Source: a phage | DNA length: 64,000 bases | Sequence record: PZ386974.1 | Reading direction: 5' to 3' (one strand) | In this document: positions 1-64,000 of the stretch, piece by piece | Layout: each line of letters begins with the position of its first letter | Position numbering within the stretch: the first letter of the stretch is position 1 | Position numbers and translations under genes: made by a program | The notes under the pieces: generated by a model | The model's input: only the letters and a program-made list of their open reading frames with translations | Database searches by the model: none | Told to the model about the DNA's origin: nothing

Positions 1-353
1 CTATATTGGTCAATAAATCCTTGGTCATCATCACAAACTTGTTGAGTAACTAATTGAGGTTTAACTACATCTAAAACTTCTGCCATATCTTTAGAATAAT
101 GGCGAGCACCTGGAATAATAAGAGTTCGTCCATCTTTTAATTTAAAACGATTAGCTGCACAGACAATTCGTCGTTGATACTTTTGGTTTTCATCCCAATA
201 CAGAGTCTGCCAACAGATTTCAGGAACTTCATCTAAAACATTTTGTTCTGTATATTCACCGCCGTAAGAAGCTAATTTAGCAGCCAGACTTTCCGGAGTC
301 TCACGCGACAAAGCTTTATCTAACAGAGCTAAACGTTCTTTAAAAGTTTTCAT
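1..353 (-). CDS. hypothetical protein, partial (C-terminus beyond window start)
   Basis: ATG at 353-351 overlaps stop of upstream ORF (ATGA); frame open to position 1. Confidence 0.35.
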
Positions 354-679
354 TTAAACCATCCTTTAATACGTTGCCAAATAGATTTTTGTGCTTGTTT
401 ATTTACACCAATCGAACGAATAACCGGTTGTGACTGCTGATATTCTTTATAATCTTCTTTATAGATTTCGTAAGCTGCATCAACAAATGAACTGATCGCT
501 GCCATGTAGTTTTTACGAAGGCCAAATGGCGCGTCATTATTTTCACGAATAACCGTATATTGGCCTGCTTTAATCTTTACAATTGTCCCTAAATAAGCCC
601 CGTGGTACCAAATATCCCATCCTTCTTGAGTAGGTTCTGCACATTTACGAAGTTCGTTAATAATATTCAGCTTATTCAT
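350..679 (-). CDS. hypothetical protein (109 aa)
   Basis: ATG start with GAGGA SD; ATGA-coupled to downstream ORF. Confidence 0.5.
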
Positions 680-689
680 TATGTATTCC

Positions 690-1322
690 TCACAGTACGT
701 TAGTTACAAGGGTAATGATTTCTTTGGACACATTAGGGAAGTCAATGTAAGTATATTTACCACCGATCTTAATCTTAACATCATTTTCAAGAGAAGTAAA
801 CAGCTTTGATTCAGTTTCTGACATGTTGTATGCAAAGATTCTAAGAGAACCATCTCGACGAATTTCGATCTGACGAATACCTAGAACTCGTTTAGCGAAT
901 CGAACTTCTAAGTTACTACGGTTTTCACCAATTTCTTTAACTTCAACTTTATCTTTAATATTTTCAAAAACAAAGTTTGCTAATTCATGCATTTCAGGAG
1001 TAACTCCACGTGCTTTTCTAGTGTTACGTTTCTGAAGAAGTTCTGGAGCATTTTCTTGGGCAAAGAGGTCTGCAGCTTTTTGGATAATATCCATTGCTTC
1101 GCCTGTTGCTACAAGTCCATCACCGGATTTTTCGACTAAACCTTTCTTAATCAATACACCAATGTTAGAGTTAACAACCGATGCATTGTATTCTGCTTCC
1201 AGAGCTTCACGGACATTGGCAGCAGTGGTGAAGTTGTTCTTAATGATATAAACCATTATTGCAGCAGTTTTTTCATTCAGAGCGTTTTCAGAAGCTTTGA
1301 TGATGTAAGTAACTTTAGACAT
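690..1322 (-). CDS. motA: MotA-like middle transcription activator
   Basis: 210 aa; N-terminus MSKVTYIIKAS matches recalled T4 MotA; located beside gene 52 as in T4; GGAGA SD. Confidence 0.75.
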   Translation of the reverse strand: MSKVTYIIKASENALNEKTAAIMVYIIKNNFTTAANVREALEAEYNASVVNSNIGVLIKKGLVEKSGDGLVATGEAMDIIQKAADLFAQENAPELLQKRNTRKARGVTPEMHELANFVFENIKDKVEVKEIGENRSNLEVRFAKRVLGIRQIEIRRDGSLRIFAYNMSETESKLFTSLENDVKIKIGGKYTYIDFPNVSKEIITLVTNVL

Positions 1323-1391
1323 TTTATTTCTCCAATTTGGGTGTTTTGTTTTGATAGGTCTATACTATCATGTTTGAAGCAAAAGTAAACT
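1314..1391 (-). repeat. 78 bp direct repeat copy A (promoter-leader cassette including first 9 nt of motA)
   Basis: Identical to 1635..1712 except one mismatch. Confidence 0.8.
1362..1390 (-). promoter_or_regulatory. early-type promoter cassette (GTTTAC-N17-TAGTAT) with flanking inverted repeat TGATAG/CTATCA
   Basis: Minus-strand GTTTAC at 1390-1385; -10 at 1367-1362; upstream of motA. Confidence 0.5.
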
Positions 1392-1427
1392 TTATTTTGG
1401 GCTCTTTTTCAAAAGCCCTGGTAAAAT

Positions 1428-1643
1428 TTACAAACTCATTTCTTTAATAAGGCTAATAAGTTTTGCCTTTTTAGAACGAAGCTTTTCTAAATGATGTCCA
1501 TTTGAACCGCGAACCACTAAAGAATTGATTTCAACTTCTAAGAAATTTAATTCTTCAACAAGTGCTTTACGTGGAGCATTCATACCAGGTTTAACTTTAC
1601 CGAAACGAGTAGTTGTGTTTTGGGTTAATTTCATTTTAGACAT
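1428..1643 (-). CDS. hypothetical protein (71 aa)
   Basis: ATG with GGAGA SD; shares identical 78 bp promoter-leader with motA. Confidence 0.5.
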   Translation of the reverse strand: MSKMKLTQNTTTRFGKVKPGMNAPRKALVEELNFLEVEINSLVVRGSNGHHLEKLRSKKAKLISLIKEMSL

Positions 1644-1712
1644 TTTATTTCTCCAATTTGGTTGTTTTGTTTTGATAGGTCTATACTATCATGTTTGAAG
1701 CAAAAGTAAACT
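1635..1712 (-). repeat. 78 bp direct repeat copy B (promoter-leader cassette including first 9 nt of 71-aa ORF)
   Basis: Identical to 1314..1391 except one mismatch; period 321 bp. Confidence 0.8.
1683..1711 (-). promoter_or_regulatory. early-type promoter cassette (duplicate of motA promoter)
   Basis: GTTTAC-N17-TAGTAT; upstream of 71-aa ORF. Confidence 0.5.
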
Positions 1713-1721
1713 GTTTTGTGA

Positions 1722-1752
1722 GAAAAATGCACAAAAGGGAGCCGAAGCTCCC
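1722..1752 (-). terminator. intrinsic terminator, UUCG-tetraloop hairpin GGGAGC/GCTCCC plus U-rich tail
   Basis: Stem 1737-1752, T-rich 1722-1736 on minus strand; downstream of gene 52. Confidence 0.5.
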
Positions 1753-1828
1753 TAATCATGTTTGTCCAACCAATACAGCCAAATCACTAGTACAGCTATT
1801 GCACCGAGAAATCCTAAGGCTAGGGCAC

Positions 1829-3154
1829 TCAAAGTGCCTCCAAGTCTTTAGTGTACTCGGTCACAACATCAGTAGACTTCCAATACTCATTTTCTTCTTT
1901 CTTAGCTTTAGCTTCTTCTGCTAGTTTACGTGCTTCGTCGGAAGTGATATGGAAGATGTTAAGACCTACCAGTTTATCGACATGTTCTTTATACATTTCG
2001 ATTTGTGCTAGCTCTTCAGTCAAAGCTTTACGAGTCTTGCCCTGAATCACAATTTCACCTGTAATAACTTTTTTGATGAAGTGTGCCTTAGCAAAAGCCA
2101 GTTTAAATGCTTTTTCAGATTCAAGGATTTTGTTGTCAATACGTTTCTGAACGTAAGTCTTACGGACTTCAACAAAATCTTTGATTAAGTCCACTACGTT
2201 ATCGTAGACAGCTAATTTACCCTTTTCATTAATCACTGTGATGTTTTGAGAACGGCGTTCGATGAGACTAAAATCTTTCATGATTTTTTCATGACGTAGC
2301 TCTTCATCATCAGGAAGCGAGTACTCTTTACGGAACTTCACTTTAAACCCAAAGCCGTGTTCACCACAATCATCTTCCCAAGAGATTAGACCTTTGTCTT
2401 CCAACGGGTCAAGAACCTTACTCACATACGTTTCACGGTCGAATTTATATGGGATTTCAGTTATCTGCATTTGAGTGCGAGATGTGAACTTATATGTTCC
2501 GTGAATCTCATAACGCCCATCAACTTCATGTACTTCACCACGGAATTCCGGGAATTCAACTTTTGGCTTAGTGACATTTTTACCTTGAAGAGCTTGTAAT
2601 ACAGCCTTTTTGACTGATTTAAAACTATGAGGCAGAATATTTGTTGCGTAACCGGTTGCAATACCAGAAACACCATTCAAAAGAACTGTCGGAATAATAG
2701 GAAGATAGAATTTTGGTGGAATGTGTTCTTTATCTTCATGAGCTGGAGCATATTCAGTATCTTTATATACGTTATAGAAATTTTTACTTACACGAGCAAA
2801 AATATAACGAGATGCTGCAGCTTTTTGGACTGTTCTAGAACCAAAGTTGCCTTGGCCATCTAACAGTGGATAGTTGTTGTTCCATGTGTTAGCCATCAAT
2901 GCACCTGCATCTTGTGCAGAAGATTCACCATGGTGATAACCTAAATCTGCAACACCACCTGCAATTGACGCAAGTTTATGAAATTTTTCTTTATTACCAC
3001 GAGCCAAATCTAACGCACGATGAACCACAAAACGTTGAACCGGCTTAAATCCATCAATCATGTTTGGGATTGCACGGTTTTCAACGGTGTACATCGCATA
3101 TGCTAAGGCTTCGTTATCAATAATACTTTTTAGATTACGAGAATTCAATTGCAT
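1829..3154 (-). CDS. 52: DNA topoisomerase II medium subunit (GyrA-like)
   Basis: 441 aa; N-terminus MQLNSRNLKSIIDNEALAYAMYTVENRAIPN matches recalled T4 gp52. Confidence 0.9.
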   Translation of the reverse strand: MQLNSRNLKSIIDNEALAYAMYTVENRAIPNMIDGFKPVQRFVVHRALDLARGNKEKFHKLASIAGGVADLGYHHGESSAQDAGALMANTWNNNYPLLDGQGNFGSRTVQKAAASRYIFARVSKNFYNVYKDTEYAPAHEDKEHIPPKFYLPIIPTVLLNGVSGIATGYATNILPHSFKSVKKAVLQALQGKNVTKPKVEFPEFRGEVHEVDGRYEIHGTYKFTSRTQMQITEIPYKFDRETYVSKVLDPLEDKGLISWEDDCGEHGFGFKVKFRKEYSLPDDEELRHEKIMKDFSLIERRSQNITVINEKGKLAVYDNVVDLIKDFVEVRKTYVQKRIDNKILESEKAFKLAFAKAHFIKKVITGEIVIQGKTRKALTEELAQIEMYKEHVDKLVGLNIFHITSDEARKLAEEAKAKKEENEYWKSTDVVTEYTKDLEAL

Positions 3155-3158
3155 ATTT

Positions 3159-3299
3159 TCACCATATTAATGAACGAATAGCCATTATAACATCTGAAAT
3201 GAAAAGCACTACTTTGATTAGTCCAAACATCACACCATAGTACAGAACCGTAAGCAACAACAAGAGCCCGAAGGCTCCTGCTAAGATTTTCTTAATCAT
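3159..3299 (-). CDS. small hydrophobic peptide (46 aa), below track threshold
   Basis: ATG at 3299-3297; translation MIKKILAGAFGLLLLLTVLYYGV...; TAATG-coupled to upstream small ORF; position equivalent to T4 52.1/ac/stp region. Confidence 0.3.
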   Translation of the reverse strand: MIKKILAGAFGLLLLLTVLYYGVMFGLIKVVLFISDVIMAIRSLIW

Positions 3300-3445
3300 T
3301 ACTCGCCTTTTAATACGTTAAGAAGAGCTAAGACCGCTAAGGTACCTTGTGATACGGCCTGTTGAAATACTGTTGTTTCACCTGTAACTAAAGTGTTAAC
3401 GAATAAAAACGACCAACACAGCAATGCAATAATCCATGCTACCAT
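3299..3445 (-). CDS. small membrane peptide (48 aa), below track threshold
   Basis: ATG at 3445-3443; translation MVAWIIALLCWSFLFVNTLVTGETTVFQQ...; position equivalent to T4 ac/stp region. Confidence 0.3.
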   Translation of the reverse strand: MVAWIIALLCWSFLFVNTLVTGETTVFQQAVSQGTLAVLALLNVLKGE

Positions 3446-3497
3446 TTTAATTACCTCAAAAATAAATTAAAGGCCTATTAAGCTAGGCCCGTATAAA

Positions 3498-3944
3498 TTA
3501 GTAACTCTGCAGAATGAATTTGAAATTATCTGCCAGAAGACGGTTCATTTCAGTGAGTGTTTGATATTCTGATGTATGGTTGCGAGTGAATGCCAGAGCC
3601 AATTGTCCTTTACCATAACCAGTAGTCAGTGGTTTCATGTTCTTAGCTGCAACAAAGATTACATCATATTCAATATTGTTAGTGCCCATGGTACGGGCTA
3701 GTTGCGAACGGCCTTGACGAATGTGAGAAAGAATTGCATCCAACCCTTGTTTAGAACGTTGACGTCCTACAAAGAATCGTGCTGCTACTTGTCGCCAATC
3801 AGATGAACCTTTAACAAAGAAGTAAAAACCTTCGCGAGAACGAAACTCTTTAGAAACTTCAGAACCGTATTCGCCATTACGAACTACTGCAACAACTTCA
3901 CCACCAACTGCCAGAAGGTCTTTACGAGTTAAATATTTGGACAT
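3498..3944 (-). CDS. ndd: possible Ndd nucleoid-disruption protein (148 aa)
   Basis: Size and position (clockwise of 52) match T4 ndd; ATG with GAGGAA SD; identity not verified by alignment. Confidence 0.4.
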
Positions 3945-3988
3945 GCTAATTTCCTCAATTGATTAATGTTTTTGTAATCCATGAGAGC

Positions 3989-4016
3989 ATTATACTCTGC
4001 TCTCAAGAGTTTGTAC
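3989..4016 (-). promoter_or_regulatory. early-type promoter (GTACAA-N-TATAAT) with inverted repeat GAGAGCA/TGCTCTC around -10
   Basis: Upstream of ndd-like ORF. Confidence 0.45.
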
Positions 4017-4020
4017 AATT

Positions 4021-4221
4021 TTATTCGGCTATATCAGAACGTTCAAAAAGCTCTTCAACAGTTAAACATTCAGTGTCATCTTCAATAAAGAATCGAGTCC
4101 AACACGTTGGGGCGATACAGTTATGAGTTTGTCCGGCGATAGAAGCTACACGAATAAGCTGCTGACCATTATTCAGAACAAATTTTTCACCAATTTCAAC
4201 ATCTTTAAAAAGCTTAGCCAT
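4021..4221 (-). CDS. hypothetical protein (66 aa)
   Basis: ATG with GAGGAA SD; own early promoter upstream. Confidence 0.45.
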   Translation of the reverse strand: MAKLFKDVEIGEKFVLNNGQQLIRVASIAGQTHNCIAPTCWTRFFIEDDTECLTVEELFERSDIAE

Positions 4222-4249
4222 TTTGTGTTCCTCGTGTTTCAGTAGGACT

Positions 4250-4279
4250 ACTATACCATAATCCTACCTTGATGTAAAC
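4250..4279 (-). promoter_or_regulatory. early-type promoter cassette (GTTTAC-N18-TATAGT), IR TAGGA.TA
   Basis: Upstream of 66-aa ORF. Confidence 0.45.
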
Positions 4280-4471
4280 AATTAAATTACATTAAAATAT
4301 GTTAAAGCCAACCATGTTCCAGTGAACGAACATGCGATGTAAAAACCCGTATCACAAATTGTTCTTAGTACAATAAGAAGTGCATTTTTCATAAGTACCT
4401 CAATACAATTGAAAATATTATACAAATCATAGGGATACTAAGCAACCATATTCCGATCCACATTTTAGAGC

Positions 4472-4735
4472 TCATATCTCAACTTCCGCGAGTTCCATAT
4501 ATCCTTTGTTGATAACCTCTTTAAGGTCTTTAGAAAGAATAACACTAAAATGGTCGTTCATATGCCCATTAACCAGACGAGTTATTTCGGCTTCAGATGA
4601 CATATAAGGCACGTCTGAGTCCCAATGAGATAGACCCAAATGGGTATAAATCATCCCTTCGTCATCTGCAGTGTTGTACATTGAAACAAATTCGCCTGTT
4701 ACTTTATGTTTTGCGTAGAAAAATTTAAATTTCAT
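4472..4735 (-). CDS. hypothetical protein (87 aa)
   Basis: ATG with AAGAGGA SD; own early promoter upstream. Confidence 0.45.
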   Translation of the reverse strand: MKFKFFYAKHKVTGEFVSMYNTADDEGMIYTHLGLSHWDSDVPYMSSEAEITRLVNGHMNDHFSVILSKDLKEVINKGYMELAEVEI

Positions 4736-4761
4736 GATGTTATCCTCTTTTAGATAGGACT

Positions 4762-4791
4762 ACTATATCATAGTCCTACTTAGTTGTAAAC
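4762..4791 (-). promoter_or_regulatory. early-type promoter cassette (GTTTAC-N18-TATAGT), IR TAGGACTA/TAGTCCTA
   Basis: Upstream of 87-aa ORF. Confidence 0.5.
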
Positions 4792-4803
4792 ACTTTTATG
4801 AAA

Positions 4804-5361
4804 TTAAAGTTGAAGATACCACCCGTTGTAGTTGCTCTTGCGGACGATTTTCTTTAGGTCTTCATGGTCTCCCACAAACTTTATAGAATAAGAGAAGACG
4901 TCAGGTGAGGTTTCTTTGGCATCTAATATAATAATGCAATCTGCGACTCGATGGTTCAAGAAGGGGCCTATATTGATTCCATTACCACCCGGATAATCAC
5001 CACTGTATCCTGTGGTAACCGAAATCCATTTAGAATCCATCTGATGTGTCTTGACTTCTACACGAATTCCACAATATTTGGGATGGGCTAACACGTCCCA
5101 TGCATACGTGTACGGGTCTTCTACATCTTCAATACCTTTATTAACATATCCGTCTAGCCAATTTGCTACTACATACTCTGCAAAGACCGCAACCTTACAA
5201 CGTCGAACTACATCTTCTTTGTTTTGGTCAGGATTTTGGCTCAGGGAATACCGAGCCGTGTCAGCAATCTTCACCTTCATTTCACTAGTCAAAAACTCAT
5301 TCGACAGGATAAATGTCGGAAGATTCTTCAGTCTCAACAGTCCCAAGTTCGTCTTTACCAT
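4804..5361 (-). CDS. possible DenB endonuclease IV (185 aa from internal ATG)
   Basis: Track ORF 4804..5424 trimmed to ATG at 5361 with AGAGG SD; 185 aa equals T4 DenB length; position between ndd and rIIB. Confidence 0.4.
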   Translation of the reverse strand: MVKTNLGLLRLKNLPTFILSNEFLTSEMKVKIADTARYSLSQNPDQNKEDVVRRCKVAVFAEYVVANWLDGYVNKGIEDVEDPYTYAWDVLAHPKYCGIRVEVKTHQMDSKWISVTTGYSGDYPGGNGINIGPFLNHRVADCIIILDAKETSPDVFSYSIKFVGDHEDLKKIVRKSNYNGWYLQL

Positions 5362-5584
5362 AGATACCTCTGATGTGTAGTTCGCCAAAATAAATGCGGT
5401 CACCTTCTTCAAGATATTCTGCATCTACAGGCGGAATTTCAATAACAACTTCGTCGCATTCTAACCAGCCGTAGTGTGCATCGCCGGGATGTTTTACCAA
5501 TTTAGCACAATAAACTGATTTACACTTATGATGACCACGAAGACTAGCAATTTTGGATTCTGATACGTCAAATGGATGAATCAT
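5297..5584 (-). CDS. hypothetical protein (95 aa; denB.1 position)
   Basis: Track start is TTG; first ATG at 5584 follows the rIIB terminator. Confidence 0.4.
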   Translation of the reverse strand: MIHPFDVSESKIASLRGHHKCKSVYCAKLVKHPGDAHYGWLECDEVVIEIPPVDAEYLEEGDRIYFGELHIRGIYGKDELGTVETEESSDIYPVE

Positions 5585-5594
5585 AATTACCCCT

Positions 5595-5619
5595 AAAGAA
5601 AAAGGGGACCGAAGTCCCC
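5595..5619 (-). terminator. intrinsic terminator, UUCG-tetraloop hairpin GGGGAC/GTCCCC plus U-run
   Basis: Immediately downstream of rIIB stop. Confidence 0.55.
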
Positions 5620-5624
5620 AATTA

Positions 5625-6560
5625 TTATTCTGCAAACAATTCAGTAACGTCTGAAATTACTTCATAACGACATGTACGCATCTTAGCATCACCATAGTCA
5701 ACTGGGATGGACACAACATCACGTGGATGAACTTTAACCTTAACAACTTTATCTGAGCTAGAACCAAAGTAACGAATATATGATTTAGCACAAACATGTA
5801 GACCGCGAGAACAAGTTTGTGTATCATCGTCGTTAACTCGAGTACGAGGCATTGAAACAACTTTACCTGGGGAGTTATCAAATGTACCACTATAGCAGTC
5901 TAAATAGTCCTTACGAACTACTTTCCACGCATAGAAATGACCATCTTCAGTGATTTCAATATCGTTTGCAACCAAGAAGTCGAATAAACGTTGTACAGCT
6001 TTTTCGCTTGGGTTTTCTAACAGGTTTTCAAGGAATGGCAGATAGAATTTAAAGTCTTCACCTTTTTCCATGGAATCAATAATACGGTTAACCAGCCCTG
6101 AACGAATCTCTATACCTTGATAAAATAAACTACCACCTTCAATAGTAACATTACCATCAACAAACTTAGTAATAGCTTTCTTGACGTTAATAAGTTCGAC
6201 AGCTTTACTAAGGTTTCCTGCGACCAAATTAGCTTTAATTTCTTCAAAATTTGCATGACTTGATGGGGTCGCATTGTATGCTACGCGTCCTTCAATGATT
6301 GAGATAAATTTAGATGACGCGTTCCATACGATTTCTGGACGATGTCCGCCGATAATAGGTTCATCATTTTCTGGGACCTGTTCTTCGTCTTCAAATTCAG
6401 CTGCTTTCTCTTCAGCTTTAAAATTCTTAACAATCTTACGAAGAGTATCTGTTGAAATGTCGAAGTAATCGGCAATTTCTTTACGGGTCCATTTGCCTGA
6501 TTTGACCAGGTCGTAAGCTTCTAACTGTTCTTCTTGGGACAAGCATTTGATATTGTACAT
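5625..6560 (-). CDS. rIIB: rIIB membrane-associated protein
   Basis: 311 aa; N-terminus MYNIKCL matches recalled T4 rIIB; adjacent to rIIA. Confidence 0.85.
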   Translation of the reverse strand: MYNIKCLSQEEQLEAYDLVKSGKWTRKEIADYFDISTDTLRKIVKNFKAEEKAAEFEDEEQVPENDEPIIGGHRPEIVWNASSKFISIIEGRVAYNATPSSHANFEEIKANLVAGNLSKAVELINVKKAITKFVDGNVTIEGGSLFYQGIEIRSGLVNRIIDSMEKGEDFKFYLPFLENLLENPSEKAVQRLFDFLVANDIEITEDGHFYAWKVVRKDYLDCYSGTFDNSPGKVVSMPRTRVNDDDTQTCSRGLHVCAKSYIRYFGSSSDKVVKVKVHPRDVVSIPVDYGDAKMRTCRYEVISDVTELFAE

Positions 6561-6569
6561 AATGTTTCC

Positions 6570-8783
6570 TTATTTGGCCGCTTCCACGGCCTTCATGAAT
6601 TTAACGATTTGAGCGACCTGTTCTTTAGAAAGAGTACCACGTCGTCCCATGTATTCTGACACAATATGATAATTGGTTTCAAATTCAATAACCATTTTAT
6701 CATCATTATCGTAAGCATTATCTTTAAGCTTATCGAAAATTTTAGCACACAATTCTAACTTCTTATTCAGATCTCTGTTAGTAGCACCTGAGAATCGATT
6801 CCATCCCCAACGATTATTTACTGTTGAAAGTTTTGCAAAATCTTTACTGATTTCTTTGTTCTTAGAGCTAAAATACTTACTAAGGAAGTTGAGCTCTTCA
6901 TTACGAGTAATATGATTCAAATAAGGCTGTGCTCTACGACTTGGTGATACATACTCATCATAATCTACTTTATCGATTAGCATAATATAGTCATTAATTG
7001 ATTTTTCAAACAAACATTCTACTTCACCAAGTTTACGAACTTTCTTAGCAATCTGTGGACGGACTACAGTGAACTCTTTAATACCTGACAAATCAGCAAT
7101 ACGGGTCAAGAAATTGGAGTCATAGTTCAACCAACCTTTATCTGCGTCAAGACATTCAGCATTAGAACGATTACGAACTATAGCATAACCTTGGATTTCA
7201 TCAGCTTCACTCGCCGGAATAAAGAGATCTTCTGATACCCAAACATCGTTTTCATTCTTAAAGAACCGATGAGCACTCGGGGATTTAGGACGAGGCCCAT
7301 TAGAACGAGTCTTGACTTCAATCCATGGCTTAACGATTTGTAAAAGCTCTGAAGTCTTGTACATGTTAATGTTGTCGCCATCAAAGATAACTTTAAGGCG
7401 TTCCAGAAGTTTCATTGCGTCTTCGTCTGTAGGGTCAACGAATAGTACGCTTTTACCAAAACCACGTGGGACTTTACCGGTTAATTTAACCTCGTCTTTA
7501 GACATTTCAATTGAATTAAGAGCTCGCATTAATGGAACACGTCCCTTAACGTCATCAATAACAATTTCAACGTTTTTAATGTTAATGCCAATCAGACTGT
7601 TAATTGAAATAGTTGCAGATGAGCTACCACTTTCACGAATACGACGAAGACGAGGGTCTTCAATGATATCGTATACGACGCCGAGATTACACCATTCGGG
7701 TCCCATTTTAAAACGTTTGTACAACTCAGAATAAGTTAGTTGTTCTTTAGAATATTTCAGAGATTCAATATTAGACCCAGCCTTTTCCATGTATTTGCGA
7801 GCGGTATAGCCAAGAGAATCAATTTCACGGAACACATGGCGCGGGTATTTACAATCAATCCATTTCTTAGAATCTTCAGCGAACAATTTAGCATCGATTT
7901 CTGCAACGCGTTTATGGATATTTGCTACTGTACGTTTATCAAATGACAATGCTTCACGAGACGGGGCTACATCTAGTTCACCCATAGGGAATTTAATATA
8001 AGCTGTAGTGCATCGCGTCATCATCCATGTTTGTTCTTTAATAACACTTCCGATTGGATATACAATACCACCATAAACAGCCATGATATTACCACGTTCA
8101 CCCCATGGAGCTTCCTTGGCCAAATATACATCGTCAAATTCAGGGAAGTATTTGATATCTTTAACACCGCGAACTTCTGCAATATCACCTAGAGGACGCA
8201 TAACATATGCAATTTCAGATGCGAACTTTTCAAAATCTTCTGGGTTAACCGGTACAACTACTTCTACACCCGTACGGTCATCAGGGCCCATCTTATCTAC
8301 GAAGGTTGGCTTAATCTGTGGACCACTGTCATCTTGATAAATTACATAACCACGAACTTCACCGTTGTGATAAGATGTAAGGTTAAACGTATCGGTATAT
8401 GCTAGTGGAGCTTTAGAGCCGAGTCCGAATCCACCAATGAAATCGTTACTCGATGTTTTAGTTGAAGCAAAATATGAGTTATAGATTCCTGGCTCTTCGT
8501 CATTACCTCGAATGGTGAAATCACTCATACCAGGACCAAAGTCTCGAACTACAAAACGCGGGTCTAAACGACCTGGAGCCTGAACAATAAACTTATCAGT
8601 GCAACCATTAAGAATTTGTCCATCGATACAGTTTGTGATTAATTCACGTACACAAGCCAATTCTTTGTTTGTATAAAGGTCATTAGACAAAATCTTATAA
8701 ACTTTGCTATTGCCTTGAATAGTAAATGCTGTGCTCTTACCGCCTGAACCAATAATCGTTTCTTTAGCCGTTTCAATAATCAT
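6570..8783 (-). CDS. rIIA: rIIA protein
   Basis: 737 aa; N-terminal region with DLYTNK...RELITN...PGRLDPRFV...DFGPGMS matches recalled T4 rIIA. Confidence 0.85.
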   Translation of the reverse strand: MIIETAKETIIGSGGKSTAFTIQGNSKVYKILSNDLYTNKELACVRELITNCIDGQILNGCTDKFIVQAPGRLDPRFVVRDFGPGMSDFTIRGNDEEPGIYNSYFASTKTSSNDFIGGFGLGSKAPLAYTDTFNLTSYHNGEVRGYVIYQDDSGPQIKPTFVDKMGPDDRTGVEVVVPVNPEDFEKFASEIAYVMRPLGDIAEVRGVKDIKYFPEFDDVYLAKEAPWGERGNIMAVYGGIVYPIGSVIKEQTWMMTRCTTAYIKFPMGELDVAPSREALSFDKRTVANIHKRVAEIDAKLFAEDSKKWIDCKYPRHVFREIDSLGYTARKYMEKAGSNIESLKYSKEQLTYSELYKRFKMGPEWCNLGVVYDIIEDPRLRRIRESGSSSATISINSLIGINIKNVEIVIDDVKGRVPLMRALNSIEMSKDEVKLTGKVPRGFGKSVLFVDPTDEDAMKLLERLKVIFDGDNINMYKTSELLQIVKPWIEVKTRSNGPRPKSPSAHRFFKNENDVWVSEDLFIPASEADEIQGYAIVRNRSNAECLDADKGWLNYDSNFLTRIADLSGIKEFTVVRPQIAKKVRKLGEVECLFEKSINDYIMLIDKVDYDEYVSPSRRAQPYLNHITRNEELNFLSKYFSSKNKEISKDFAKLSTVNNRWGWNRFSGATNRDLNKKLELCAKIFDKLKDNAYDNDDKMVIEFETNYHIVSEYMGRRGTLSKEQVAQIVKFMKAVEAAK

Positions 8784-8795
8784 ATTTTTCTCTCA

Positions 8796-8996
8796 TCACA
8801 AGTTACGTTTAAAAATTTCTGCTACTTCAAGAAGTTCTTCTTTAGTAGCTGTATCGGTTTGTATTTTATATCGAATTTCTTTAAAGCGTTCTTTAAAGGA
8901 CTCTGCTGACTCGATATCAAAAAATCTTTGGATAAGCCGGAATTCCCGGAGCACTGCTTTATCAAAAAGTTCCAAGTCCACGTTATATGTTCTCAT
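8796..8996 (-). CDS. hypothetical protein (66 aa; rIIA.1 position)
   Basis: ATG start; positional equivalent of T4 rIIA.1. Confidence 0.45.
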   Translation of the reverse strand: MRTYNVDLELFDKAVLREFRLIQRFFDIESAESFKERFKEIRYKIQTDTATKEELLEVAEIFKRNL

Positions 8997-9088
8997 AATA
9001 TTCTCTTCAGTAGATTCCTAGGGCACTATTACTAAAGACCATATAATCTATCATCTTATGTGTAATAGTGCCTCAGGCGATTCAGGAT

Positions 9089-10189
9089 TTACGCTGTGAA
9101 GATTTTATCCCACATCGCAACAACTGCATCTCGATTATACTTCTTCCATACTGCTTCAGCACGTTTAACTCGAGCTTCGTATGTGTCAGTGAATTCTAAT
9201 ACAGCTTTTGTGTAAAGCGCAACTACTTCTTTCTTAGGAGTAGAGGAATCAATTTCTACACGCACAGTATCTGGGTCATATTCGAATGTCGCGTGCGGAT
9301 AATCCTTAAAAACTAACTGGATTACAGGGACACCTTTAGAGATGGCTTCAATAGAACTATTCTCTACCGTACCTGTGTCAGGACACGTATTAATAAGTGC
9401 TTTAGCTGTTTTAAGACGTTCCATAATTTCACTGTGTGGAGCATCAATAATAACAGGATATTTAGCCGGTGGTGCCCATTTACTAGGACAGTATCCTACA
9501 CCATTTTCGCCTAGTGCTTTAATCGCTTCAAGAGCAACATCAGTACGACGCATTTTAGTGTCATAACGTTGTGCACTAATAATCAGATCAGTCGCCGGAA
9601 GAACTTCAGGTTTCTCATTCAAACAAATAACCGGATAATCTTCGGCTTCAAACAACGGATTTGCTCGCCAATAATCATAATCAATTTTGTCAGTCAGACC
9701 CGAAGTCATATAACAATATTTACGTTCAAATTCACGGAAGGCTTTAGTAGGAGCATAACTCTTACCACCATTCTTATGAATTTGAATAGTCTGGTCCCAA
9801 ATTTGAACAATGCCACGAGATACCGGTTCAAATGGTGTTGCCATAAAATTCTTATGAACTTTAGAGAGACCTGCGTCTTTAATTGCCTGAACGGTTAGTT
9901 TGGTCGGTTCCATTGTAACAACGAAATCATACTCATTAATGCCGGCTAGTTCAACAATCTTACGAGCCATAGTATAACTCATACCTAGACTGAATTTAGT
10001 CAGATGACCAACAGGATGATGATTAACTTTCCAATCACCAAATGTGTCATTATCAAAACCGATATAATCAATATCGGCACCGATGGACACAAGATATTTC
10101 AACACATTTAAATGTACTGCTTCAAGACCACCTTGTACACGTTCTGGGTTAAATGGGACTGCGCGAGATGGGATAAACATAACTTTCAT
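9089..10189 (-). CDS. GT-B fold glycosyltransferase, candidate hmC-DNA pentosyl(arabinosyl)transferase
   Basis: 366 aa; C-terminal segment TGTVENSSIEAISKGVPVI resembles GT4-type donor-binding motif; sits where T4 has gene 60/mobA. Confidence 0.6.
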   Translation of the reverse strand: MKVMFIPSRAVPFNPERVQGGLEAVHLNVLKYLVSIGADIDYIGFDNDTFGDWKVNHHPVGHLTKFSLGMSYTMARKIVELAGINEYDFVVTMEPTKLTVQAIKDAGLSKVHKNFMATPFEPVSRGIVQIWDQTIQIHKNGGKSYAPTKAFREFERKYCYMTSGLTDKIDYDYWRANPLFEAEDYPVICLNEKPEVLPATDLIISAQRYDTKMRRTDVALEAIKALGENGVGYCPSKWAPPAKYPVIIDAPHSEIMERLKTAKALINTCPDTGTVENSSIEAISKGVPVIQLVFKDYPHATFEYDPDTVRVEIDSSTPKKEVVALYTKAVLEFTDTYEARVKRAEAVWKKYNRDAVVAMWDKIFTA

Positions 10190-10200
10190 AATTAAGCCTT

Positions 10201-10233
10201 ATTAAAATTAAAATGAAGCTCCCGAAGGAGCTT
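10201..10233 (-). terminator. intrinsic terminator, UUCG-tetraloop hairpin AAGCTCC/GGAGCTT plus U-rich tail
   Basis: Overlaps gene 39 stop codon. Confidence 0.5.
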
Positions 10234-12049
10234 AGGACATCCATTCTTTACGAAGTTCTGAATCATCACCCATCAACATTTCAAAGAGTTCTTTCCAATT
10301 TTCAGGAAGTTTAACTACGTCGTACACAGGGTTCTGAATCATTTCACGATATTCTGACTTTTCAAGGGAGCCTAATCCCTTGATGTATCGAATACTATGC
10401 TTAGGCAGTGTATATTTAACTTCTTCATACTCAGCTACAGTATAAAACCATTTTTGAGTTTTGCCAATTTGTGCAATAATTACAGGTGTTTTAACAAAGC
10501 GAATACGTCCTTGTTCAAACAATTCAGGCCAATTACTAAAGAAAGCAAGCAAAGCTGGATAAATGCTTCCAAGACCGTCATGATCGGCATCAGTCATAAT
10601 TGCAATATTACGATAGTTCGTATTCTCTGCCTTTTCACCAAGAATAAGACCTGTGATAGCACAGATATCAAAGAGCTCTTTGTTCTTCATCATATCAGCA
10701 TATGACATACCCCAGCTATTCATCACCTTACCACGTAATGGGAATCCACCATGTAGTTCACGGTCACGAACATCAATGAGATAACCAATTGCCGAATCAC
10801 CTTCTGTTAAGAACAATGTCGTATCTGCATCTTTACCACATTGGTTAGCTTTAATATGCTTATGAACCTTAGCTTTAGTTGCCTTTTTAGCTGCTTTAGT
10901 TTCTGCAGCCTTTTCTGCCGCCAATTTACGAGCTAATGCTGCTTCAACAATAGGCATAATCAAGGCTTCGTTTTTAAGAAGTGCCTGAGCAATTTTCTTA
11001 GCATCTAATTGGATATGATTACGAATATCACCATATGTTGACGTTAAACGTTCTTTAGTCTGAGAATCAAAACGCATGTTGCTCATGTCTCTAATAAACA
11101 TCAACATTGTGAGACATTCTTTAACACGAGCTTTAGTGACTTCAATACCCTTATATTTCTTTTTAATACCGGGCAAAAGATGTTCGCAGATATCATCCAT
11201 TACACATTCAACATGATGACCACCATTTTTAGTATGGATGTTATTCACATAAGTTAAATGACGGAAGCCATCTGGTGATGTTGTGAATGCTATAGAGACT
11301 TTATCATTTTCTTGAATGATGTTATCTTCGCCAAATTGTTTAGCAAATCGTTTAAAATTACCATCAACCTTTTTACCATTAAATGTGAACTTGATATCAG
11401 GATAAACGACTGCCAACGTTTGAAGTCGGTCTAAAGTAATATCTAAATAAACTTGAGATAAATTATGCTCTTCAAATGAAGAGAAATCAGGAGTGAAGAT
11501 TACTTTAGTGCCTTTACCTTTAGATTTCTTAGAAGACCATGATTTGTTTTCCATTCCGTTTGAACAGTTAACAGTGATTTCATTTTCGCCATCTGACGTG
11601 ATGCCTGTAAACAACGTAGAGAAGATATTAGTTAAACTACTCCCGACGCCGTTCATACCACCAGTCTTGCGTTCAGAGTCATCACCAAAGTTACCACCGG
11701 CCTTTGGAATAGTCCAGGCTGCTACAGGCCCAGGAATTTGTTCACCTGTTTGGTCTGTAACTAAACCTTGAGGAATACCACGTCCGTTATCTTCCACCGA
11801 AACTTGATTATTTTTAATTTGCACATCAATTTTATTTGCAAACTTAAATGATGTACGAATAGCTTCATCAACCGAGTTGTCAATAATCTCATCGATTAAT
11901 TTAACCAGACCAGGAACATATTCAACTTGCTGATATTTACCAAACAAAAAACGCTCATGTGCTTCTTTGGCCGAAGAACCAATATACATACCACTGCGTT
12001 TCTTAATATGTTCTACATCTGACAATACCTTAATTTCATTTTTAATCAT
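10232..12049 (-). CDS. 39: DNA topoisomerase II large subunit (GyrB-like), unsplit
   Basis: 605 aa single ORF; N-terminus MIKNEIKVLSDVEHIKKRSGMYIGS matches recalled T4 gp39; GAGGAGA SD. Confidence 0.9.
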   Translation of the reverse strand: MIKNEIKVLSDVEHIKKRSGMYIGSSAKEAHERFLFGKYQQVEYVPGLVKLIDEIIDNSVDEAIRTSFKFANKIDVQIKNNQVSVEDNGRGIPQGLVTDQTGEQIPGPVAAWTIPKAGGNFGDDSERKTGGMNGVGSSLTNIFSTLFTGITSDGENEITVNCSNGMENKSWSSKKSKGKGTKVIFTPDFSSFEEHNLSQVYLDITLDRLQTLAVVYPDIKFTFNGKKVDGNFKRFAKQFGEDNIIQENDKVSIAFTTSPDGFRHLTYVNNIHTKNGGHHVECVMDDICEHLLPGIKKKYKGIEVTKARVKECLTMLMFIRDMSNMRFDSQTKERLTSTYGDIRNHIQLDAKKIAQALLKNEALIMPIVEAALARKLAAEKAAETKAAKKATKAKVHKHIKANQCGKDADTTLFLTEGDSAIGYLIDVRDRELHGGFPLRGKVMNSWGMSYADMMKNKELFDICAITGLILGEKAENTNYRNIAIMTDADHDGLGSIYPALLAFFSNWPELFEQGRIRFVKTPVIIAQIGKTQKWFYTVAEYEEVKYTLPKHSIRYIKGLGSLEKSEYREMIQNPVYDVVKLPENWKELFEMLMGDDSELRKEWMS

Positions 12050-12090
12050 GTTGTCTCCTCGTTATGAAGGTATTCTATCATCCGAAATCT

Positions 12091-12112
12091 AAAGCAAAAA
12101 GGGCCGAAGCCC
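12091..12112 (-). terminator. intrinsic terminator, UUCG-tetraloop hairpin GGGC/GCCC plus UUUUU
   Basis: Between 39.1-position ORF and gene 39. Confidence 0.5.
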
Positions 12113-12535
12113 TTATTTAAATTTAATTTTCTGAAGTGCATCAATTGCAGCCAAACGCCCTTGTTCACTTTTAACTGTAATGACCACATCGCCTGATACG
12201 ATCACCGAACCATCAACAAATTCTATAGAGCCTTTTTTGAAATCGACAGCTGTATCTGGTTCCGGAACTTCTTCAAAGAATTTAAATTCTGCACCATAAA
12301 GCAGAATATCACCTTGCATACTAATGATTGTACGTCCAGGTCCATCGGTTTCAGCGGCAATCATTGAAACACCGTAACCAATCATCTCTTCTACAATAAA
12401 ATCTCTTGATAATAAAACTGTATGCAGAGTAGTGTTAAGACGTTTACCAGTTGTATTAAGAATTCTCAAGAAATTATCTTCTTGACCTTTGATAATACGA
12501 TATTTCTTACCAACTTCAAAACCTTTAAAAGCCAT
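12113..12535 (-). CDS. hypothetical protein (140 aa; 39.1 position)
   Basis: ATG start; followed by UUCG-loop terminator. Confidence 0.5.
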   Translation of the reverse strand: MAFKGFEVGKKYRIIKGQEDNFLRILNTTGKRLNTTLHTVLLSRDFIVEEMIGYGVSMIAAETDGPGRTIISMQGDILLYGAEFKFFEEVPEPDTAVDFKKGSIEFVDGSVIVSGDVVITVKSEQGRLAAIDALQKIKFK

Positions 12536-12537
12536 AA

Positions 12538-12717
12538 TTAACCCTTCTTAAGTAAGTCGTAAAAACCACCGTTCACATGTTTAGGAGCAGAAACCCGACG
12601 AGTAGACAGACGATGACATTCAGGGCAAACATCGTTTTCTCGTTCAGAAATCCTTTTAATTTTTTCATATTCATGGCCACAATCTTCAGATTGGCATTTA
12701 TAGTCGTATAACGGCAT
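12538..12717 (-). CDS. FmdB-like zinc-ribbon protein (59 aa), below track threshold
   Basis: Translation [59 protein letters not shown]; two CxxC pairs; TAATG-coupled to upstream ORF. Confidence 0.45.
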   Translation of the reverse strand: MPLYDYKCQSEDCGHEYEKIKRISERENDVCPECHRLSTRRVSAPKHVNGGFYDLLKKG

Positions 12718-13130
12718 TATTGTTCCTTAAAGTGAGCTTTCAACATTTGATACAAAGACCATGCCTGGTCATTATTTTCGATAGTAATCGTCATCACAGG
12801 AAATTCAGACAATTCGTCAAGTTCACCAGAATCTTGCTCTTCGGACGCTTGATATGGATTTCCAACTTCGTCAAAGAACTCTGCTTCATTCGTGGAGAGC
12901 CAGATAAAGTTTTCATCAAGGATATCACCACCTGTTGCGTATCCAACCATGCCAGTAGATGTCACAATTTTAGTAGGACGACCAAGATGGTCAACATCTA
13001 ATACTTTAAATGGTTCCATGCCAAGACGTCGTGCATAAATCCCATTATCAGTGTGGTCTTTAATAAACTCTTCTTGGGCACGTTTATCTATGAACTGATA
13101 CCATTTATTAACTTCAAATTTATTAGCCAT
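12717..13130 (-). CDS. hypothetical protein (137 aa; goF position)
   Basis: Track start is TTG; ATG at 13130 with GGAAGGAA SD. Confidence 0.5.
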
Positions 13131-13357
13131 TAGTAAGTTTCCTTCCAATAAGTTGTGCCGTTTTCAGTGATTTCACGGAAGATACCATAGATAGGCATTT
13201 CATCGCCGAGTTTTTCGTAAACGTAAACCACTTCGGTGTAGCATAAAAATTCGGTCCAGTTTTTCTGTACAACAACTAAATCAGGATTAAACAGAACATC
13301 TTCAAACTCATCAATGTTTGAATCAGTAGTTACGTTTTTAATGATTTGACGTTTCAT
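13130..13357 (-). CDS. hypothetical protein (75 aa; cef position)
   Basis: Track start at 13402 lies inside promoter element; ATG at 13357 with AGGAGA SD. Confidence 0.4.
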
Positions 13358-13385
13358 AATATTCTCCTCTTGTTTTGATAGGTCT

Positions 13386-13413
13386 ATAGTATCATAGGCC
13401 ATAGTTGTTGTAC
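13386..13413 (-). promoter_or_regulatory. early-type promoter cassette variant (GTACAA ... TACTAT AGACCTATCA)
   Basis: Upstream of 75-aa ORF. Confidence 0.4.
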
Positions 13414-13414
13414 A

Positions 13415-13939
13415 TCATTTTAGCAAAATAAAATCAACTTGTTCTGCCAATGAACGTCTAAACATTAATTGACAACTTCCGAGGATGAAATCAGGTGCTT
13501 CATAGACAGCGATGTAGTATCCTTTAGCTTTCAAGAGTTCAACATCCACCTGGTCATCAAACCATGCATAAACCGCGTCAACACTTTCAAATCCAAAATA
13601 GAACCCTTGAGCCCAATCTTCACTCAATTCAAATGTGTGCTCAATTCTATGGTATCTTAAGATATTTTGTTCAAGGAGTTTGTCTTCATTTACTGTAGGA
13701 CGATTAGGGACATTATAGTTGTCGCCGTGATGGTAGAAGTTACCTGAGATTATTCCGTGTTTATCAAGGAACTCCCATGTTTCTTCAGAGTTGTCGGTGC
13801 CAGACCAACCGTATGGCGAGCGAGGTTCTTTATTCCAAGAGGTTTCCCAAATTCTGACGGCTTTACCGTCTTCGATAGCAATTCCTGGTAATGATTCACG
13901 TTGAGTACAAAAACTACGTTCTACGCGGTAAACTAACAT
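13415..13939 (-). CDS. hypothetical protein (174 aa; motB position)
   Basis: ATG with GAGGAGA SD; own early promoter. Confidence 0.5.
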   Translation of the reverse strand: MLVYRVERSFCTQRESLPGIAIEDGKAVRIWETSWNKEPRSPYGWSGTDNSEETWEFLDKHGIISGNFYHHGDNYNVPNRPTVNEDKLLEQNILRYHRIEHTFELSEDWAQGFYFGFESVDAVYAWFDDQVDVELLKAKGYYIAVYEAPDFILGSCQLMFRRSLAEQVDFILLK

Positions 13940-13965
13940 ATTATTCTCCTCTGGTTGATAGGTCT

Positions 13966-13994
13966 ATAATACCAAAACCAGAGGAGAAGTAAAC
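13966..13994 (-). promoter_or_regulatory. early-type promoter cassette (GTTTAC-N17-TATTAT AGACCTATCA)
   Basis: Upstream of 174-aa ORF. Confidence 0.5.
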
Positions 13995-13998
13995 AACT

Positions 13999-14418
13999 TT
14001 ATGCGAAAGCCGCTGGGCTATATTTTTTAATTTGGAATTCAGGAACTACCATGAACTGTCCAGCAAAAACAATATTGTAGAGCTTGACGCCATCTTCTAT
14101 CCAACGGTCGCTAATAAATCCGGCGATTTGCTTAGTTTTCCATGGCGTTCCATCAGTTGCCGCAGCAATAGTGAATTCATGGTCTTTTTCAACAGAAACT
14201 GATCTGCATAGTCCCCATTTGAACGCACGTTCTTCTGGCTCAATGAACTGGCTTGAGACGTAGCCAATATTACCATTGGCATCACGAACTTTAACTTGGT
14301 TACGACCAAAAACCGGATCACTCACAGAAAGAACTTCAACCAACTTCCCGGCAACTTTAGAGCGAGAAGCAACAGATACATATACGTAATCACCTGTAGA
14401 GAGATTTACAATATTCAT
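13999..14418 (-). CDS. hypothetical protein, tandem paralog family member A (139 aa)
   Basis: Shares C-terminal motif GFISDxWIEDGxKLYNIVFxGxF with next two ORFs. Confidence 0.5.
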   Translation of the reverse strand: MNIVNLSTGDYVYVSVASRSKVAGKLVEVLSVSDPVFGRNQVKVRDANGNIGYVSSQFIEPEERAFKWGLCRSVSVEKDHEFTIAAATDGTPWKTKQIAGFISDRWIEDGVKLYNIVFAGQFMVVPEFQIKKYSPAAFA

Positions 14419-14427
14419 AATAATTCC

Positions 14428-14892
14428 TTAAGCTTTACGAGGAGACACATAGCGAGTGATTTCAGATTCTTTAACAACTCGGAAGTCACCTAAGAATACG
14501 ATATTGTATAACTTTTCACCATCTTCAACCCATTGGTCACTAATGAAGCCACACATAGTATCAGTTTTGCTTGGATAACCGTATTCATCGATGAAGTCAA
14601 ATTCTTTATCGGTTATAAATTCAACGCCTTTGCAAAGGGCCCATTTGAACTGTGTAGTAGGCTCAACGATATCGCTTGAAGCAAAGTGGGCACTTACACG
14701 AGTTTCCAAGAATTTAGGACTTACATAGGCGAACTGAGTTTCAGTTTTTCCAGAACTAGGAATGATTCGAACTTTAACTTCTTTAATACGTCCCATGCCA
14801 TTTGTGCGAAGTCCGACAACTTCAACCAGACGACCTGCGGCTTTAGAACGGGATGCAGTTGATACACGCTTAATTTCACCAATATTAATCAT
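14428..14892 (-). CDS. hypothetical protein, tandem paralog family member B (154 aa)
   Basis: Start moved to ATG at 14892 by alignment with paralog A (MINIGEIKRVSTASRSKAAGRLVEV); track start lies in promoter element. Confidence 0.5.
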   Translation of the reverse strand: MINIGEIKRVSTASRSKAAGRLVEVVGLRTNGMGRIKEVKVRIIPSSGKTETQFAYVSPKFLETRVSAHFASSDIVEPTTQFKWALCKGVEFITDKEFDFIDEYGYPSKTDTMCGFISDQWVEDGEKLYNIVFLGDFRVVKESEITRYVSPRKA

Positions 14893-14923
14893 ATTTTTTC
14901 TCTCTTTGTTTAAATTGAATTCA

Positions 14924-14951
14924 TTATACTCCATCCATCCTTGGATGTACA
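14924..14951 (-). promoter_or_regulatory. early-type promoter cassette variant (TGTACA ... TATAAT)
   Basis: Upstream of paralog B; overlaps track-predicted N-terminal extension. Confidence 0.4.
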
Positions 14952-14954
14952 ACA

Positions 14955-15449
14955 TTAATTTAGAATATTAACCATAGCACTACGTGGAACTACACTAAAA
15001 TCACCTGCATGAACAACGTTCAGAAGTTCAACACCGTCTTCAATCCACTGATCAGTTACCCATCCACTCACTGGACCTGCGAACGGACGTCGAATTGAAA
15101 CAGCTTTACACAACAAATCAGTAGGCTCAATAGGCTTAATCAGAGTACCGTACATACAAGCGATATCCATATCAATACAGATGTCTTTAACGGGTTCTAC
15201 TTCTTCAATCAACAGTTCAAAGTCAGTGCTTGGAATGGCGGTAGTAGAAATTGTACCGTGTGAATTTTTAATTTCTAAGAATAACCAAGGGCCTTCAGCT
15301 TGTTTGATGAAGTTAACAATAGTGAAACTATTACCTTGAGTGGCACCTAAAATTTCACAAAACTTTTCATAAGCTCGCACTGAAGCACCGTACCAGTTGA
15401 TTTGTTTTTCGTCTTTCATGATGTAAGTAGCCGTAGTATTGATGTTCAT
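14955..15449 (-). CDS. hypothetical protein, tandem paralog family member C (164 aa)
   Basis: C-terminal motif WVTDQWIEDGVELLNVVHAGDF shared with paralogs A/B. Confidence 0.5.
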   Translation of the reverse strand: MNINTTATYIMKDEKQINWYGASVRAYEKFCEILGATQGNSFTIVNFIKQAEGPWLFLEIKNSHGTISTTAIPSTDFELLIEEVEPVKDICIDMDIACMYGTLIKPIEPTDLLCKAVSIRRPFAGPVSGWVTDQWIEDGVELLNVVHAGDFSVVPRSAMVNILN

Positions 15450-15480
15450 AATGTTTTTCCTGTTTGGTTAAGATAGAAAG

Positions 15481-15510
15481 ATTATACTCCAACCATCCTT
15501 GGTTGTAAAC
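15481..15510 (-). promoter_or_regulatory. early-type promoter cassette (GTTTAC-N18-TATAAT) with spacer hairpin CAACCA/TGGTTG
   Basis: 30 bp identical to 56985..57014; upstream of paralog C. Confidence 0.5.
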
Positions 15511-15515
15511 TGATT

Positions 15516-16193
15516 TTATCGCTGTTTTACACTTAACGGGTCAGGATTCTCAGGGACATCTTCAAGGCCAAGCGCATAACGCTGAGCATATTTTAACATC
15601 AAAATATCTTTAGCACAATCATGAATACTATCATGAGCAACGAATCCTTTTAGCGTACCCATCGGTAATGGACACATACTTAATCCTCGTGTCAACGAGT
15701 AAGCTTCGATTGCCGTACGAATATCACGTTGAGCCCAGAATTTAACCGGTTCTAATTTATCAGTATCAATCTCTGGTTCAAGAACACCTTCATCACGATA
15801 GAGGTCACGAATCAAATCGACCAAGATCGGGAAGTCAAAGCTCATACCGCGGCACCACATCTGTGATTTCCATTGGTCAACTTTATTAGCTCGACAATAA
15901 TCTAAAAAGATTTTAATGCCTTCAAGCGTAGTGACATCGTCTTCAGACGGAGCCAAGTTTTTACGCGCTTCAGCCGATTGTTCTTTCCACCATTTCATAG
16001 TGGATTTAGCGAAAACTCGCTTCCCTTTCTGAGAAGCTAAATTAAATTTAATTCGCTTACCTCGTTGAACAAGTTCTTCAAATGATTCAACAACTTCAGG
16101 GTCGGAATTATATGCAATAACCGCAAGGTCAATAACAGCCGCTTTTGATGTATTGCCGAATGTTTCAAAATCTATAATAACATCAGTGCTCAT
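15516..16193 (-). CDS. dexA: exonuclease A (DEDD-type)
   Basis: 225 aa; N-terminal DFETFG exonuclease motif; adjacent to dda as in T4. Confidence 0.75.
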   Translation of the reverse strand: MSTDVIIDFETFGNTSKAAVIDLAVIAYNSDPEVVESFEELVQRGKRIKFNLASQKGKRVFAKSTMKWWKEQSAEARKNLAPSEDDVTTLEGIKIFLDYCRANKVDQWKSQMWCRGMSFDFPILVDLIRDLYRDEGVLEPEIDTDKLEPVKFWAQRDIRTAIEAYSLTRGLSMCPLPMGTLKGFVAHDSIHDCAKDILMLKYAQRYALGLEDVPENPDPLSVKQR

Positions 16194-16202
16194 AATTTTC
16201 TC

Positions 16203-17516
16203 TCAAATAAAATGGACGTCAAACCGGCCACGAGTTGTGCCGACATACAATAACTGTTTAGCTAATTCCGAATCAGCATAATGGATACACGGTGTATAAA
16301 CAAAGGCCGTGTCAACAGACATACCCTGGGCCTTATGGAAGGTTGATACTGGTAGTGCCTTCACCTTAGTGAACATACGTTTAGCATCCCAGAATTCGCT
16401 CCATGGAGCTTTACCACCTTTATTCCAGAATTTGTATGTTTCTGCGGCCTTAGCCAAAAACAAATTGAATTTATAAAGCTCTTCTTCTGAAGAAATAACC
16501 TTTATATCTTCGCGGATGTATTCTTCATCATCCCCATATGTTTCTACTGTAAGATTCCAGTATCGTATCATATATTCGCCTGAAACACCACGTGCTTTAA
16601 CGAATGTAGACGTTTCTACAGCATCTCGAATACGAACGAATTGCCCGTTATTGAAAAGCATTTCGGTCATATTTTTACAATCTAGCTTATATGTCTTAGT
16701 AAATGGCTCTTGTAGAACAATGACTTCGTCTTTAATAAATGGTTTTTCTGTTTCAAGAAGTTTTCGGCGAATAATTGAATTTAACTTGTCCACCGACTTA
16801 TTTGTGAATGCCATCATTCGATTTTCGAAAAGGTCTTCAGGAGTTTTAACGACATTAAAATAGTTCGTCATATACGATTTAAGGTCTGTATATCCATGAA
16901 CACCATGCCCGTCAACTACTTTATCGTAAATCCATTTGCCATTACGAATATCAGTCGCAACATCAATAATTGGTGCATTGCTACGTTTAACTTCTGTAAG
17001 GTTGCATTGCACGAAGTCTTTGTGAGTGAAGAAAGGACTTAGATACGCAGTTGATTCGCCTGGATCTACCGGACGAATCTGGCATCGGTCGCCGATTCCA
17101 ATTACTGTACACCATTTAGGGATACTAGCTAACATTATTTTAAACAGAGAACGGTCGCACATTGACGCTTCATCAAATAACAGTACACGACACAAGGCTA
17201 AGTCGGGAACCTTTTTCTGTTCAAACAATACGTTTTCTTCGTATGTAGTTGGGTTGATTTTAAGAATGCTATGAATAGTCGATGCTTCTTGACCAGCAAG
17301 TTTGCTTAGAACCTTTTTAGCAGCATGTGTAGGGGCTGCTAAAATAATGCCTGATTCTCCGGCAGAAATAAGAGCTTCAACGATGAATCTAGTAAGGGTT
17401 GTTTTACCTGTACCAGCAGGCCCATTAATAGTTACGTGATGTTTCTTTTCTTTAATAGCTTTCATAACAACGTTGAAGGCGTTTTTCTGGCCTTCAGTCA
17501 AATCATCAAATGTCAT
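16203..17516 (-). CDS. dda: Dda DNA helicase (SF1)
   Basis: 437 aa; MTFDDLTEGQKNAF...GPAGTGKTT matches recalled T4 Dda. Confidence 0.9.
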   Translation of the reverse strand: MTFDDLTEGQKNAFNVVMKAIKEKKHHVTINGPAGTGKTTLTRFIVEALISAGESGIILAAPTHAAKKVLSKLAGQEASTIHSILKINPTTYEENVLFEQKKVPDLALCRVLLFDEASMCDRSLFKIMLASIPKWCTVIGIGDRCQIRPVDPGESTAYLSPFFTHKDFVQCNLTEVKRSNAPIIDVATDIRNGKWIYDKVVDGHGVHGYTDLKSYMTNYFNVVKTPEDLFENRMMAFTNKSVDKLNSIIRRKLLETEKPFIKDEVIVLQEPFTKTYKLDCKNMTEMLFNNGQFVRIRDAVETSTFVKARGVSGEYMIRYWNLTVETYGDDEEYIREDIKVISSEEELYKFNLFLAKAAETYKFWNKGGKAPWSEFWDAKRMFTKVKALPVSTFHKAQGMSVDTAFVYTPCIHYADSELAKQLLYVGTTRGRFDVHFI

Positions 17517-17824
17517 CGTAAAGTCCCTGCAATTGGAATACTAACAATACGGCCTGTGTCCAGGATTCGTTGATACAATCTTTGCGTCTCCGCATCTAGT
17601 TTAATGTGTTTCATTTCGAGCTTATTAAACCAGAACTTACGCGGAGTTTCGACCATTCTTAGAACTCCCATTTTTAAATCTGTTTTATACTGTGTTTTCA
17701 AAGTATCGAAAACTTTATCTGCAATATCCTTTCTAAAAAATACTGCAGGACGATGCTCATCAAGTGGAACCGGGACAGTAAATCCTTCCATATCTCGATA
17801 AACTATTGCATATACATAAACCAT
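17513..17824 (-). CDS. hypothetical protein (103 aa; dda.1 position)
   Basis: ATG start overlapping dda stop region. Confidence 0.5.
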   Translation of the reverse strand: MVYVYAIVYRDMEGFTVPVPLDEHRPAVFFRKDIADKVFDTLKTQYKTDLKMGVLRMVETPRKFWFNKLEMKHIKLDAETQRLYQRILDTGRIVSIPIAGTLR

Positions 17825-17826
17825 AA

Positions 17827-18573
17827 TTAACCTTTAATCAGTTGGAATAATGATGCGCTAAGTGGTAGGCCACGTTTCAATTTTAATTTACCAATGAAAC
17901 CAATCTTTTCAAAACGTTGCAGACCTTGGATAACTTTATCATATGTATCGAAAAGCGATTCAGCGTCAGTTAATTTAGTTTTAGTTTTCCAGTCAGAGCC
18001 TTTAAGAAGAACATTGAGTTTAGTAAGTTCATGGCCTTCTGCTTGATGTGAGCCATTAATGCGTGCTTTCAAAGCAACAATTCTAAGTTTAGATTCGTTA
18101 GATAAAGGTTGATTTTTCATCATGTTCGCCATATGCTTAACACGATTTTCACGTTTTGCTCGGATTTTTAAAATAGTGCCATAAACCTTTTTAATTTGGG
18201 CCCATTTCTTCTCGTCGAGATTAAGTTTCTCTACTTTACGGGCAGAAGGATTAGCGATACGTCTTGCAATGGCATCACGTTTCTCAATAAGTTCTTCTAA
18301 TGTTAAATCAGAACGAGCCGTGTTATATTTTTTCTTAACTGGGATGACATTACCTTTAATGTAGCCTATATCATTATTAAAACGTTCTAAGGATAATTTC
18401 TCACCTTCAACAGAGTTATTAAAAGATTCACCTGAGTAAGCGCAGACCTTTTGATCAAGAATGTTTTTAAGGTAATTAAAGTCTAAGTTAAAATCCTTAG
18501 AGCGTCTCTTCGCAGAAGCTCTGGTGTGGTCAAGACGACGATTGATTTTGTTAATTTTATTATTTGATAACAT
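17827..18573 (-). CDS. srd: Srd (sigma-70-like decoy/regulator)
   Basis: 248 aa; N-terminus MLSNNKI.KINRRLDHTRASA matches recalled T4 Srd; position between dda and mod genes. Confidence 0.65.
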   Translation of the reverse strand: MLSNNKINKINRRLDHTRASAKRRSKDFNLDFNYLKNILDQKVCAYSGESFNNSVEGEKLSLERFNNDIGYIKGNVIPVKKKYNTARSDLTLEELIEKRDAIARRIANPSARKVEKLNLDEKKWAQIKKVYGTILKIRAKRENRVKHMANMMKNQPLSNESKLRIVALKARINGSHQAEGHELTKLNVLLKGSDWKTKTKLTDAESLFDTYDKVIQGLQRFEKIGFIGKLKLKRGLPLSASLFQLIKG

Positions 18574-18622
18574 AATATTTTCCTCTGTCTTACGGACGTT
18601 AGGTCATTTAGCTGATAGGTCT

Positions 18623-18650
18623 ATAATATCATGCCCTCAGGTAGTGTACA
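18623..18650 (-). promoter_or_regulatory. early-type promoter cassette variant (TGTACA ... TATTAT AGACCTATCA)
   Basis: Upstream of srd. Confidence 0.4.
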
Positions 18651-18725
18651 CTCTTTTTTCGTAAAATGCTTTAATTTTTTATGTGTTATAATGGTTCTGA
18701 GTTCCATCCGGTTATTCCAATCCAG

Positions 18726-19334
18726 TCAGTAACTGACAATAGACAGATTCCAAATTGTATAACGTCCATCTTGAATAATAGAATCTACACGCAGTGTAGT
18801 CCCTATAGGGAGCATAAATTCACATTCGTCAGATATAAGTCTAGCATTAGACCGTCTTGTCGCTTCAGGGAAAGCTCCATTGAACTCACAAGATGGCGCA
18901 GCCAGAATCATGTTAAGCATATGTTCACGGAAGTTGAAAGCAAATGATGCATCTTTGATGCAGAACATATTAAATGTTCCATAAAAATTATATGAAGCGA
19001 AGTTACGTGCTACACCAAACACCGGACTAAAGCTCATTACTCTGTCAAATTTAATAATACTACCAATGCCTTTATCATCAAGTGTGGCCATAGTTTTCTT
19101 AGAGATTCCACGATACATTGTCTCAGGAACAGAAGACGTCCAATTTCTACGAACGATTGAACTTAACTCCTGTTGAATACAGTCTGGCTTGTTTTCCATA
19201 CACTGCCAAAGGATGCTTTGTTCATTATCGTTGAATTGACTATCAATTTCGTACTGCAATACATCTTGATATTCGGGGTTTTGAGCACGACGAACCATTT
19301 CTTCAATTTCACACTCGTTATACGGCATAAACAT
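18726..19334 (-). CDS. modA: ADP-ribosyltransferase, ModA-like
   Basis: 202 aa; R (YRG), S-x-S and E-x-E motifs; paralog of adjacent ORF; T4 order srd-modA-modB. Confidence 0.5.
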   Translation of the reverse strand: MFMPYNECEIEEMVRRAQNPEYQDVLQYEIDSQFNDNEQSILWQCMENKPDCIQQELSSIVRRNWTSSVPETMYRGISKKTMATLDDKGIGSIIKFDRVMSFSPVFGVARNFASYNFYGTFNMFCIKDASFAFNFREHMLNMILAAPSCEFNGAFPEATRRSNARLISDECEFMLPIGTTLRVDSIIQDGRYTIWNLSIVSY

Positions 19335-19362
19335 TTAGGTTTCTCCTCTGGTTGATAGGTCT

Positions 19363-19390
19363 ATAGTATCATCGTCCTTGTTGTTTGTAC
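19363..19390 (-). promoter_or_regulatory. early-type promoter cassette variant (GTACAA ... TACTAT AGACCTATCA)
   Basis: Upstream of modA-like ORF. Confidence 0.4.
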
Positions 19391-19391
19391 A

Positions 19392-19973
19392 CTAAAAATT
19401 CAACATTTTCAAATGAATGATTTTGTATAATCGAGATAAAGGGTCATATTCTAAGTCTTCAATTTCAACAATCTCAAATCTAGAGATACCTGAGACCATG
19501 TACTCTTGTTCAGATTCAATCATATCTAGGACGTCAACACGCTTTTCTTCCATAACATGCTTAGGGTTCTTTCCGGCGAGTACAATGTTAACCATGTTTT
19601 GGTAGTAATCAAAAATGAATGGAGCATTCCTGAGACTAAGAATAGTGTACGTCTGATATTCCCAACTCCCAGAGAATTGACGAGCTGTACTGAAATCAGT
19701 TGTGAACGATGTTACTCGTCCAGGAGACCAATGGCATCCAACAGAAAGAAGTGAAAGACGTTCTACTTCTTCTGGAGTTACACCACGGTAGAGTTCTACT
19801 GGTACTGTAGAAGTCATATGCTTACGAACAAGATGGTCTAATTCATAGTGGAAATCCGGGTCTTCCTTAGAATCGGTGCAAGCCCAGAGAATGTTTTGTT
19901 CTTGGCGGGTGAATTTGCTATCAATCAGATTTGTTAGGTATTCACGTTCTTGAAGTTCAGATTGACATGTCAT
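19392..19973 (-). CDS. modB: ADP-ribosyltransferase, ModB-like
   Basis: 193 aa; YRG...SFTT...EQE motifs; paralog of previous ORF. Confidence 0.5.
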   Translation of the reverse strand: MTCQSELQEREYLTNLIDSKFTRQEQNILWACTDSKEDPDFHYELDHLVRKHMTSTVPVELYRGVTPEEVERLSLLSVGCHWSPGRVTSFTTDFSTARQFSGSWEYQTYTILSLRNAPFIFDYYQNMVNIVLAGKNPKHVMEEKRVDVLDMIESEQEYMVSGISRFEIVEIEDLEYDPLSRLYKIIHLKMLNF

Positions 19974-20000
19974 GATAGACCTCCATTTAAAGATAAGCCT

Positions 20001-20029
20001 ATCATAACACGAGAGGAGGGAATGTAAAC
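20001..20029 (-). promoter_or_regulatory. early-type promoter (GTTTAC-N17-TATGAT)
   Basis: Upstream of modB-like ORF. Confidence 0.45.
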
Positions 20030-20189
20030 TACTTTTTAAGCTTTCCTACTAAAGGTCCATCAGGGCCAGGTTGTTCTAACATGAATAACGATGCTTTAAA
20101 AAGCAATGTCAACCCTTTCACCATTCGATACCATGTCTCAAAGTCTTTTTCCTTGATTTCTAGTAAGAATTTCTCTTTCAATTTCTCTT

Positions 20190-20369
20190 TCATTTCCAAG
20201 GACTCCATGGTGGAGGGTCATCATAATAAGAGGCGAGGTCTTTCAGGACATCTAATGGTAAACTAAAGCCATGACGCTGTATAATACTATCTAGTTCATC
20301 AACAAGTTCACTACGATGCACTTTAGGAGCCTCAACTTCAGGCTCGTCAAACATACTCATAAGGTCCAT
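20190..20369 (-). CDS. hypothetical protein (59 aa)
   Basis: Track start is GTG; first ATG at 20369. Confidence 0.35.
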   Translation of the reverse strand: MDLMSMFDEPEVEAPKVHRSELVDELDSIIQRHGFSLPLDVLKDLASYYDDPPPWSPWK

Positions 20370-20370
20370 A

Positions 20371-20835
20371 TTATTCACCTAAATAAAAACTAGCAGGTTC
20401 AGAGAATGTTTCTAGTGCTACACCTTTTGTCTTAAAAAATTTCCAAATAGCTCGTTGCAAATGGATTAAATCTGCTAATGATGTAATAAAGTATTTTTTG
20501 GCAAAATACGTATGGTCTCGCTTTTCAAACAGGTCTAAACGCTTTTCAGGATTCACATAAACCGCATTTTCTGTGGATTCATACCCTAAGTCCTTTATGC
20601 CTTCTTCAAGACTAAACGGAGAATTTTTAGAACGAGTAATAGCTCCAACTCGCTCTACACGAATTTTGTAACCTTTAGGAATCTGCAATTTGCAGAATTC
20701 TTCTACGATATATTGCGGATTATTTAGACTTTTGTTAATGAGAATAGCTATTTCTAGTGGAGTCTTATCTTCTACTGGTATATGTTTAAACGACTTGGCT
20801 TCAAGCAAGTACATTTTAAATAACATAGCATCCAT
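20371..20835 (-). CDS. hypothetical protein (154 aa; mrh position)
   Basis: ATG start. Confidence 0.5.
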   Translation of the reverse strand: MDAMLFKMYLLEAKSFKHIPVEDKTPLEIAILINKSLNNPQYIVEEFCKLQIPKGYKIRVERVGAITRSKNSPFSLEEGIKDLGYESTENAVYVNPEKRLDLFEKRDHTYFAKKYFITSLADLIHLQRAIWKFFKTKGVALETFSEPASFYLGE

Positions 20836-21014
20836 TATAATTTCCTCGATGGTTCACCCATATAAAGTTTTACAATACGTTCGCCTTCATCTTCGACGAG
20901 CTTTTCTTCATGTTTCTGGAATTCTTTAGCCATATTCTCTTCAAGAACATCCAGCCAATCTTCTGGACCGACACCATAGTCCCAGCTTTTAAACCATTTA
21001 ACTATCTTGTTCAT
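20835..21014 (-). CDS. hypothetical protein (59 aa)
   Basis: Track start is TTG; ATG at 21014 ATGA-coupled to upstream ORF. Confidence 0.35.
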   Translation of the reverse strand: MNKIVKWFKSWDYGVGPEDWLDVLEENMAKEFQKHEEKLVEDEGERIVKLYMGEPSRKL

Positions 21015-21211
21015 TCGCAGCTCCCTGAGCTTGAACCACAATCAGAATAACTTGACCCAGAATCACCAGGCCAAGACGATACGTATGAATGATTATAACT
21101 TGAAGAGCTTGAAGCATTAATCTGTTTTGTTTTTGGACGAACAACTTCTTCCATCATTCCGTCACCAATGTATTCCCAACTTTTTTCGTGTGTATCAGGA
21201 ATAGGCATCAT
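21011..21211 (-). CDS. hypothetical Ser-rich protein (66 aa)
   Basis: Track start is GTG with hydrophobic extension; ATG at 21211. Confidence 0.35.
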   Translation of the reverse strand: MMPIPDTHEKSWEYIGDGMMEEVVRPKTKQINASSSSSYNHSYVSSWPGDSGSSYSDCGSSSGSCE

Positions 21212-21224
21212 ACCTTCGCCTGGT

Positions 21225-21452
21225 TTAACAGCAAATAACTTCTTCAGTATCGTAAGCATTAATTGTTCCTCGAACAAAACGAACACCACCATCATCCCAG
21301 CGGATTTCGGCATTAAATTTGATGTCTTCACCGTCCATCATGAAAGAATGTACCACAACATCATCATAGTATCCAAGACCGTACTTTAATGAAACTTCTT
21401 GAGCAATCAAAGCGCCTAATGTGTTATTAGGTTTAATCCAACGATTTAACAT
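21225..21452 (-). CDS. hypothetical protein (75 aa)
   Basis: ATG start; weak promoter-like element upstream. Confidence 0.4.
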   Translation of the reverse strand: MLNRWIKPNNTLGALIAQEVSLKYGLGYYDDVVVHSFMMDGEDIKFNAEIRWDDGGVRFVRGTINAYDTEEVICC

Positions 21453-21519
21453 ATTGTTCTCCTCTTGAGTAAGTAAGAATATCTTAACACAGTTTTTAGT
21501 GGTTGTAAACTCTAGAAAC

Positions 21520-21545
21520 GAAAAAAGGAATCCCGAAGGATTCCT
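21520..21545 (-). terminator. intrinsic terminator, UUCG-tetraloop hairpin AGGAATCC/GGATTCCT plus U6
   Basis: Immediately downstream of soc. Confidence 0.6.
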
Positions 21546-21553
21546 TAAATTAT

Positions 21554-21790
21554 TTAACCACTTACTGGTGTAGGGGTAAACATTGCAGCGTTCTTAGTTT
21601 TCCAAGTTGCTGCGTCAGAAACGACATCAGAATAAGCTGCCTTTTCTGACGGAAAGATTTGGTAATGGGAATCTGCAATTCGATGTTCGTTTGAATAAAT
21701 CTCAAACGGTACAGAAACTTCCATACCTTTAACTTCTTTACCTTCACCAGCTGGACGTGTAAAGGTTTTGATATTAACGTAACCACCCAT
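21554..21790 (-). CDS. soc: small outer capsid protein Soc
   Basis: 78 aa; GYVNIKTF...HYQ.FPSEKAAYS matches recalled T4 Soc; AAGGAG SD; terminator downstream. Confidence 0.7.
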   Translation of the reverse strand: MGGYVNIKTFTRPAGEGKEVKGMEVSVPFEIYSNEHRIADSHYQIFPSEKAAYSDVVSDAATWKTKNAAMFTPTPVSG

Positions 21791-21835
21791 AATTAACTCC
21801 TTTGTTGTTTAATTACAGGTGTATTTATAACTTAA

Positions 21836-22357
21836 TTAGTAACCATTATCCTGGCGTTCAAAGTTGTGTTGGTTTTTCAAGTAGTAAAGTTTAAAGATTT
21901 CTTCAGCAGTAAGACCAAGACCTTGGAACATATTCAGAACAAAGTGGAGGATATCAATCATTTCAAATTTAATTTCAAGCTGGTCTTCAGGAGACAGTTC
22001 ATCGATACGACGATTTCGATATTCAGCATGTTGTGCCTTCCACGGCTTCCATACACTGCTGGCGGCTTTTTCACCATTGCTCATACCACCAAGTGAAGTC
22101 AGCAGTTCACGAAATTCATCATCAATATAATCTTTCTGATTACGCAGCCAATCAACAACATCACCAGCAGTGGCCAATTCATCAGGATGTTTGTTATGTT
22201 CAGGCTTGTCATTTGCCAGACGAACCTGTAAAGATTTCTGCATATCAAGCATTACCTGCAGTGGGTCTTTATCTTCGTGAATCAGAGCATTAAAATAAGC
22301 TTCTTCTGCTTTATCAACACCAGAAATAAGTTGTGAACATTCGTTAAAGTGTGCCAT
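21836..22357 (-). CDS. 56: dCTP pyrophosphatase (MazG-like)
   Basis: Start set to ATG at 22357 (MAHFNEC...) with AAAGGAA SD; matches recalled T4 gp56. Confidence 0.85.
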   Translation of the reverse strand: MAHFNECSQLISGVDKAEEAYFNALIHEDKDPLQVMLDMQKSLQVRLANDKPEHNKHPDELATAGDVVDWLRNQKDYIDDEFRELLTSLGGMSNGEKAASSVWKPWKAQHAEYRNRRIDELSPEDQLEIKFEMIDILHFVLNMFQGLGLTAEEIFKLYYLKNQHNFERQDNGY

Positions 22358-22445
22358 TATTTTTCCTTTCAATTCAGTATAAGAGAGTTAATTCTAACAT
22401 TAATTTTATAAAGCGTAATAAATAATAGGTAACTAAGGAGATATT

Positions 22446-22643
22446 ATGTTTAAACTTCCATCGTTAATCAACGCTATTAAAGGCAATAAAAAGAAAACTG
22501 CTATCGCTGCAATAGTTGTAGGTGGCATTATTTCATGGAACTTCGGGATTGCACCATTGTTAGTTGCCCATGGTATTATAGTTCCTTCTGTTCCATTGGA
22601 TACTGTAGTTGATTTGGCCTTTGCTATTATAGGGCTTGTTTAA
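22446..22643 (+). CDS. small membrane protein (65 aa), only convincing plus-strand gene
   Basis: ATG with TAAGGAG SD 6 nt upstream; hydrophobic; fills the gap between gp56 start and gp61 stop. Confidence 0.45.
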   Translation: MFKLPSLINAIKGNKKKTAIAAIVVGGIISWNFGIAPLLVAHGIIVPSVPLDTVVDLAFAIIGLV

Positions 22644-23662
22644 ATCTTCGAATAACGAGATAATCTCATTTTAGCATGCAACCCACTTGAAATATTCTGT
22701 TTCATATATTCTAAAATTTCTTGTGGTGTTGCATTTTCTTTCATTACCATATCATTCACATCCTTTGATCTCCATGGAGCTCGATCCCAGAACATGACAC
22801 GTTCGCCTGCATCAACTAATCGCTTCATGCGAGCTATAGTATCCGGATGCCTAGGTTCATTATCCATTACCCATACCCGACGCTCTTTAAATGGTACCAC
22901 ATCTAAATCTATTGAGCCGCCTGTAATAGCGATTGCGTTGGGTATGAATAAACTATCAATAGGACCTTCCATTACCCAGACGTCCCCTTCCTTAACACGT
23001 TCAACACCATAAATTTTTGTTGCAGACTCAAACGCTTTAATAGTGATATATTTCTGAGGAGCATCTTTACGAAGTGCACGTCCTTGGAACGACTCTGCCT
23101 TCCCATCTTTATTAAAAATAGGAATCACTAAACGCGGTTCAGGAATCTCTTTCTTATACGTACCCGGTTGAATCTTGTTGACCAATTTAGGCCATTCTAA
23201 TGTGAACCATAATCTGTTCCATGATTCTTTAGGAATGCATCGAGACTTAACATATTTCACAATAGGATGCTCTTCAGGCAGCTTGTCCAGACGAGAACAA
23301 GACGGCAAAGAATTTATAGTCTTTTTCTCCGGTTCTGGTTTATGTTCAGGAACCTTTTCAATCTTTGGTTCCATTCTAGCTTTTTCTTTACGAACTTCCA
23401 TTAGATACTCACGATAAAGCTCTTCATCATACTCTTTTAAGTATCCGGAAATTGTATTGTGGTATTGACAGTTATAGCAATGTACATTACCAGGAGTACC
23501 GCCATAATACCACCCGCGAGCTTTCATTGCATCTGTCTGGGAGTCGCCACAAACTGGACATCGAAACGTTAATTTAAATGTGCTTGAATTATTGATTTGT
23601 CTAAAACGAGGGAGGTGAGAAAACGCACGATAAGCAAATTCATTATCTATCCATTCAGCCAT
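22640..23662 (-). CDS. 61: DNA primase
   Basis: 340 aa; zinc ribbon CPVCGD...CYNC and Toprim EGPID; matches recalled T4 gp61. Confidence 0.9.
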   Translation of the reverse strand: MAEWIDNEFAYRAFSHLPRFRQINNSSTFKLTFRCPVCGDSQTDAMKARGWYYGGTPGNVHCYNCQYHNTISGYLKEYDEELYREYLMEVRKEKARMEPKIEKVPEHKPEPEKKTINSLPSCSRLDKLPEEHPIVKYVKSRCIPKESWNRLWFTLEWPKLVNKIQPGTYKKEIPEPRLVIPIFNKDGKAESFQGRALRKDAPQKYITIKAFESATKIYGVERVKEGDVWVMEGPIDSLFIPNAIAITGGSIDLDVVPFKERRVWVMDNEPRHPDTIARMKRLVDAGERVMFWDRAPWRSKDVNDMVMKENATPQEILEYMKQNISSGLHAKMRLSRYSKI

Positions 23663-23701
23663 AGTATTCTCCAGAGGCCTTAAATTAATAAGGCCATCTT
23701 A

Positions 23702-24169
23702 TCACAACTTATTAATATTTACTTTAATTCGCTTTCTTTTCTTGGAAGGAATTTGTTCTGGACCTTTATTTACGACTGCACCCGTAGTTGTTCCTGATGC
23801 AATAGCTTGAGGACTGCCGCCTGAATCACCAGCAACCATATCCTCAAATAAAGGGAGTTCTTTAAATATTTCTTTCTGTTGTTCTTCCGTAATGTTATAG
23901 CGTGAAGCTACAGCACTCCAAGCAGACATCATTGATGCCATTCCATTAAGACCTGGAACAGTGCTCATCATTCGCTTCATTGAACGAACTGAAGCATGAA
24001 AAGGTGTATACGCCGCTTTTTCTTCGGGAGTAGAAGGACGTTTAAGAACACTTCCACGTTCATCGATGATTTTGGCTTCGTATGCTTTCCATTCGGTAAA
24101 AGGTTTTTGCATTAGTCGAATAAACTTATATGCATAAACAGAATCTATTGCAGTGTTAATAATACCCAT
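23702..24169 (-). CDS. hypothetical protein (155 aa; 61.1 position)
   Basis: Track start is TTG; ATG at 24169 with AGGAGG SD. Confidence 0.5.
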   Translation of the reverse strand: MGIINTAIDSVYAYKFIRLMQKPFTEWKAYEAKIIDERGSVLKRPSTPEEKAAYTPFHASVRSMKRMMSTVPGLNGMASMMSAWSAVASRYNITEEQQKEIFKELPLFEDMVAGDSGGSPQAIASGTTTGAVVNKGPEQIPSKKRKRIKVNINKL

Positions 24170-24188
24170 AGGTACCTCCTGAGTATAT

Positions 24189-24386
24189 TTAATCAATTAC
24201 AAAGATTGCTTTGGCACCATTTATATCTGTGACTTCATATGTAGTGCCTTCATACTGTGGAATATTCCAAATTACACCATCATTAGCTTTTACGCTAATA
24301 TGGTATTGGTGTTTTGAAACAACTTCATAATCTTCAAAACTTGTAAAAACACTAATTTTAGAACCAGTGCAAATTGCAGTAGTCAT
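24189..24386 (-). CDS. hypothetical protein (65 aa)
   Basis: ATG with GAGG SD. Confidence 0.4.
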   Translation of the reverse strand: MTTAICTGSKISVFTSFEDYEVVSKHQYHISVKANDGVIWNIPQYEGTTYEVTDINGAKAIFVID

Positions 24387-24387
24387 T

Positions 24388-25038
24388 TTAACCTCGATTC
24401 ATAAATGCATTAAATATTTGGTCATCAACAGAAATTTCTAATTCGACTTCAATTGCTTCAGCCTTTTCTTCAGGTGGTAATTCGTATCCACACACTACAA
24501 TTTTTTCATCGATATCAAAATATACAGAAGCAATACGATTAATGTTATTTTCAGTTAAGTCCAAATCAACATCAACGTCTTTTTGGCCTACACTTAGAGG
24601 ATAACTAATACGGGTTATTTTATTATCTTTAACAAAGAGTCCACCAACATACTCTGTACTACGTTTGAAGTCTACACGTTTCCGAATTGAAAGATATGAT
24701 ACATCTTTACCGTGAGCTCGGCTCATAGGACATAATGAATAACTAGAATAAGAGATGTCAAATCCTACACCTTCAATATGAGCCAACGCGTCATGATTAA
24801 ACCAATTATAATCATATGCCAAATCCATTATATTGTAATATGTGAAAGGCACAGGATTAACATCATATGTTGTACCTTTAAAATCTGCCCAGGCAACGAT
24901 TTCGTTATCTTTAACAATTACAAAAATTACACCGAGATGGTATCCGTTATTATTTTCATTAGGCGTTATATTATAACATTGTGCATTAGGAAATTTACCA
25001 TATTTAAATGGTGCGTTTTTGTGCATATAATAAATCAT
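24388..25038 (-). CDS. hypothetical protein (216 aa; 61.2 position)
   Basis: Track start is GTG; ATG at 25038 with AGGTG SD. Confidence 0.5.
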   Translation of the reverse strand: MIYYMHKNAPFKYGKFPNAQCYNITPNENNNGYHLGVIFVIVKDNEIVAWADFKGTTYDVNPVPFTYYNIMDLAYDYNWFNHDALAHIEGVGFDISYSSYSLCPMSRAHGKDVSYLSIRKRVDFKRSTEYVGGLFVKDNKITRISYPLSVGQKDVDVDLDLTENNINRIASVYFDIDEKIVVCGYELPPEEKAEAIEVELEISVDDQIFNAFMNRG

Positions 25039-25039
25039 A

Positions 25040-25333
25040 TTATTCACCTGTGATTTCGGTTACGATATCTTTGTTATCGAAATTAGGGTCACAATACAAG
25101 ACATAGTTGTACTGCATGATACCACCAGACTTAAGTTGTTCAACAACTTTATTAACCATATTAGGACGGTCTCGTTTAGTGATGTTCATGATATCAGAGA
25201 AGATTTGTTGTTCAACATCTTCTTGATTTGCAGTCATTGACCACTCACAGAGGTCTTTATCATAACCTGCCGTAACTGGAGCCGGTGTACATGATACTGC
25301 AAGTAAGATTGCTGCCAATGATAACTTTTTCAT
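25040..25333 (-). CDS. sp: Spackle-like periplasmic superinfection-exclusion protein
   Basis: 97 aa; signal peptide MKKLSLAAILLAVSC; 97 aa as in T4 Sp; position 61.3; AAGGAG SD. Confidence 0.55.
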   Translation of the reverse strand: MKKLSLAAILLAVSCTPAPVTAGYDKDLCEWSMTANQEDVEQQIFSDIMNITKRDRPNMVNKVVEQLKSGGIMQYNYVLYCDPNFDNKDIVTEITGE

Positions 25334-25362
25334 TTTAACTCCTTAGTTGATTTGATAGGACT

Positions 25363-25392
25363 ACTATACTATAGTCCATCTATAATGTAAAC
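25363..25392 (-). promoter_or_regulatory. early-type promoter cassette (GTTTAC-N18-TATAGT)
   Basis: Upstream of sp. Confidence 0.5.
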
Positions 25393-25396
25393 AAGT

Positions 25397-25645
25397 TTAT
25401 TCTTTTTCGCGAATAATAATTACTTGTTGAGGCTGCTGAGCAGATTTCTTTTCGGCAACGATAGACCAAATTAAAGTTCCAATCCAACCAACCATCGTCC
25501 AGTTAAAGAGTAAAGATACAAAGAAGATTGCTGTTGTGCTTTTTGTGCCACGAATAAGTGCGATTATCCAAGGCAACATGTAAATGATGATTGAACCAAT
25601 ACCTGCGATTAAAACTGCTACTGAACTAGCTACGAATAATTCCAT
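25397..25645 (-). CDS. small membrane protein, two predicted TM helices (82 aa; 61.4 position)
   Basis: Hydrophobic segments; own early promoter. Confidence 0.5.
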   Translation of the reverse strand: MELFVASSVAVLIAGIGSIIIYMLPWIIALIRGTKSTTAIFFVSLLFNWTMVGWIGTLIWSIVAEKKSAQQPQQVIIIREKE

Positions 25646-25673
25646 GTTAATTTCCTCTTGATTTGTTATGTTT

Positions 25674-25703
25674 ATAGTATCTTATTTTAACTTTGGTGTA
25701 AAC
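25674..25703 (-). promoter_or_regulatory. early-type promoter (GTTTAC-N18-TACTAT)
   Basis: Upstream of 82-aa membrane ORF. Confidence 0.45.
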
Positions 25704-25706
25704 CAA

Positions 25707-26075
25707 TTAGTTAAATTTGTTTAAACGTTCAATACACTGGATGTAGTTATTCGCTATTTGTTTCTGGGTAGGCTCTTTACCGGTTGTTTCAACATAGCGA
25801 ATGAATGCGATTTCAGTAGCCTGTAAGCAATGTTCTTTAACGCGTTGTTCTTTTGACAATGCTACAGTATCAGAGTCACGATACCGTTGAGCATGAGCAT
25901 CAGCTTGAATCATTCGATTACCTACAGTAACCGGGTCTTCCACTTCAACTTTAGGTTGGTCATACTGTTTAACATTCGGATTGTAAATCAATTGGCCAAC
26001 GTTATTAGGGATAAAGCCATGGGCACCACATCCGGTTAATCCGAATACCATTGCTAAAGCGATTAATTTTTTCAT
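25707..26075 (-). CDS. putative lipoprotein (122 aa)
   Basis: Signal peptide with lipobox LTGC (MKKLIALAMVFGLTGC). Confidence 0.5.
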   Translation of the reverse strand: MKKLIALAMVFGLTGCGAHGFIPNNVGQLIYNPNVKQYDQPKVEVEDPVTVGNRMIQADAHAQRYRDSDTVALSKEQRVKEHCLQATEIAFIRYVETTGKEPTQKQIANNYIQCIERLNKFN

Positions 26076-26146
26076 TTCAATTTCCTCTGTAGTTGATAGA
26101 AAGATAGTAACACAGTATGCGGTGCTTGTAAACAGTTTATTTAAAA

Positions 26147-26335
26147 TTATCGAAAATCTGCTTCGAAAACTTTCTCGTCATTAACAAATGCTTTAACCAG
26201 TGCACTGTTCACTTCAGCAAGTTGTACCGTAACCCACTCGATTTCTTCGCGATCACCTGATAACATGATATCTTTAGTGAACATCTCACCGCTTTTAAAC
26301 CAGCCAATAAAAGTAACTTTAGTTAATTTGCTCAT
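26147..26335 (-). CDS. dmd: Dmd-like antitoxin (discriminator of mRNA degradation)
   Basis: 62 aa; FxGWFK..MFTK...AEVN.ALVKAF pattern matches recalled T4 Dmd; position 61.5 next to gene 41. Confidence 0.6.
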   Translation of the reverse strand: MSKLTKVTFIGWFKSGEMFTKDIMLSGDREEIEWVTVQLAEVNSALVKAFVNDEKVFEADFR

Positions 26336-26649
26336 ATTTCCTCACAGAATGCCCATTCAGCATGATAAACTGTAGCACCTTTAGTATCATTCATTTGAAC
26401 TACATCTACCGGAGAAATTACTCGATAGAGACGTGGTTCACCTCCATAAGAGCGTGCTGCTCGTCCTGCATAAATCTTTGCTAAACCGATATCTTCAGTA
26501 AAGAATACACGATCCAAGTTTTTCTTACGTCCAGTTTCAGACAGAACTCCTGTTTCCTCAGGAGGACAAAGCATGTTTTCGATGTTAGCTGAACTACTTG
26601 AACCGTGATAAAAAATCTTAAATTCTGCTTTACAATCGATGGTTTTCAT
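26332..26649 (-). CDS. hypothetical protein (105 aa)
   Basis: ATG; ATGA-coupled to dmd. Confidence 0.5.
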   Translation of the reverse strand: MKTIDCKAEFKIFYHGSSSSANIENMLCPPEETGVLSETGRKKNLDRVFFTEDIGLAKIYAGRAARSYGGEPRLYRVISPVDVVQMNDTKGATVYHAEWAFCEEI

Positions 26650-26675
26650 TTTGTTCTCCAGTAGTTGATAGGTCT

Positions 26676-26704
26676 ATAATAACACAACTACTGGAGAAGT
26701 AAAC
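26676..26704 (-). promoter_or_regulatory. early-type promoter cassette (GTTTAC-N17-TATTAT AGACCTATCA)
   Basis: Upstream of 105-aa ORF. Confidence 0.5.
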
Positions 26705-27079
26705 TTAAAAATGTAATTTAGATACATCTGCGTTGATTTCACTTTGGTTTGCGTCATATGCAATTAAACGAACCGCTTTAGATGGGTCATTCAATGCATA
26801 GAAATGATGGAACATTGCTCGAACGATATCACCATTTACGAGTTCTACCTGGATAGGAGAACCTTTTTCGAGTTGGAAATGTTCATAAGCTTTGATGGTT
26901 CGCAGATAATCAAGTTTTTGATTTCCGGCTCCAACGATTTGTACGATACGTTTGCCCATGTTTTCCATACGAGATACAATAGATTTAGGAGCAAGAATAA
27001 CGTAGGTTGCCAGCGGAGAAACTACTTCAACAGTTGTGTTTTCGGTGATTGCAGTAAAAATTGCTTGAGACATATTCAT
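26705..27079 (-). CDS. hypothetical protein (124 aa)
   Basis: ATG; own early promoter. Confidence 0.5.
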   Translation of the reverse strand: MNMSQAIFTAITENTTVEVVSPLATYVILAPKSIVSRMENMGKRIVQIVGAGNQKLDYLRTIKAYEHFQLEKGSPIQVELVNGDIVRAMFHHFYALNDPSKAVRLIAYDANQSEINADVSKLHF

Positions 27080-27108
27080 AATGTTTTCCTCTTGGTTGGT
27101 GTAAGTAC

Positions 27109-27138
27109 ATCATATCATGCCTAGAGGAAGATGTAAAC
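27109..27138 (-). promoter_or_regulatory. early-type promoter (GTTTAC-N18-TATGAT)
   Basis: Directly after gene 41 hairpin; upstream of 124-aa ORF. Confidence 0.45.
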
Positions 27139-27140
27139 CC

Positions 27141-27161
27141 CGAAAGGAGACCGAAGTCTCC
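27141..27161 (-). terminator. UUCG-tetraloop hairpin GGAGAC/GTCTCC (weak U-tail on minus strand, T5 on plus)
   Basis: 7 nt downstream of gene 41 stop. Confidence 0.35.
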
Positions 27162-27167
27162 TTTTTA

Positions 27168-28610
27168 TTAAAATTTTAACTCATTGGCTAAGCTATCTAG
27201 GTCAGCACGTGTTGCTTTGGCTTTACCTACGCGTTCCGTACGATTCACCTCTGCCTGACGCATCTGAGCACCTGCGTTTTCATTTACTGTGTTAGGTGTG
27301 TTCATGCCTTCTTGCTCAATCTCGATCCATTTCTGGTTGCCTTTACGTACACCCATCAGGAATTTATTCCACTTATTCTTATCACCATATCGTGATTTTA
27401 TTTGTTTGATAAGTTGTTGTTCAGCTTGTGCAAGTTCTTCGGTTTCAATTACGGCCAACATGAAATCTGCCGTTGCTGGTAAACCTGCTGATTCTGCGAT
27501 ATCACTCATGTTCATGTCTGAAGCATCCCATGCTGCACGTCCTACTTGAGCTGCAGTCCATAGAACTGTTTCAGATTCTACTGCTAATGCACGAAGTTCT
27601 TCTGCGATAGCTTTAACTAATGTGTAGCTATTTTCAGTGTAAACTCTGATACGACAAGACCCACAAATACCTAAGTAATCAACCATGATTACAGACGGCA
27701 CAAAGTTCTTCTTAAGTTTTAACTCATTAAGCAATGCACGAAATGTATTAGCATTAGCTCCACCAGTAGGATACTGTTTAACTACTAAACGTCCTAATGT
27801 GGATTTTGAACGCCATTTTTCCATCTTGGCTTTATATTCAGCATAAGATACGTTACCATCATCGATATCATCGAGTGATACGTCAAGCATGTTTGCATCT
27901 ATACGCTTAGCACAAACTTCTTCAGCCATTTCCATGGAAATATAAAGAACATTATGACCTGTTTGAAGATAATCTGCAGCAAGTGAACAAAGGCCTAAAG
28001 ATTTACCAACGTTAACACCGGCCATTAAAACATTCAGTGTACCGGTTTCAGCACCACCTTTAGTGATTTTATTCAGAATGTTTAATTTGAACGGGACCTT
28101 ACGTGCTTTATTTAGATAAGAAAGCCAGCGTGCTTCGTAGTCTTCCATCCAGTCATGTCCAACATAACTATCAAACGAAATTGAAAGTGCTTGACGCATA
28201 ATATCAGGAATAGCTCCTACGTCAGGCATTTTCTTGTTACGTTGTTCTGGAGGTAGTTCAGCATTAGACTGAATCTCAATGATTTTGGATGTAGCATTAT
28301 ACATCGCTTTTTGCTGGACATATTTCTCAGTTTCTTTAACCAACCATTCATGGTCTTCAGGAGTATCAGCCAATTTTTCAATTAGGTCTGAAGTTCCTTT
28401 ATATTCTGCTTCAGTTAAAGAACTATTATCTAAAGCCACCTTTAATGCATTGATAGATGGCATTGCATTATATTCGTTAACGTGGCTCTTTATAATTTTA
28501 AAGACGTTTTTTGCCGGTCCACGCTCAAAATACTCAGAATCCATATAAGGCCAGACCTTAGAAAAATAAGCCTGGTCATATACTAGATGAGACAAAATAA
28601 TTTCTACCAC
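27168..28610 (-). CDS. 41: replicative DNA helicase (DnaB-like)
   Basis: 480 aa; MVEIILSHL... and Walker A GVNVGKS match recalled T4 gp41; start codon is GTG after AAGGAG SD. Confidence 0.9.
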   Translation of the reverse strand: MVEIILSHLVYDQAYFSKVWPYMDSEYFERGPAKNVFKIIKSHVNEYNAMPSINALKVALDNSSLTEAEYKGTSDLIEKLADTPEDHEWLVKETEKYVQQKAMYNATSKIIEIQSNAELPPEQRNKKMPDVGAIPDIMRQALSISFDSYVGHDWMEDYEARWLSYLNKARKVPFKLNILNKITKGGAETGTLNVLMAGVNVGKSLGLCSLAADYLQTGHNVLYISMEMAEEVCAKRIDANMLDVSLDDIDDGNVSYAEYKAKMEKWRSKSTLGRLVVKQYPTGGANANTFRALLNELKLKKNFVPSVIMVDYLGICGSCRIRVYTENSYTLVKAIAEELRALAVESETVLWTAAQVGRAAWDASDMNMSDIAESAGLPATADFMLAVIETEELAQAEQQLIKQIKSRYGDKNKWNKFLMGVRKGNQKWIEIEQEGMNTPNTVNENAGAQMRQAEVNRTERVGKAKATRADLDSLANELKF

Positions 28611-28619
28611 GATAACTCC

Positions 28620-28961
28620 TTAAAAGAATTTAAATTTTTTCTTGGTCCGTTCATTAAAAGCTTGTTGTACTTGCATTGTAACACATTTTTCAACATGTGG
28701 TGCAAGTTCTGCTTTTCTGTCCTGATCAAGAACTGCAAAGTCCATTACGATTTTACCATCAACCCAGTCTAGTTTTGTAATATAGACTATATGATGGGAA
28801 CCGTCTTCAAGTGTAATCAGAATCTCTTGAATGACATTTTCCATTGCTGAACGGACAATTTTAAGAGATTCATTAAACACTCGTTCTTTGCGAATGTCTT
28901 CCCCTTCCGAAGAAGGGGATTCATCAACGATTTCTAGATTTAAATCATCGAGATTATTCAT
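28620..28961 (-). CDS. 40: gp40-like protein (113 aa)
   Basis: Position between uvsX and 41 as in T4; track start is TTG, ATG at 28961. Confidence 0.45.
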   Translation of the reverse strand: MNNLDDLNLEIVDESPSSEGEDIRKERVFNESLKIVRSAMENVIQEILITLEDGSHHIVYITKLDWVDGKIVMDFAVLDQDRKAELAPHVEKCVTMQVQQAFNERTKKKFKFF

Positions 28962-30126
28962 CGAAATCTTCCATTTCGTCAAGGTCGTTTTCTATATCTG
29001 CTGCAGATGGAGCATCAGAAGTTTTAACCGGAACTTTAGTTGTTGCTTTGCAATTAATAAGGTCGTTAACAGCGTCATCAACTTCTTTAATAGAAGAGAT
29101 AGCACCTAGTTTATATTTAGTTTCAATTGCATCTCGGAAAGGTTTGTGTTTAAACAAAGGTCCCCAGAATTCTACACAATCAGTAGCTTTAGCACGCCAT
29201 GATTTTTCTTCACGAATCATTTCACCTGTTTCTTCGTCAAGGAATTCACGAGCATACCAACCGGCTTTAGGCTTAACTACAAAACCAATTTCAGTTGCCA
29301 TTTCTAACAAGCCACTGAATGGGTCAATACCGCCATCAAAATTAACCGTGATTGGGAAAGTAGATTTCTCTTTAACTGTACGAGATTTTTCTGCTTTCAA
29401 CGTGAAGTCATAACCGGTCAATTCTGTACCTTCTTTAACCTGACGTTTAGAGATAAAGAATACAGTGTTAGCAGAGTAAAGAATACCTGTACCACCACCC
29501 ATAATCTCTTTAGGATACAATCCGCCGATTTCCATTGCTGTATGGTTGATTGCAACACACGGAATATCTTTAATAGTCAGATAAGGAGTCACAATGCGGA
29601 ACAGAGATTTAAGTGCCTTAGCACGAGACATATCACCTACAACTTTCTCGTTCAACGCATCTTCGGTTTCTTTCTTAGATGCAGTATTACCAATCGAGTC
29701 AATAAAGATAATAACTTTATCACCGCGTTCAATAGCATCAAGCTGATTAGTCATATCAACTTTAAGTTGTTCGACAGATTGAATCGGAGTATGAACTACA
29801 CGGTCTAAATCAACACCCATTGAACGAAAATAAGATTCTGAAGCACCAAATTCCGAATCATAGAACAAACAAATTGCATCTTTATATTTCTTCATATATG
29901 CTGCAACCATGGTCAGTCCAAACAATGTTTTAAAATGTTTAGAAGGAGCAGCAAAAATAGTTAAGCCTGATTGCAACCCGGCATTCAGTGCACCACCTAA
30001 TGCAATATTCAACATCGGAATACGAGTAGGGACTTCATCACGATTATTAAACAGCTTAGACTTAGTCAAGTCTGCAGTCATTTTAGAAGTAGAAGCTTTA
30101 ATCAGACGAGATTTTAAATCAGACAT
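28954..30126 (-). CDS. uvsX: UvsX RecA-like recombinase
   Basis: 390 aa; RecA fold motifs; matches recalled T4 UvsX length and position. Confidence 0.9.
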   Translation of the reverse strand: MSDLKSRLIKASTSKMTADLTKSKLFNNRDEVPTRIPMLNIALGGALNAGLQSGLTIFAAPSKHFKTLFGLTMVAAYMKKYKDAICLFYDSEFGASESYFRSMGVDLDRVVHTPIQSVEQLKVDMTNQLDAIERGDKVIIFIDSIGNTASKKETEDALNEKVVGDMSRAKALKSLFRIVTPYLTIKDIPCVAINHTAMEIGGLYPKEIMGGGTGILYSANTVFFISKRQVKEGTELTGYDFTLKAEKSRTVKEKSTFPITVNFDGGIDPFSGLLEMATEIGFVVKPKAGWYAREFLDEETGEMIREEKSWRAKATDCVEFWGPLFKHKPFRDAIETKYKLGAISSIKEVDDAVNDLINCKATTKVPVKTSDAPSAADIENDLDEMEDFDE

Positions 30127-30224
30127 TGTATTTTTCCATAGGCATCATTATATTTTACTCATGTTTAAAAGATAAGACGATTATATACTAAGGGTTATAC
30201 AGCATTTAAAACTTTAAATGGCTC

Positions 30225-30773
30225 TTAACGAGCCCATTTGATGATTTCTGTAATCAAACCATTACGTTCGCTTGCATTAAATCCTATAACTTTGTTAGCA
30301 CCATCATGATTAAGTAATTGATACGTTTGGATTTTGTTATGAATTGCAAACTCTTCAAAATGTGAAATGACTGTATTAAAACCGAATGAAGACAAAGTAA
30401 TAAGGTCGTCTTCAAAACTTTCAGTCATTTCGTTACGTGTTAAAATAATTGTGAACACATCATGGTTTTGGCAAAGACGAACATAATCCTGTTCATAAAC
30501 ATCAAGAACCGAGTCCGCATCTTGTCGAATACGTCCATAAACCCAGTTACTAATATATCCACGGTCTAACAGATAAATCTTAGTAGGGTCTAAATAATTC
30601 AACATCGTTTCGAAACAGCCAACTTCATTTCGAGACTTAACATCGAAACGTCCATCAACCGTTCGTTTAGGGAAATCAATCTTTACATATCTTTCACTAA
30701 TTTCCATTATGTCATTAATGAAAGTTGTTTTACCAGCATTATCCGGGCCATCTACTAAAATAATTTTAGCCAT
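30225..30773 (-). CDS. P-loop kinase-like protein (182 aa)
   Basis: Walker A GPDNAGKTT near N-terminus; small nucleotide/sugar kinase-like size. Confidence 0.5.
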   Translation of the reverse strand: MAKIILVDGPDNAGKTTFINDIMEISERYVKIDFPKRTVDGRFDVKSRNEVGCFETMLNYLDPTKIYLLDRGYISNWVYGRIRQDADSVLDVYEQDYVRLCQNHDVFTIILTRNEMTESFEDDLITLSSFGFNTVISHFEEFAIHNKIQTYQLLNHDGANKVIGFNASERNGLITEIIKWAR

Positions 30774-30774
30774 T

Positions 30775-31674
30775 TTATTCCTCGATTACGACATCTTCGT
30801 ATTTAGGTATATTATACGGCGAAGAAATTAAAGCATTAAAGTAGATGAACTCACCAAGACCTGGATGGAATACTTCTTCAGGATTTTCGAAATATTGAAT
30901 CTTCGGACGTCCTTTAAGAATTTGATAGTACTCAGTTTTAGTTGGTTTAAAAATTCGAATCAGCGCTTCTTCAGGATACTTATTTCTGTCGAAGCTATTA
31001 TTTGGATCGGTTATATAAAGCGGTTGGCCTAATTGAATTGCACATTCAACCACTTGTTCAAAACGATAGCATGGGTCACTAATTCGAAATGGATGAAAAA
31101 TACCATCTAGATGAATAGGAGCCAAATCACCTACAAGACGCTGCATGATGGAAGGACGTATAACTTTCTGCGTTACGATAATCTTATTACCATCTGCACC
31201 TGCGTTAACCAGCACTTCTTTTTGACGTTCATTCAACACAGTAGTTTGAAGTGAACGATTAACAGACAACATGTCGGTTTTTAAGAATTCATCAATATAA
31301 AAACGTGGTTTATTAGGGTCTGCAGTGATATTGAAATTGAATTCTACGTCAAAAGCGCCATCATATCCAGTGATATCTGTGATTAGAAAATCACAATCAT
31401 AATAAGCAATTAATGAATCAACCACAAATTCATTTTCAGACCAGAAATATTTACGAGTGTTATACGCGTTATCTTTATACCATAATGGAACAAACTTAAA
31501 TTCTGGGAAAAGACGTTCACATTCTTTAATATCAGATGCATTACGTGGATATGTAATCACATCGCCTGGATTAGCACGGTGCAAATGAAGTTGGAAGTTG
31601 CCATCCTTAAGGATAGCATACTGTCCAGTTTCATAAGACCGCATACTCAAAATAGGTACGCGGAAAATAGCCAT
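30775..31674 (-). CDS. hypothetical protein in beta-glucosyltransferase position (299 aa)
   Basis: Occupies T4 beta-gt locus between 42 and uvsX; no recognisable motif; TAATG-coupled to gene 42. Confidence 0.45.
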   Translation of the reverse strand: MAIFRVPILSMRSYETGQYAILKDGNFQLHLHRANPGDVITYPRNASDIKECERLFPEFKFVPLWYKDNAYNTRKYFWSENEFVVDSLIAYYDCDFLITDITGYDGAFDVEFNFNITADPNKPRFYIDEFLKTDMLSVNRSLQTTVLNERQKEVLVNAGADGNKIIVTQKVIRPSIMQRLVGDLAPIHLDGIFHPFRISDPCYRFEQVVECAIQLGQPLYITDPNNSFDRNKYPEEALIRIFKPTKTEYYQILKGRPKIQYFENPEEVFHPGLGEFIYFNALISSPYNIPKYEDVVIEE

Positions 31675-32390
31675 TAGTCAAGAAATCCTTTAACATAATC
31701 AAAATCACGTTCAAACACATGGGCACTTACCATGGTATGAGTATAATCACCAACTTCTACACCACATTCGTTAGCGATATAATGAAGTAATTTTCCTTGG
31801 AGATAAAAATCCAACTGCATAACAACAGCACAGTTCTGAGAACGCATATGACAGTGGGTATAAAGCTTACCATCGCGAATATAATAAGTCACTGAGTCAG
31901 TACATGGATATTCAAGCGTTTCGTCCGAATCAAGCAAAGCCTGATCAGAACTTTCTAGAATTTGGAACACAACTCTTCGAGAGTTAGGCTTCTCTTTAAG
32001 TTCTTTTAGAAGAGCCGGTAATTGGGCCGCAATGCGAGGACCATAGAAAGTGTTGAAGTTCGCAGGCAAAGCATCTGATTTTGGTTTAGAAATAAATTTA
32101 GCGACATTAGGATATGCTTTAAACGCTTCTTCTGCATCAGTACCACCAGAAATCATAAACTTCCAGAAGTCTTCGGCATATTCATAAGAGATGCGGTTAA
32201 TACGTGGGTCGGTCATTTTGAATGATGATGGATTGTCAACAACTACTGTCATGGACCCGATTTCATTACAACGTCCAATACGAGAATTAGTTACGAATTC
32301 GGGGTTTTCTAAAATTTCACGATTGACTGCTTTAAATGCGGTTTGAAAATCTGCGGCTTTGATATATTTCATTGTGTTATGTTTTCCCAT
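31674..32390 (-). CDS. 42: dCMP hydroxymethylase (thymidylate synthase family)
   Basis: 238 aa; active-site region YPCTDSVTYYIRDGKLYTHCHMRSQN parallels TS/gp42 PC(H)...YQRSxD core. Confidence 0.65.
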   Translation of the reverse strand: MGKHNTMKYIKAADFQTAFKAVNREILENPEFVTNSRIGRCNEIGSMTVVVDNPSSFKMTDPRINRISYEYAEDFWKFMISGGTDAEEAFKAYPNVAKFISKPKSDALPANFNTFYGPRIAAQLPALLKELKEKPNSRRVVFQILESSDQALLDSDETLEYPCTDSVTYYIRDGKLYTHCHMRSQNCAVVMQLDFYLQGKLLHYIANECGVEVGDYTHTMVSAHVFERDFDYVKGFLD

Positions 32391-32432
32391 GTTTACCTCA
32401 ATACAATTTATTATATACTCAATTCGTAAAGC

Positions 32433-32672
32433 TTATTTGAATTTCTTGGCAATGTTGATATAACGTAAAGCTTCAGAATCTATACTTCCAAGAACACTAT
32501 GAAGGAATGCATCAGTGTAGTATTCCAATTGAACAGGTTCTTTAATCACTTTAGCCGCTTTGGTTTCAAACAGGCCCATAAGGGCCTTTTTAAGAATTTG
32601 TTCGTTAGTGTTCAGTTTAATAGTCAAAATCTCTTCGTTAAGATTATAATTAAAAGTTTTTCTAGAAATCAT
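32433..32672 (-). CDS. hypothetical protein (79 aa)
   Basis: ATG ATGA-coupled to upstream ORF. Confidence 0.4.
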   Translation of the reverse strand: MISRKTFNYNLNEEILTIKLNTNEQILKKALMGLFETKAAKVIKEPVQLEYYTDAFLHSVLGSIDSEALRYINIAKKFK

Positions 32673-33838
32673 TCCGGGTACCTCAAAGCGTCATCAGAGT
32701 TAGTTATATCAATAATAGATATAGAGTTTTCTGCTAACCCGTTTTTAGATAATTGACGTTTATAATACCTTTCACAATATGTACACGTTGACCCACAGAT
32801 TTCATTAGCACAATCAAAATCTGGATGTCTGAACCACCTTTTTTCTAAAAAGCCATCTAACAAAGAGGTTTCAATATTTACTGTATGTGAAAACTCAGTC
32901 TCATTTTCAAGAGTGAAAATAGTCTCTAAAGGCTTCCACAGTTCTAACAAATTACCTTCAAACTTTTCAGAAGCGTATGCTTCAAGAACTTTCAAAATGT
33001 AGTCTGTGCTACCTGTACGTCCTGAAACTTTGAATTGAGTGATACCAATATCATTATAAAGTTTCAAATCTTGAGGACGAACAAAACGAGTTCTCAACCA
33101 ATTAAATGGGTCTGTATCACGAGCTTTAATACAGTGCTGCATTGGATATCCGTTTAAGGATTTAGCATCATCAGCTGTAACATCAGTACTATGGAAAATA
33201 TAGCAAGAGTCACGATAGCTACAATGTGTTGTATACCCTTTACCAGCATTAGAACAGAACTCGTTTACAAGAACTTCAAATATTATATTGTTCTTATTGC
33301 AAAACTCTGCTGCACGCTTCAGGAAAGAAACTGAACGGTTCTTATGAATTCCGCAACAGACCTTTTTGATGTTATATTGGTCATGCAAGTATTTGATTTG
33401 AGTTACAGCATCGACATGTAGAATTGTTGAAACTTCAATCTCAATATCTTTATTGACTTCACGAACAATTTCCATAACAACAGGGTTAGCGATAGTAATA
33501 CGCCATACGCCTATTGACCAAAGATACTGAACATAATCCTGAATAGCTTTCTTCTTCCACTCAACTAGTTCTCTTTTTGAACCAGGATTTATCGTGTTGA
33601 GTGTATAGTTAAAGCAAATACCTAATTCGTTACAACGTTTAACGTAATCTTCTAACATCTTTTTGTCAACGTCAGGAAGCCTAAAATCAGGTCTGGCTGC
33701 TACAAAAGCCATTTCTCTTGTAGAGCCGTATACTTCGTTTATCAAGCTATTAGGATAAGTTTTATTGAGCTCTACGATTTTATCAAGAAGAGCTAAATCA
33801 AAATTCGTTCCGATTTTAAAAGTATTCATTTTTTGCAT
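32669..33838 (-). CDS. Cys-rich enzyme of unknown function (389 aa), candidate Fe-S protein
   Basis: C-terminal CANEICGSTCTYC (CX4CX3CXYC) plus internal CSNAGKGYTTHCSYRDSC cluster; embedded in sugar module. Confidence 0.5.
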   Translation of the reverse strand: MQKMNTFKIGTNFDLALLDKIVELNKTYPNSLINEVYGSTREMAFVAARPDFRLPDVDKKMLEDYVKRCNELGICFNYTLNTINPGSKRELVEWKKKAIQDYVQYLWSIGVWRITIANPVVMEIVREVNKDIEIEVSTILHVDAVTQIKYLHDQYNIKKVCCGIHKNRSVSFLKRAAEFCNKNNIIFEVLVNEFCSNAGKGYTTHCSYRDSCYIFHSTDVTADDAKSLNGYPMQHCIKARDTDPFNWLRTRFVRPQDLKLYNDIGITQFKVSGRTGSTDYILKVLEAYASEKFEGNLLELWKPLETIFTLENETEFSHTVNIETSLLDGFLEKRWFRHPDFDCANEICGSTCTYCERYYKRQLSKNGLAENSISIIDITNSDDALRYPE

Positions 33839-33884
33839 CTCGCGTTAATTGATGCGATGGTTTTTGCAGGTCTTACTTAAATTA

Positions 33885-34286
33885 TTATAGGTTCGGTTTA
33901 TATGATTTAAATGTTTCGAATTCGCCTTTATTCATAAGAGCTTTGAATTCGTCGGGACGCATAGCTTTGTCGTCGATAATCCAATCATATACTGGTTTAT
34001 GTGTTAGCAAATTATGGTACTTCAAACCAATGTTTTCCAAGTTCTGAATCAGACTTGGGAGAATGTCAATTGCTATACGACCAGGACCTACTGACTTCAT
34101 ACCGCGAGCAGTGTAAAGCGTTATGGTATGCCCTGCATCATACAGGGCATTAATGGCAGACACCATTTCGACGTCTGGTTTGAAGTTCACGTAATCACGA
34201 TTGTTATTCCACTCTGTTATACAATCATCGACATCAAAATAAAGATTAAGCATGTTTTCTACACGGTGCATTAGATTCGTTCCCAT
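33885..34286 (-). CDS. HAD-superfamily phosphatase-like protein (133 aa)
   Basis: Motif I FDVDDCIT near N-terminus and DD motif DWIIDD near C-terminus. Confidence 0.5.
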   Translation of the reverse strand: MGTNLMHRVENMLNLYFDVDDCITEWNNNRDYVNFKPDVEMVSAINALYDAGHTITLYTARGMKSVGPGRIAIDILPSLIQNLENIGLKYHNLLTHKPVYDWIIDDKAMRPDEFKALMNKGEFETFKSYKPNL

Positions 34287-35956
34287 TGATGAGTGATATC
34301 GCCACCGATTGGACGGTAAGAAACACCAGTTTCTTTATCAGTTAGTACCCATTTACCAGGATTTTTTGTAATCAGAGTAGCCGTTACAGGTTCTGCTACG
34401 TCATAACTAATAGAGCCGTCTTGAAGTACACGGCCCATGTTACGTAATTGCTTAGTCAGAAGTTCCATACCTTTATAATATGCGGCTACCGCTTTAAGTG
34501 GATTATTCTTGAAATAACCACCTAATGCAATCCAGATAATTGCTACGGCCAAATGATGATACTCGTTAAACGAACTCAGCTTTCCATATTTGTAAATTAA
34601 TGGATTGATGTTAATAGTCACATTACAAGTTGTTTCGTCAATAGTAAACTGTCCCCAGGTCGGATTAGCGTTGAATTCATCATAACCTGAAACAGCATAA
34701 AGCACTTTAGCTTCATCATACAATTTTGGCCCGTAAATCTTGGTTTCACCAAAATATCCACGAGGGTCGATAAACTTGACTTCGCCGTTATCAGTAATCA
34801 TAGTATTACTGAAGTTCGGGTCACCATGAATAACAGAGTACTGTCCCTGAGAACGGTTATGATAACGAATAAGGTGTTCTAAAGCTTGTTTCAGCATTGG
34901 CTTCAGACGCCCAATCTTAGTGTAGTTCACATGGGTGATTTTACCAAATGAATCAATCAATGGTTGAATGCTTTCACAACGATCAATAACTTTCGTATAG
35001 AATTCTTTAGTGAAATCACGACGAACAGTTTCAGGACTTACAAAATAAGTGTCTGTGCTGAATTTCAGTGCATCTAAAATTGCATCAACAATTTGTGGAC
35101 GAGCAAGACTTGATTTGGATTTAATATATTCAAATGCCGGCTTACCTTTAATGCGTTCCATTTCAAAGTTATTTTCATTAACAGAAACTAACTGAGGAAC
35201 TGAATCTGATTTCACTTTAAGATACCATGAAATCTCATCTTTCTGAAGAGCTCGACCCTGTTCGGTTAATGCGAATTTAGTTACAGTTTCTTCACCAATT
35301 TCAACTGCATTAAAACTACGATTAAGTTCACGAACTTCATGAGCTTTTTCAAGTTTAGGCATATCACCTAAATCAATTAGATTCATAAGCTCTGATTTAT
35401 TGAATGCGCTGCCGTAAAGGAATTCTACGAAATCACGTCCTTTGCAGTATTCATGAATTTCCTCATCGGTAGAACCCATATAGAATTCCCAGTCTTTGAA
35501 CTGATAAATTCCTACAACATTACCACCTGTTGAACCTACGTTAGTGATATTTTCACCGTCGAAATTATATCGACATTCGTCACCCTTAACATAGATTGCG
35601 TTAACATTCCAAGACCATGAACCAAAATCGGGAATAATATCACACCAGTTAACAATTACATTATGGCCGTCTAAATCTTTGTGTAATTTAGCAAGAGCAT
35701 AAGCAGAACCATACGCTTCATCAACTGTGCGAATAGTCACATTGAACCCTTCTTGCTCACAATAAGCTCGAACAGTTTCAGCAAATTTTGAATGAACTAC
35801 TACAATAATTTCATCTGCGCCAAGGTCAGAATAAATTGTATACAAATTGCTCAGAATAGTGTCTTGTTTATAGTTAACAAGCACCTTAGGAATATGATGC
35901 GTTATTGGATATAAACGAGTCGCCAGTCCAGCACCAAGAATAACAGCTTTTTTCAT
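34271..35956 (-). CDS. bifunctional sugar-1-phosphate nucleotidyltransferase / APH-like sugar kinase
   Basis: N-terminus ILGAGLATRLYPIT (G-x-G-T-R-L NTase motif); C-terminal HGDPNFSNTMITDNGEVKFIDPRG (Brenner kinase motif). Confidence 0.7.
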   Translation of the reverse strand: MKKAVILGAGLATRLYPITHHIPKVLVNYKQDTILSNLYTIYSDLGADEIIVVVHSKFAETVRAYCEQEGFNVTIRTVDEAYGSAYALAKLHKDLDGHNVIVNWCDIIPDFGSWSWNVNAIYVKGDECRYNFDGENITNVGSTGGNVVGIYQFKDWEFYMGSTDEEIHEYCKGRDFVEFLYGSAFNKSELMNLIDLGDMPKLEKAHEVRELNRSFNAVEIGEETVTKFALTEQGRALQKDEISWYLKVKSDSVPQLVSVNENNFEMERIKGKPAFEYIKSKSSLARPQIVDAILDALKFSTDTYFVSPETVRRDFTKEFYTKVIDRCESIQPLIDSFGKITHVNYTKIGRLKPMLKQALEHLIRYHNRSQGQYSVIHGDPNFSNTMITDNGEVKFIDPRGYFGETKIYGPKLYDEAKVLYAVSGYDEFNANPTWGQFTIDETTCNVTININPLIYKYGKLSSFNEYHHLAVAIIWIALGGYFKNNPLKAVAAYYKGMELLTKQLRNMGRVLQDGSISYDVAEPVTATLITKNPGKWVLTDKETGVSYRPIGGDITHQWERI

Positions 35957-35997
35957 GTTGAAGTCCTCATTGGTAAGTAGGAGTATTGTACACTATT

Positions 35998-36141
35998 CTA
36001 GTTAAAGCATTCATACTTTGCTTGTAGTCCAATCATAATCCATCCAATTACAAGTGTTGGAATCATTACTGGAGCCGTTAAGCTCCAGTAGATAGTCATG
36101 ACAAGCATCAATAGTAAAAGTCCTATTGTTATTGCTTTCAT
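35998..36141 (-). CDS. small membrane peptide (47 aa), below track threshold
   Basis: ATGA-coupled to SIS gene stop; translation MKAITIGLLLLMLVMTIYWSLTAPVMIPTLVIGWIMIGL... Confidence 0.3.
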   Translation of the reverse strand: MKAITIGLLLLMLVMTIYWSLTAPVMIPTLVIGWIMIGLQAKYECFN

Positions 36142-36773
36142 TGTTCGCCTCGTAACATGGCACCTAGTGCACCGCCTGGATGGAACTTAAGGAAGTCATT
36201 AGAGGTAAATCCACGCTCAGACGAAAGGTTGATAGCGAACGTATCGATAAGCGCTAACAACAATGTAGTGGACATAGTCGGAGCTAAAGAGTTCTCGTCA
36301 ACTTCTACCGCGATACCGGTACAGAACGTATAATCAAAAAGAGCTTCGTATTCTTGTGGAATGTCAGGGTTACAATGTAACAGAATCTGTTTAACCTGAG
36401 GACGAATCATACGAAGATGTTTAGCAACACCTATCATTTCTTCAGTCTTACCAGAACGACTGATGTGAACTAATACATCATTAGGTGCAATAAATCCTGC
36501 GTCACCATGAGAATAATGCCCGGTGTTCAAGTACATACTCGGGATACCGAGTGAAGCAAATGTCTCAGAAGCTTTAGTTGCAATATTAGCATTCTTACCA
36601 ACACCTGTAATAATTACTCGGCTTTCATAATTACTAAGTCCTGGGCGTCGAAGAGTTTCTAGAATAGCATTATAACGAGCAGGGTTTTGACTAATTACTT
36701 TGGCCATAGCGGCCAAAGAAGAAGCTTGTTTTATGATTGCGTCAATAGCGATAGTAATAGGAGTAGTTTTCAT
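36138..36773 (-). CDS. SIS-domain sugar-phosphate isomerase (KdsD/GutQ-like arabinose-5-phosphate isomerase type)
   Basis: 211 aa; GVGKNANIA...HGDAG...SRSGKTEE...LAPTMSTT match SIS/API motifs. Confidence 0.7.
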   Translation of the reverse strand: MKTTPITIAIDAIIKQASSLAAMAKVISQNPARYNAILETLRRPGLSNYESRVIITGVGKNANIATKASETFASLGIPSMYLNTGHYSHGDAGFIAPNDVLVHISRSGKTEEMIGVAKHLRMIRPQVKQILLHCNPDIPQEYEALFDYTFCTGIAVEVDENSLAPTMSTTLLLALIDTFAINLSSERGFTSNDFLKFHPGGALGAMLRGEQ

Positions 36774-36813
36774 ATTTCTCTCATTTAATTAGTTTACCGT
36801 CCATGTCATTATA

Positions 36814-39525
36814 TCAAAAATCGAACATATCGAACAGAGATGCTTTCTTCTCGTAATCGAGTTTCGCTGCTGATGTGAATCCTTCAAGTGGTTTAATAAA
36901 TGTCTTCTCAAGGAGAACAGTGTAGTCCATCCAATGAAGTACGTCGTCTTTAATTAAATCTGTGATTTCAGTACCAGAAGGCCATGCGATACATTTATCA
37001 CCGAATGGGTTTCCTTCACGTAAAGGCAGAACATATACTTTTTCACCTTCTACAACTTGCGGCGCATCGATATTACCTTTGATAGCCCGGTTATACGTCA
37101 GAATTCCACGAATATGGAACGGGCATTTGGGACCAGGGAATCCACCGACGTCATATTTAGCAATGTTATTCGCAGAAGATACCGACGCGATGCTAATATA
37201 ATTCAATTGACGGAATTCTTTTTCAAACTCTTTAAAATATTCTTGTAATGATTCTTCACCTTCTTGAAGCATACGACGAATACATTCCTTAAGAGCTTTC
37301 TGTACTGCTTTAGGGGTCGAAGATTTCTGAGTCTCTAGACCCATGATTTTGAGTTTAGGCTCAGCGTATCTGGTTCCTTCCATATCCCACACGTTTAATG
37401 CATAACGTTTCTTACCAGTCCAAAATCCGCCAATACCTTTAGAACCAAGCGGAGGCCCAGCGATAGCTTCTCGGTCCATGAACATTAAGTGTTGTTTATT
37501 GTTCATGTATTCACACATTTCACGGAAACCTCTATCAATAGCAGGTTCCATACGTTCACGTGCAAACTTATCTAAGAAGTCTACCCAATGGTTGGTATCA
37601 CGGAATTTAGATTCACCAACCTTATCGATAATTTTATCAGCAGATACGTAAATAGAGTCTGTATCACCATAAAGAACGAAAGCTTCACCTTCTGTACCAC
37701 AAACTTCATTCAGATATTCATTAACTTTACGTTCAATCCACTGTAAAGCCATTTGCCCGAATGTTGTGATTGCAGTAGCATTACGCAAATCATAATAACG
37801 GAACCAAACGTTGCCAAGTGCACCATAAAGTGAGTTGATGAGCAATTTACGGTTAATTTGTGCAGTCATACCTGCAACTTCAGTACGTTGAGCTCTAAAC
37901 AACATTTCGTTAAGAGATTTAGCAGACAACTTTTTAATCTTTTCTTTAATCTCATCACTGAAGTCGAAACGATAATCAACATCTAATGGTTCGTCAACAG
38001 AAAGATTAGGATTATGCAATGCCTCTTTAATTATTTCACCATTGCGTTGAGCCGCAAGCATATAACCTTTGTGTTCTTTACGTTGATTAAAGACTTTAGT
38101 GATTTCAGTTGGAACAACACCGTCACGGTCTTTATAATACATCATGCCGTTAGGAGAACAACTGTACACATCAGAAGGACGTTCAGCAACAGCGTTAATA
38201 TAATCATGCAATGGAGCTACTTTAAACGTTCCTGCTATTGTTTCTGGGCTAATATTCACTTGGCGAATAATACTTGGATACAGAGATGTGAGGTCGAAGC
38301 TCATCACATATTTGTATCGATTTGGAATAGGTTCCTTAACAAAAGCGCCAGGATAAGGTTGAACCGGATGAGAACGACCTTGTGGAATCACCTTGTTCTG
38401 CTCTTTAAGGCTATTAAAAATAATAGCATCCCATGTTTTAATTGGGCTAAACACAGATTGAATCTGTATCTTAGCATAATAACCCATGTCCAAGCTCAAG
38501 TTAATGAACTGACGTTTACCATCAATTTGCAATACACGATACACGTCGATAATGTTATAAGAAATATATCGTTGGTGATTGCTTTCACGAAGCTTAGAAA
38601 TAGGGCCGTCATATTTCAGTTTACCAACGTTCAATTCAAATTCTGAAATGTAATCCAGAGAATACGACGGTTGATTGGTAAAAGAGAATTTTTTGTAAAG
38701 GTCAATGTAATCAAGAACAGAGATACCGAACAATGTAATGATTTCACGAGAACCATACATGTTTTCGATAACTTTAACACGAGTTTTACGATGTGGTGAT
38801 AAACGTTTCGCAGTAGATTCGCCAAAAATATTCTTGATTCGGTTATACACATATGGAATATCAAATGACTCAACGTTCCATCCAGTCAAAATGACAGGAG
38901 TTTTCTGTTGCCAGAAGTTGAGATATTCCATCAACAATTCTTTTTCATTATCGAACGGCATATAAATGATTTTATCGATAATTTCGGATGGAACTTCATC
39001 ACCACCTTGTTCTTGAAGCTTAGCCGCAATTTCGATAGACCATTCTTCCACATTACCGTATGGAGAATTCAAAAGGTCAAATACGTAGAACCTGTCGTCA
39101 ATTGAGTCATAATGGGTGATAGCATCAATCGGATGTTTTGCTTGTGACGGCTCAGGGAACCCGTCCGGAGATGTTACTTCGATGTCGAAGTTAGCCACAC
39201 GAATTTTTGTATGGTCGTATTTGATTTCATAGTTATAAGTGTCAGACAAATACGCCAATTTGAAATCGTCCATGCCAAGTGCTTCAAGTCCGATATCTTC
39301 CATGCGTTTAATCCATTGGGAGGCATCACGCATATTAGCGAACAACTTACGAGTACACGGCTTACCGTAGATATCGAAATATTTCGTAGCCTGACTTTCT
39401 GGACAATGAGCAAACAGTGATGGTTTATATTCTACTTCACGAGTACGTTCACGGCCATTAGAATCGATGTAACGTTCAAAAATTGAATCACCAATCTGTT
39501 CAACCGTTAAGTAAAATTCTTTCAT
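36814..39525 (-). CDS. 43: DNA polymerase (family B)
   Basis: 903 aa; sequence appears essentially identical to RB69 gp43 as recalled (MKEFYLTVEQIGDSIFERYIDSNGRER..., YGDTDS). Confidence 0.95.
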   Translation of the reverse strand: MKEFYLTVEQIGDSIFERYIDSNGRERTREVEYKPSLFAHCPESQATKYFDIYGKPCTRKLFANMRDASQWIKRMEDIGLEALGMDDFKLAYLSDTYNYEIKYDHTKIRVANFDIEVTSPDGFPEPSQAKHPIDAITHYDSIDDRFYVFDLLNSPYGNVEEWSIEIAAKLQEQGGDEVPSEIIDKIIYMPFDNEKELLMEYLNFWQQKTPVILTGWNVESFDIPYVYNRIKNIFGESTAKRLSPHRKTRVKVIENMYGSREIITLFGISVLDYIDLYKKFSFTNQPSYSLDYISEFELNVGKLKYDGPISKLRESNHQRYISYNIIDVYRVLQIDGKRQFINLSLDMGYYAKIQIQSVFSPIKTWDAIIFNSLKEQNKVIPQGRSHPVQPYPGAFVKEPIPNRYKYVMSFDLTSLYPSIIRQVNISPETIAGTFKVAPLHDYINAVAERPSDVYSCSPNGMMYYKDRDGVVPTEITKVFNQRKEHKGYMLAAQRNGEIIKEALHNPNLSVDEPLDVDYRFDFSDEIKEKIKKLSAKSLNEMLFRAQRTEVAGMTAQINRKLLINSLYGALGNVWFRYYDLRNATAITTFGQMALQWIERKVNEYLNEVCGTEGEAFVLYGDTDSIYVSADKIIDKVGESKFRDTNHWVDFLDKFARERMEPAIDRGFREMCEYMNNKQHLMFMDREAIAGPPLGSKGIGGFWTGKKRYALNVWDMEGTRYAEPKLKIMGLETQKSSTPKAVQKALKECIRRMLQEGEESLQEYFKEFEKEFRQLNYISIASVSSANNIAKYDVGGFPGPKCPFHIRGILTYNRAIKGNIDAPQVVEGEKVYVLPLREGNPFGDKCIAWPSGTEITDLIKDDVLHWMDYTVLLEKTFIKPLEGFTSAAKLDYEKKASLFDMFDF

Positions 39526-39584
39526 TTAATTTCCTTTAGACGAGTTATTGTCTTTTGTTTGTTGATGAACTTATTATACTCCAA

Positions 39585-39602
39585 ATGGGACCGAAGTCCC
39601 AT
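39585..39602 (-). terminator. UUCG-tetraloop hairpin ATGGGAC/GTCCCAT (terminator-like or RNA-stability element)
   Basis: Between regA stop and gene 43 start; short U-tail; TATAAT follows on minus strand. Confidence 0.3.
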
Positions 39603-39606
39603 TGCT

Positions 39607-39975
39607 TTAATTACCAATTGTATATTTTGCTTTCAAAGTCCAGTCATCTTTCTGTTTAAAAGAGATAACACGGAAGTTATTAGTCAGGCCAAACAGATCT
39701 TCACGAGCAGAGTCTTCAATAACAATCAATCCCCAGTCTTCAAGCAACTGGGCAATCGAATCACGTCGTTGGTAGTCTTCACCATCAATATCAACTTGAC
39801 GCCCGTCCATACGCAACATTTCTTTAAAGTGGACGATGTAATATTTACCTTGCTTTTGGAGGATATGACAGGACTGATAAAGAACTTTATCCTTGTTATT
39901 AGCGATGCCCATACGGGTCAGAGTCTCTTTGACTTTAAGAAAATCTTCGGGGTTCTTCAATTTAATTTCAATCAT
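39607..39975 (-). CDS. regA: RegA translational repressor
   Basis: Start set to ATG at 39975 (MIEIKLKNPEDFLKVKETLTRMGIANNKDKVLYQSCHILQK) matching recalled T4 RegA, 122 aa. Confidence 0.8.
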   Translation of the reverse strand: MIEIKLKNPEDFLKVKETLTRMGIANNKDKVLYQSCHILQKQGKYYIVHFKEMLRMDGRQVDIDGEDYQRRDSIAQLLEDWGLIVIEDSAREDLFGLTNNFRVISFKQKDDWTLKAKYTIGN

Positions 39976-39977
39976 TT

Positions 39978-40541
39978 TTACCATTCCAATGCTAATTTTT
40001 TAAATTGTTTTTGTTCTTTCACATTTTTTGTAACTTCTTTGAGAAACTCATCAGTGACCATGGCCTTCAGTTCTTTAAGGACTATTGGCAACTTGTTATT
40101 TTTTTCAAGGAGCCGCTTATACTCAGTAGCATCATTCATGTTGATTGTGTAACGTTTCATCAACAGTTTGATAACTAGTAACTCTGAAGTGTCTTCGACT
40201 AGTTTAGCCCATTTAGAGAATCGACGACCACGCGGAATTGCCGCCATCATATAGTTGAAGTGCGCTTCATCACTTAATTCAGAACCGACTAAGTTCATCA
40301 TGTAAACAGCTGGCATACATTCTGGAAACTGGGATAATGAGTTCTCAACCATAAATTTTGAGTAGTCAACCTGAGCAATTGACATAGGTTTCTTTTCATT
40401 AATAGCATTAATGATTTTAAAGAATTCATTCTCAGGTTTTTCTTTAAACATATCAGCACATTTTTGAATCGCATCAGCGTCATTAGACTTCCATGCAATT
40501 TGGTGCTCGTTAAGCCGGACGTCATCATCGAATAAGTTCAT
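39978..40541 (-). CDS. 62: clamp loader small subunit
   Basis: 187 aa; matches recalled T4 gp62 (…[15 protein letters not shown]). Confidence 0.85.
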
Positions 40542-40542
40542 A

Positions 40543-41505
40543 TTATTTCCAAGTCAGTTCGCAGGTCAGTTGAAGAAGCATATACATAACATGTAATTCA
40601 ATATTACTTGCTAATCCATGAAACTTGTTGTTTTCGCCTGCAATTTCATAAAGCGAAATAATACTTTTACCAGGTGCAACTTGGTCATAACATTCTGAAA
40701 CTAATTTATCGATGAACCATGAATAATCTGCGGCATATTTTGGAGCTAATGCACGAAGCTGTTTGATATCTTTGTTCTTCATTGCTTCGATAACATCAGA
40801 GACTGTGCCACGGTCATTAGTTACGATAGACAAAATACCCGCATCAAGAACACCTTTAGACGAGTACTGGTCTAATTGGCCAATTGTACGACGAAAGTCC
40901 GGGAAGTTCTTTTTAACCAGAGCTGCAACAACTTTCATATCAGCGATTTCGATATTTTCATTCTTACAGATTTCAACCATACGATGAATCATTTTCTTCA
41001 TCATCGAGATTTTATCTTCTTCGGTTGGACGTCCGAATTCGATAACTCGACAACGACTACGTAACGGTTCGATAATTCCATCGATGTTGTTGGCAGTAAT
41101 AATAATAGAACAGTTACTAGAGAATTCTTCCATAAACGTACGAAGGTGACGTTGTGATTCGGCGAGACCACTACGATCAAATTCATCAATAACAATAACT
41201 TTAGGCTTGCCTTCCATTGAGACTGAACGAGCGAATGCAGTTAATGGACCACGCACAAAATCAATCTTACAATCAGAACCGTTGACGAACATCATTTCGG
41301 CATTGATATCATTACATAATGCTTTTGCTACGGTTGTTTTACCTGTACCAGGAGAAGGAGAGTGCAAAATAATATGAGGAAGTTTTCCTTTAGATACTAA
41401 AGACTTGAATGTTTCATGGTCATACGCAGGCAGAATACATTCGTCAATGGAAGAAGGACGATATTTCTGTTCTAGAATGTGTTCTTTGGAATTGATAGTA
41501 ATCAT
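40543..41505 (-). CDS. 44: clamp loader large subunit (AAA+)
   Basis: 320 aa; [18 protein letters not shown]...[10 protein letters not shown] matches recalled T4 gp44. Confidence 0.9.
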
Positions 41506-41580
41506 GTAATTTTCCTCATTATCATTAAACTGGAGGATTTCTCCTCCATAATCGTACTACATTAAACGTAAAGCTTTGAC

Positions 41581-42267
41581 TTAGAAGTCGTGAGTAGAAT
41601 CGGCTTCCATCGCAATAACATAACTTACTTGAGAGCTTTCAAACTTAGCTGCAACTTTATCACCAGCTCCCCACAACATTACTTTATAGTTACCTGGCTG
41701 AATTTTCATATTAGCCATATTGATTACGAAGTTAAAGTTGTTAGAACCATCATAATCAGTAAGAGTCAAAGAATACTTAGGACGAGTTAGTCCAGAATCT
41801 TCAACTTTATTATAACCATTGATAACAATTTTACCATCTTTATTTGTAATAGCAATTGTATCAATCTGGAGACCACGTGAAACTCGAAGCAATTGTTGAA
41901 GGTCTTCAGCTTTAATTTCAGTAATCACAGAAGCCACCGGGAATTGAATTGGCTTATTAGGAAAAACAATGGTGCTCTTGTCGGCAGCAGGCCAATAAAC
42001 TGTGGAACGTGTATCTGCAATTTTAATATTGCCGTCAGTGTGCATTGAAATTTCAGCATCGTCAGACACTAGACTCAAAATGCTTAAGAAGCTATTCAAA
42101 TCATAAAGTGCTACGTCAAAATCAATTTCATCAGAGATATTTGCTTCCGCATAAGTGGTGCCATTAACTGCACGAGTCATAATAAATTTACCTTGACTCA
42201 GCAGAATGCCGGAGTTAATAGAGGCAAAGTTTTTCAGAATAGCGATAGTATCTTTAGACAGTTTCAT
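41581..42267 (-). CDS. 45: sliding clamp
   Basis: Start set to ATG at 42267 (MKLSKDTIAILKNF...), 228 aa as T4 gp45; AAGGAAA SD. Confidence 0.9.
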   Translation of the reverse strand: MKLSKDTIAILKNFASINSGILLSQGKFIMTRAVNGTTYAEANISDEIDFDVALYDLNSFLSILSLVSDDAEISMHTDGNIKIADTRSTVYWPAADKSTIVFPNKPIQFPVASVITEIKAEDLQQLLRVSRGLQIDTIAITNKDGKIVINGYNKVEDSGLTRPKYSLTLTDYDGSNNFNFVINMANMKIQPGNYKVMLWGAGDKVAAKFESSQVSYVIAMEADSTHDF

Positions 42268-42309
42268 TTTATTTCCTTTCAAGACAATTCAAAGTTTATA
42301 ACAAATTTA

Positions 42310-42726
42310 TTATGCAGCAACCATCTGCTTTTTAATAGCTTCAGGCAGTGATTCAATATATTCTGGAATTTTAGAAGCAACAATTTCACCAGCTGCAATT
42401 AGTTGTTCGTCGGCATCAACACAGTAAAAATCTTCAAGGCGTTCAGAACCGTCTTTATCAAGAACGATTTTAGCACCTGCTTCGATAGAATCTTTATAGT
42501 GCTTACGCATCAAATGAATCCACATATCAGACACATCGTTATCAATAAAACCATAAATCATAAAACGAGTTTCTTGTGGCAAAGATTGGAGTTTTTTAGC
42601 ACTTGCGTCATCACAATGCAGGACCCATGCTTTACGAACACGATTATGGTTATGCGGGTTAGCGTCAGTACGGATAGAAGTAACTTTCAGATCAGCAGCG
42701 GTAAAACCTTTAGCAGTAGTAAACAT
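42310..42726 (-). CDS. rpbA: RNA polymerase-binding protein RpbA-like (138 aa)
   Basis: Position between 45 and 46 as in T4; size similar; not sequence-verified. Confidence 0.45.
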   Translation of the reverse strand: MFTTAKGFTAADLKVTSIRTDANPHNHNRVRKAWVLHCDDASAKKLQSLPQETRFMIYGFIDNDVSDMWIHLMRKHYKDSIEAGAKIVLDKDGSERLEDFYCVDADEQLIAAGEIVASKIPEYIESLPEAIKKQMVAA

Positions 42727-42738
42727 ATTATTTCTCTC

Positions 42739-42939
42739 TTATTCGTAGAAGTCGGTAACTGTCCATGCGGAATTGCGATTAGACATTATTTTATTATACT
42801 CATCTTTAAAAGCAGATTTGAGCATTTGTTCAGTAACAATATGTTCTTCACCTGAAAACGTATTGGTCAAAACATATTTTTTAATTTCAGGGACAACGAG
42901 AAGATGTTGGCCAGTTGAATACTCCATGTTGTTCTCCAT
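42739..42939 (-). CDS. hypothetical protein (66 aa)
   Basis: ATG start. Confidence 0.4.
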   Translation of the reverse strand: MENNMEYSTGQHLLVVPEIKKYVLTNTFSGEEHIVTEQMLKSAFKDEYNKIMSNRNSAWTVTDFYE

Positions 42940-42981
42940 TTAATTTGATGTGGTCATTATAACCACATCGTGTTAAAGCGT

Positions 42982-44670
42982 TTATGAAACAGTCATTACA
43001 GTAAATCGTCCAACTTTGCTCATCCGAAGATGTTGTCCATAACGTTGAGGGTCATGGTCTCGATGAGAGATAATGAACACATTAGTATTTTGTAAACTTC
43101 CAAGAATGGTATCTATAGCCTTAACAGCCTCAGAATCGACAGCCCCGTCAAAAACCTCATCAAGAATCAGAGTGTTGATTTTAACACCAGAGACCTTTTC
43201 AGCAATATCTCTCCATGTAAACAACAATGCGATATCGATACGTGCCTTTTCACCTTGACTAAATGAAGCATAACTAAAATCTTCACGACCACGTGATTTT
43301 ATAGATTCATTGAATTCTTCGTCAATAGAAAACACGTAATCAGCTTCCATGATTTTAAGATAATGGTTAATCTGCTTGTTGAACAGAGGCACATATTTTT
43401 TAATGATAGCACCTTTAATACCAGAATCTTTTAACATATCTGTGATAATACCACGATGGTATTTTTCAAGAACGATATCCGATTTTGTTTTAATGATTTT
43501 ATCAAGTTCTTTTTGAAGCAAAGCTATCTCATCGGCATGGTCGATAAATTCTGCTGAGGCTTGCTCTATTGCAGCTTTAACTTTCTTAGCTTTATCAATA
43601 GTGGCAATCATTGCTTGTTTCTTGGTATGAATATCAGATGCAAGGTCCTGTTTAGTCTTAACATTAGCTCTATATTCGTCCACTAGGACACTCAGATTAT
43701 CTCTGTGACATGTAAGTTGCTCGAATGAGTGATTACATTCGTGAAGCTTATCGGTAATCTTAGAGACAATAGGATCACCCTGGTGCAACTGTGATGCACA
43801 AGTAGGACATGTGCCACCATCATGATACATCTTAATAACTTTGTTGTATGAGTCGATTTTAGATTTAATCAAGAATGCTTCTTGTCCTATCTTGTTGAAT
43901 GCCTCAGTAGGGTCTTCATCAAGAACGATATTAAGTAGTCGCTCATTAGCTTCTTCGATTTCTGCTTTTAATGAACGAGCTTCTTTGGCTAGGTCGTCAT
44001 ACATATTCTGTAGACGCGCTACATTATCACCAGATAATTTCTTTTGACGTTCGATATTCTCGTTATAAATCTTAATTTGTTGGATAACACCATCTTTCTT
44101 GGCATCGAGAACTTGTCCCTGGGAATTAAGTTCTCGAACTTGAGACTTATTGATTTTATCCATTTCGGCGAGTGTGCCGACTTCTAAAAGGTCTTCGACA
44201 AGTTTTCTACGAGCAGGGGTGCTAAGAGCCATGAAAGGGGTATACCCTGCCGTCCCAAGCACAACGATCTGTTTAAAAGACGCGTATGACATTCCGATGC
44301 TACGTTCAAATTCTTCTTGGAAGTCACGACTGCTGGCAGATTCATCGAGACGAACACCGTCAACGGAGATTTCGAAAATATTGGGCTTTTGGCCACGTCT
44401 AATGAAGTATTTTTTATCATCGAATTCCATCCAAAGCTCAACTAAGAGCTCTTTCTTGTTCGTGCTATTAATGATTTGTCCTTTCTTAACATCACGAAAT
44501 GGTTTACCGAAAAGTCCGAAAGTAATGGCTTCTAACATCGTAGATTTACCACCGCCATTTTTACCAGTGATTAATGTCTTTTGGACTTTATCTAATTGGA
44601 TATCAATAGGATTCCCACCTACCGACATGATGTTTTGATAACGAACACGATTTAATTTAAATGATTTCAT
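42982..44670 (-). CDS. 46: recombination endonuclease subunit (SbcC/Rad50-like)
   Basis: 562 aa; Walker A GKNGGGKST; coiled-coil centre with CPTC zinc hook; matches T4 gp46. Confidence 0.9.
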   Translation of the reverse strand: MKSFKLNRVRYQNIMSVGGNPIDIQLDKVQKTLITGKNGGGKSTMLEAITFGLFGKPFRDVKKGQIINSTNKKELLVELWMEFDDKKYFIRRGQKPNIFEISVDGVRLDESASSRDFQEEFERSIGMSYASFKQIVVLGTAGYTPFMALSTPARRKLVEDLLEVGTLAEMDKINKSQVRELNSQGQVLDAKKDGVIQQIKIYNENIERQKKLSGDNVARLQNMYDDLAKEARSLKAEIEEANERLLNIVLDEDPTEAFNKIGQEAFLIKSKIDSYNKVIKMYHDGGTCPTCASQLHQGDPIVSKITDKLHECNHSFEQLTCHRDNLSVLVDEYRANVKTKQDLASDIHTKKQAMIATIDKAKKVKAAIEQASAEFIDHADEIALLQKELDKIIKTKSDIVLEKYHRGIITDMLKDSGIKGAIIKKYVPLFNKQINHYLKIMEADYVFSIDEEFNESIKSRGREDFSYASFSQGEKARIDIALLFTWRDIAEKVSGVKINTLILDEVFDGAVDSEAVKAIDTILGSLQNTNVFIISHRDHDPQRYGQHLRMSKVGRFTVMTVS

Positions 44671-44915
44671 ATGTATTCTCTTCGAATGAAGTCCTCTACA
44701 TATTTTAACATGTCATCTCTATCAGCAAAATATTCATCTAGTTCTGCATACATAACAACACCTGGCGCGTACTCACAGGTAACATACATTGTTCCAAAGA
44801 AACTAGGAGTTGATTCCTCGTAATTCTCAGTCCATTCAACGATACCAATATAACCGTCACCAATACTAAATTCATGACGATGGATTTCATAATCAGTCTT
44901 CGTCATTATACGCAT
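44667..44915 (-). CDS. hypothetical protein (82 aa; 46.1 position)
   Basis: Track start is TTG; first ATG at 44915. Confidence 0.4.
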   Translation of the reverse strand: MRIMTKTDYEIHRHEFSIGDGYIGIVEWTENYEESTPSFFGTMYVTCEYAPGVVMYAELDEYFADRDDMLKYVEDFIRREYI

Positions 44916-45150
44916 CCTCAATACACGCTTCAGCCATTTTAAGAATAGAGCCAGGAGTATCGTTGTCCATTATATTAAAGCTAAATTCAATAGCCCAGTC
45001 GGTGCAGACATGAACTGCTTTAACTTCATTGCCTTCAACGCGTAATGGCTCAATCCAATACTTGATAGTGTTCTCGAATCCATCATCATCTTTAACGTCA
45101 ATTTCAACTTCAAGGTTGAGTCCAGCATTGTTAAATTCATCTAAAGTCAT
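44893..45150 (-). CDS. hypothetical protein (85 aa; 46.2 position)
   Basis: ATGA-coupled to gene 47. Confidence 0.4.
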   Translation of the reverse strand: MTLDEFNNAGLNLEVEIDVKDDDGFENTIKYWIEPLRVEGNEVKAVHVCTDWAIEFSFNIMDNDTPGSILKMAEACIEDAYNDED

Positions 45151-46166
45151 TGTGTTGCCTCGATATAAAGTTCGTTGGAATATTTGACCAGCGCTTCTCT
45201 GTCTTCGTCTGAGATATCTGGAATCGCGTCAATATATTCTTTAATGATATCTTGAAGTGATTTAATCTCTATTTCCTGGTCGTCATCAGATTCAACACTG
45301 TTATCAACTTTAGAAACCATACGAAGAGAGTGAACTACTTTTTCAAGTTCAGATTCAAACTTAGTCAACTCTGAATCGATTTCTGATACTATAACACGTA
45401 CGGCTAGATTAGTATAATCAGAATAATTGATTTTGCCTTTAAACGGATAAGTGATTCGTCGATGCCATGTTGTTTCATTAGGAATAAATTCCATACGTTC
45501 AACATCAGTGTCAAATACCCAGAATCCTCGAGGGTCGTTCTCATCGCCTGCAGTAAGGGTCCATGGTGTCCCAATATATTTGACGTTAGCAGCTTCAGAG
45601 ATTGTGTGGAAGTGGCCGGACCAGACTTGTTTATAGGTCTTTAAGAAATCAGGTTCAAGCCCATGAGACTTCATTCCTTTATAGAAATAAAAGCCATTCA
45701 GTTCCCAGTGCCCAACACAATACGCTGCGGAAGAAGTCTTGATGTGCTCTAAGATTTCACCTGTATTTTCTTCACACATCCATGGAACGATATCAATCAG
45801 ACATCCGTCAAAATCTACAGTAGTTGGATGTTCATAAATAGTAAAGTTTTCAAATTGAGTTAACAATTCAGAAACAGTGTTAGGTGTTATTGTATTCTTA
45901 AACGCCATGTCATGGTTTCCTATCGTGACATGAACGTGAATGCCTGCTTTAGAAATCATATCAACGATTTCACGATTGAATTCCATTGTACGATGTGTTA
46001 TTGCTTTACGGACGTCAAACCAATCACCGTACTGAATCCAAGTTTTAATCCCGTGTTTCTTAGAGTATTCAATTGCTTGTCGAATACCATCACGTTGAAT
46101 ATCTTGAACCCATGGGTCGTCTTGTTTGACTCCGATATGGAAGTCGCCTAAGTGCAAAATTTTCAT
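45147..46166 (-). CDS. 47: recombination endonuclease subunit (SbcD/Mre11-like)
   Basis: 339 aa; phosphoesterase motifs (LHLGDFH, GNHD); matches T4 gp47. Confidence 0.9.
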   Translation of the reverse strand: MKILHLGDFHIGVKQDDPWVQDIQRDGIRQAIEYSKKHGIKTWIQYGDWFDVRKAITHRTMEFNREIVDMISKAGIHVHVTIGNHDMAFKNTITPNTVSELLTQFENFTIYEHPTTVDFDGCLIDIVPWMCEENTGEILEHIKTSSAAYCVGHWELNGFYFYKGMKSHGLEPDFLKTYKQVWSGHFHTISEAANVKYIGTPWTLTAGDENDPRGFWVFDTDVERMEFIPNETTWHRRITYPFKGKINYSDYTNLAVRVIVSEIDSELTKFESELEKVVHSLRMVSKVDNSVESDDDQEIEIKSLQDIIKEYIDAIPDISDEDREALVKYSNELYIEATQ

Positions 46167-46212
46167 ATTATTTCCTCATTAGTTAATTCATTTTATCATC
46201 CGTTTATAAAGC

Positions 46213-46236
46213 AAAAAAGGAACTCCGAAGAGTTCC
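46213..46236 (-). terminator. intrinsic terminator, UUCG-tetraloop hairpin GGAACTC/GAGTTCC plus U6
   Basis: Upstream of gene 47. Confidence 0.55.
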
Positions 46237-46409
46237 TATCCACATAATACACCGTACAGAGGCTCATTTGAACTTTTAAATCGAATGGGCTTGTACGTAA
46301 TAGTTCCTTCGGCTTTAGCTTTATCATAAGACTCTTTAAAACGTCTCATTCTTTCTGCTTTGCCTTTACGGATTTTATCGAAATTTTCAGAAGTCGGGAT
46401 GTTCGTCAT
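46236..46409 (-). CDS. hypothetical basic protein (57 aa), below track threshold
   Basis: ATG with GAGGTG SD; stop overlaps UUCG-loop terminator. Confidence 0.3.
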   Translation of the reverse strand: MTNIPTSENFDKIRKGKAERMRRFKESYDKAKAEGTITYKPIRFKSSNEPLYGVLCG

Positions 46410-46448
46410 GCATAAGCACCTCTCAGAAAATGCCTAAATCAATTTCTC

Positions 46449-46655
46449 TCATCGTTTCCACCATTTCTTAACTTGAAATGAATCGACCCACACGAGTTGT
46501 TTTGGGTCTGCCTTTACAATAGGCGGACAAATTTCTGTAATAGAACCGTCGTGATATTCCTTTTCAGAAATTTTAACACAAAGAGGACCTCCCAATTTAA
46601 GGGTGAACCCTGCGTTCAGCTTCAGACGTTTAAACTTTGTTTGAACTAGCGCCAT
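46449..46655 (-). CDS. hypothetical protein (68 aa)
   Basis: Track start is TTG; first ATG at 46655. Confidence 0.35.
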   Translation of the reverse strand: MALVQTKFKRLKLNAGFTLKLGGPLCVKISEKEYHDGSITEICPPIVKADPKQLVWVDSFQVKKWWKR

Positions 46656-46953
46656 TAATGATGTCCTCAATAGCCTGACGAGTAGTAACCCACTGGATTT
46701 TAATTAACTTGTCATTGTACGGTTGTCGTAGAATATCCCGAGATTTCTTAATAGCATATTCGTAAGCTTCGAAGTTGTTTTGAATTGCTGCTTCTTGAGC
46801 ATGAGCATAAAGACGGTTTAGTTCAAAACGATTCTTTTTAAGAATCTTTTCGGATTTTTTACGTGCTTCAGCTTCATTTTTCTTTTGGATTTCTTGTAGC
46901 ATTTTAGCTACTGCATCTTCTGCTTCTTTATTTTCAATAATCTCGGTAGTCAT
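46630..46953 (-). CDS. hypothetical protein (107 aa)
   Basis: ATG start. Confidence 0.45.
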   Translation of the reverse strand: MTTEIIENKEAEDAVAKMLQEIQKKNEAEARKKSEKILKKNRFELNRLYAHAQEAAIQNNFEAYEYAIKKSRDILRQPYNDKLIKIQWVTTRQAIEDIINGASSNKV

Positions 46954-46954
46954 A

Positions 46955-47164
46955 TTATCTCATTAAATTAAAATAAAAACGTCCATCCTCTTCAATACAG
47001 AACTCATACTCAACCGGAGTCCCGTTTATTGAAAATGACACGTCATGTGGGTTCAAAGGGTCGATGTCAAAATTAATTTTAAATTCACGACCCAACAGTT
47101 TTACCAAATAAGGGATTGCTTCGTCAAAAGGTTCTTCTAAGTAGTTAGAGATGTCAATTGTCAT
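46955..47164 (-). CDS. hypothetical protein (69 aa)
   Basis: Track ORF overlaps gene 55; trimmed to ATG at 47164 just after gene 55 stop. Confidence 0.4.
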
Positions 47165-47711
47165 CCTCATATAAAAAATCCAAACTAGGCGAATCGCTAA
47201 CAACTTCCTTCTTTTCAGCCCCAGGAGCTTTATAAGCGGATTCTTCATAATGCGTCATTTTATCGTAGATGTCTTGAATAAACGTTTCATCTACCAACGC
47301 TACCATATCATCGTCATGACTGTCATAGACATTATGAACGAAGTAACTATATTTCTTTGCAACTTCCTTACGTTCTTTTTTGATACGTTGGACAAAAGCA
47401 TTAAAACAAGCTCGAGTTATGTATGCATGTGGGTTATTGTACTTAGTTTCGTCGAAATTATGAAGTCCCTTAATAGAGGCTTCAATCCCATCTGCAATCA
47501 TCTCCTGCTTCCAAGACTGGGTATATCCTGAAAAGTTGAAACGTTTGGACAGGCCTTCGGCGATAAGCATAATTGCTAAACCGATGGTATCATTCTGACG
47601 AATAATTTTGTTTGGGTCTTTATTATTTAAGAGCTCCTTTTTCCACTCGATTATAGCGGCGAGAAGCTCTTTATTATTCACATAGTTATTTTTAGGTTTT
47701 TGTTCAGTCAT
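47154..47711 (-). CDS. 55: late-transcription sigma factor
   Basis: Start set to ATG at 47711 giving 185 aa; internal …[48 protein letters not shown] matches recalled T4 gp55. Confidence 0.85.
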
Positions 47712-47783
47712 AAGTACCTCTTGGCTCAATTCATAGGTCTATTATATCATAATATTTAGAGACCTATCTTAAAGCACGAGATA

Positions 47784-48053
47784 CTATCGGAGCAAACAAT
47801 AAGCCTGAAACACTTTTTCCATTAAACGTTTGAACTCATGGATATCGATATAAAACTCAGTAAGACCGGCATTATAAAGAAAATCTAAAAAGTTATCATG
47901 TGTTTCGTTATAGTCGCCTTCGTTTAATTGAGATACATGAGTTTCCCAAAAACCAACACCTTTAACGAATGGAAAATACGTGACTTTCATGAAGTTATCG
48001 ACGTAAAATTCGCCCAGCTTTTCTTCAGTTATACTGATTCGAGTTAATTTCAT
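47784..48053 (-). CDS. hypothetical protein (89 aa)
   Basis: ATG; ATGA-coupled. Confidence 0.45.
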   Translation of the reverse strand: MKLTRISITEEKLGEFYVDNFMKVTYFPFVKGVGFWETHVSQLNEGDYNETHDNFLDFLYNAGLTEFYIDIHEFKRLMEKVFQAYCLLR

Positions 48054-48277
48054 TTTAGTTCCTTTGCTGCTTCAAGAGCAGCATCCAGCGAATCAAATTG
48101 GTCAACGAAATCAATATTCAACGCATCGTCAACCGTAGCATATAACCACCATTGTTTGAATTCATATTCTAGGATAAATCCAGGCCCTTCAATCTGAGGA
48201 AGACCTAGACTATTTGTACCAACTTCGTAACCAGCTAGACGCAGGTCATTAATCAAAGTTTCTGTTAATACGCTCAT
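48050..48277 (-). CDS. hypothetical acidic protein (75 aa)
   Basis: ATG; ATGA-coupled. Confidence 0.45.
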   Translation of the reverse strand: MSVLTETLINDLRLAGYEVGTNSLGLPQIEGPGFILEYEFKQWWLYATVDDALNIDFVDQFDSLDAALEAAKELK

Positions 48278-48606
48278 TTTACCGCCTTAACAATTTTAAG
48301 GTCAACGAATTTTTTCTTACGTTGATTTTTCATACGACGGATAGTCTTTTCAGAGATTTCATGTTTCTGATAAGCTTTAGATTCAACACCAAATGCAGCA
48401 ACGTCAAATTCAGAAAGAATATATTGTACTAGAATTTCACGAATAGAATTACGTCCAATTTTCTGGTCGTGTTTTTGCATGATTTCGTAAAGACGGAATT
48501 CCCATGCGTCAAGAACTTGAGGAGTAACAATATTGCCAGATTCCAGAAGAGCAACAACTTTATCGAAAGCGAAAGAATTAACTACGTTTTTGATTTTAGT
48601 AGACAT
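48274..48606 (-). CDS. hypothetical protein (110 aa)
   Basis: Track ATG at 48645 lies inside promoter -10; ATG at 48606 has GAGGAA SD. Confidence 0.45.
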   Translation of the reverse strand: MSTKIKNVVNSFAFDKVVALLESGNIVTPQVLDAWEFRLYEIMQKHDQKIGRNSIREILVQYILSEFDVAAFGVESKAYQKHEISEKTIRRMKNQRKKKFVDLKIVKAVK

Positions 48607-48643
48607 ATTATTTTCCTCGGTTATTTTATTATCCAACGAGAGC

Positions 48644-48672
48644 ATTATACTCTGCTCCCAAGAGTCTGTACA
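48644..48672 (-). promoter_or_regulatory. early-type promoter variant (TGTACA-N17-TATAAT) with IR GAGAGCA/TGCTCTC
   Basis: Upstream of 110-aa ORF. Confidence 0.45.
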
Positions 48673-48912
48673 CTATTTTTTAAGCATGAAAAGTAAGTAA
48701 TTTGTATCACGTGGAGTAATATCAACACCCATATCAAAGATGCCTTTATAGATCGGGTATTTGTTTTCGGTTGTATCGAAGCTGAAACTATTTCCATCAC
48801 AACTAACAGTAATAGCATCTGTTAAAATGTCATACTCAATCCTAACAATTGAATCCCCAATTTTAACGTCGAGGTGTTTTTTGAATTTGATAAAATCTAA
48901 TTCTTGGGCCAT
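48673..48912 (-). CDS. hypothetical protein (79 aa)
   Basis: ATG; own promoter. Confidence 0.45.
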   Translation of the reverse strand: MAQELDFIKFKKHLDVKIGDSIVRIEYDILTDAITVSCDGNSFSFDTTENKYPIYKGIFDMGVDITPRDTNYLLFMLKK

Positions 48913-48943
48913 GATATTTTCCTCATTTTAAGACGATAGGAAG

Positions 48944-48972
48944 ATAATAACATGTCTTCCTATCGTTGTACA
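48944..48972 (-). promoter_or_regulatory. early-type promoter variant with IR GATAGGAAGA/TCTTCCTATC around -10
   Basis: Upstream of 79-aa ORF. Confidence 0.4.
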
Positions 48973-48975
48973 TTA

Positions 48976-49176
48976 TTAACCGAACTTTTTAGCGCCTTTC
49001 CAGCCTTCGTACATAACTGCACAAGTCAGTAGTACAGCGTGCTGGCATTCTTTGTATTTGTAAATCCAGAACCAGCGTAAGAAGTCTTCATCCTCAACGC
49101 CGTTGAGTTTCATATTGGCAAAGAATTCGGCACGTTCTTCACGAAGCTTTTGCGATAACATAGATTCAGGATTCAT
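48976..49176 (-). CDS. hypothetical protein (66 aa)
   Basis: ATG start. Confidence 0.4.
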   Translation of the reverse strand: MNPESMLSQKLREERAEFFANMKLNGVEDEDFLRWFWIYKYKECQHAVLLTCAVMYEGWKGAKKFG

Positions 49177-49307
49177 TTTGTGTTCCAGGCCCCATTTTCA
49201 TCGATGAACTTAATCCAGTCATTTACAGACCATTTAGTTGTATCACCCTTTGGATTAACATTTAAAGTATATAATCCCTGCTTAAAAAGCATTCGTTTGA
49301 TATTCAT
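49173..49307 (-). CDS. hypothetical small protein (44 aa)
   Basis: Track ORF 49173..49400 overlaps next gene by 86 nt; ATG at 49307 has GAGGAA SD. Confidence 0.3.
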   Translation of the reverse strand: MNIKRMLFKQGLYTLNVNPKGDTTKWSVNDWIKFIDENGAWNTK

Positions 49308-49314
49308 AATTTCC

Positions 49315-49608
49315 TCAACTGTAACGATAACATTCGTTAGCTTTACGTTTGGCTTCAGTATGAGAAGTATTATAATCATAATCTTCTTTACTGTAAACAT
49401 CTTTTTTCAACTTACGAACTTCTTTGCGGAGTTGTCGATTCATTTCATTCTTGACTTCAGAATCAACGCCTTTCATACGTTTCCATTTATCTGAGCGGAA
49501 AATGTTTTCAACCATGTCTTTGTGGCTAACACCGTCAGGAGCTTTACGCTTACCAAAATAGTCGTAATCGCGAACTTTCAAATCTTTACGACGATATGTT
49601 TTACCCAT
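49315..49608 (-). CDS. hypothetical basic protein (97 aa)
   Basis: Track start is TTG; ATG at 49608 with GAGGT SD. Confidence 0.4.
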   Translation of the reverse strand: MGKTYRRKDLKVRDYDYFGKRKAPDGVSHKDMVENIFRSDKWKRMKGVDSEVKNEMNRQLRKEVRKLKKDVYSKEDYDYNTSHTEAKRKANECYRYS

Positions 49609-49615
49609 AAGTACC

Positions 49616-49864
49616 TCAGAGGTTGATCGATACAACGCGTTTGATAAAATTCACTTCACTTACTGAAAGGTCTTTAAGACCGATTGATTCTAAACGCTGA
49701 GTAAGCGTCAACATCGGGATATAATCCCATTGAGTTTTATTTGCTTGATAAGTACGAACGCCATTAGCAATTTCAACATGCAAATCGGAAATGGTAATGA
49801 ATACCGGATGCTCGTCATTAACTTTAAGGGTTAGAACAACCTTCTTTGAATCTAAACTAATCAT
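49616..49864 (-). CDS. hypothetical protein (82 aa)
   Basis: ATG; ATGA-coupled. Confidence 0.45.
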   Translation of the reverse strand: MISLDSKKVVLTLKVNDEHPVFITISDLHVEIANGVRTYQANKTQWDYIPMLTLTQRLESIGLKDLSVSEVNFIKRVVSINL

Positions 49865-50043
49865 GGCTTAATTTCCTTCGCAATTGAACAGAAGATACTA
49901 CGGTCACAAAGCATTTCACCAATTTCTGGATATTTGATTGAACGGTACCAAACATCCAGGCTTGAAACTCTGGTTATCTGTACTGCATTACCGTTGACAG
50001 AATAGTACTGGTCAACCTTAATTTCTTTATCTTCAATTGTCAT
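49861..50043 (-). CDS. hypothetical protein (60 aa)
   Basis: Track start is GTG with junk-like extension; ATG at 50043 with AGAGGAA SD. Confidence 0.4.
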   Translation of the reverse strand: MTIEDKEIKVDQYYSVNGNAVQITRVSSLDVWYRSIKYPEIGEMLCDRSIFCSIAKEIKP

Positions 50044-50209
50044 TTTGTTTTCCTCTGTGGTAGATGGTGCTAATCTTAACATATCTATCGAGGATGTAAA
50101 CTGTTTTATGAAAATATTTTTGATTTGAGAGGGGCACAAGGAGATAATGAAGTGAAGATTCCAATGGATTATATTAGAAATGAGATAAAGAAGACCAGGC
50201 GGCACCTGG

Positions 50210-50533
50210 TCAATCTTCTATGATATCAGAGTCATATCCTAATGAAATCAAGGACTTTTTAAACTCTGCAATATTCTTTTGTTTCTTATCATTTAAAAAT
50301 ATGACAGGATAACGAATATTAAGTGAAGTGAATCCTGCACGTTTAGCAAGAGATACGATTAAAGGACGGTCATATTCAATCTTACCATTATTAGTGAGGA
50401 CTTTATAAAATGTATAAGGAGCATTGAGCTCCTTTAAAAGTTTTGTAACAGTATAACATCCTGGACAACGTCCTACTTCTTCAGGGATGCCATAGATTTC
50501 AATCTTGTTCTTTAAGTTCGAGTTTTGTTCCAC
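50210..50533 (-). CDS. nrdH: NrdH-like glutaredoxin (107 aa)
   Basis: CPGC redox motif; position between nrdG and 55; start set to GTG at 50533 after AAGGAA SD (track extension is hydrophobic low-complexity). Confidence 0.5.
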   Translation of the reverse strand: MEQNSNLKNKIEIYGIPEEVGRCPGCYTVTKLLKELNAPYTFYKVLTNNGKIEYDRPLIVSLAKRAGFTSLNIRYPVIFLNDKKQKNIAEFKKSLISLGYDSDIIED

Positions 50534-50817
50534 GAGAAATAATTCCTTGGTAAGCCCAATAAGGAGGATTAACAGAATCCTCGCCAGAGTTTTCTTCAGG
50601 AAAATAAACCTGGATAACAAATCCAGACTCATCAAAGGTAAAATAAACCGTAGGCAGTTCACCTAACAATTCGACACGAGCATTAATTTCTTCTAGATCT
50701 CGTTCACGTCCAGCCCAAAAAACTAGGATTTAGACTACATTCATAGAAATAATAGTCATTACCGAACATATCAAAACCTTTCCAACTCTCTACCACATAC
50801 CGCTCAAAACTAATCAT
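50499..50817 (-). pseudogene. ORF interrupted by a +1 frame change at a T6 run (programmed frameshift, pseudogene or sequencing error)
   Basis: ATG at 50817 opens 37 codons then TGA at 50706-50704; +1 frame is open from 50729 to stop at 50501-50499; frames overlap at minus-strand TTTTTT (plus 50717-50722). Confidence 0.3.
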
Positions 50818-50819
50818 AA

Positions 50820-51035
50820 TTAAGCCTTTTTATCAAGAACAGAATTCAGTTTATTAGTAATTTTGTCCAAACGTTCATTGAATTCGCTGGAGGATAAACC
50901 CTTTTCTGGAGAAATTAAACTAATCACGAAAAATACACCAGTAAAAGGAATAAGAAAAATAGCTCCAACTGCCATAAACAAAAAGAACGTTACAGTTGTA
51001 AGAAAATCAGCTAAACCTTTACGAAATTTATACAT
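50820..51035 (-). CDS. small membrane protein (71 aa)
   Basis: ATG; hydrophobic segments. Confidence 0.45.
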   Translation of the reverse strand: MYKFRKGLADFLTTVTFFLFMAVGAIFLIPFTGVFFVISLISPEKGLSSSEFNERLDKITNKLNSVLDKKA

Positions 51036-51145
51036 ATTTACCCTTAATTAACTAAGCATTGATAATCATTAAACTATATTGCGAATAAAATTCTGGGCCA
51101 AAACGAAAAATCATATCATTTATAGTATCCATAATATAATTCAAT

Positions 51146-51616
51146 TTAATCATGTTTCCACACCCCATCGGTATTTGACCAAAGTCGCTGATTATCTGAT
51201 CCTCGCCACAGCTTTTTAGTCGGAAGATTTTTCTCATACTTCCCATCAATAATAACATCAACATATTTAAGCATTTCTAGTTGTTTAATATCTTCAAACT
51301 TATATCCTGTCCACAACCAAATGCTTTTATTGGGATAAAGATTTTTTACTGTTTGAACAATGCGATGAATAACATCTCGGTTATCAGGATAGAGAGGGTC
51401 TCCTCCGGTTATAGTTAATCCTTCTATATAATCATTATTCAAACATTCAATTAATTGTTCTAGTGTCTCTCCAGTGAATGGAACACCGTTTCTAGCATTC
51501 CATGTTGATTTATTATAACACCCTTCGCATTTATGCAAACAACCTGTGACGAAAAGAACGACCCTGCAACCAGGGCCATTCACAAAATCGCAAGGATAAA
51601 ATCTATCATAATTCAT
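51146..51616 (-). CDS. nrdG: anaerobic ribonucleotide reductase activating protein (radical SAM)
   Basis: 156 aa; N-terminal CDFVNGPGCRVVLFVTGCLHKCEGC; ATGA-coupled to nrdD. Confidence 0.85.
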   Translation of the reverse strand: MNYDRFYPCDFVNGPGCRVVLFVTGCLHKCEGCYNKSTWNARNGVPFTGETLEQLIECLNNDYIEGLTITGGDPLYPDNRDVIHRIVQTVKNLYPNKSIWLWTGYKFEDIKQLEMLKYVDVIIDGKYEKNLPTKKLWRGSDNQRLWSNTDGVWKHD

Positions 51617-53430
51617 TGGTGTTTAACCCTATGCATGATTTCTTTATTTTTGCCTAGATTAAATCCGCGTTCGTTCGGGTTTCCAAGATAACCACACGTT
51701 CTTCTTATTGTGTTCATCTTTTTAGGATCAGTTTCTCCACAAATAGAACAAACAAATCCGTTTTCAGTAGGAGTCATTTCATGGGTACTTCCACACGTAA
51801 AACATTTATCTACTGGCATATTAACACCAAAATAATCTAAATGTTGTGCAGCATAATCCCAGACAGCCTCAAGTCCCTTTAAATTGTTTTTCATATCTGG
51901 AAGTTCAACATAAGAAATGTGACCACCTGACGCAATGAAATGATATGGCGCTTCACGAGAAATCTTTTCAAACGGAGTAATATTTTCTTCTACTGAAACA
52001 TGGAAACTATTAGTGTACCAGCCTTTATCAGTGACATCCTTTACACTTCCATATTTTTCCGTGTCGAGTTTACAGAAACGATAACACAAGTTTTCAGCAG
52101 GAGTAGAATACAAGCTAAAAGCAAAACCGGTTCTTTCGGTCCACTGTTTAAGATGAGTATTCATTTTAGTTAAAATTTCTTGTCCAATATCACGACCGAC
52201 AAGAATATTCAATTCGTGAATACCAATGTATCCTAGGGACACTGAACTTCTACCGTTTTTAAATAACTCAATTATATCGTCATCAGGTTTAAGACGGACC
52301 CCGAATGCACCTTCTTGGTAAAGAATAGGAGCAACAGTCGCTTTAACCCCTTTTAAGGAACTAATTCTACACATCAAAGCTTCAAAACACAAATCCATTC
52401 GTTCATCGAACAATTCGGCAAATTTCTGTTCATTGAACTGTGTTCCAATATAAGAATCTAATGCGATACGAGGAAGATTCAGTGTTACAACACCGAGATT
52501 ATTACGTCCATCAAGAATTTCATTACCGGTCGAATCTTTCCATACGCTCAAGAAACTACGGCAACCCATTGGAGAAACAGGAACTGAAGAACCGGTAATA
52601 GCTTTATTATTCTTAACCGAAATAATATCAGGATACATTCTTTTGCTTGCGCACTCTAGAGCAAGCTGCTTAATATCATAGTTCGGATCATCTTTATAAA
52701 GATTAACACCTTCTTCAACAAACATAACAAGCTTAGGGAAAATAGGAGTTATTCCATCACGACCAAGACCTTTAATGCGGTTTTTAAGAATTGCCTTCTG
52801 AATCATTCGTTCAGTCCAATCGGTTCCCGTACCAAATGTAATTGTTACAAAAGGCGTTTGTCCGTTTGAACTAAAGAGAGTATTTACTTCATATTCATAA
52901 GCTTGGAATGCGTCATAGACATCTTTTTCTGTTTTGGATTGAGCATAATTCAACGCATCAGCGATTTGCCATTTTTCTGCATCTTCAATATGTTTTGCAT
53001 AGGTGCGTTTAACATAAGGAGAAAGTACTTTATCTACATTAGCAAAAGTCGTTCCGCCATACTGGTGAGAAGCAACTTGTGCGGTAATTTGTGCCATAAT
53101 TGCAGTAGCAACGCCAATAGATTTAGGCGTTTCAATTTGAGCATTGCCTAATTTAAATCCATTCTCAAGCATCCCATTTAAATCGACTAAACAGCAATTA
53201 GTAAATGGAAGAGCAGGAGAATAATCAATATCATGCATGTGAATGATTCCGCTTTCATGCGCATTCATAATAAAAGACGGGACCATATTTTTGGCAATGT
53301 GCTTAGACACAATACCAGCCATAAGGTCCCGTTGAGTTGGAAAAACACGAGAATCTTTATTAGCATTCTCGTTTAAAAGGTCTTTATTAGTTTTATGAAT
53401 TAATCCTTCAATTTCTTTTTCAATTTTCAT
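51613..53430 (-). CDS. nrdD: anaerobic ribonucleoside-triphosphate reductase, intact
   Basis: 605 aa; C-terminal zinc ribbon and glycyl-radical region (RTCGYLGNP); single uninterrupted ORF. Confidence 0.9.
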   Translation of the reverse strand: MKIEKEIEGLIHKTNKDLLNENANKDSRVFPTQRDLMAGIVSKHIAKNMVPSFIMNAHESGIIHMHDIDYSPALPFTNCCLVDLNGMLENGFKLGNAQIETPKSIGVATAIMAQITAQVASHQYGGTTFANVDKVLSPYVKRTYAKHIEDAEKWQIADALNYAQSKTEKDVYDAFQAYEYEVNTLFSSNGQTPFVTITFGTGTDWTERMIQKAILKNRIKGLGRDGITPIFPKLVMFVEEGVNLYKDDPNYDIKQLALECASKRMYPDIISVKNNKAITGSSVPVSPMGCRSFLSVWKDSTGNEILDGRNNLGVVTLNLPRIALDSYIGTQFNEQKFAELFDERMDLCFEALMCRISSLKGVKATVAPILYQEGAFGVRLKPDDDIIELFKNGRSSVSLGYIGIHELNILVGRDIGQEILTKMNTHLKQWTERTGFAFSLYSTPAENLCYRFCKLDTEKYGSVKDVTDKGWYTNSFHVSVEENITPFEKISREAPYHFIASGGHISYVELPDMKNNLKGLEAVWDYAAQHLDYFGVNMPVDKCFTCGSTHEMTPTENGFVCSICGETDPKKMNTIRRTCGYLGNPNERGFNLGKNKEIMHRVKHQ

Positions 53431-53900
53431 TTTAAACTCTTTCTAAGCTGCTTTTTGAATGAAGCTATTAATTGTGTTTTAGTGTCAGATTCATTATATT
53501 TAAATCCTCTTTGAAGCATCTCAGTCATCATTTCCTCTTTACCTAGTCTTGAGAACTCTTTAGTTTTGTCTGGAACAAAATTAGGATGGATATTATTATC
53601 AGAATAATCTTGTTTCAAATAAGCAAGAAGAGCTTCAAGCCATTCGAGGTAATCAACGTTTTGACCTTTAAGACCAGAACGGTTGAACTTATGCTTCATT
53701 TGACCTTCTGCTGCGTTGCACAGGTTACATAGTAAACCACGAACCTTACCTGCTTTTGGCCCGTTTAATTCATGGTCGTGGTCAAGATGGTTACCTTGAA
53801 CATCAGGGTCTAATTCACGGTGGCAAATAGGACACTTACCGTTCTGTGCATCATAAAATTTTTGTTTTTCTTCTTTATATTTTGCGCCTGATAATAACAT
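53427..53900 (-). CDS. 49: endonuclease VII (Holliday junction resolvase)
   Basis: 157 aa; CPICHRELD...H-N-H-like motifs; length equals T4 gp49. Confidence 0.85.
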   Translation of the reverse strand: MLLSGAKYKEEKQKFYDAQNGKCPICHRELDPDVQGNHLDHDHELNGPKAGKVRGLLCNLCNAAEGQMKHKFNRSGLKGQNVDYLEWLEALLAYLKQDYSDNNIHPNFVPDKTKEFSRLGKEEMMTEMLQRGFKYNESDTKTQLIASFKKQLRKSLK

Positions 53901-53935
53901 GATAAACCCTTACCTTAAATAGATAAGGGTATTTA

Positions 53936-54349
53936 TTAACTTAAACGTCTTTCTAAATATTCAATGTATTCTGCGGCTGCTTGCATCAGGTTACCTTCAT
54001 AGCCGTCGTTATTTTCTTGTCCGGCTAATTTAGCTAATGCATAAGAAATTCGTTCACCTTCGAATTCACCAAGTCCGCCATCACAAACTTCTTGGTCAAT
54101 TTCTTCGAGTTCATCTATTGAATGGGATTCCCAGAAGCACCAAAGAGAAGTATCACGGTCATAGATGCAAAGTTTCTCACCTGTGTTCAACATCACTTCG
54201 ATAATGCCATGGTCGCCATAACCATCTTCGGTAGTAGTACCAATTACCTTGATGATTGTTCCTTTCTTTAATTCAGGAAACTTGACTTGTAGTTCTTCAT
54301 CTTCTTTAACAATCTTGAACCATTTACCGCGAGTTTCAGAAATATTCAT
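53936..54349 (-). CDS. hypothetical acidic protein (137 aa)
   Basis: Track start extended through hydrophobic junk; ATG at 54349. Confidence 0.45.
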   Translation of the reverse strand: MNISETRGKWFKIVKEDEELQVKFPELKKGTIIKVIGTTTEDGYGDHGIIEVMLNTGEKLCIYDRDTSLWCFWESHSIDELEEIDQEVCDGGLGEFEGERISYALAKLAGQENNDGYEGNLMQAAAEYIEYLERRLS

Positions 54350-54350
54350 A

Positions 54351-54521
54351 TCAATATTCTCTATAAAAGTTACGATGAGAACGTTTAGCTTTGCGAAGCT
54401 GACGTTTAGTAGGACGAACTGTAAATGGTTGTCCAGAGAAAAAATTCGGATCGGTTTTAATAAGCAAATACCAATCATGCTTGCCATTTTTTAATAAACG
54501 GTACAATAATTTAACTTGCAT
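54351..54521 (-). CDS. hypothetical basic protein (56 aa)
   Basis: Track start is TTG; ATG at 54521 with GGAAGAG SD. Confidence 0.3.
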   Translation of the reverse strand: MQVKLLYRLLKNGKHDWYLLIKTDPNFFSGQPFTVRPTKRQLRKAKRSHRNFYREY

Positions 54522-54822
54522 AATAATCTCTTCCCATTTCCATATCAATTAATTCATTTATTGAAGGTTCATCATAACACGTTTCTTCGTCGTTGTAAAA
54601 TGTTTCGACGTCTGGCTCGACCGTCTCCCATCGAGCCGAATACCACGGTTTAACCGCGGAGCTTATTGAGCTCTTCATAATCAATCCAGGATTCTAGTCC
54701 GGATGGTAAAGCCGATTCAATTTCCCAAAGAAGCTCTTCAATTTTTTGAAGACGATCTAATTCTTCAACAGGAATAGTAACCATTGATGGAGCTCTTGCT
54801 GCACTAATATCGTAAATCATAT

Positions 54823-55038
54823 TTACCCCAGTTTAACCATGCAATCGCCGTATTTCCATTTAGAAATAGACTTTTCGCCATTAGAATAATAAACTTCGAG
54901 TTTAGCACGATTATTTTTAATTTGAATAACCTTGGCTGTCATCAAAGTTCCATACCCATAGTAAACTGCAACTTCATCACCTACATACACCGCGTTTCCA
55001 CGGTAGTCATGGATATAATCAGTTCCTTTAAGCATCAT
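54823..55038 (-). CDS. hypothetical protein (71 aa)
   Basis: ATG; ATGA-coupled to nrdC. Confidence 0.45.
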   Translation of the reverse strand: MMLKGTDYIHDYRGNAVYVGDEVAVYYGYGTLMTAKVIQIKNNRAKLEVYYSNGEKSISKWKYGDCMVKLG

Positions 55039-55298
55039 TTAAAATATTCCCGCAGTTGATCAAATCCACCGATCGAAGTTCCATCAGGAGCAAACACCTG
55101 AGGCATCGTCAACCCAACATGTGTTTCACGTCCTAGTTTATTCAGAAGCTCGTCAATTTTTTCTTCATCAAATACACCTTTCTCTGGCATCACGTTAATG
55201 AATTCGAACGGCTGTTTCTTAACAGTCAGCAATCGTTTCGCATTATCACAATAAATGCATTTATGAATAGTAGAGTCATACCCGTACACTTTAAACAT
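55035..55298 (-). CDS. nrdC: glutaredoxin/thioredoxin NrdC
   Basis: Start set to ATG at 55298 (MFKVYGYDSTIHKCIYCDNAKRLL...) giving 87 aa as recalled T4 NrdC; AAAGGA SD. Confidence 0.85.
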   Translation of the reverse strand: MFKVYGYDSTIHKCIYCDNAKRLLTVKKQPFEFINVMPEKGVFDEEKIDELLNKLGRETHVGLTMPQVFAPDGTSIGGFDQLREYFK

Positions 55299-55704
55299 TA
55301 TTTTTCCTTTCATCAATTAAATATGCAATGCCAAATACAATACATGTAATAAAACCTGTGATACAGATAGAAACCAACAACACTGTACCAAAGAACCAAA
55401 TCAAGTTATCTTTAGTAGTTTGTTTGATATCCATCTCACGAATTTCTATAGCTATCGTATCACCTTTATTCAGAAGCGTATAAAACGATGGCGATACACG
55501 CCTGTCAAAAACTCGTCCTTGCTCATCTTTATAGACGGCAATAAATTCTAATTTAGAATATTTTCCTGTAGATTGACCTGAGATTAGCTCTACTACCTCC
55601 ACAGGAATTACTTTAGTTTCCATGTAAGTATTCTGGCTGTTCCAAATGAACGGGATGATGGCAAAAACTAAAGCTGCAATAAAACAACGAAGACTATATC
55701 TCAT
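55291..55704 (-). CDS. membrane protein (137 aa, two hydrophobic segments)
   Basis: ATG; TAATG-coupled. Confidence 0.5.
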   Translation of the reverse strand: MRYSLRCFIAALVFAIIPFIWNSQNTYMETKVIPVEVVELISGQSTGKYSKLEFIAVYKDEQGRVFDRRVSPSFYTLLNKGDTIAIEIREMDIKQTTKDNLIWFFGTVLLVSICITGFITCIVFGIAYLIDERKNNV

Positions 55705-56009
55705 TATAATGTTCTCTCAAATTTGTGGAAGCATTTACGGCATTTCAATTTCAAGTTATCACTGGTCCAGTTAACCAGTTGGACTTGGATAGTTCCACAT
55801 TCTGGGCATGGGTGTTTTGCTGCCGATTTGGCAGCATTTTCACGTCGTTCAACCATTTTCATTATTTCGTTCCATGCTGGAGGAACGAACTCTTCTTCAC
55901 CATGAATTTTATCTCGCTGAACAAATTCAATCTTTGAACTATCATCAATAAACTTAACTAAGCCATGATTAGTGCTCATATCAATATCCTCTAGAAGACG
56001 TAGGTTCAT
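55704..56009 (-). CDS. zinc-ribbon protein (101 aa)
   Basis: CPECG...CRKC pairs; TAATG-coupled. Confidence 0.5.
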   Translation of the reverse strand: MNLRLLEDIDMSTNHGLVKFIDDSSKIEFVQRDKIHGEEEFVPPAWNEIMKMVERRENAAKSAAKHPCPECGTIQVQLVNWTSDNLKLKCRKCFHKFERTL

Positions 56010-56956
56010 TATAACACCTCAATGGCATTTCGTAAACCATCCGCTTTCGCGTTCAGAGCTTTTAACGATTTAGTCTGTTCTTTAATCTGGGCTTCGACTT
56101 CTTTAAGACGAGATTTGAGATATTCACGTTCTTCGCTCAAGTTGTCAACTTTTTCTACTTTAGGTTCTTTAATAGTCTTAAGTTTATACTCGTTAGGGTT
56201 CTTCAACTTAATTTGAATGCGAGAACTGAATAACATCGAACCGTTATCTTCGGTTTCGTCATACATTTCTACTACGTCCATGATTCTTAACATCATGCGA
56301 AGTTTATAAGACAGCGAACGAACGGTTTTATTGTGCTTCTTAATTTCTTCAGCTTTCATGGTGCCGAGATTACGTGAGTAGTAATAAGGAACCTGGATAT
56401 CAATTGACAATGATGCGTTACCATTACCTGTTGGTTTGAATACTGCAGTAACCCAATCTTTAACATGAACTTTATTTGTACGATCATCGCCACCAGTGAA
56501 TAATTTACGAGAATGTTTAAAAAGCATATTCACTTGGTTATTGAATTCACAAGCAAATTTATCAGCAAATTTAGTTTCAGGAATGGTAGATAACCAATCA
56601 GCCAAATGAGTCTTTTTAACATCATTAACAATAGTGAATTCAACCAAATCGGTTTTAGATGTCACAGATTTAATAAAGCTCGGCTTCATAAAGTTTTTAA
56701 TGTTATCGCGAGCTACAGTAGAAGATAATAAACGAGAACGTTTGAACCATTGAAGCAGCGTCCCTAATGAATGAGAATATGCATTTTGAGTATCTTTACA
56801 GATATGATTTTCTTGGCCTGTGTATGTAAGAAAATCACGAAGAATACTATAAACCACACCTTTATGTGGAACATCAGTCCAAGCACCAGTAGCACGTTGA
56901 GCGTGAGCGTTAGCGATAAGACCGGCAAAGTATTCAATGTAATGTGAACGTGTCAT
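56009..56956 (-). CDS. hypothetical protein with C-terminal coiled coil (315 aa)
   Basis: ATG; own promoter cassette. Confidence 0.5.
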   Translation of the reverse strand: MTRSHYIEYFAGLIANAHAQRATGAWTDVPHKGVVYSILRDFLTYTGQENHICKDTQNAYSHSLGTLLQWFKRSRLLSSTVARDNIKNFMKPSFIKSVTSKTDLVEFTIVNDVKKTHLADWLSTIPETKFADKFACEFNNQVNMLFKHSRKLFTGGDDRTNKVHVKDWVTAVFKPTGNGNASLSIDIQVPYYYSRNLGTMKAEEIKKHNKTVRSLSYKLRMMLRIMDVVEMYDETEDNGSMLFSSRIQIKLKNPNEYKLKTIKEPKVEKVDNLSEEREYLKSRLKEVEAQIKEQTKSLKALNAKADGLRNAIEVL

Positions 56957-56984
56957 AATATTTTCCTCTCGTTAAGATAAATTC

Positions 56985-57014
56985 ATTATACTCCAACCAT
57001 CCTTGGTTGTAAAC
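56985..57014 (-). promoter_or_regulatory. early-type promoter cassette (GTTTAC-N18-TATAAT), spacer hairpin
   Basis: 30 bp identical to 15481..15510; upstream of 315-aa ORF. Confidence 0.5.
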
Positions 57015-57018
57015 TGAT

Positions 57019-57978
57019 TTATGATTTTAACGCATTCATTGCGTTAAAAAGTTTAGAATACTGCAACTGGAGATTCGTTACAACACTTTGAGCATCACGA
57101 AGCTTAGCTTGTGCTTTGTCAAGTTCAACAGACAGTTGGTCCATAGTGGCCTTGATTTGATTGTAATGGTAATCTTCGACCGGAAGAAGGTCATTAGAAA
57201 CATTTAGTTTTACTGCAGACAGTTTGCACACATTTGGCAAACCTTTAAACATTGATTTACCCGAAGTAGAATAAGCACTTAGGACTTCGGCCTGTTCAAT
57301 TGGGGTCCCAGTAAGCGATGCTTCAAACGTTGCATTTTCCTTTTTAAGATTTTGATAATATTCGGAGTCTTTGTGCCACCATGGCGCAGGAACCTTTTTA
57401 CCAATAGATACACGAGCCTGGATAGCGATATGGCCCTTATTCTTGATAGGGTTGATAATATTAAGCTCACGAGAATAAATTGCTTTAATCTGGTGGATAT
57501 TATCACCTAACACTTCCAATGCTTGGTGGAATACACGAGCAACGTTATCATTCTTAGGTTTATACGTAAGAGTGAACTCATTCTCACTGATAACCATGAT
57601 TTCCAACTTATCGTAAGTATATTTCAAATGTTTCATGTTAATTGCTTGAGGACGAATACGAGAAGCAATGGCCATCAGATTGTTAAGGTTATTCCGGAAC
57701 TGCTTAGCGAAATATTGACCTTCACCGCCAATACAAAAATTACGAAGTTTCTGTTTGGCCAATAAACGGCTGAACTCACCATTTTTAATGAACTCTTTAA
57801 CGGGTGTGTTAGTAACGCATTCAAATTGGGTAAACATACGAGAAGTAATCCCATAATATGAACAGATTTCCTCAATCTCTTCAGGAGTCTTTACAGGCAT
57901 ACGGATAGGATTAGGTCCTGGAGTATATGCGTTCGAGGTAAATTCTTTGATAAGTTCTCTACGTGTAATAAAAGCCAT
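57019..57978 (-). CDS. hypothetical protein with C-terminal coiled coil (319 aa)
   Basis: ATG; own promoter cassette. Confidence 0.5.
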   Translation of the reverse strand: MAFITRRELIKEFTSNAYTPGPNPIRMPVKTPEEIEEICSYYGITSRMFTQFECVTNTPVKEFIKNGEFSRLLAKQKLRNFCIGGEGQYFAKQFRNNLNNLMAIASRIRPQAINMKHLKYTYDKLEIMVISENEFTLTYKPKNDNVARVFHQALEVLGDNIHQIKAIYSRELNIINPIKNKGHIAIQARVSIGKKVPAPWWHKDSEYYQNLKKENATFEASLTGTPIEQAEVLSAYSTSGKSMFKGLPNVCKLSAVKLNVSNDLLPVEDYHYNQIKATMDQLSVELDKAQAKLRDAQSVVTNLQLQYSKLFNAMNALKS

Positions 57979-58004
57979 TTTATATTCCTCATGTTGAAAA
58001 ATTT

Positions 58005-58034
58005 ATTATACTCCAACCATCCTTGGTTGTACAT
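58005..58034 (-). promoter_or_regulatory. early-type promoter cassette variant (TGTACA ... TATAAT), spacer hairpin
   Basis: 28/30 identical to 15481..15510; upstream of 319-aa ORF. Confidence 0.45.
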
Positions 58035-59029
58035 CATTCCTTAAGAAGTTTTACTACTTGAATAAGATTAGCTCGTTCTGTTTTATTTTTACCGTTTAAG
58101 CCTGCTAATCGTGAGATTTCATCGTCAGTCTGTTGAATAGTTACATTAAGTTCGTTAATCAAAGCTTCAAAGTATTTGATTTGCTCAGCATGTTTTGATT
58201 CAAATTTCTGAACCGGAATAACGTCTTGGTTCAGTTCATCAATAAGGTCTTTAAGAGCATCTTCTTGGTTGATATCATATTCAACTTCTTTTATTTCTTC
58301 AACTAGCTCGTCTTTATATCTAACGTCTTTTAGTCCTGGTGCTGGTCCTGAAATCTCTTCTTTAAGAGTACAAACATACCCAATACGGTATCCAGTGCCG
58401 TCTCGCTTGATATCAACTTCGTCGATAAATCCACAATGTTTGAGACCAGAGCCGATTAGGTCAAAATATCCTTGACGACGTCCTTCAAACGTTACACGAA
58501 CTACTAAGACAGTTTTGCCTGCAATCTTTTGAAGCTCACATTTATAAAAGTCAGTTGAACCTGAATAACGTGGATGAGTTTTAAAGTTCATCTGACGATC
58601 TAGGCCCATTTGTAAACGTGCTGTTACGGCCATAAAACGTGTTTGGTTCTCGTTAAGATGAGCAACAATCCATTTCAAAGGCATTTTACACTGTTCACGA
58701 CCGAACAAATCAGTACGTCCTAGATTACGCAGGATGTTGTTAGAGTTAATCATCGACAGAACGTTAAGTTTATTCAGCGCGCTGAAGATTCCATCAGCCA
58801 TTGATTTTCCGTAGCCTTTACACGCTTTAATAAGCGCTCGCGGTAGATTAGTATAGATTTCAGACGGCATATGAAAATCAAATTTACTAACCAGTAATTG
58901 ATGAACTTGGATAGCAATTCGTTCATAATTAAGCGCTCTGCGATCATTATGGTCTTTAAACCACACTTTAATCTGTGAAGCACATAAACCGTTAATTTCA
59001 TGTTTTATCGCATCAGATGTAATGCTCAT
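58034..59029 (-). CDS. hypothetical protein with C-terminal coiled coil (331 aa)
   Basis: ATG; own promoter cassette. Confidence 0.5.
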   Translation of the reverse strand: MSITSDAIKHEINGLCASQIKVWFKDHNDRRALNYERIAIQVHQLLVSKFDFHMPSEIYTNLPRALIKACKGYGKSMADGIFSALNKLNVLSMINSNNILRNLGRTDLFGREQCKMPLKWIVAHLNENQTRFMAVTARLQMGLDRQMNFKTHPRYSGSTDFYKCELQKIAGKTVLVVRVTFEGRRQGYFDLIGSGLKHCGFIDEVDIKRDGTGYRIGYVCTLKEEISGPAPGLKDVRYKDELVEEIKEVEYDINQEDALKDLIDELNQDVIPVQKFESKHAEQIKYFEALINELNVTIQQTDDEISRLAGLNGKNKTERANLIQVVKLLKE

Positions 59030-59091
59030 AACTATTTCCTCAGATTGAATTGGAACTCAAAACCATTATAACCCGTCCTTGGGTAAAGCGT

Positions 59092-59619
59092 TTATGCGTG
59101 AACCGTCTTTAAACGTTCTTCAAATTTCCGAAGAGTACTAATACGTTCTGCTTTCTGTTTTGTATAGTTTGCAATACGTTCCGAAGTGAGAGCGTATCGT
59201 TCGTTTACTGTTTCTTTCATGAAGTCAGGGATTTCACGAGAAGCTTTAATTTCATCAAACTTATCGAGTACTGCCTGGTCTTCAGCGATTAAATTTTCGT
59301 ACATCTCGATATCTTTCTTAATAAACTCGATATCTTCCTGGGTTACTTTGGATAAACGAGATGCTTTATCCTTTTTGTACTGCTCGTTAGTTTCACGAGA
59401 CCAGAATAATGTACGGTTTTTGTTAGTGTTTTTGTAGACTTCCACAATTCCAACTGAATCGATGATAACAATCCAATTCCAGCGAGATTTGAAAATCTGA
59501 CCTCCATCTACGGTAATCTCGTTACCATAAGCAACGTCATTAAAGAACTTGCTTTGTGCTTCAGATTTAAATTTACCGTCGTTATAATTTACCAGGTTGA
59601 AAATATCTTTAGCGTTCAT
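59092..59619 (-). CDS. hypothetical protein (175 aa)
   Basis: ATG; own promoter cassette. Confidence 0.5.
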   Translation of the reverse strand: MNAKDIFNLVNYNDGKFKSEAQSKFFNDVAYGNEITVDGGQIFKSRWNWIVIIDSVGIVEVYKNTNKNRTLFWSRETNEQYKKDKASRLSKVTQEDIEFIKKDIEMYENLIAEDQAVLDKFDEIKASREIPDFMKETVNERYALTSERIANYTKQKAERISTLRKFEERLKTVHA

Positions 59620-59646
59620 GTTTTACCTCCAGTAGTTGATAGGTCT

Positions 59647-59675
59647 ATAATAACATAACCATAGACCTTGTAAAC
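59647..59675 (-). promoter_or_regulatory. early-type promoter cassette (GTTTAC-N17-TATTAT AGACCTATCA)
   Basis: Upstream of 175-aa ORF. Confidence 0.5.
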
Positions 59676-59677
59676 AA

Positions 59678-59965
59678 CTAAAAGAAACTTTTTTCGGTAT
59701 TTTTTCCACTGAACCAAACCGACTTCGGGATTTTTTGTAATTTTTCAGATTTAAGTTTCTCTTCCTGTTCTTTCTTATATACACCCTTGTCGTACTGGAG
59801 CATCTCTATGGCATTCTTTTGCAAACGATCTAAGGTAATTAAGGCTTTAGTTTTTCCTTTCAAGGAAGAGTCCTGGCGAACCTCCTCGCTATATTGCATC
59901 GTAGAACTAACCATACGATGAGCATAGAGTTCGACTGCGGCTTTAATTTTTTGCATAAAATCCAT
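59678..59965 (-). CDS. hypothetical protein (95 aa)
   Basis: ATG start. Confidence 0.45.
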   Translation of the reverse strand: MDFMQKIKAAVELYAHRMVSSTMQYSEEVRQDSSLKGKTKALITLDRLQKNAIEMLQYDKGVYKKEQEEKLKSEKLQKIPKSVWFSGKNTEKSFF

Positions 59966-60102
59966 AACATATCCTCTTTGATTTGTACATCATTATTTTA
60001 AATATTTCTATGCCCTCAGTAGGTTCCTAGTGTCCTTCTTTGAGGTAAGCCATATGATTATTCATCTTTATGGCTTTTGTTACCTCAGAACTTCCTATAA
60101 GC

Positions 60103-61083
60103 TTATTTCAGTAAAGTTACTTCGGAGATTTCCTCCCAACCATCTTTATCAGTTGAAATAAAATCTGCTACATAAAGAGCCGTACGTAATGATACATTGC
60201 GAAGACGAGATACGTTAGCCTTCATCCAGGACAATGCTTTGTACGTTTCAGCATCAGTCAGACCACGTTTCTGCATCATGTCAGTAGATAATATTACGTC
60301 TTCAACTCGAACCATAATCTCTTCATTAGAGTGTACTCCAAGGTCGAGATACACTGAACGAGATACTAAAGCTTGAAGGTGTGGGGCAAGTTTCGAACCA
60401 CGTTCTAACTCTTTATCGATATCAACGTTTGTAATGAAAACGATAGTACCTTCAAACTCAAATTCTTTATCAATACCCTTATCATCAAGATAAGATGACG
60501 CAGTGCTCCAACAAACTTTGCGTTTATCTCCGGTATCTAATGCTGCTTTAAGAAGGTTCAAGATATCCATATCAGAGAATACATCAACATCGTCGATTAA
60601 GAGAACGCTGTCTGCATCACGGTTGAGCCAAAGTTGTTCGTAAAGGCCGATACCAGAGATTTTACCATTAATGCTTTTGTATTTGATGAAACCATTATCA
60701 TTAGCATTATTAAGTGCTTTATCCAGAGAATACGTCTTACCAATACCGGCTGCACCTGAAATGATGAGTGAACGAATTTTGCCATCGATAATGCCATTCG
60801 TCATCATGTTCATTACTTTAAAGCGTTTGTTGATACGAGTTTTCATATCTTCAGTGCTTTCAACAACTGCAACTGGTGATGTCTCAACTCCTTCCATTAC
60901 GATGTCTGATTTGAAGACCCATACTCCACGTTCAGAACCATCAATCATAACGAAAATTTTACCATCACCTAAGTGGGAACATTCAGGATTAAGCTTTGCT
61001 GGGAACCATGTCTTTGTGGCGACATAAGAACCAGAGATTTCGTTATTACGATAGATACCTTTTTTGATTTGAACGTTGAACAT
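60103..61083 (-). CDS. P-loop ATPase (AAA-like), 326 aa
   Basis: Walker A GAAGIGKT and Walker B LLIDDVD; start set to ATG at 61083 with GGAGAA SD. Confidence 0.6.
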   Translation of the reverse strand: MFNVQIKKGIYRNNEISGSYVATKTWFPAKLNPECSHLGDGKIFVMIDGSERGVWVFKSDIVMEGVETSPVAVVESTEDMKTRINKRFKVMNMMTNGIIDGKIRSLIISGAAGIGKTYSLDKALNNANDNGFIKYKSINGKISGIGLYEQLWLNRDADSVLLIDDVDVFSDMDILNLLKAALDTGDKRKVCWSTASSYLDDKGIDKEFEFEGTIVFITNVDIDKELERGSKLAPHLQALVSRSVYLDLGVHSNEEIMVRVEDVILSTDMMQKRGLTDAETYKALSWMKANVSRLRNVSLRTALYVADFISTDKDGWEEISEVTLLK

Positions 61084-61121
61084 TTTATTCTCCAATTTAC
61101 TCATTTCGTTTCGATAGGTCT

Positions 61122-61149
61122 ATAATAACATATCCTAAAAGCATGTACA
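61122..61149 (-). promoter_or_regulatory. early-type promoter cassette variant (TGTACA ... TATTAT AGACCTATCGA)
   Basis: Upstream of P-loop ATPase gene. Confidence 0.4.
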
Positions 61150-61177
61150 CTACTTTTTAAAAATATTTTAACCCCCT

Positions 61178-61196
61178 AAAGGGACCCGAAGGTCCC
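61178..61196 (-). terminator. UUCG-tetraloop hairpin GGGACC/GGTCCC (terminator-like)
   Basis: Downstream of secreted-protein ORF; weak U-tail. Confidence 0.35.
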
Positions 61197-61201
61197 CACA
61201 T

Positions 61202-61483
61202 TTACTTATCGCACTTAGCAACATAATTAGGCATATCACAGAATACGGAGCGAGTAACTACTCGACCCTTTGACCATGCTTCAGTTGCTTGTCCGGCAGT
61301 GCTATTAATATAGCTTGATTTGATATTCTCAATACCCTGAGAATGTGATGCATTTACCGAACCGTTGGAAGGCCCAGAAGACTGGTTACCACCAGCTCCT
61401 GCACTACCGCTGGCTGCACCCGTGGTAGCACCAACAGAGAACGCCATCATTACTGCGAATAAACCAATTACTAATTTTTTCAT
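61202..61483 (-). CDS. secreted Gly/Ser-rich protein (93 aa)
   Basis: N-terminal signal peptide MKKLVIGLFAVMMAFSVGA; two C-terminal Cys. Confidence 0.5.
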   Translation of the reverse strand: MKKLVIGLFAVMMAFSVGATTGAASGSAGAGGNQSSGPSNGSVNASHSQGIENIKSSYINSTAGQATEAWSKGRVVTRSVFCDMPNYVAKCDK

Positions 61484-61514
61484 ATTTACCTCAAGTGAAT
61501 GGTTATTTATCTAT

Positions 61515-62504
61515 TTATTTATAGTAAGAATTATGATTTTCGAGATAGACTTGCTCAAGGAAATCATCCCAGAAACTCATATCTACTTTTTGTTGCATAC
61601 CGTTCTTAGCGGCTTGTTCTGATGCTTGTTCAACTTGGTCAACGATATCTTCTAGGAATTCTTGTACAGTTTTAAACGTATGTTTACCAAGCTTAACATC
61701 GAGAATAAATGGAGCATCCTGAAGCGGGTAAACCAGGTCACCGGTTTTGTAAATTTCCAATAATTGAAGTCCACCACGACATGCATGACTCAATGCTTTC
61801 CAGTCAATACCTTCGTTGGCTTCCGCCTTACGAGCACGTTCACCATAGTTCTCTTCCAGTTTAACCAGGATGGCATTGAACTCTTTATTGGTTAACGTGT
61901 CTTGGAATTTACGGTCCAACAGATTATAGAATGTTTGCTTACCTGTTTTCTCGTTTTCGGTTTCAACCCACGAAGCAAATTCACCTACAGGCAGAACATT
62001 CTTCATATGTGATAAACGAATTACTGCACCATTATCAAAGTATTGTCCCCATTCATTAGAACGTTTAAGGGCTTGTCGAAGAACAGCCAGTCGAGAACCC
62101 TTGACACCGTATTTAGAAGCTTGCTTACGGACATACCCTAAATAAGATTTCATGTTAGTGGTATAGAAACGAGACCTGTTATCTTGAATATACTTCCATA
62201 CATCAGGCAAATCAGATTTAACTACTAGACTTTGTGGAGTGTGAAGCATATCTAATGCGACGGTTTCACCATCTGCAGCTAGTTTAAAGAAATATTTGAG
62301 ACTATATAACTCATGGTCCACGTCGTCTTTTGTGTTCTTAGAAGATGTGTTATTCGTGTTCTTGCTCATATGTTCTTTAACGTTACCGGTCAAGATATCA
62401 CGAGCATGAGGGACATAAATTTCTTTAAAATCAACGTCAGATTCTGGGGTAGACGTTCCATAAAGGTGGCTACCAAAGTAGCCTTTCATAATTGTTTTCA
62501 TCAT
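61515..62504 (-). CDS. Pol-beta superfamily nucleotidyltransferase-like protein (329 aa)
   Basis: N-terminal GSHLYGTSTPESDVDF (G-S-x9-D-x-D) motif. Confidence 0.55.
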   Translation of the reverse strand: MMKTIMKGYFGSHLYGTSTPESDVDFKEIYVPHARDILTGNVKEHMSKNTNNTSSKNTKDDVDHELYSLKYFFKLAADGETVALDMLHTPQSLVVKSDLPDVWKYIQDNRSRFYTTNMKSYLGYVRKQASKYGVKGSRLAVLRQALKRSNEWGQYFDNGAVIRLSHMKNVLPVGEFASWVETENEKTGKQTFYNLLDRKFQDTLTNKEFNAILVKLEENYGERARKAEANEGIDWKALSHACRGGLQLLEIYKTGDLVYPLQDAPFILDVKLGKHTFKTVQEFLEDIVDQVEQASEQAAKNGMQQKVDMSFWDDFLEQVYLENHNSYYK

Positions 62505-62974
62505 TTAGCCTTATATTCAAGAGTAGGACAGACTTTTTCTTTACGAGCTTTAAGGTATTCACCTATTAATGATTTCTTACGTTCAATAGGCGCAAGTCCA
62601 TTTTTAATTCGTTCTTGGTTTTGTGCAATGAGCTCAATTTCTTTATAATATTTTCTGTCGTTATATTTGTCTAACAACCAAGACGGACCAATTACCGCCC
62701 CGACAGCAATAAGAACCATTACTGATATTGTTAAAATGCCTATACCAATTGAAGCAGGAACTAATGTCCATAAACTACTAAAGACAAAGAATTTAGTTAA
62801 AATTTCTTGGCCAATGATTGCGGCACCTGCTAAAGTTGCAAATCCAACAATTGAAACAGCCAATACCGGAATAAACGTTTTCCAAAAATAAGCACATAAT
62901 GTTTTCGGACGATTCCATGTACTATTGAACGTGGCATAAATTTTAAAGTGCCAAGAGTTTTCATTGATAATCAT
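62501..62974 (-). CDS. membrane protein (157 aa)
   Basis: Multiple hydrophobic segments; ATGA-coupled. Confidence 0.5.
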   Translation of the reverse strand: MIINENSWHFKIYATFNSTWNRPKTLCAYFWKTFIPVLAVSIVGFATLAGAAIIGQEILTKFFVFSSLWTLVPASIGIGILTISVMVLIAVGAVIGPSWLLDKYNDRKYYKEIELIAQNQERIKNGLAPIERKKSLIGEYLKARKEKVCPTLEYKAK

Positions 62975-62983
62975 AATAATTCC

Positions 62984-63514
62984 TTATTTCAAAGTCGGGA
63001 TAATAGAATCGAGATAAGCTTTAAGAGCAACTGCTTCATCTTTGTCTAATGTAATGATATGTTGACGAAGGTCGTCAATTTGACGAATAACTACAACATC
63101 ACCGTCTTCATAAGAAGGATTAACGCTCAGGACTGTTGTATAGTCAGGGTTGTCCTGATTTGTAATAAAAGCATTACGACATTTAGCCCATTGAAGTTTG
63201 GCCTTTTTGGCTGTTTCAGATTCCATGAATTCTTTCACTTTAGCGACGAATGTTTTCCAATTATTAATAGAAAAACATTCGTCTTCTGTTTCGATATTAA
63301 CCCCACTATAAAGTCCGTGATAAAAACGAACTTGAAGGTCTTCATCAATGTTAATTACAGATGCATGGCCTGGTGGATTGAGTTTCAAAATCTTGTCCAG
63401 TTCCATAGGAAGAATAGTAACAGCATCATCTTCTTGCGTCAGAACGTAAGCATAACCGCGTTTTTCAATACATAAATCACCAAACAATTCAGTTGTTTCA
63501 ATTACAGTTTTCAT
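62984..63514 (-). CDS. hypothetical protein (176 aa)
   Basis: Track start is TTG; ATG at 63514 with GGTGA SD. Confidence 0.5.
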   Translation of the reverse strand: MKTVIETTELFGDLCIEKRGYAYVLTQEDDAVTILPMELDKILKLNPPGHASVINIDEDLQVRFYHGLYSGVNIETEDECFSINNWKTFVAKVKEFMESETAKKAKLQWAKCRNAFITNQDNPDYTTVLSVNPSYEDGDVVVIRQIDDLRQHIITLDKDEAVALKAYLDSIIPTLK

Positions 63515-63515
63515 A

Positions 63516-63695
63516 TTATTCACCAATTAAAGTTTCAACAAAATTCACCAAAGCATTCTGGCAAGCGTCAACCTGATTTTCATAAAAGTCTCCGTTATCA
63601 TTTACCGCATGATAAGCTACATCATTCAAATCTGAATCGGCTTCACGTAAGTCATGGATAAGGTCCATCAATTTATTAGCTTGTTCACGGGTCAT
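63516..63695 (-). CDS. hypothetical acidic protein (59 aa), below track threshold
   Basis: Translation MTREQANKLMDLIHDLREADSDL...; ATGA-coupled to upstream 36-codon ORF. Confidence 0.3.
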   Translation of the reverse strand: MTREQANKLMDLIHDLREADSDLNDVAYHAVNDNGDFYENQVDACQNALVNFVETLIGE

Positions 63696-63802
63696 TTTAC
63701 CATACTCGTTTCAATAAGATTCACTATGCCGTTTACCATGTTATAAGTAAACATCGGATAATTGTATTGTACTACAACATAAGCGATAAGCAAAAGTTTC
63801 AT
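63692..63802 (-). CDS. small hydrophobic peptide (36 aa), below track threshold
   Basis: ATG with GGAGAA SD directly downstream of promoter cassette. Confidence 0.25.
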   Translation of the reverse strand: MKLLLIAYVVVQYNYPMFTYNMVNGIVNLIETSMVK

Positions 63803-63830
63803 TTTGTTCTCCGTTCGTTTTGATAGGACT

Positions 63831-63860
63831 ACTATAACATAGTCCTATCAAGTTGTAAAC
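63831..63860 (-). promoter_or_regulatory. early-type promoter cassette (GTTTAC-N18-TATAGT), IR TAGGACTA/TAGTCCTA
   Basis: Upstream of small ORF chain and 176-aa ORF. Confidence 0.45.
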
Positions 63861-64000
63861 TACCGATTGTGTTTTAAATGTTGATAAAGTTCTTCAACTT
63901 GTTTAGGGTCCAAAACAATTAAGTCATTTTCTTGACGAAGATAAATCCATCCCTTATCCCCAGGGCCATTTTTACAAAACATCACCGTCGTCATATCGTC
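63860..64000 (-). CDS. hypothetical protein, partial (N-terminus beyond window end)
   Basis: Open frame from window end to TAG at 63862-63860. Confidence 0.35.
   Translation of the reverse strand, partial: DDMTTVMFCKNGPGDKGWIYLRQENDLIVLDPKQVEELYQHLKHNR

Follow-up and report, generated by a model that had tools for sequence, protein, structure and literature searches.

Three adjacent open reading frames beside dexA in a 64,000-nucleotide stretch of phage DNA (sequence record PZ386974.1; hereafter the window) encode proteins of 139, 154 and 164 aa. An initial annotation, made from the letters alone, had noted a common C-terminal motif in them and proposed that they are tandem, diversifying paralogues of a host-takeover or anti-defence family, each with its own promoter. 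The locus raises the questions of whether this kinship is real, which known genes the three frames correspond to, and what such a set of proteins might do for the phage.

Gene identities and neighbourhood

The motif is present in all three proteins (GFISDRWIEDGVKLYNIVFAGQF in the 139-aa, GFISDQWVEDGEKLYNIVFLGDF in the 154-aa and GWVTDQWIEDGVELLNVVHAGDF in the 164-aa protein), and pairwise alignment confirmed its significance. The 139- and 154-aa proteins align from end to end (BLASTP E = 2e-31, 42% identity); the 164-aa protein aligns through its C-terminal part only, with E = 3e-11 to the 139-aa and 2e-11 to the 154-aa protein, so that only its C-terminal third is common to the other two. All three pass the Pfam family PF17613 ("motB, modifier of transcription"; gathering score 25 bits), with 141, 74.5 and 35.6 bits for the 154-, 139- and 164-aa proteins, respectively. 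Because of these pairwise E-values and family scores, the paralogy of the trio is real, far beyond chance. The homologue lists of the trio contain PF17613 proteins only, and a tblastn search with all three proteins found no fourth copy of the motif in the 64-kb window. Judged by sequence, the three genes are the motB.1 - motB - second motB cluster of Mosigvirus, family PF17613, and their description as tandem paralogues holds, in a region of this T-even phage that is early and dispensable.

A 3-kb stretch shows 96-97% nucleotide identity to the Mosigvirus phages moskry, APCEc01 and PhAPEC2, and because of this identity the window can be assigned to an RB69-like (Mosigvirus) T-even phage, ~97% identical to moskry. 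The features of the locus are collected in Table 1. The gene order in the window is dexA - motB.1 - motB - second motB - motB.2 - cef, and that of T4 is dexA - motB.2 - motB.1 - motB - cef, so cef has motB.2 as its neighbour in the window and motB in T4.

Table 1. Genes and promoter cassettes around the motB cluster (positions in the window)
Feature	Position	Strand	Remarks
dda	16203-17516	minus	
dexA	15516-16193	minus	
Early-type promoter cassette of motB.1	15509-15481	minus	TTTACA, 17-nt spacer, TATAAT; 11/12 match
motB.1 homologue, 164 aa	14955-15449	minus	
Early-type promoter cassette of motB	14951-14923	minus	TGTACA, 17-nt spacer, TATAAT; 10/12 match
motB orthologue, 154 aa	14428-14892	minus	
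Second motB copy, 139 aa	13999-14418	minus	
Third cassette	13993-13966		belongs to motB.2
motB.2 homologue, 174 aa	13415-13939	minus	
cef, goF, 39.2, 140-aa ORF	downstream of the motB.2 homologue	minus	
gene 39	10232-12049	minus	

The 154-aa protein matches PF17613 with E = 3.9e-41 (residues 1-149 aligned to positions 2-157 of the 162-position profile) and phrog_1671 with E = 2e-65, and is 50% identical to T4-type MotB. A longer, 175-aa reading of this gene from the ATG at 14955 was rejected: that start lies upstream of the promoter -35 box, the Pfam and homologue alignments begin at the 154-aa start, and RB69 motB is annotated from the equivalent methionine (151 aa). The 139-aa protein belongs to the same families (PF17613, E = 1.2e-20; phrog_1671, E = 1.4e-50). 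In ~208 phage records, from Mosigvirus and some Tequatrovirus, there are orthologues of this second copy with at least 80% identity; a restriction to Mosigvirus, suggested by an identity gap among its homologues, is ruled out by its presence in the Tequatrovirus phages PP01 and Aplg8. The 164-aa protein matches phrog_2333 over residues 1-164 (E = 6e-82), with its PF17613 match confined to residues 85-159, and is 47% identical to T4 motB.1, the phrog_2333 gene directly upstream of motB in T4, over 98% of its length (residues 3-164).

The initial annotation had placed motB outside the trio, in the flanking 174-aa frame. This frame has no PF17613 match and falls in phrog_1106, as does T4 motB.2, the T4 gene between dexA and motB.1, with 34% identity to T4 MotB.2; its RB69 counterpart, RB69p009, is annotated as motB.2. 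The name motB is thereby ruled out for it and belongs within the trio, and the motB.2 homologue, by its family assignment, adjoins the paralogue set and is no member of it. As a calibration case, reading of the raw sequence found a real domain family and misnamed motB by position.

Domain make-up and the shared C-terminal domain

The AF2 model of the 154-aa protein (mean pLDDT 82.4, 34 sequences in the alignment) predicts an N-terminal KOW/SH3-like barrel at residues 1-64, with strands at 7-57, a net charge of +7 and a pI of 10.7, followed by a disordered linker (65-79) and a C-terminal domain (80-154) with a net charge of -4 and five strands within 89-149. The corresponding KOW domain of T4 MotB carries a net charge of +5. 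The N-terminal domain of the 139-aa protein aligns to the KOW/SH3-like barrel of the 154-aa protein, which gives it the same two-domain layout as MotB; its net charge is 0, and its sequence has weak SH3 matches (Pex13 SH3, E = 0.005; PF08239, E = 0.08).

In the model of the 164-aa protein (mean pLDDT 78.6, 25 sequences in the alignment), N-terminal strands and helices at residues 8-82 precede a disordered linker (86-106) and a MotB-type C-terminal domain at ~107-164, with five strands within 116-163. The N-terminal domain is thus modelled as a distinct helix-containing beta-barrel, unlike the KOW/SH3-like barrel of MotB. In a Foldseek comparison with the BFVD viral models, T4 MotB.1 (P39415) was recovered with E = 7e-10, together with MotB proteins. 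Kim et al. (2025, PMC12152347) described the MotB.1 N-terminal domain as a five-stranded barrel of the LSm-like type, with GoF and Frd.2 among its relatives.

The C-terminal domain common to all three proteins comprises ~55-75 residues in five beta strands, with net charges of -4, -3 and +1 across the trio. Its near-invariant core reads G-[FW]-[IV]-[ST]-D-x-W-[IV]-E-D-G-x-[KE]-L-[YL]-N-[IV]-V, and the columns G, D, W, E, G, L, N, V, G and V are invariant among 21 diverse C-terminal domains that include those of the three window proteins. An exhaustive search of 1.84 billion cluster representatives with a profile built from 21 diverse C-terminal domains gave only 30 matches at E <= 0.001. Of these, 27 are small (43-251 aa), and every one inspected, by Pfam scan or by sequence, was MotB-like; the other three, an Ig-repeat protein and two phage-tail proteins, are long and look spurious or marginal. 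This search of the 1.84 billion representatives gave no lead to function from relatives outside the family, and the most distant family members still combine a KOW motif with the C-terminal domain.

Searches of solved structures with the single proteins or with family profiles gave no sequence match, those near the threshold being weak SH3 similarities only. HHpred had earlier predicted an OB-fold of the cold-shock type for the MotB C-terminal domain (PMC7827196), the C-terminal domain of eIF5A being one example of this fold. Among the top 60 entries of either list obtained with the 154- and 164-aa models, in output that does not indicate the aligned domain, none is described as an OB-fold, and on these models the earlier suggestion is not favoured.

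Promoters, selection and domain exchange

Two early-type promoter cassettes lie in the locus, one before motB.1 and one before motB (Table 1). Both calls are consensus matches, from a scan that returned 20 sites against 16.2 expected in shuffles over the whole region; they rank first and second among the promoter matches of the 5.6 kb and fall exactly in the intergenic gaps. The two cassettes form a 57-nt direct repeat (motB.1-side copy at 15451-15507; repeat family D1) with 75% identity, and the motB.1 cassette is conserved in RB69 and moskry. Each spacer also holds a 6-bp hairpin, CAACCA/TGGTTG for motB.1 (-5.5 kcal/mol, z = -2.7) and CATCCA/TGGATG for motB (-5.3 kcal/mol, z = -2.6). The second is a compensatory variant of the first, in which both sides of the stem have changed and the stem has been kept.

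From these matches we infer that motB.1 and motB are early genes, each behind a T4-type early promoter. The proposal of a separate promoter for every member of the trio stands for these two genes and fails for the 139-aa gene, upstream of which the scan found no promoter-like site; the third cassette that may have been counted, at 13993-13966, is that of motB.2. This gene starts 9 nt past the motB stop codon and is preceded by the Shine-Dalgarno sequence AAGGA; the same spacing is found in Tequatrovirus PP01 and Aplg8, where the second copy likewise directly follows motB. Since the 139-aa gene lacks a cassette of its own and the 9-nt gap is kept in these two phages, motB and the second copy probably form a two-gene transcription unit, from which the second copy would be co-transcribed.

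In comparison with four Mosigvirus relatives, motB.1 has a dN/dS of 0.13-0.28, motB of 0.08-0.25 and the second copy of 0.08-0.16. All three genes are under purifying selection, gene-wide, and gene-wide positive selection on the trio was rejected on the range of 0.08-0.28. In this sense, and contrary to what had been supposed, the paralogues are not diversifying; their variety comes about through the exchange of domains and alleles. Among close relatives, dS runs from 0.13 to 0.59 in motB and the second copy, for the most part above the 0.03-0.12 of the flanking dexA and dda, which fits allele replacement by recombination.

Homologues of about 144, 165, 180 and 250 aa share up to 86% identity with the C-terminal domain of the 164-aa protein and have unrelated N-terminal domains, and in some homologues a KOW head of the MotB type precedes a tail of the MotB.1 type. 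The metagenomic proteins P0032, P0036 and P0099 are chimeric, each with a MotB head followed, from varying junctions, by the second copy's C-terminal allele, and one chimeric MotB is the sole motB of a contig with T4-type gene order. On sequence comparison, the diversity of the family is attributable to the swapping of N-terminal domains and C-terminal alleles, and the natural chimeras indicate that the second-copy C-terminal allele moves between genes and genera.

Proposed function and comparison with known systems

T4 MotB is toxic to E. coli and binds host and modified phage DNA without sequence preference; its co-purification with H-NS and StpA requires DNA, it overrides the H-NS footprint at proV, 75 host genes, about one third of them H-NS-repressed, are up in its presence, and burst size is ~2-fold higher with it (PMC6070864, PMC7827196). 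These properties uphold the assignment of the genes to a host-takeover family. By analogy, the 154-aa orthologue would act like T4 MotB, as an abundant early protein that coats DNA non-specifically; it would alter the placement of H-NS and StpA on the DNA, de-repress part of the H-NS regulon and improve burst size. The functional data all come from T4 MotB, with which the 154-aa protein shares 50% identity and the 139-aa protein 36%.

Within this scheme, the basic KOW domain of MotB may be the DNA contact, and the shared C-terminal domain a common module for partner binding or self-association. By this indirect argument from charge, DNA contact is more likely to reside in the KOW head because the head is strongly basic and the C-terminal domain acidic to neutral, and partner or self-binding is the more likely role of the tail because of its net charges and its invariant D, W, E, D/E, G, L, N and V residues. 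Plain DNA coating is probably not the role of MotB.1, with its pI of 4.6, nor of the second copy, whose N-terminal domain has a net charge of 0. As the best explanation of the locus we hold, with good confidence, that it is a PF17613 motB.1 - motB - second-motB cluster with the domain make-up described here, expressed early, and that a MotB-type mechanism applies to the 154-aa protein.

It is unlikely that the paralogues are instead effectors in an arms race, diversifying for anti-defence or counter-silencing with each copy tuned to another host target. Such a reading would suit the dispensable, mosaic early region in which the trio lies, the combination of a single C-terminal domain with four or more kinds of N-terminal domain (categories 1-4 of PMC7827196), the allele exchange indicated by the raised dS of motB and the second copy, the natural chimeric MotB proteins, and the fact that MotB lifts H-NS silencing, a defence-like barrier (PMC7827196). 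The dN/dS values, however, give no gene-wide positive selection, H-NS-controlled CRISPR loci are unaffected by MotB (PMC7827196), and there is no report of a known defence system being blocked. Neither the trio nor MotB.2 matched any PADLOC family at E <= 0.1, which is a weak test because PADLOC covers defence and not anti-defence proteins. In addition, T4 delta-motB.1 has the burst size and latent period of the wild type, which motB.1 amber mutants equal in growth (PMC12152347). The anti-defence part of the initial annotation is not directly supported, the nearest thing to it being the relief of H-NS silencing by MotB. Alternatively, one or two of the copies might be decaying, functionless remnants of duplication, as the non-essential nature of the region in T4, the frameshifted motB.1 of the RB69 reference and the loss of the linker and of the basic N-terminal charge in the second copy could suggest. 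We disfavour this reading and consider it highly improbable, given an intact trio in the window and most relatives, dN/dS well under 1, and the second copy's conservation across its ~208 records.

It is also rather unlikely that the C-terminal domain is an assembly or partner module through which MotB.1 and the second copy join or cap MotB and so modulate its coating of the nucleoid. This is a purely inferential proposal. The most conserved residues of the family do form an acidic/aromatic patch, invariant in all categories, and the C-terminal domain is net acidic and the N-terminal domain of MotB strongly basic; the genes stay adjacent, with the 9-nt spacing between motB and the second copy fixed in two genera, and on gels MotB.1 migrates both as a monomer and as a dimer (PMC12152347). 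On the other hand, AlphaFold3 gave no confident MotB.1 homomultimers (PMC12152347), and the absence of a second motB copy from T4, together with the single hybrid gene of some phages, means that a complex of three parts cannot be obligatory. A related conjecture, which we hold to be quite improbable, is that the acidic/aromatic core is a docking module and not a DNA-binding surface, so that the trio would co-assemble or bind one basic host partner; if true, the cluster would amount to a small phage 'chromatin' system, in which the subunit with the basic KOW domain coats DNA, next to a variant of neutral charge and an acidic subunit whose head is LSm-like, of RNA type.

The reading we prefer, a MotB-type cluster, carries little weight as a discovery, the cluster being already in the literature and in the RB69 annotation. 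Patterson-West et al. (2021, PMC7827196) aligned 102 phage homologues and reported that the C-terminal domain is conserved between MotB and MotB.1 and the N-terminal domains differ, that one of motB and motB.1 is probably a duplicate of the other, and that RB69 has two motB and one motB.1; the paralogy, the shared domain and the RB69-type gene content are thus already known. Of use to those who work on MotB are the location of the positive charge in the KOW domain, the shared domain being acidic, and a clarification of the RB69 29-aa peptide given below.

In comparison with known systems, the 154-aa protein is the orthologue of T4 MotB (PF17613, phrog_1671, UniProt MOTB_BPT4): both consist of a KOW-like N-terminal domain, a linker and a C-terminal domain, and both are encoded by early genes near dexA and cef. 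T4 has one motB, whereas the phage of the window has two in tandem. The second of these encodes a full-length, more distant paralogue of T4 MotB (36% identity), which lacks the linker (almost deleted), the IIPxxGK insertion and the basic N-terminal charge. T4 MotB.1 (13.8 kDa protein P39415; phrog_2333; "Category 2" of Patterson-West et al. 2021) is likewise encoded directly upstream of motB, and shares with the 164-aa protein its acidic pI of 4.6 and an ELLNVVH-type C-terminal domain. The 164-aa protein is 21 residues longer and has an extra linker segment, 'DMDIACMYGTLIKP', which is absent from T4 MotB.1 and N-terminal in other family members.

The promoter cassettes resemble the promoter-early stem-loops (PeSLs) of RB49 and phi1, repeated promoter-hairpin units that also stand before non-essential early genes (PMC2839356), and both kinds of element offer short homologies available for module shuffling. 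They differ in that a PeSL has a stable, G/C-rich terminator stem-loop beside its sigma-70-like early promoter, the part that the window cassettes do have, whereas the window cassettes have a 6-bp, AT-rich stem within the spacer and no T tract. By their sequence, the window cassettes fall outside the PeSL definition and are analogous to PeSLs only, in line with the earlier designation of such T-even elements as analogues, not homologues, of PeSLs (PMC2839356).

The RB69 cluster motB.1 / ORF012 / motB / ORF010 (NC_004928, RB69p010-p013) is identical to that of the window in genes, order and promoters, and amino-acid identity is ~91-97% (motB 91%, second copy and its orthologue ORF010 93.5%, motB.1 97% over the first 123 residues). 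The RB69 annotation names the orthologues p013 = motB.1, p011 = motB and p010 = "MotB-like, similar to T4 MotB". In the RB69 reference, two 1-nt (single-T) insertions split motB.1 into frames of 132 and 29 aa; both insertions are absent from the window and from moskry, and a tblastn search of the 64-kb window did not find the 29-aa peptide. The RB69 29-aa "Category 3" peptide is the C-terminal end of a frameshifted motB.1, a clarification that is new as far as we can see, whereas the window gene is intact.

The second motB copy and natural chimeras

The 139-aa second motB copy is present in Mosigvirus and in some Tequatrovirus phages. In the Tequatrovirus phages PP01 (L007:2015-2920) and Aplg8 (L008:2018-2920) it lies directly behind motB, with the same 9-nt gap as in the window, while motB.2 stays at its T4 position. 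The pair of motB and its second copy thus behaves as a single module. Three metagenomic MotB proteins (P0032, P0036, and P0099) have an N-terminal part of MotB fused with the second copy's C-terminal allele, each with a different junction, and one of these is the sole motB of a contig with T4-type gene order (L006:1373-1894). These natural chimeras point to recombination between the tandem copies, together with exchange across genera.

The 164-aa motB.1 and its RB69 counterpart

In the family alignment, a short conserved linker segment of the 164-aa motB.1, DMDIACMYGTLIKP, is either missing from the other members or found at their extreme N-terminus; AF2 modelled it as a low-confidence helix. 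Compared with the window (14955-15449) and the Mosigvirus relative moskry, the matching stretch of the RB69 reference (L004:3877-4373; NC_004928 8376-8872) carries two single-T insertions, which divide motB.1 into the two ORFs annotated there, a 132-aa motB.1 and the 29-aa ORF012. ORF012, a piece of the split motB.1, is the peptide that was counted as a distinct family member, "Category 3" (Patterson-West 2021, PMC7827196). The insertions reflect either a genuine pseudogene or mistakes in the 2003 sequence.

Leaders of motB.2 and cef

The motB.2 leader is predicted to fold into a long hairpin (z = -6.0; equally stable shuffles, 0/200) that pairs the Shine-Dalgarno region AACCAGAGGAG with the promoter spacer. 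Since the -10 box comes after the hairpin's 5' arm, the ribosome site would be sequestered solely in read-through transcripts from upstream. This site contains GGAG, the target of RegB nuclease.

A 40-nt cassette (-10 box, leader, and Shine-Dalgarno) is 90% identical before cef (13355-13394) and before motB.2 (13937-13974). Since the cef-side cassette falls within the 90-aa reading of cef, a start at 13402 is disfavoured, and cef most likely begins at ATG 13357, which gives the 75-aa product of the moskry and RB69 annotations.

Sequence features located in the window
Feature	Position	Strand	Details
Hairpin AAGGGCCGAAGCCCTT	12099-12114		symmetric, G+C-rich; between goF-like ORF and gene 39
goF-like 140-aa ORF	12113-12535	-	phrog_622
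goF	12717-13130	-	phrog_622
motB.2 leader hairpin	13940-13998	-	~13 bp, -13.2 kcal/mol
Linker segment DMDIACMYGTLIKP	15134-15175		residues 92-105 of 164-aa motB.1

A goF duplication adjoining gene 39

Like motB, goF is duplicated in the window: the GoF family phrog_622 is hit by the 140-aa ORF adjoining gene 39 with E = 2e-19 (goF itself, E = 8e-40), and the 39.2 zinc-ribbon gene is located between both copies. The AAGGGCCGAAGCCCTT hairpin is bordered by T runs on both strands and looks like a two-way terminator. In T4, the position of the 140-aa goF-like ORF is held by the unrelated 39.1.

Follow-up and report, generated by a model that had tools for sequence, protein, structure and literature searches.

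A 65-amino-acid open reading frame (ORF) located on the plus strand between genes 56 and 61 of a T4-type phage is almost certainly a genuine protein-coding gene that is conserved across the Tevenvirinae. The best explanation for the data as a whole is that this gene encodes a late inner-membrane protein that serves as a holin-like accessory, a view that we hold tentatively and with confidence just short of even. The gene is not new, since it is present in public annotation as a hypothetical protein and belongs to a PHROG with no assigned function. What is new here is the conserved late-promoter motif, the Tevenvirinae-limited distribution of the gene, its omission from the T4 reference annotation, and the homology of its product to a holin-like family.

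The window (the whole 64-kb stretch of DNA that was analysed) derives from a Mosigvirus, which is a T4-type phage similar to RB69, HX01, and JS09. The 1.9 kb around the ORF are 98% identical to many such genomes. The ORF and its immediate surroundings contain the following features.

21836 to 22357, minus strand: gene 56, encoding a dCTPase-type pyrophosphatase
22383 to 22423, minus strand: predicted MotA-type middle promoter of gene 56, obtained by mapping RB69 promoter Pm:16038 onto the window
22417 to 22424, plus strand: AATAAATA, a candidate T4-type late (gp55) promoter motif of the A(-13) variant, which ends 21 nt before the ATG
22434 to 22440, plus strand: Shine-Dalgarno sequence TAAGGAG, 5 nt ahead of the ATG of the ORF
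22446 to 22643, plus strand: the ORF, with an ATG start and the 65-aa product MFKLPSLINAIKGNKKKTAIAAIVVGGIISWNFGIAPLLVAHGIIVPSVPLDTVVDLAFAIIGLV; orthologue of RB69ORF029w and of dam.1 of T4T, assigned to phrog_2024
22640 to 22643: TTAA, which holds two overlapping stop codons, the TAA of the ORF (plus strand) and the TAA of gene 61 (minus strand)
22640 to 23662, minus strand: gene 61, encoding a primase of 340 aa
22676 to 22734, plus strand: long hairpin (inverted repeat) in the 3' end of gene 61, followed by AUUUUCUUUC; MFE -20.7, z -2.8, uncertain

This arrangement agrees with a preliminary description of the locus, in which a hydrophobic 65-aa ORF preceded by TAAGGAG was reported to run antiparallel to every neighbour, to occupy the space between the start of gene 56 and the stop of gene 61, and to overlap that stop with its own. 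Both stops indeed share the TTAA at 22640-22643. The gap between genes 56 and 61 measures 282 nt and is mostly ORF, with the other 88 nt serving as promoter space. Elsewhere, 90% of the 64-kb window is tiled by 97 minus-strand ORFs, and the frame at 22446-22643 is the sole plus-strand ORF of at least 60 aa in a gap of this tiling. The earlier observation that this is the only plus-strand gene is therefore confirmed for the window, where the remaining plus-strand gap ORFs are 25-50 aa in length and unsupported. The RefSeq record of HX01 (L001) also calls tiny plus-strand CDSs of 25-37 aa, which find no comparative support in the window. In the same record, small ORFs (1391-1570, 6910-7278, 7339-7551, and 3550-3627) carry implausible product names such as 'molybdenum ABC transporter' (59 aa), 'iduronate sulfatase', and 'DNA polymerase' (70 aa).

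The window protein matches phrog_2024, whose function is unannotated, over its full length (E=1.9e-27, residues 1-65 versus positions 1-65 of the 65-position model), and this profile is matched by 22 of 22 diverse family members. In the RB69 record the gene is named RB69ORF029w (NP_861719) and occupies the same strand and position at the gene 61 stop; its product differs from the window protein by a single amino acid. T4 carries a copy at the same place (T4 17738-17938, plus strand, equivalent to L002 3739-3939) that encodes a 66-aa protein 54% identical to the window protein and that is preceded by a ribosome-binding site and the motif GATAAATA. This copy is named dam.1 in the T4T record (HM137666), and a Pyrodigal-annotated T4 record calls it as well. 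It is unannotated in the reference T4 record NC_000866, in which the 309-nt gap between dam and gene 61 carries no annotated feature. Scans with Pfam and NCBIfam models gave no credible family for the window protein or for its T4, Gaprivervirus, and Karamvirus orthologues. A literature search recovered no paper naming RB69ORF029w or dam.1, and no transcript, protein, or phenotype data for the gene.

Comparative data support the coding nature of the ORF. Some 700 phage records contain it, and in 692 of 699 a single aligned piece spans 80% or more of the query; the frame is intact in about 99% of these ~700 genomes. Between the window and RB69 there are six synonymous differences and one non-synonymous difference. 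Between genera, pS is about 0.5-0.8, where synonymous sites approach saturation, and pN is about 0.35-0.5. The corresponding omega values are mostly 0.15-0.55, with a value of 1.0 for T4-CkP1, which is a saturated pair. In the family alignment, W31, P37, and G43 are invariant, and N32 and P47 are nearly so. These patterns of substitution indicate that the ORF protein is under purifying selection.

Two individual copies are disrupted. In T4_ev240 (Tequatrovirus, L010 1430-1608), which is without dam and segF, a one-base deletion in an A-run leaves only the last 41 codons of the ORF, and the copy of ERS-1 (H98) aligns to the ORF as two pieces. These copies are either rare natural knockouts or sequencing errors. 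Unless it reflects a homopolymer sequencing error, the T4_ev240 frameshift suggests that the phage can do without the gene in the laboratory. An unusual 61-aa family member in the representative library (P0079) resembles the T4 protein except that Ala is systematically replaced by Val, Thr by Ile, and Pro by Leu. Such changes fit C-to-T converted reads (e.g., bisulfite-treated) in the contig, and this entry is therefore probably a database artefact.

A gene of this family is found at this position and in this orientation in 10 of 10 sampled Tevenvirinae genera. Nine genera were established by reading the locus, and the tenth, Slopekvirus, by a database match only, from phage Potts1, which we take to be a Slopekvirus. 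The plus-strand gene lies beside gene 61 in T4 (Tequatrovirus), in the window, HX01, and RB69 (Mosigvirus), and in CkP1 (Karamvirus), Merlin (Moonvirus), S16 (Gelderlandvirus), and KLB31 (Kanagawavirus). On the same strand, it is near gene 61 in EAWsc9, TH41, and CJ20 (Gaprivervirus) and in PKO111 (Jiaodavirus), and against or near the gene 61 stop in IME08 (Dhakavirus). This position is kept across the ten genera at 20-55% identity, and metagenomic T4-like contigs also hold the gene, with identity of just 20-30%. Conservation in relatives was one of the checks proposed in the preliminary description. The ORF is absent in Tulanevirus, Lazarusvirus, Bragavirus, Pseudotevenvirus, and Krischvirus (one representative per genus), all of which are Straboviridae outside the Tevenvirinae. 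These five representatives have no room for the ORF because a same-strand gene directly follows gene 61.

The borders of the gene are more variable than its position. The 4-nt stop overlap is annotated in the window, HX01, RB69, T4, CkP1, Merlin, S16, KLB31, and metagenomic relatives. It is missing in Gaprivervirus, PKO111, the metagenomic contig that encodes P0080, and Yersinia phage P8. The spacer between the ORF and gene 61 is 118 nt long in Gaprivervirus and 17-18 nt long in PKO111 and the P0080 contig, and in Yersinia phage P8 a homing endonuclease gene is inserted between the two genes (L009 1709-2547). On the gene 56 side, the ORF is flanked by dam in T4 (L002 2847-3626) and by mobE in IME08 (L024 755-1411); T4 segF is located beyond gene 56. 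Both flanks are insertion hot-spots, and therefore the ORF behaves as an independent unit. Antisense-coupled expression, which had been raised in the preliminary description, is not required, given that the stop-stop overlap is lost in the four cases named above.

The reversed orientation of the ORF had been taken to imply a separate promoter, and this expectation is supported by the candidate promoter AATAAATA, which matches TATAAATA at 7 of 8 positions with one mismatch. All 12 lineages have a motif of the form N[A/T]TAAATA that starts 20-29 nt ahead of the ATG, amid neighbouring sequence that has diverged. The motif reads AATAAATA in the window and PKO111, GATAAATA in T4, CATAAATA in Gaprivervirus, Kanagawavirus, and three metagenomic relatives, and ATTAAATA in Karam-, Moon-, and Gelderlandvirus. 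Only IME08 has the perfect TATAAATA, and the motif is imperfect in 11 of the 12 lineages. A Shine-Dalgarno core (AGGAG or GGAGG) is found in all 12. The search for an exact TATAAATA upstream of the ORF, which had been suggested as a check, came out negative, with the one-mismatch AATAAATA there instead. The exact sequence has just two occurrences in the window, both on the minus strand and neither upstream of the ORF.

The shorter sequence ATAAATA occurs seven times in 128 kb (both strands of the window), which is equivalent to 5.5e-5 per nt. On the minus strand, such sites precede soc, gene 49, and a 93-aa gene of phrog_2243 that is probably rI. Both soc and gene 49 are late-transcribed in T4. 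Two of these minus-strand sites are as follows.

53936 to 53943, minus strand: AATAAATA, again the A(-13) variant, ahead of gene 49 (endonuclease VII)
61510 to 61523, minus strand: TATAAATAAATAGATAAATA cluster, ahead of the 93-aa phrog_2243 gene

An orphan CATAAATA is also located at 45833-45840 on the plus strand, inside the gene-47 homologue.

Variation of this kind has precedent in T4, for which 32 of 50 listed late promoters are perfect, nine have A at -13, and one exception carries a TA-to-AT change (Geiduschek and Kassavetis, PMC2988020). The A(-13) form is the commonest variant among T4 late promoters (PMC2988020), and the -13 position is poorly conserved in late promoters (Nolan et al. 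2006, PMC1524935). The hidden Markov model used by Nolan et al. predicted 31 RB69 late promoters, and the site upstream of the ORF is not among them (PMC1524935).

Early and middle transcripts of T4 all run counter-clockwise, and late transcripts run in either direction (PMC2988020). No sigma-70-type plus-strand promoter was found near the ORF. These two observations make late transcription from its own promoter the best reading of the locus, and the presence of the motif in every lineage points the same way, as the preliminary description had considered possible. Judged from sequence, the ORF is probably transcribed late from AATAAATA by gp55-RNA polymerase, with a transcription start predicted near 22430. 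The resulting late transcript would have a leader of about 16 nt that carries a strong ribosome-binding site.

The same spacer appears to serve gene 56. In RB69, Pm:16038 spans 15998-16038 on the minus strand with a score of 21.6 (Nolan et al. 2006 Additional file 4, PMC1524935). Window coordinates equal RB69 coordinates plus 6385, and the upstream sequence is identical in both phages. The predicted middle promoter of gene 56 is thus placed back-to-back with the late motif, with an overlap of a few bases. Because Pm:16038 abuts the late motif in this manner, the 88-nt spacer would carry two divergent promoters. Annotation of T4 assigns the gene-56 transcript as primer RNA for the replication origin oriA, and by analogy the 88-nt spacer may be an oriA-equivalent region.

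The search for a canonical terminator near the ORF in the window was negative. Lineages with overlapping stops have a long inverted repeat located 35-95 nt inside the 3' end of gene 61. Such a hairpin occupies the last ~100 nt of gene 61 in most Tevenvirinae lineages (loci L002, L006, L022, L023, L025, L011, and L014). Hairpins comparable to that of the window are present in T4, KLB31, CkP1, Merlin, S16, and two metagenomic relatives, in registers that differ, and there is no comparable gene 61 hairpin in IME08. The z-scores of these hairpins are often better on the plus strand than on the minus strand. Gaprivervirus has two terminator-like intergenic hairpins, the second with a U-run, and PKO111 and the P0080 contig each have a GC-rich hairpin within the 17-18-nt spacer. 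The gene 61 hairpin may form the 3' end of the plus-strand transcript, or it may be another RNA or DNA element. RNAalifold analysis of nine lineages revealed no common structure downstream of the ORF. Given this result and the different registers of the hairpins, we do not claim a conserved downstream RNA element.

The sequence of the ORF protein is that of a small membrane protein. For RB69ORF029w, one transmembrane segment was predicted at residues 21-41 (Nolan et al. 2006, PMC1524935). An AlphaFold2 model generated from the family alignment (mean pLDDT 81.5) has helices at residues 3-11, 15-41, and 51-64. The hydrophobic core is preceded by five K/R residues, and the segment on its C-terminal side is neutral to acidic. 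By the positive-inside rule, the K/R residues on the N-terminal side place the N-terminus in the cytoplasm. On the strength of these predictions, the product is likely to be a 65-residue inner-membrane protein with one span and its N-terminus inside. A basic, amphipathic N-terminal helix would lie in the cytoplasm and would be followed by a long transmembrane helix of about residues 15-41. A proline-rich turn (P-x-x-P-L-D/E) would then lie in the periplasm and lead into a 14-residue hydrophobic C-terminal helix.

An invariant W-N pair is positioned about two-thirds along the transmembrane helix and is followed by P37, with the helix end at G43. Conserved Asn residues within transmembrane helices are well known to drive the association of helices, and the ORF protein might oligomerise in the membrane via its polar Asn. 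The C-terminus (...DLAFAIIGLV) has a net charge of 0 to -2 and a hydrophobic end throughout the family. A Foldseek search of the AlphaFold2 model against viral structures returned family members only.

More distant relatives were recovered only by sensitive searching. Word-indexed homologue searches returned only proteins of 41-73 aa (mostly 60-69 aa), largely from T4-like contigs, and no bridge to any protein with a Pfam annotation. An exhaustive profile search of 1.84 billion representative proteins gave 11 matches, mostly from T4-like contigs, of which two (P0082 and P0084) come from contigs that are not T4-like. A related-locus search with P0084 found no relatives. Relatives of P0082 that are 64-93% identical to it occur in seven IMG/VR contigs (siphophage contigs L027-L033). 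The frame of this group encodes 91-97 aa when read from the ATG that gives an amphipathic N-terminal helix like that of the window protein ('LINAIKGNKKK'), and for the L029 ORF of the group a start further upstream is also possible. When the T4-like-only alignment was compared with the 91-97-aa group by hhalign, the probability was 97.6% (E=3.6e-12, 44 columns). This score makes a solid case for homology of the transmembrane and C-terminal module, and very probably the ORF protein is a shortened relative of this lysozyme-linked family of 91-97 aa.

The seven non-T4 loci have the same core gene order in 7 of 7 cases: tail tip, XhlA-like membrane/coiled-coil protein, Phage_lysozyme (opposite strand), p188, and the holin-like gene. 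A SegE-like endonuclease gene and p103 are variable inserts, each present in 5 of the 7 loci, and the holin-like gene is two to three genes from the Phage_lysozyme gene. Downstream of the non-T4 homologues, the cargo differs. One contig encodes a 352-aa RelA_SpoT-domain protein (L013 325-1383), which is possibly a toxic alarmone synthetase, and other contigs encode a 256-aa membrane protein downstream of the holin-like gene (L031 4228-4998).

Several matches connect these proteins to holins. A 92-aa relative matches PF11351 (GTA_holin_3TM) with E=7e-4 and 20.5 bits, which is below the gathering score of 24.8. P0082 and P0083 match the same C-terminal part of PF11351 (E=0.03 and 0.1), and distant family members score 13.6-15.3 bits against this model, likewise below threshold. 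P0082 also matches holin family phrog_3427 with E=5e-4, below the curated threshold, and a 'GTA-like holin' of cyanophage Pan1, itself sub-threshold for PF11351, matches the ORF family with 65% probability. The holin connection is therefore a tentative one, made up of several independent weak matches, all below curated thresholds, together with a suggestive gene context. We judge the chances that the 91-97-aa family belongs to the GTA-holin superfamily to be even. Database 'holin' labels (EAWsc9; the UniRef name for OE5505) were given no weight, as no curated model stands behind them.

If the ORF protein is a holin-like accessory, it would act late, for instance by changing the timing or manner of T-holin triggering, and it would not be the main holin. 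The genes t, e, rI, and rIII and the spanins account genetically for lysis in T4, and no lysis occurs in t mutants. The ORF protein is therefore not a self-sufficient holin. A role for it in late lysis timing in T4-like phages is the reading that we prefer, but it is speculative and less likely than not. More specifically, one could propose that T-even-type phages, including T4, possess a second holin-family gene, minimal, late, and clockwise within the early region, that tunes T-holin triggering or lysis inhibition. We regard this proposal as a long shot.

An alternative that deserves serious weight, even if we place it well under an even chance, is that the gene encodes a real late membrane protein unrelated to lysis. 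Such a protein might block superinfection at a late stage of the cycle, protect against a host abortive-infection system that acts on the membrane, or participate in membrane-associated assembly, and its resemblance to holins would reflect a shared transmembrane module only. The evidence for a conserved, late, membrane-inserted protein fits this possibility equally well, and the holin matches are sub-threshold. In addition, T4-like phages are rich in such small membrane proteins, with Imm and Sp encoded a few genes away; in these phages the gene is not beside an endolysin or holin gene; and the neighbours downstream of the non-T4 homologues (the RelA_SpoT protein or the 256-aa membrane protein) vary. 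However, Imm and Sp are early proteins encoded on the other strand, whereas the ORF has a late motif. Moreover, the sole family-level similarities found point to holins, and the larger homologues are close to lysozyme in 7 of 7 loci.

The remaining alternatives deny the protein a leading role. The RNA could be the main product, such that a late plus-strand transcript antisense to gene 61 silences or destabilises primase and early mRNA and the ORF is secondary. The convergent layout with overlapping stops and the lack of a canonical terminator after the ORF in the window suit this possibility, and both strands of T4 DNA are transcribed at different times at several sites (PMC2988020). We nevertheless consider it improbable, since conservation extends to the protein but not to the overlap with gene 61. 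Synonymous drift accompanies an amino acid sequence whose invariant residues are retained even at 20-30% identity, every lineage has a strong ribosome-binding site, and gene 61 is separated from the ORF by terminator-like hairpins in Gaprivervirus and by the homing-endonuclease gene in Yersinia phage P8. Finally, a frame this short and hydrophobic, unannotated in the reference T4 record and with no experimental evidence found, might be a chance ORF in an AT-rich promoter region that is no gene. The near-universal integrity of the frame, the retention of its position in ten genera, the synonymous excess, and the conservation of both ribosome-binding site and promoter motif effectively refute this explanation, leaving it a very small probability. 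Our preferred reading as a whole is still that of a real late gene for an inner-membrane protein with a holin-like accessory function.

Few genomes have been annotated as thoroughly as that of T4, whose lysis and lysis-inhibition system serves as a textbook model. The gene described here is near-universal in the sampled Tevenvirinae, is apparently late, and encodes a membrane protein, yet it has been omitted from the T4 reference record. Should the gene affect lysis timing, a pathway regarded as complete would gain a component. Even otherwise, the gene is the sole clockwise gene of the early region within the window and a clean case of a putative late promoter situated back-to-back with a middle promoter. 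These characteristics argue for placing the gene into the T4 reference annotation. The finding is a tidy but modest lead in a model phage and is no surprise.

Comparison with known systems begins with PF11351, which comprises the holin of the Rhodobacter gene transfer agent and related phage holins. The ORF family is collinear with the C-terminal part of this model, and the likeness includes basic residues, a transmembrane helix with the pattern W-N/R-F/Y ... P ... A ... G, a PP-x-L-D/E turn, and a short hydrophobic helix. The alignment of distant members and of the 92-aa relatives covers model positions 39-117 of 123. In contrast to PF11351 proteins, the T4-type protein is half as long and has one clear transmembrane helix rather than three, plus the 14-residue hydrophobic helix. 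Scores remain under the PF11351 threshold of 24.8 bits, and the window protein gives no match. With holins in general, the ORF protein shares its small size and the presence of at least one transmembrane helix. It differs from them by its lack of a hydrophilic, highly charged C-terminal tail and of adjacency to an endolysin gene or lysis cassette, with the T4-like gene located between genes 56 and 61.

Imm (superinfection immunity) and Sp (spackle) are exclusion proteins of T4 that are encoded by early genes on the other strand. Like the ORF product, they are small envelope proteins encoded in the same region, only a few genes away. Unlike the ORF, their genes are on the minus strand (the early/middle strand in T4) and belong to different families. 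The T4 holin T and the antiholins RI and RIII are membrane-active players in T4-type phages for which no sequence similarity to the ORF protein was found, and their genes are located elsewhere in the genome. T is expressed late and includes a large domain in the periplasm, RI is secreted as a signal-anchor-release protein, and RIII resides in the cytoplasm. The RI-like gene of the window also lies behind a TATAAATA motif. Among these systems, that of T, RI, and RIII is the one that the ORF protein would most plausibly modulate.

Follow-up and report, generated by a model that had tools for sequence, protein, structure and literature searches.

Between the helicase gene 41 and the primase gene 61, phage T4 carries dmd, tifA (61.4), sp, adfA (61.2) and 61.1, while its imm.1-imm pair is located between genes 42 and 43, 6 kb from sp. 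The dmd-tifA locus and the function of Dmd were described previously (PMC9391042), Spackle, the product of sp, acts in the periplasm as an inhibitor of the tail lysozyme gp5 (PMC7677548), and AdfA is anti-DarT factor A, for which an R164H allele difference was described; the Arg164 allele does not bind the E. coli DarT1 that was tested and was reported as non-neutralising, and deletion of AdfA in T4 gave no phenotype (PMC11257639). Phage RB69 (AY303349) has the order ORF041c-ORF040c-dmd-61.4-imm.1-imm-sp-61.2-ORF033c-ORF032c/61.1. A pairing of an ADP-ribosyltransferase (ART) with Dmd was already predicted computationally in 2022 by Iyer, Burroughs, Anantharaman and Aravind, who explicitly assigned Dmd as the type II antitoxin of p0068-family ARTs in Escherichia, Shigella and Salmonella phages and placed the p0068-like family in the H-Y-[EDQ] clade (PMC9503650).

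Gene content and promoters of the 41-61 interval

The window, i.e. the whole analysed stretch of 64,000 nucleotides (PZ386974.1), was assigned to Mosigvirus (RB69 group) and is 98.4% identical to phage PhAPEC2. Positions 23702-27079 hold nine genes, all on the minus strand, which fill the interval from gene 41 to gene 61:

26705..27079, minus strand: homologue of RB69ORF041c, 124 aa, cytoplasmic, C-terminal half an SH3/Tudor-like beta-barrel
26332..26649, minus strand: homologue of RB69ORF040c, 105 aa, minimal ADP-ribosyltransferase fold, 99% identical to the RB69 ART
26147..26335, minus strand: dmd, 62 aa, antitoxin mimic against RnlA/LsoA RNases, Pfam Dmd (E 4e-20)
25707..26075, minus strand: imm.1, 122 aa, predicted lipoprotein, Pfam DUF5481, lipobox LTGC, annotated imm.1 in RB69
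25397..25645, minus strand: imm, 82 aa, inner-membrane superinfection-immunity protein, Pfam Imm_superinfect (E 9e-16)
25040..25333, minus strand: sp (spackle), 97 aa, Pfam T4_Spackle (E 2e-42), PDB 6x6o and 7cn6
24388..25038, minus strand: adfA (T4 61.2), 216 aa, largest gene of the block, Pfam AdfA (E 3e-119)
24189..24386, minus strand: homologue of RB69ORF033c, 65 aa, acidic, cytoplasmic, phrog_3249 (E 5e-32)
23702..24169, minus strand: long-form gene 61.1, 155 aa, phrog_2086 (E 1e-73), ATG preceded by AGGAGG

All open reading frames named in the initial annotation were recovered at these positions on the minus strand; adfA/61.2, the 65-aa ORF and the 155-aa 61.1-like gene lie within the same coordinates and had gone unmentioned. 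Every gene matched a PHROG family (E 1e-28 to 1e-131) and is preceded by a Shine-Dalgarno sequence, and 153 phage records contain the block at 95-99% identity with at least 80% of its length covered. Together with the promoters listed below, this identifies the genes as real and not as chance ORFs. Identity was assignable for seven of the nine, the remaining two being the RB69ORF041c homologue and the 65-aa ORF.

Compared with the T4 interval, the flanking genes and the strand are the same, and dmd, sp, 61.2 and 61.1 follow in the same order at 56-75% protein identity. Extra here are ORF041c and the ART gene upstream of dmd and the 65-aa ORF between adfA and the 61.1-like gene; the imm.1-imm pair is added to the interval and tifA (61.4) is absent from it. 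No T4 counterpart of ORF040c, ORF041c or the 65-aa ORF was detected in the whole 168,903-bp T4 genome using tblastn and profile HMMs, the best match of the 105-aa and 124-aa ORFs reaching only E 0.18-0.33, in line with what had been claimed for these two. Neither is an envelope protein, ORF040c having an ART fold and ORF041c an SH3/Tudor-like barrel. The RB69 locus is essentially the same as the present one, except that a 70-aa tifA, missing from this phage and from Bas46/PhAPEC2-type phages, is kept between dmd and imm.1 in RB69, and that the RB69 annotation divides the single 155-aa 61.1-like gene into two ORFs. ORF041c is restricted to Mosigvirus-like phages, and the 65-aa ORF is 68% identical to a JS10 ORF. 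The 61.1-like frame, which extends to a TTG at 24196, encodes 155 aa compared with 54 aa in T4; all of T4 gp61.1 is matched by the C-terminal ~48 aa (69-75% identical), and a 61.1-like gene stands beside gene 61 (gp61) in many T4-like genera and IMG/VR loci. Gene content of the interval differs among T4, RB69, JS10, Acinetobacter and Klebsiella phages, and the stretch is the known variable (hyperplastic) early accessory region between the helicase and primase genes, largely ordinary in its composition.

Five promoters of the T4 early type, GTTTAC(A/T)-N16/17-TAnnAT, were located, one per intergenic gap of the block; the early promoters of the T4 interval are of the same type. The promoters and the larger of two hairpins are as follows:

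27109..27137, minus strand: early promoter of ORF041c, GTTTACA-N17-TATGAT, extended TG
26676..26703, minus strand: early promoter of the ART-dmd operon, GTTTACT-N16-TATTAT
26655..26697, minus strand: 14-bp hairpin enclosing the -10 box of the ART-dmd promoter (folding: -22.1 kcal/mol, z -4.4)
26104..26132, minus strand: early promoter of imm.1, promoter and leader both homologous to those of T4 imm.1
25674..25702, minus strand: early promoter of imm, GTTTACA-N17-TACTAT
25363..25391, minus strand: early promoter of sp, GTTTACA-N17-TATAGT

As judged from these predicted promoters, the block comprises five or more early transcription units, each with a promoter of its own, and is not one integrated system. 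The GGAG Shine-Dalgarno sequence of the ART gene is contained in the 3' arm of the 14-bp hairpin, which would hide this ribosome-binding site only in transcripts that read through from upstream; the hairpin is not conserved in JS10. A 6-bp hairpin (25358-25377) surrounds the -10 box of the sp promoter.

Exclusion and counter-defence genes

Prediction of signal peptides and lipoproteins, the check proposed in the initial annotation, placed export signals on exactly three proteins, Imm.1, Imm and Spackle. What had been noted as a two-helix membrane protein is Imm itself, and the LTGC lipoprotein is Imm.1, both having gone unrecognised. Over its full length, Imm shares 64% identity with T4 Imm; it has two hydrophobic segments and is hydrophobic across residues 1-60 by hydropathy, and its gene is the sole imm homologue in the window, no imm being left between genes 42 and 43. 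The N-terminus of Imm.1 (MKKLIALAMVFGLTGC) is hydrophobic and carries the lipobox LTGC with Cys16 and a Gly at +2; the protein is 32% identical to T4 Imm.1 (E 1e-18), with the lipobox at the same aligned position. imm.1 is the conserved upstream partner of imm, and no published work on Imm.1 was found in the literature searched. In contrast to T4, the pair here adjoins sp and has its own early promoter. Promoter and leader of imm.1 are homologous to their T4 equivalents, so the pair was relocated as a unit together with its promoter.

The Sp-like periplasmic protein and the Dmd-like antitoxin were both confirmed. Spackle is 65% identical to T4 Sp and retains both Cys of the mature form. Its residues 23-97 align with the mature 75-aa chain 7cn6, so that a signal peptide of 22 aa can be deduced. 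Dmd matched PDB 5i8j (E 1e-36) with 60 of 62 residues identical and T4 Dmd, PDB 5hy3_B, with E 5e-17 (56% identical). AdfA is 66% identical to T4 61.2; its start was taken as the ATG preceded by a Shine-Dalgarno sequence. For RB69 the annotated start is the ATG at 25026, and the frame stays open up to a GTG at 25047. The protein carries Arg at RB69 position 164 (MHKN numbering), i.e. the RB69-type R164 allele.

The ART-fold protein ORF040c

A full six-strand ART core was predicted for ORF040c. Its invariant residues include Y14-H15-G16, F49, Y60 and E103, of which H15, Y60 and E103 did not vary among 31 homologues in phages of Escherichia, Klebsiella, Acinetobacter, Aeromonas and Vibrio. Of 18 loci with both genes, 17 showed the ART to be more conserved than the gp41 helicase (78-90% versus 61-68%), which, together with the invariant H15, Y60 and E103, argues for a constrained enzymatic function. 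The gene is dispensable in some lineages, since T4 and its close relatives have no ART. No Pfam, NCBIfam or PDB sequence-model match was obtained, and structural superposition gave no assignment of the catalytic acid. ORF040c has no detectable sequence homology to Arr (rifampin ADP-ribosyltransferase) or Tpt1/KptA (RNA 2'-phosphotransferase), than which it is 35-75 residues shorter, and no sequence relationship to the 137-aa anti-CRISPR ADP-ribosyltransferase AcrF11. We infer that ORF040c is an active NAD+-using enzyme, which in the course of takeover would modify a conserved macromolecule of the host or a nucleic-acid end.

Interpretation of the region

The Mosigvirus 41-61 region is very probably a string of at least five early units with exclusion, counter-defence, ART and unknown-role proteins. 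Gene identities, export signals, promoters, synteny and the ART fold come from the present analysis; what Imm, Sp, Dmd and AdfA do is taken from the T4/RB69 literature. The initial annotation had proposed a superinfection-exclusion and anti-defence island within an envelope-targeted cluster: the mixture of Imm, Spackle and Imm.1 with Dmd and AdfA stands, whereas the envelope applies to three of the nine genes. That the whole block is one integrated envelope-directed system is highly improbable, for although imm.1, imm and sp are adjacent and all encode exported or membrane proteins, the other six proteins lack a signal peptide, a lipobox and a transmembrane segment, five separate promoters are present, the gene content is variable among the phages compared, and imm.1-imm is distant from sp in T4. 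A phage type II toxin-antitoxin pair, in which ORF040c would be the toxin and Dmd its antitoxin, doubling against host RnlA/LsoA, is unlikely. The TGA that ends the ART gene and the ATG of dmd lie in a 4-nt overlap, the two genes share one early promoter with none in between, the adjacency recurs in RB69, JS10 and other Mosigvirus/Dhakavirus phages, and the arrangement agrees with the predicted p0068-like pair, which was likened by description. Tight overlaps of neighbouring genes are, however, the norm in T4-like genomes, and co-occurrence counts do not support obligate pairing: Dmd followed the ART in just 10 of 64 IMG/VR loci, and in the other 54 no Dmd was detectable within 2.5 kb, although tblastn could miss Dmd-like proteins that are short and divergent. 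The ORF downstream of the ART in those 54 loci varies (46, 57, 81, 96, 124, 155 aa or none), ART-bearing records from Klebsiella (116), Acinetobacter (68) and Aeromonas (62) phages belong to genera missing from the list of Dmd matches, and Dmd occurs without ART in several hundred Tequatrovirus records, with no ART anywhere in T4.

Two further possibilities concern the chemistry of ORF040c. It might be a non-enzymatic, ART-fold NAD+/ADP-ribose-binding decoy or inhibitor, e.g. titrating partners of DarT or CmdT, as would suit its very small size (93-105 aa core, shorter than every solved ART matched), surroundings rich in anti-ART/anti-toxin factors (adfA, dmd) and lack of a sequence-level match to catalytic ART families. 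This is improbable given the complete predicted six-strand core and the invariance, across distant genera, of the His of the HG[ST] NAD-binding motif, the C-terminal Glu and ~25 further positions; arms-race binders usually evolve fast, unlike ORF040c with its conservation above gp41. Action in the manner of Tpt1/KptA and Arr, with ADP-ribosylation of an RNA/DNA phosphate end or a small molecule and not of a protein, is rather unlikely: these are the nearest structural neighbours, but ORF040c, with 75 of 179 residues aligned, corresponds to Tpt1 only in the NAD-binding lobe and lacks the RNA-binding N-lobe, has no second His in strand 2, and its invariant C-terminal Glu fits the protein-/DNA-modifying H-Y-[EDQ] clade.

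Under the preferred reading of separate early units, the small accessory proteins would be made immediately after infection. Inner-membrane Imm would block DNA entry by later phages, secreted Spackle would bind and inhibit their gp5 tail lysozyme, and the lipoprotein Imm.1, which travels with imm, probably assists Imm. Dmd would bind and neutralise RnlA/LsoA-type RNases, and AdfA would bind DarT1-type DNA ADP-ribosyltransferases, the Arg164 allele found here being, however, the non-binder of the tested E. coli DarT1. The 105-aa ART-fold protein would be co-translated with Dmd and may act catalytically on a conserved host target or nucleic-acid end, and three small cytoplasmic proteins (124, 65 and 155 aa) would form a fourth group. 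The contents of the block are already annotated or published; only one item has been little studied, the tiny predicted ADP-ribosyltransferase, which is unusually conserved and translationally fused to dmd.

Gene content and organisation of the 41-61 interval

The segment 23702-27079 was filled by nine ORFs, all on the minus strand and transcribed in the direction from gene 41 to gene 61. The initial annotation had described this block as an envelope-targeted cluster serving superinfection exclusion and anti-defence; every ORF that it listed was recovered, but three genes were missing from its inventory, namely the 216-aa adfA, a 65-aa ORF and a 155-aa 61.1-like gene.

Genes of the block and its flanks
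27168-28610, minus strand, gene 41, upstream flank
26705-27079, minus strand, ORF041c, 124-aa homologue of RB69ORF041c
26332-26649, minus strand, ORF040c (the ART), 105-aa homologue of RB69ORF040c
26147-26335, minus strand, dmd, 62 aa
25707-26075, minus strand, imm.1, 122 aa
25397-25645, minus strand, imm, 82 aa
25040-25333, minus strand, sp, 97 aa
24388-25038, minus strand, adfA, 216 aa
24189-24386, minus strand, 65-aa ORF corresponding to RB69ORF033c
23702-24169, minus strand, 61.1-like gene, 155 aa
22640-23662, minus strand, gene 61, downstream flank

Across 3.6 kb around the block, the sequence was 98.4% identical to Escherichia phage vB_EcoM_PhAPEC2, and 153 phage records matched at 95-99% identity over at least 80% of the 3.6 kb, every one of them an RB69-type T-even phage in the genus Mosigvirus. 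Counterparts of T4 proteins were found along the window in their T4 order (rIIA, 39, dexA, dda, srd, a Mod-like gene, 56, 61, 41, uvsX, 42, 43, etc.). Screening of 22500-28700 against Rfam gave zero matches, and plus-strand ORFs within the block (e.g. 24778-25053 and 26804-27124) are regarded as antisense chance ORFs.

Promoters of the form GTTTAC(A/T)-N16/17-TAnnAT, the established consensus of T4 early promoters, were located in each intergenic gap, i.e. before ORF041c, the ART, imm.1, imm and sp. The five promoters divide the block into the units ORF041c, ART-dmd, imm.1, imm and sp-adfA-ORF033c-61.1. The -10 box of the ART promoter is enclosed by a 14-bp hairpin (26655-26697, minus strand; -22 kcal/mol, z -4.4) in which the GGAG ribosome-binding site is base-paired. 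On RNA arriving from upstream this site would be occluded, and on locally started RNA it would be free. The hairpin is not conserved in phage JS10 and is not claimed as a regulatory element of the family. Inverted repeats also hold other early promoters, with shorter hairpins at the sp promoter (25358-25377, minus strand) and at the T4 dmd promoter (gap between 41 and dmd, 20554-20611 of the T4 locus L009).

Stable hairpins on the minus strand were further seen at both edges of the block, directly after gene 41 (27146-27161, GGAGAC-UUCG-GUCUCC) and directly ahead of gene 61 (23676-23695, GGCCUUA...UAAGGCC); their T-runs being short, the consensus scan called neither a terminator. Outside the block, the interval between genes 56 and 61, which houses dam in T4, holds on the opposite strand a highly hydrophobic ORF of 65 aa (22446-22643, plus strand) that is annotated as hypothetical in phage Bas46. 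At the Mod position, where T4 has two adjacent genes, the window carries a single Mod-like ADP-ribosyltransferase gene (18735-19328, minus strand) with about 30% identity to T4 ModA and ModB alike. Between uvsX and gene 43 (30225-36773, minus strand), genes of 182, 299, 389, 133, 561 and 211 aa surround the gene 42 homologue; T4 segA, beta-gt, imm and imm.1 are replaced here by these larger genes. For RB69 ORFs of this region, a Pfam table from 2006 records matches to peptidase U32, nucleotidyl transferase and SIS domains.

Exclusion and counter-defence genes

The Sp-like periplasmic protein proposed from the sequence was borne out. The 97-aa product matched Pfam T4_Spackle (PF25676) with 144 bits (gathering cut-off 27, E 2e-42); its identity to T4 Sp is 65%. 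Its N-terminus, MKKLSLAAILLAV...VTA-G, has a hydrophobic h-region, and signal-peptide cleavage was placed after VTA, since residues 23-97 align with the mature 75-aa T4 chain (PDB 7cn6). With Cys29 and Cys81, both cysteines of the mature protein, conserved, Spackle is predicted from its sequence to be a 75-aa periplasmic protein with a disulfide, made with a cleavable signal peptide. T4 Sp binds the gp5 tail lysozyme and inhibits it (PMC7677548), and by analogy the secreted Spackle would block the gp5 lysozyme of incoming phages.

The two-helix membrane protein of the initial annotation proved to be Imm itself. It matched Pfam Imm_superinfect (PF14373) with 58 bits (cut-off 27.9), and in a full-length alignment with T4 Imm 53 of 83 residues were identical. 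Kyte-Doolittle windows of 19 residues scoring at least 1.6 start at residues 1-41 (maximum 2.51), and the two hydrophobic segments are parted by a polar RGTKSTT stretch. T4 Imm resides in the inner membrane, where it prevents DNA entry; like its T4 orthologue, Imm of the window would block entry of superinfecting-phage DNA at the inner membrane. Imm and Spackle, the two classic exclusion functions, stand side by side in this lineage.

The lipoprotein that had been noted for its LTGC lipobox is Imm.1: it matched Pfam DUF5481 (PF17578) with 37 bits (cut-off 27), is 32% identical to T4 Imm.1 over 125 columns (E 1e-18) and has a homologue annotated as imm.1 in RB69. By pattern match rather than a trained predictor, its lipobox reads FGLTGC with Cys16 and aligns with LGLAGC of T4 Imm.1. 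According to the E. coli +2 rule, Gly at position +2 after the lipid-modified Cys would sort Imm.1 to the outer membrane. An identity as a long form of T4 61.4 was ruled out (BLASTP E 0.1), 61.4 being a DUF7279/TifA protein. The imm.1 gene is located directly upstream of imm in T4, RB69 and the window despite the differing genomic position. No imm homologue was present between genes 42 and 43 of the window, where other genes are found, and promoter and leader before imm.1 are recognisably homologous to those of T4 imm.1, which argues that the imm.1-imm pair was relocated relative to T4 together with its own promoter. That imm.1 is kept directly upstream of imm in both arrangements suggests a helper role for Imm.1 in exclusion.

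The presence of a Dmd-like antitoxin gene was likewise upheld. The 62-aa protein matched Pfam Dmd (PF17587) with 72 bits (cut-off 27, E 4e-20), was identical to PDB 5i8j in 60 of 62 residues (E 1e-36), also matched 5hy3_B (E 5e-17), and is 56% identical to T4 Dmd. T4 Dmd neutralises the RnlA and LsoA toxins (as cited in PMC9391042), and the window's Dmd would be expected to bind RnlA/LsoA as its orthologue does. According to PMC9391042, T4 transcribes dmd-61.4 from an early promoter.

In T4 and RB69, tifA (61.4, encoding a ToxN inhibitor) follows dmd and precedes sp or imm.1, whereas the window lacks it there, as does Bas46: the gap between dmd and imm.1 is only 71 nt, and no DUF7279 (PF23945) protein was found between dmd and sp. 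The sole DUF7279 ORF of the window is located elsewhere:

54351-54548, minus strand, TifA-like ORF, 65 aa, Pfam DUF7279 (TifA/61.4) at E 2e-14, directly upstream of the pin homologue

This ORF carries the basic motif RPTKRQLRKAKR. Judged by its sequence, the phage thus has a TifA-like gene, though at a site other than the 41-61 interval that houses tifA in T4 and RB69.

The 216-aa gene matched Pfam AdfA (PF23813) over the full model length (396 bits, E 3e-119), and its product is 66% identical to T4 gp61.2. AdfA is an anti-DarT factor discovered via RB69 escape mutants; the His164 allele neutralises, whereas the Arg164 proteins of RB69, Bas46 and Bas47 do not bind E. coli DarT1 (PMC11257639). 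Position 164 (RB69 numbering, from MHKN) is Arg in the window, and the protein is hence a member of the AdfA family that is predicted to be inactive against that E. coli DarT1. By analogy with its orthologues, AdfA would bind DarT1-type toxins, with the Arg164 allele non-binding for the DarT1 tested.

Downstream of adfA, no T4 counterpart of the 65-aa ORF was found. The 155-aa gene starts with ATG after AGGAGG; T4 gp61.1 in its entirety corresponds to the final ~48 residues of the product, at 69-75% identity. The gene forms one ORF in the window and in Bas46, whereas the RB69 annotation splits it into two (ORF032c and 61.1) and T4 has only the 54-aa C-terminal part. The comparison covered 23702-24196 of the window (minus strand) and 6187-6653 of locus L008. 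The C-terminal motif DMVAGDSGG...GAVVNKGPEQIP adjoins gene 61 in many T4-like genera.

ORF040c, ORF041c and the relation of the ART to Dmd

The 105-aa and 124-aa ORFs indeed lack a T4 counterpart, the best E values in tblastn and profile HMM searches of the complete T4 genome being 0.18-0.33. For both, searches of Pfam, NCBIfam and PDB (phmmer and profile) gave nothing usable, and no experimental papers on either were found in the literature searched. ORF041c had only three true relatives among 1.84 billion representative proteins. Its apparent kinship to 3trj or 3-dehydroquinate dehydratase was sub-threshold noise, and weak matches to a 3411-aa Big_9/cadherin adhesin and a 224-aa protein were treated as noise of beta-strand-rich sequences. 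Confidence in the N-terminal half of the ORF041c model is low (pLDDT <50 for residues 17-51); the C-terminal barrel is the sole interpretable part, and its SH3/Tudor-like fold is too generic to indicate a function.

ORF040c, carried by over 600 sequenced T4-like phages, is the least-studied gene of the block. Pfam at E up to 0.1, NCBIfam, and PDB sequences at E up to 10 (phmmer and profile) returned no match, and its sequence does not place it in any curated ART family, whether Arr, Tpt1 or another. Homologues were found in 149 clusters of a 5.8-billion-protein library and in 610 records of Escherichia, Klebsiella, Acinetobacter, Aeromonas, Enterobacter, Cronobacter and Vibrio phages, a few of them labelled "putative ADP-ribosyl transferase". 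The confident AlphaFold2 model (pLDDT 86; six strands, one long helix) has the split beta-sheet core with a helix after strand 2 expected of an ART fold, and an independent Foldseek search ranked Arr at the top (probability 1.00), followed by KptA. When 31 diverse members were aligned (mean column identity 69%), the invariant residues included Y14-H15-G16, E38, G40-R41, F49, T51, D53, Y60, R63 and E103. Y14-H15-G16 lies on the strand of residues 13-18, which places the NAD-binding His in strand 1; for the second-motif aromatic residue and the catalytic acid (Y and E of H-Y-E), the alignment offers the invariant F49, Y60, D53, E38 and E103 as candidates. ORF040c is therefore a minimal ART-fold protein in which the strand-1 His is retained.

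In 17 of the 18 IMG/VR loci with gp41, the ART was closer to the window's copy than gp41 was (78-90% vs 61-68%), and gp61 similarity (47-61%) was also below that of the ART. For a gene missing from T4 altogether, it is unusual to be more conserved between phage genera (26332-26649 and loci L011-L040) than the essential gp41 helicase and the gp61 primase.

A pair of a "p0068 family" ART and a Dmd antitoxin has been predicted in Escherichia, Shigella and Salmonella phages (Iyer et al., PMC9503650), and we infer that ORF040c belongs to this family. Adjacency and co-transcription are real in the window: the ART stop and dmd start overlap by 4 nt (ATGA), with a single promoter upstream and none between. 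An obligate type II pair of ART toxin and Dmd antitoxin is nonetheless improbable, because the two genes are separable. Dmd was the next gene in only 10 of 64 IMG/VR ART loci, and the other 54 had no detectable Dmd within 2.5 kb, the ORF after the ART varying widely in size and family; co-occurrence was thus not conserved. The ART also occurs in phages of host genera that are absent from the Dmd match list, and T4-type phages carry Dmd without it. The small ORFs following the ART in Klebsiella, Aeromonas and Acinetobacter phages were considered as Dmd and rejected, having no Pfam Dmd match and belonging to unrelated PHROGs.

We prefer to view the ART as a stand-alone enzyme whose operon with dmd is coincidental in this lineage. 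A more far-reaching proposal, which we hold to be quite unlikely, is that ORF040c is an active and the smallest known ADP-ribosyltransferase (core ~95 aa) acting on a highly conserved host RNA or protein, co-translated with Dmd in Mosigvirus and Dhakavirus as Dmd restrains or directs it, so that Dmd would be dual-purpose, against the host RNases RnlA/LsoA and the phage's own ART. If true, a conserved host target would explain why the ART evolves more slowly than the replicative helicase.

Significance of the block

Apart from lacking tifA, the locus is in essence the one annotated in RB69. In the form given by the initial annotation, the finding is already known biology: sp, imm, dmd and adfA have published functions, and computational work has already described the ART-Dmd association. 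Because the same genes are annotated in RB69 and many close relatives, little in the window is new. Three counter-defence factors from the 41-61 interval of T-even phages (Dmd, TifA and AdfA) have already been characterised, and the interval is a proven place for finding more. The residual interest lies in the conserved mini-ART, which, if its target were defined, would be a fourth type of ADP-ribosyltransferase in T-even biology beside Alt, ModA and ModB.
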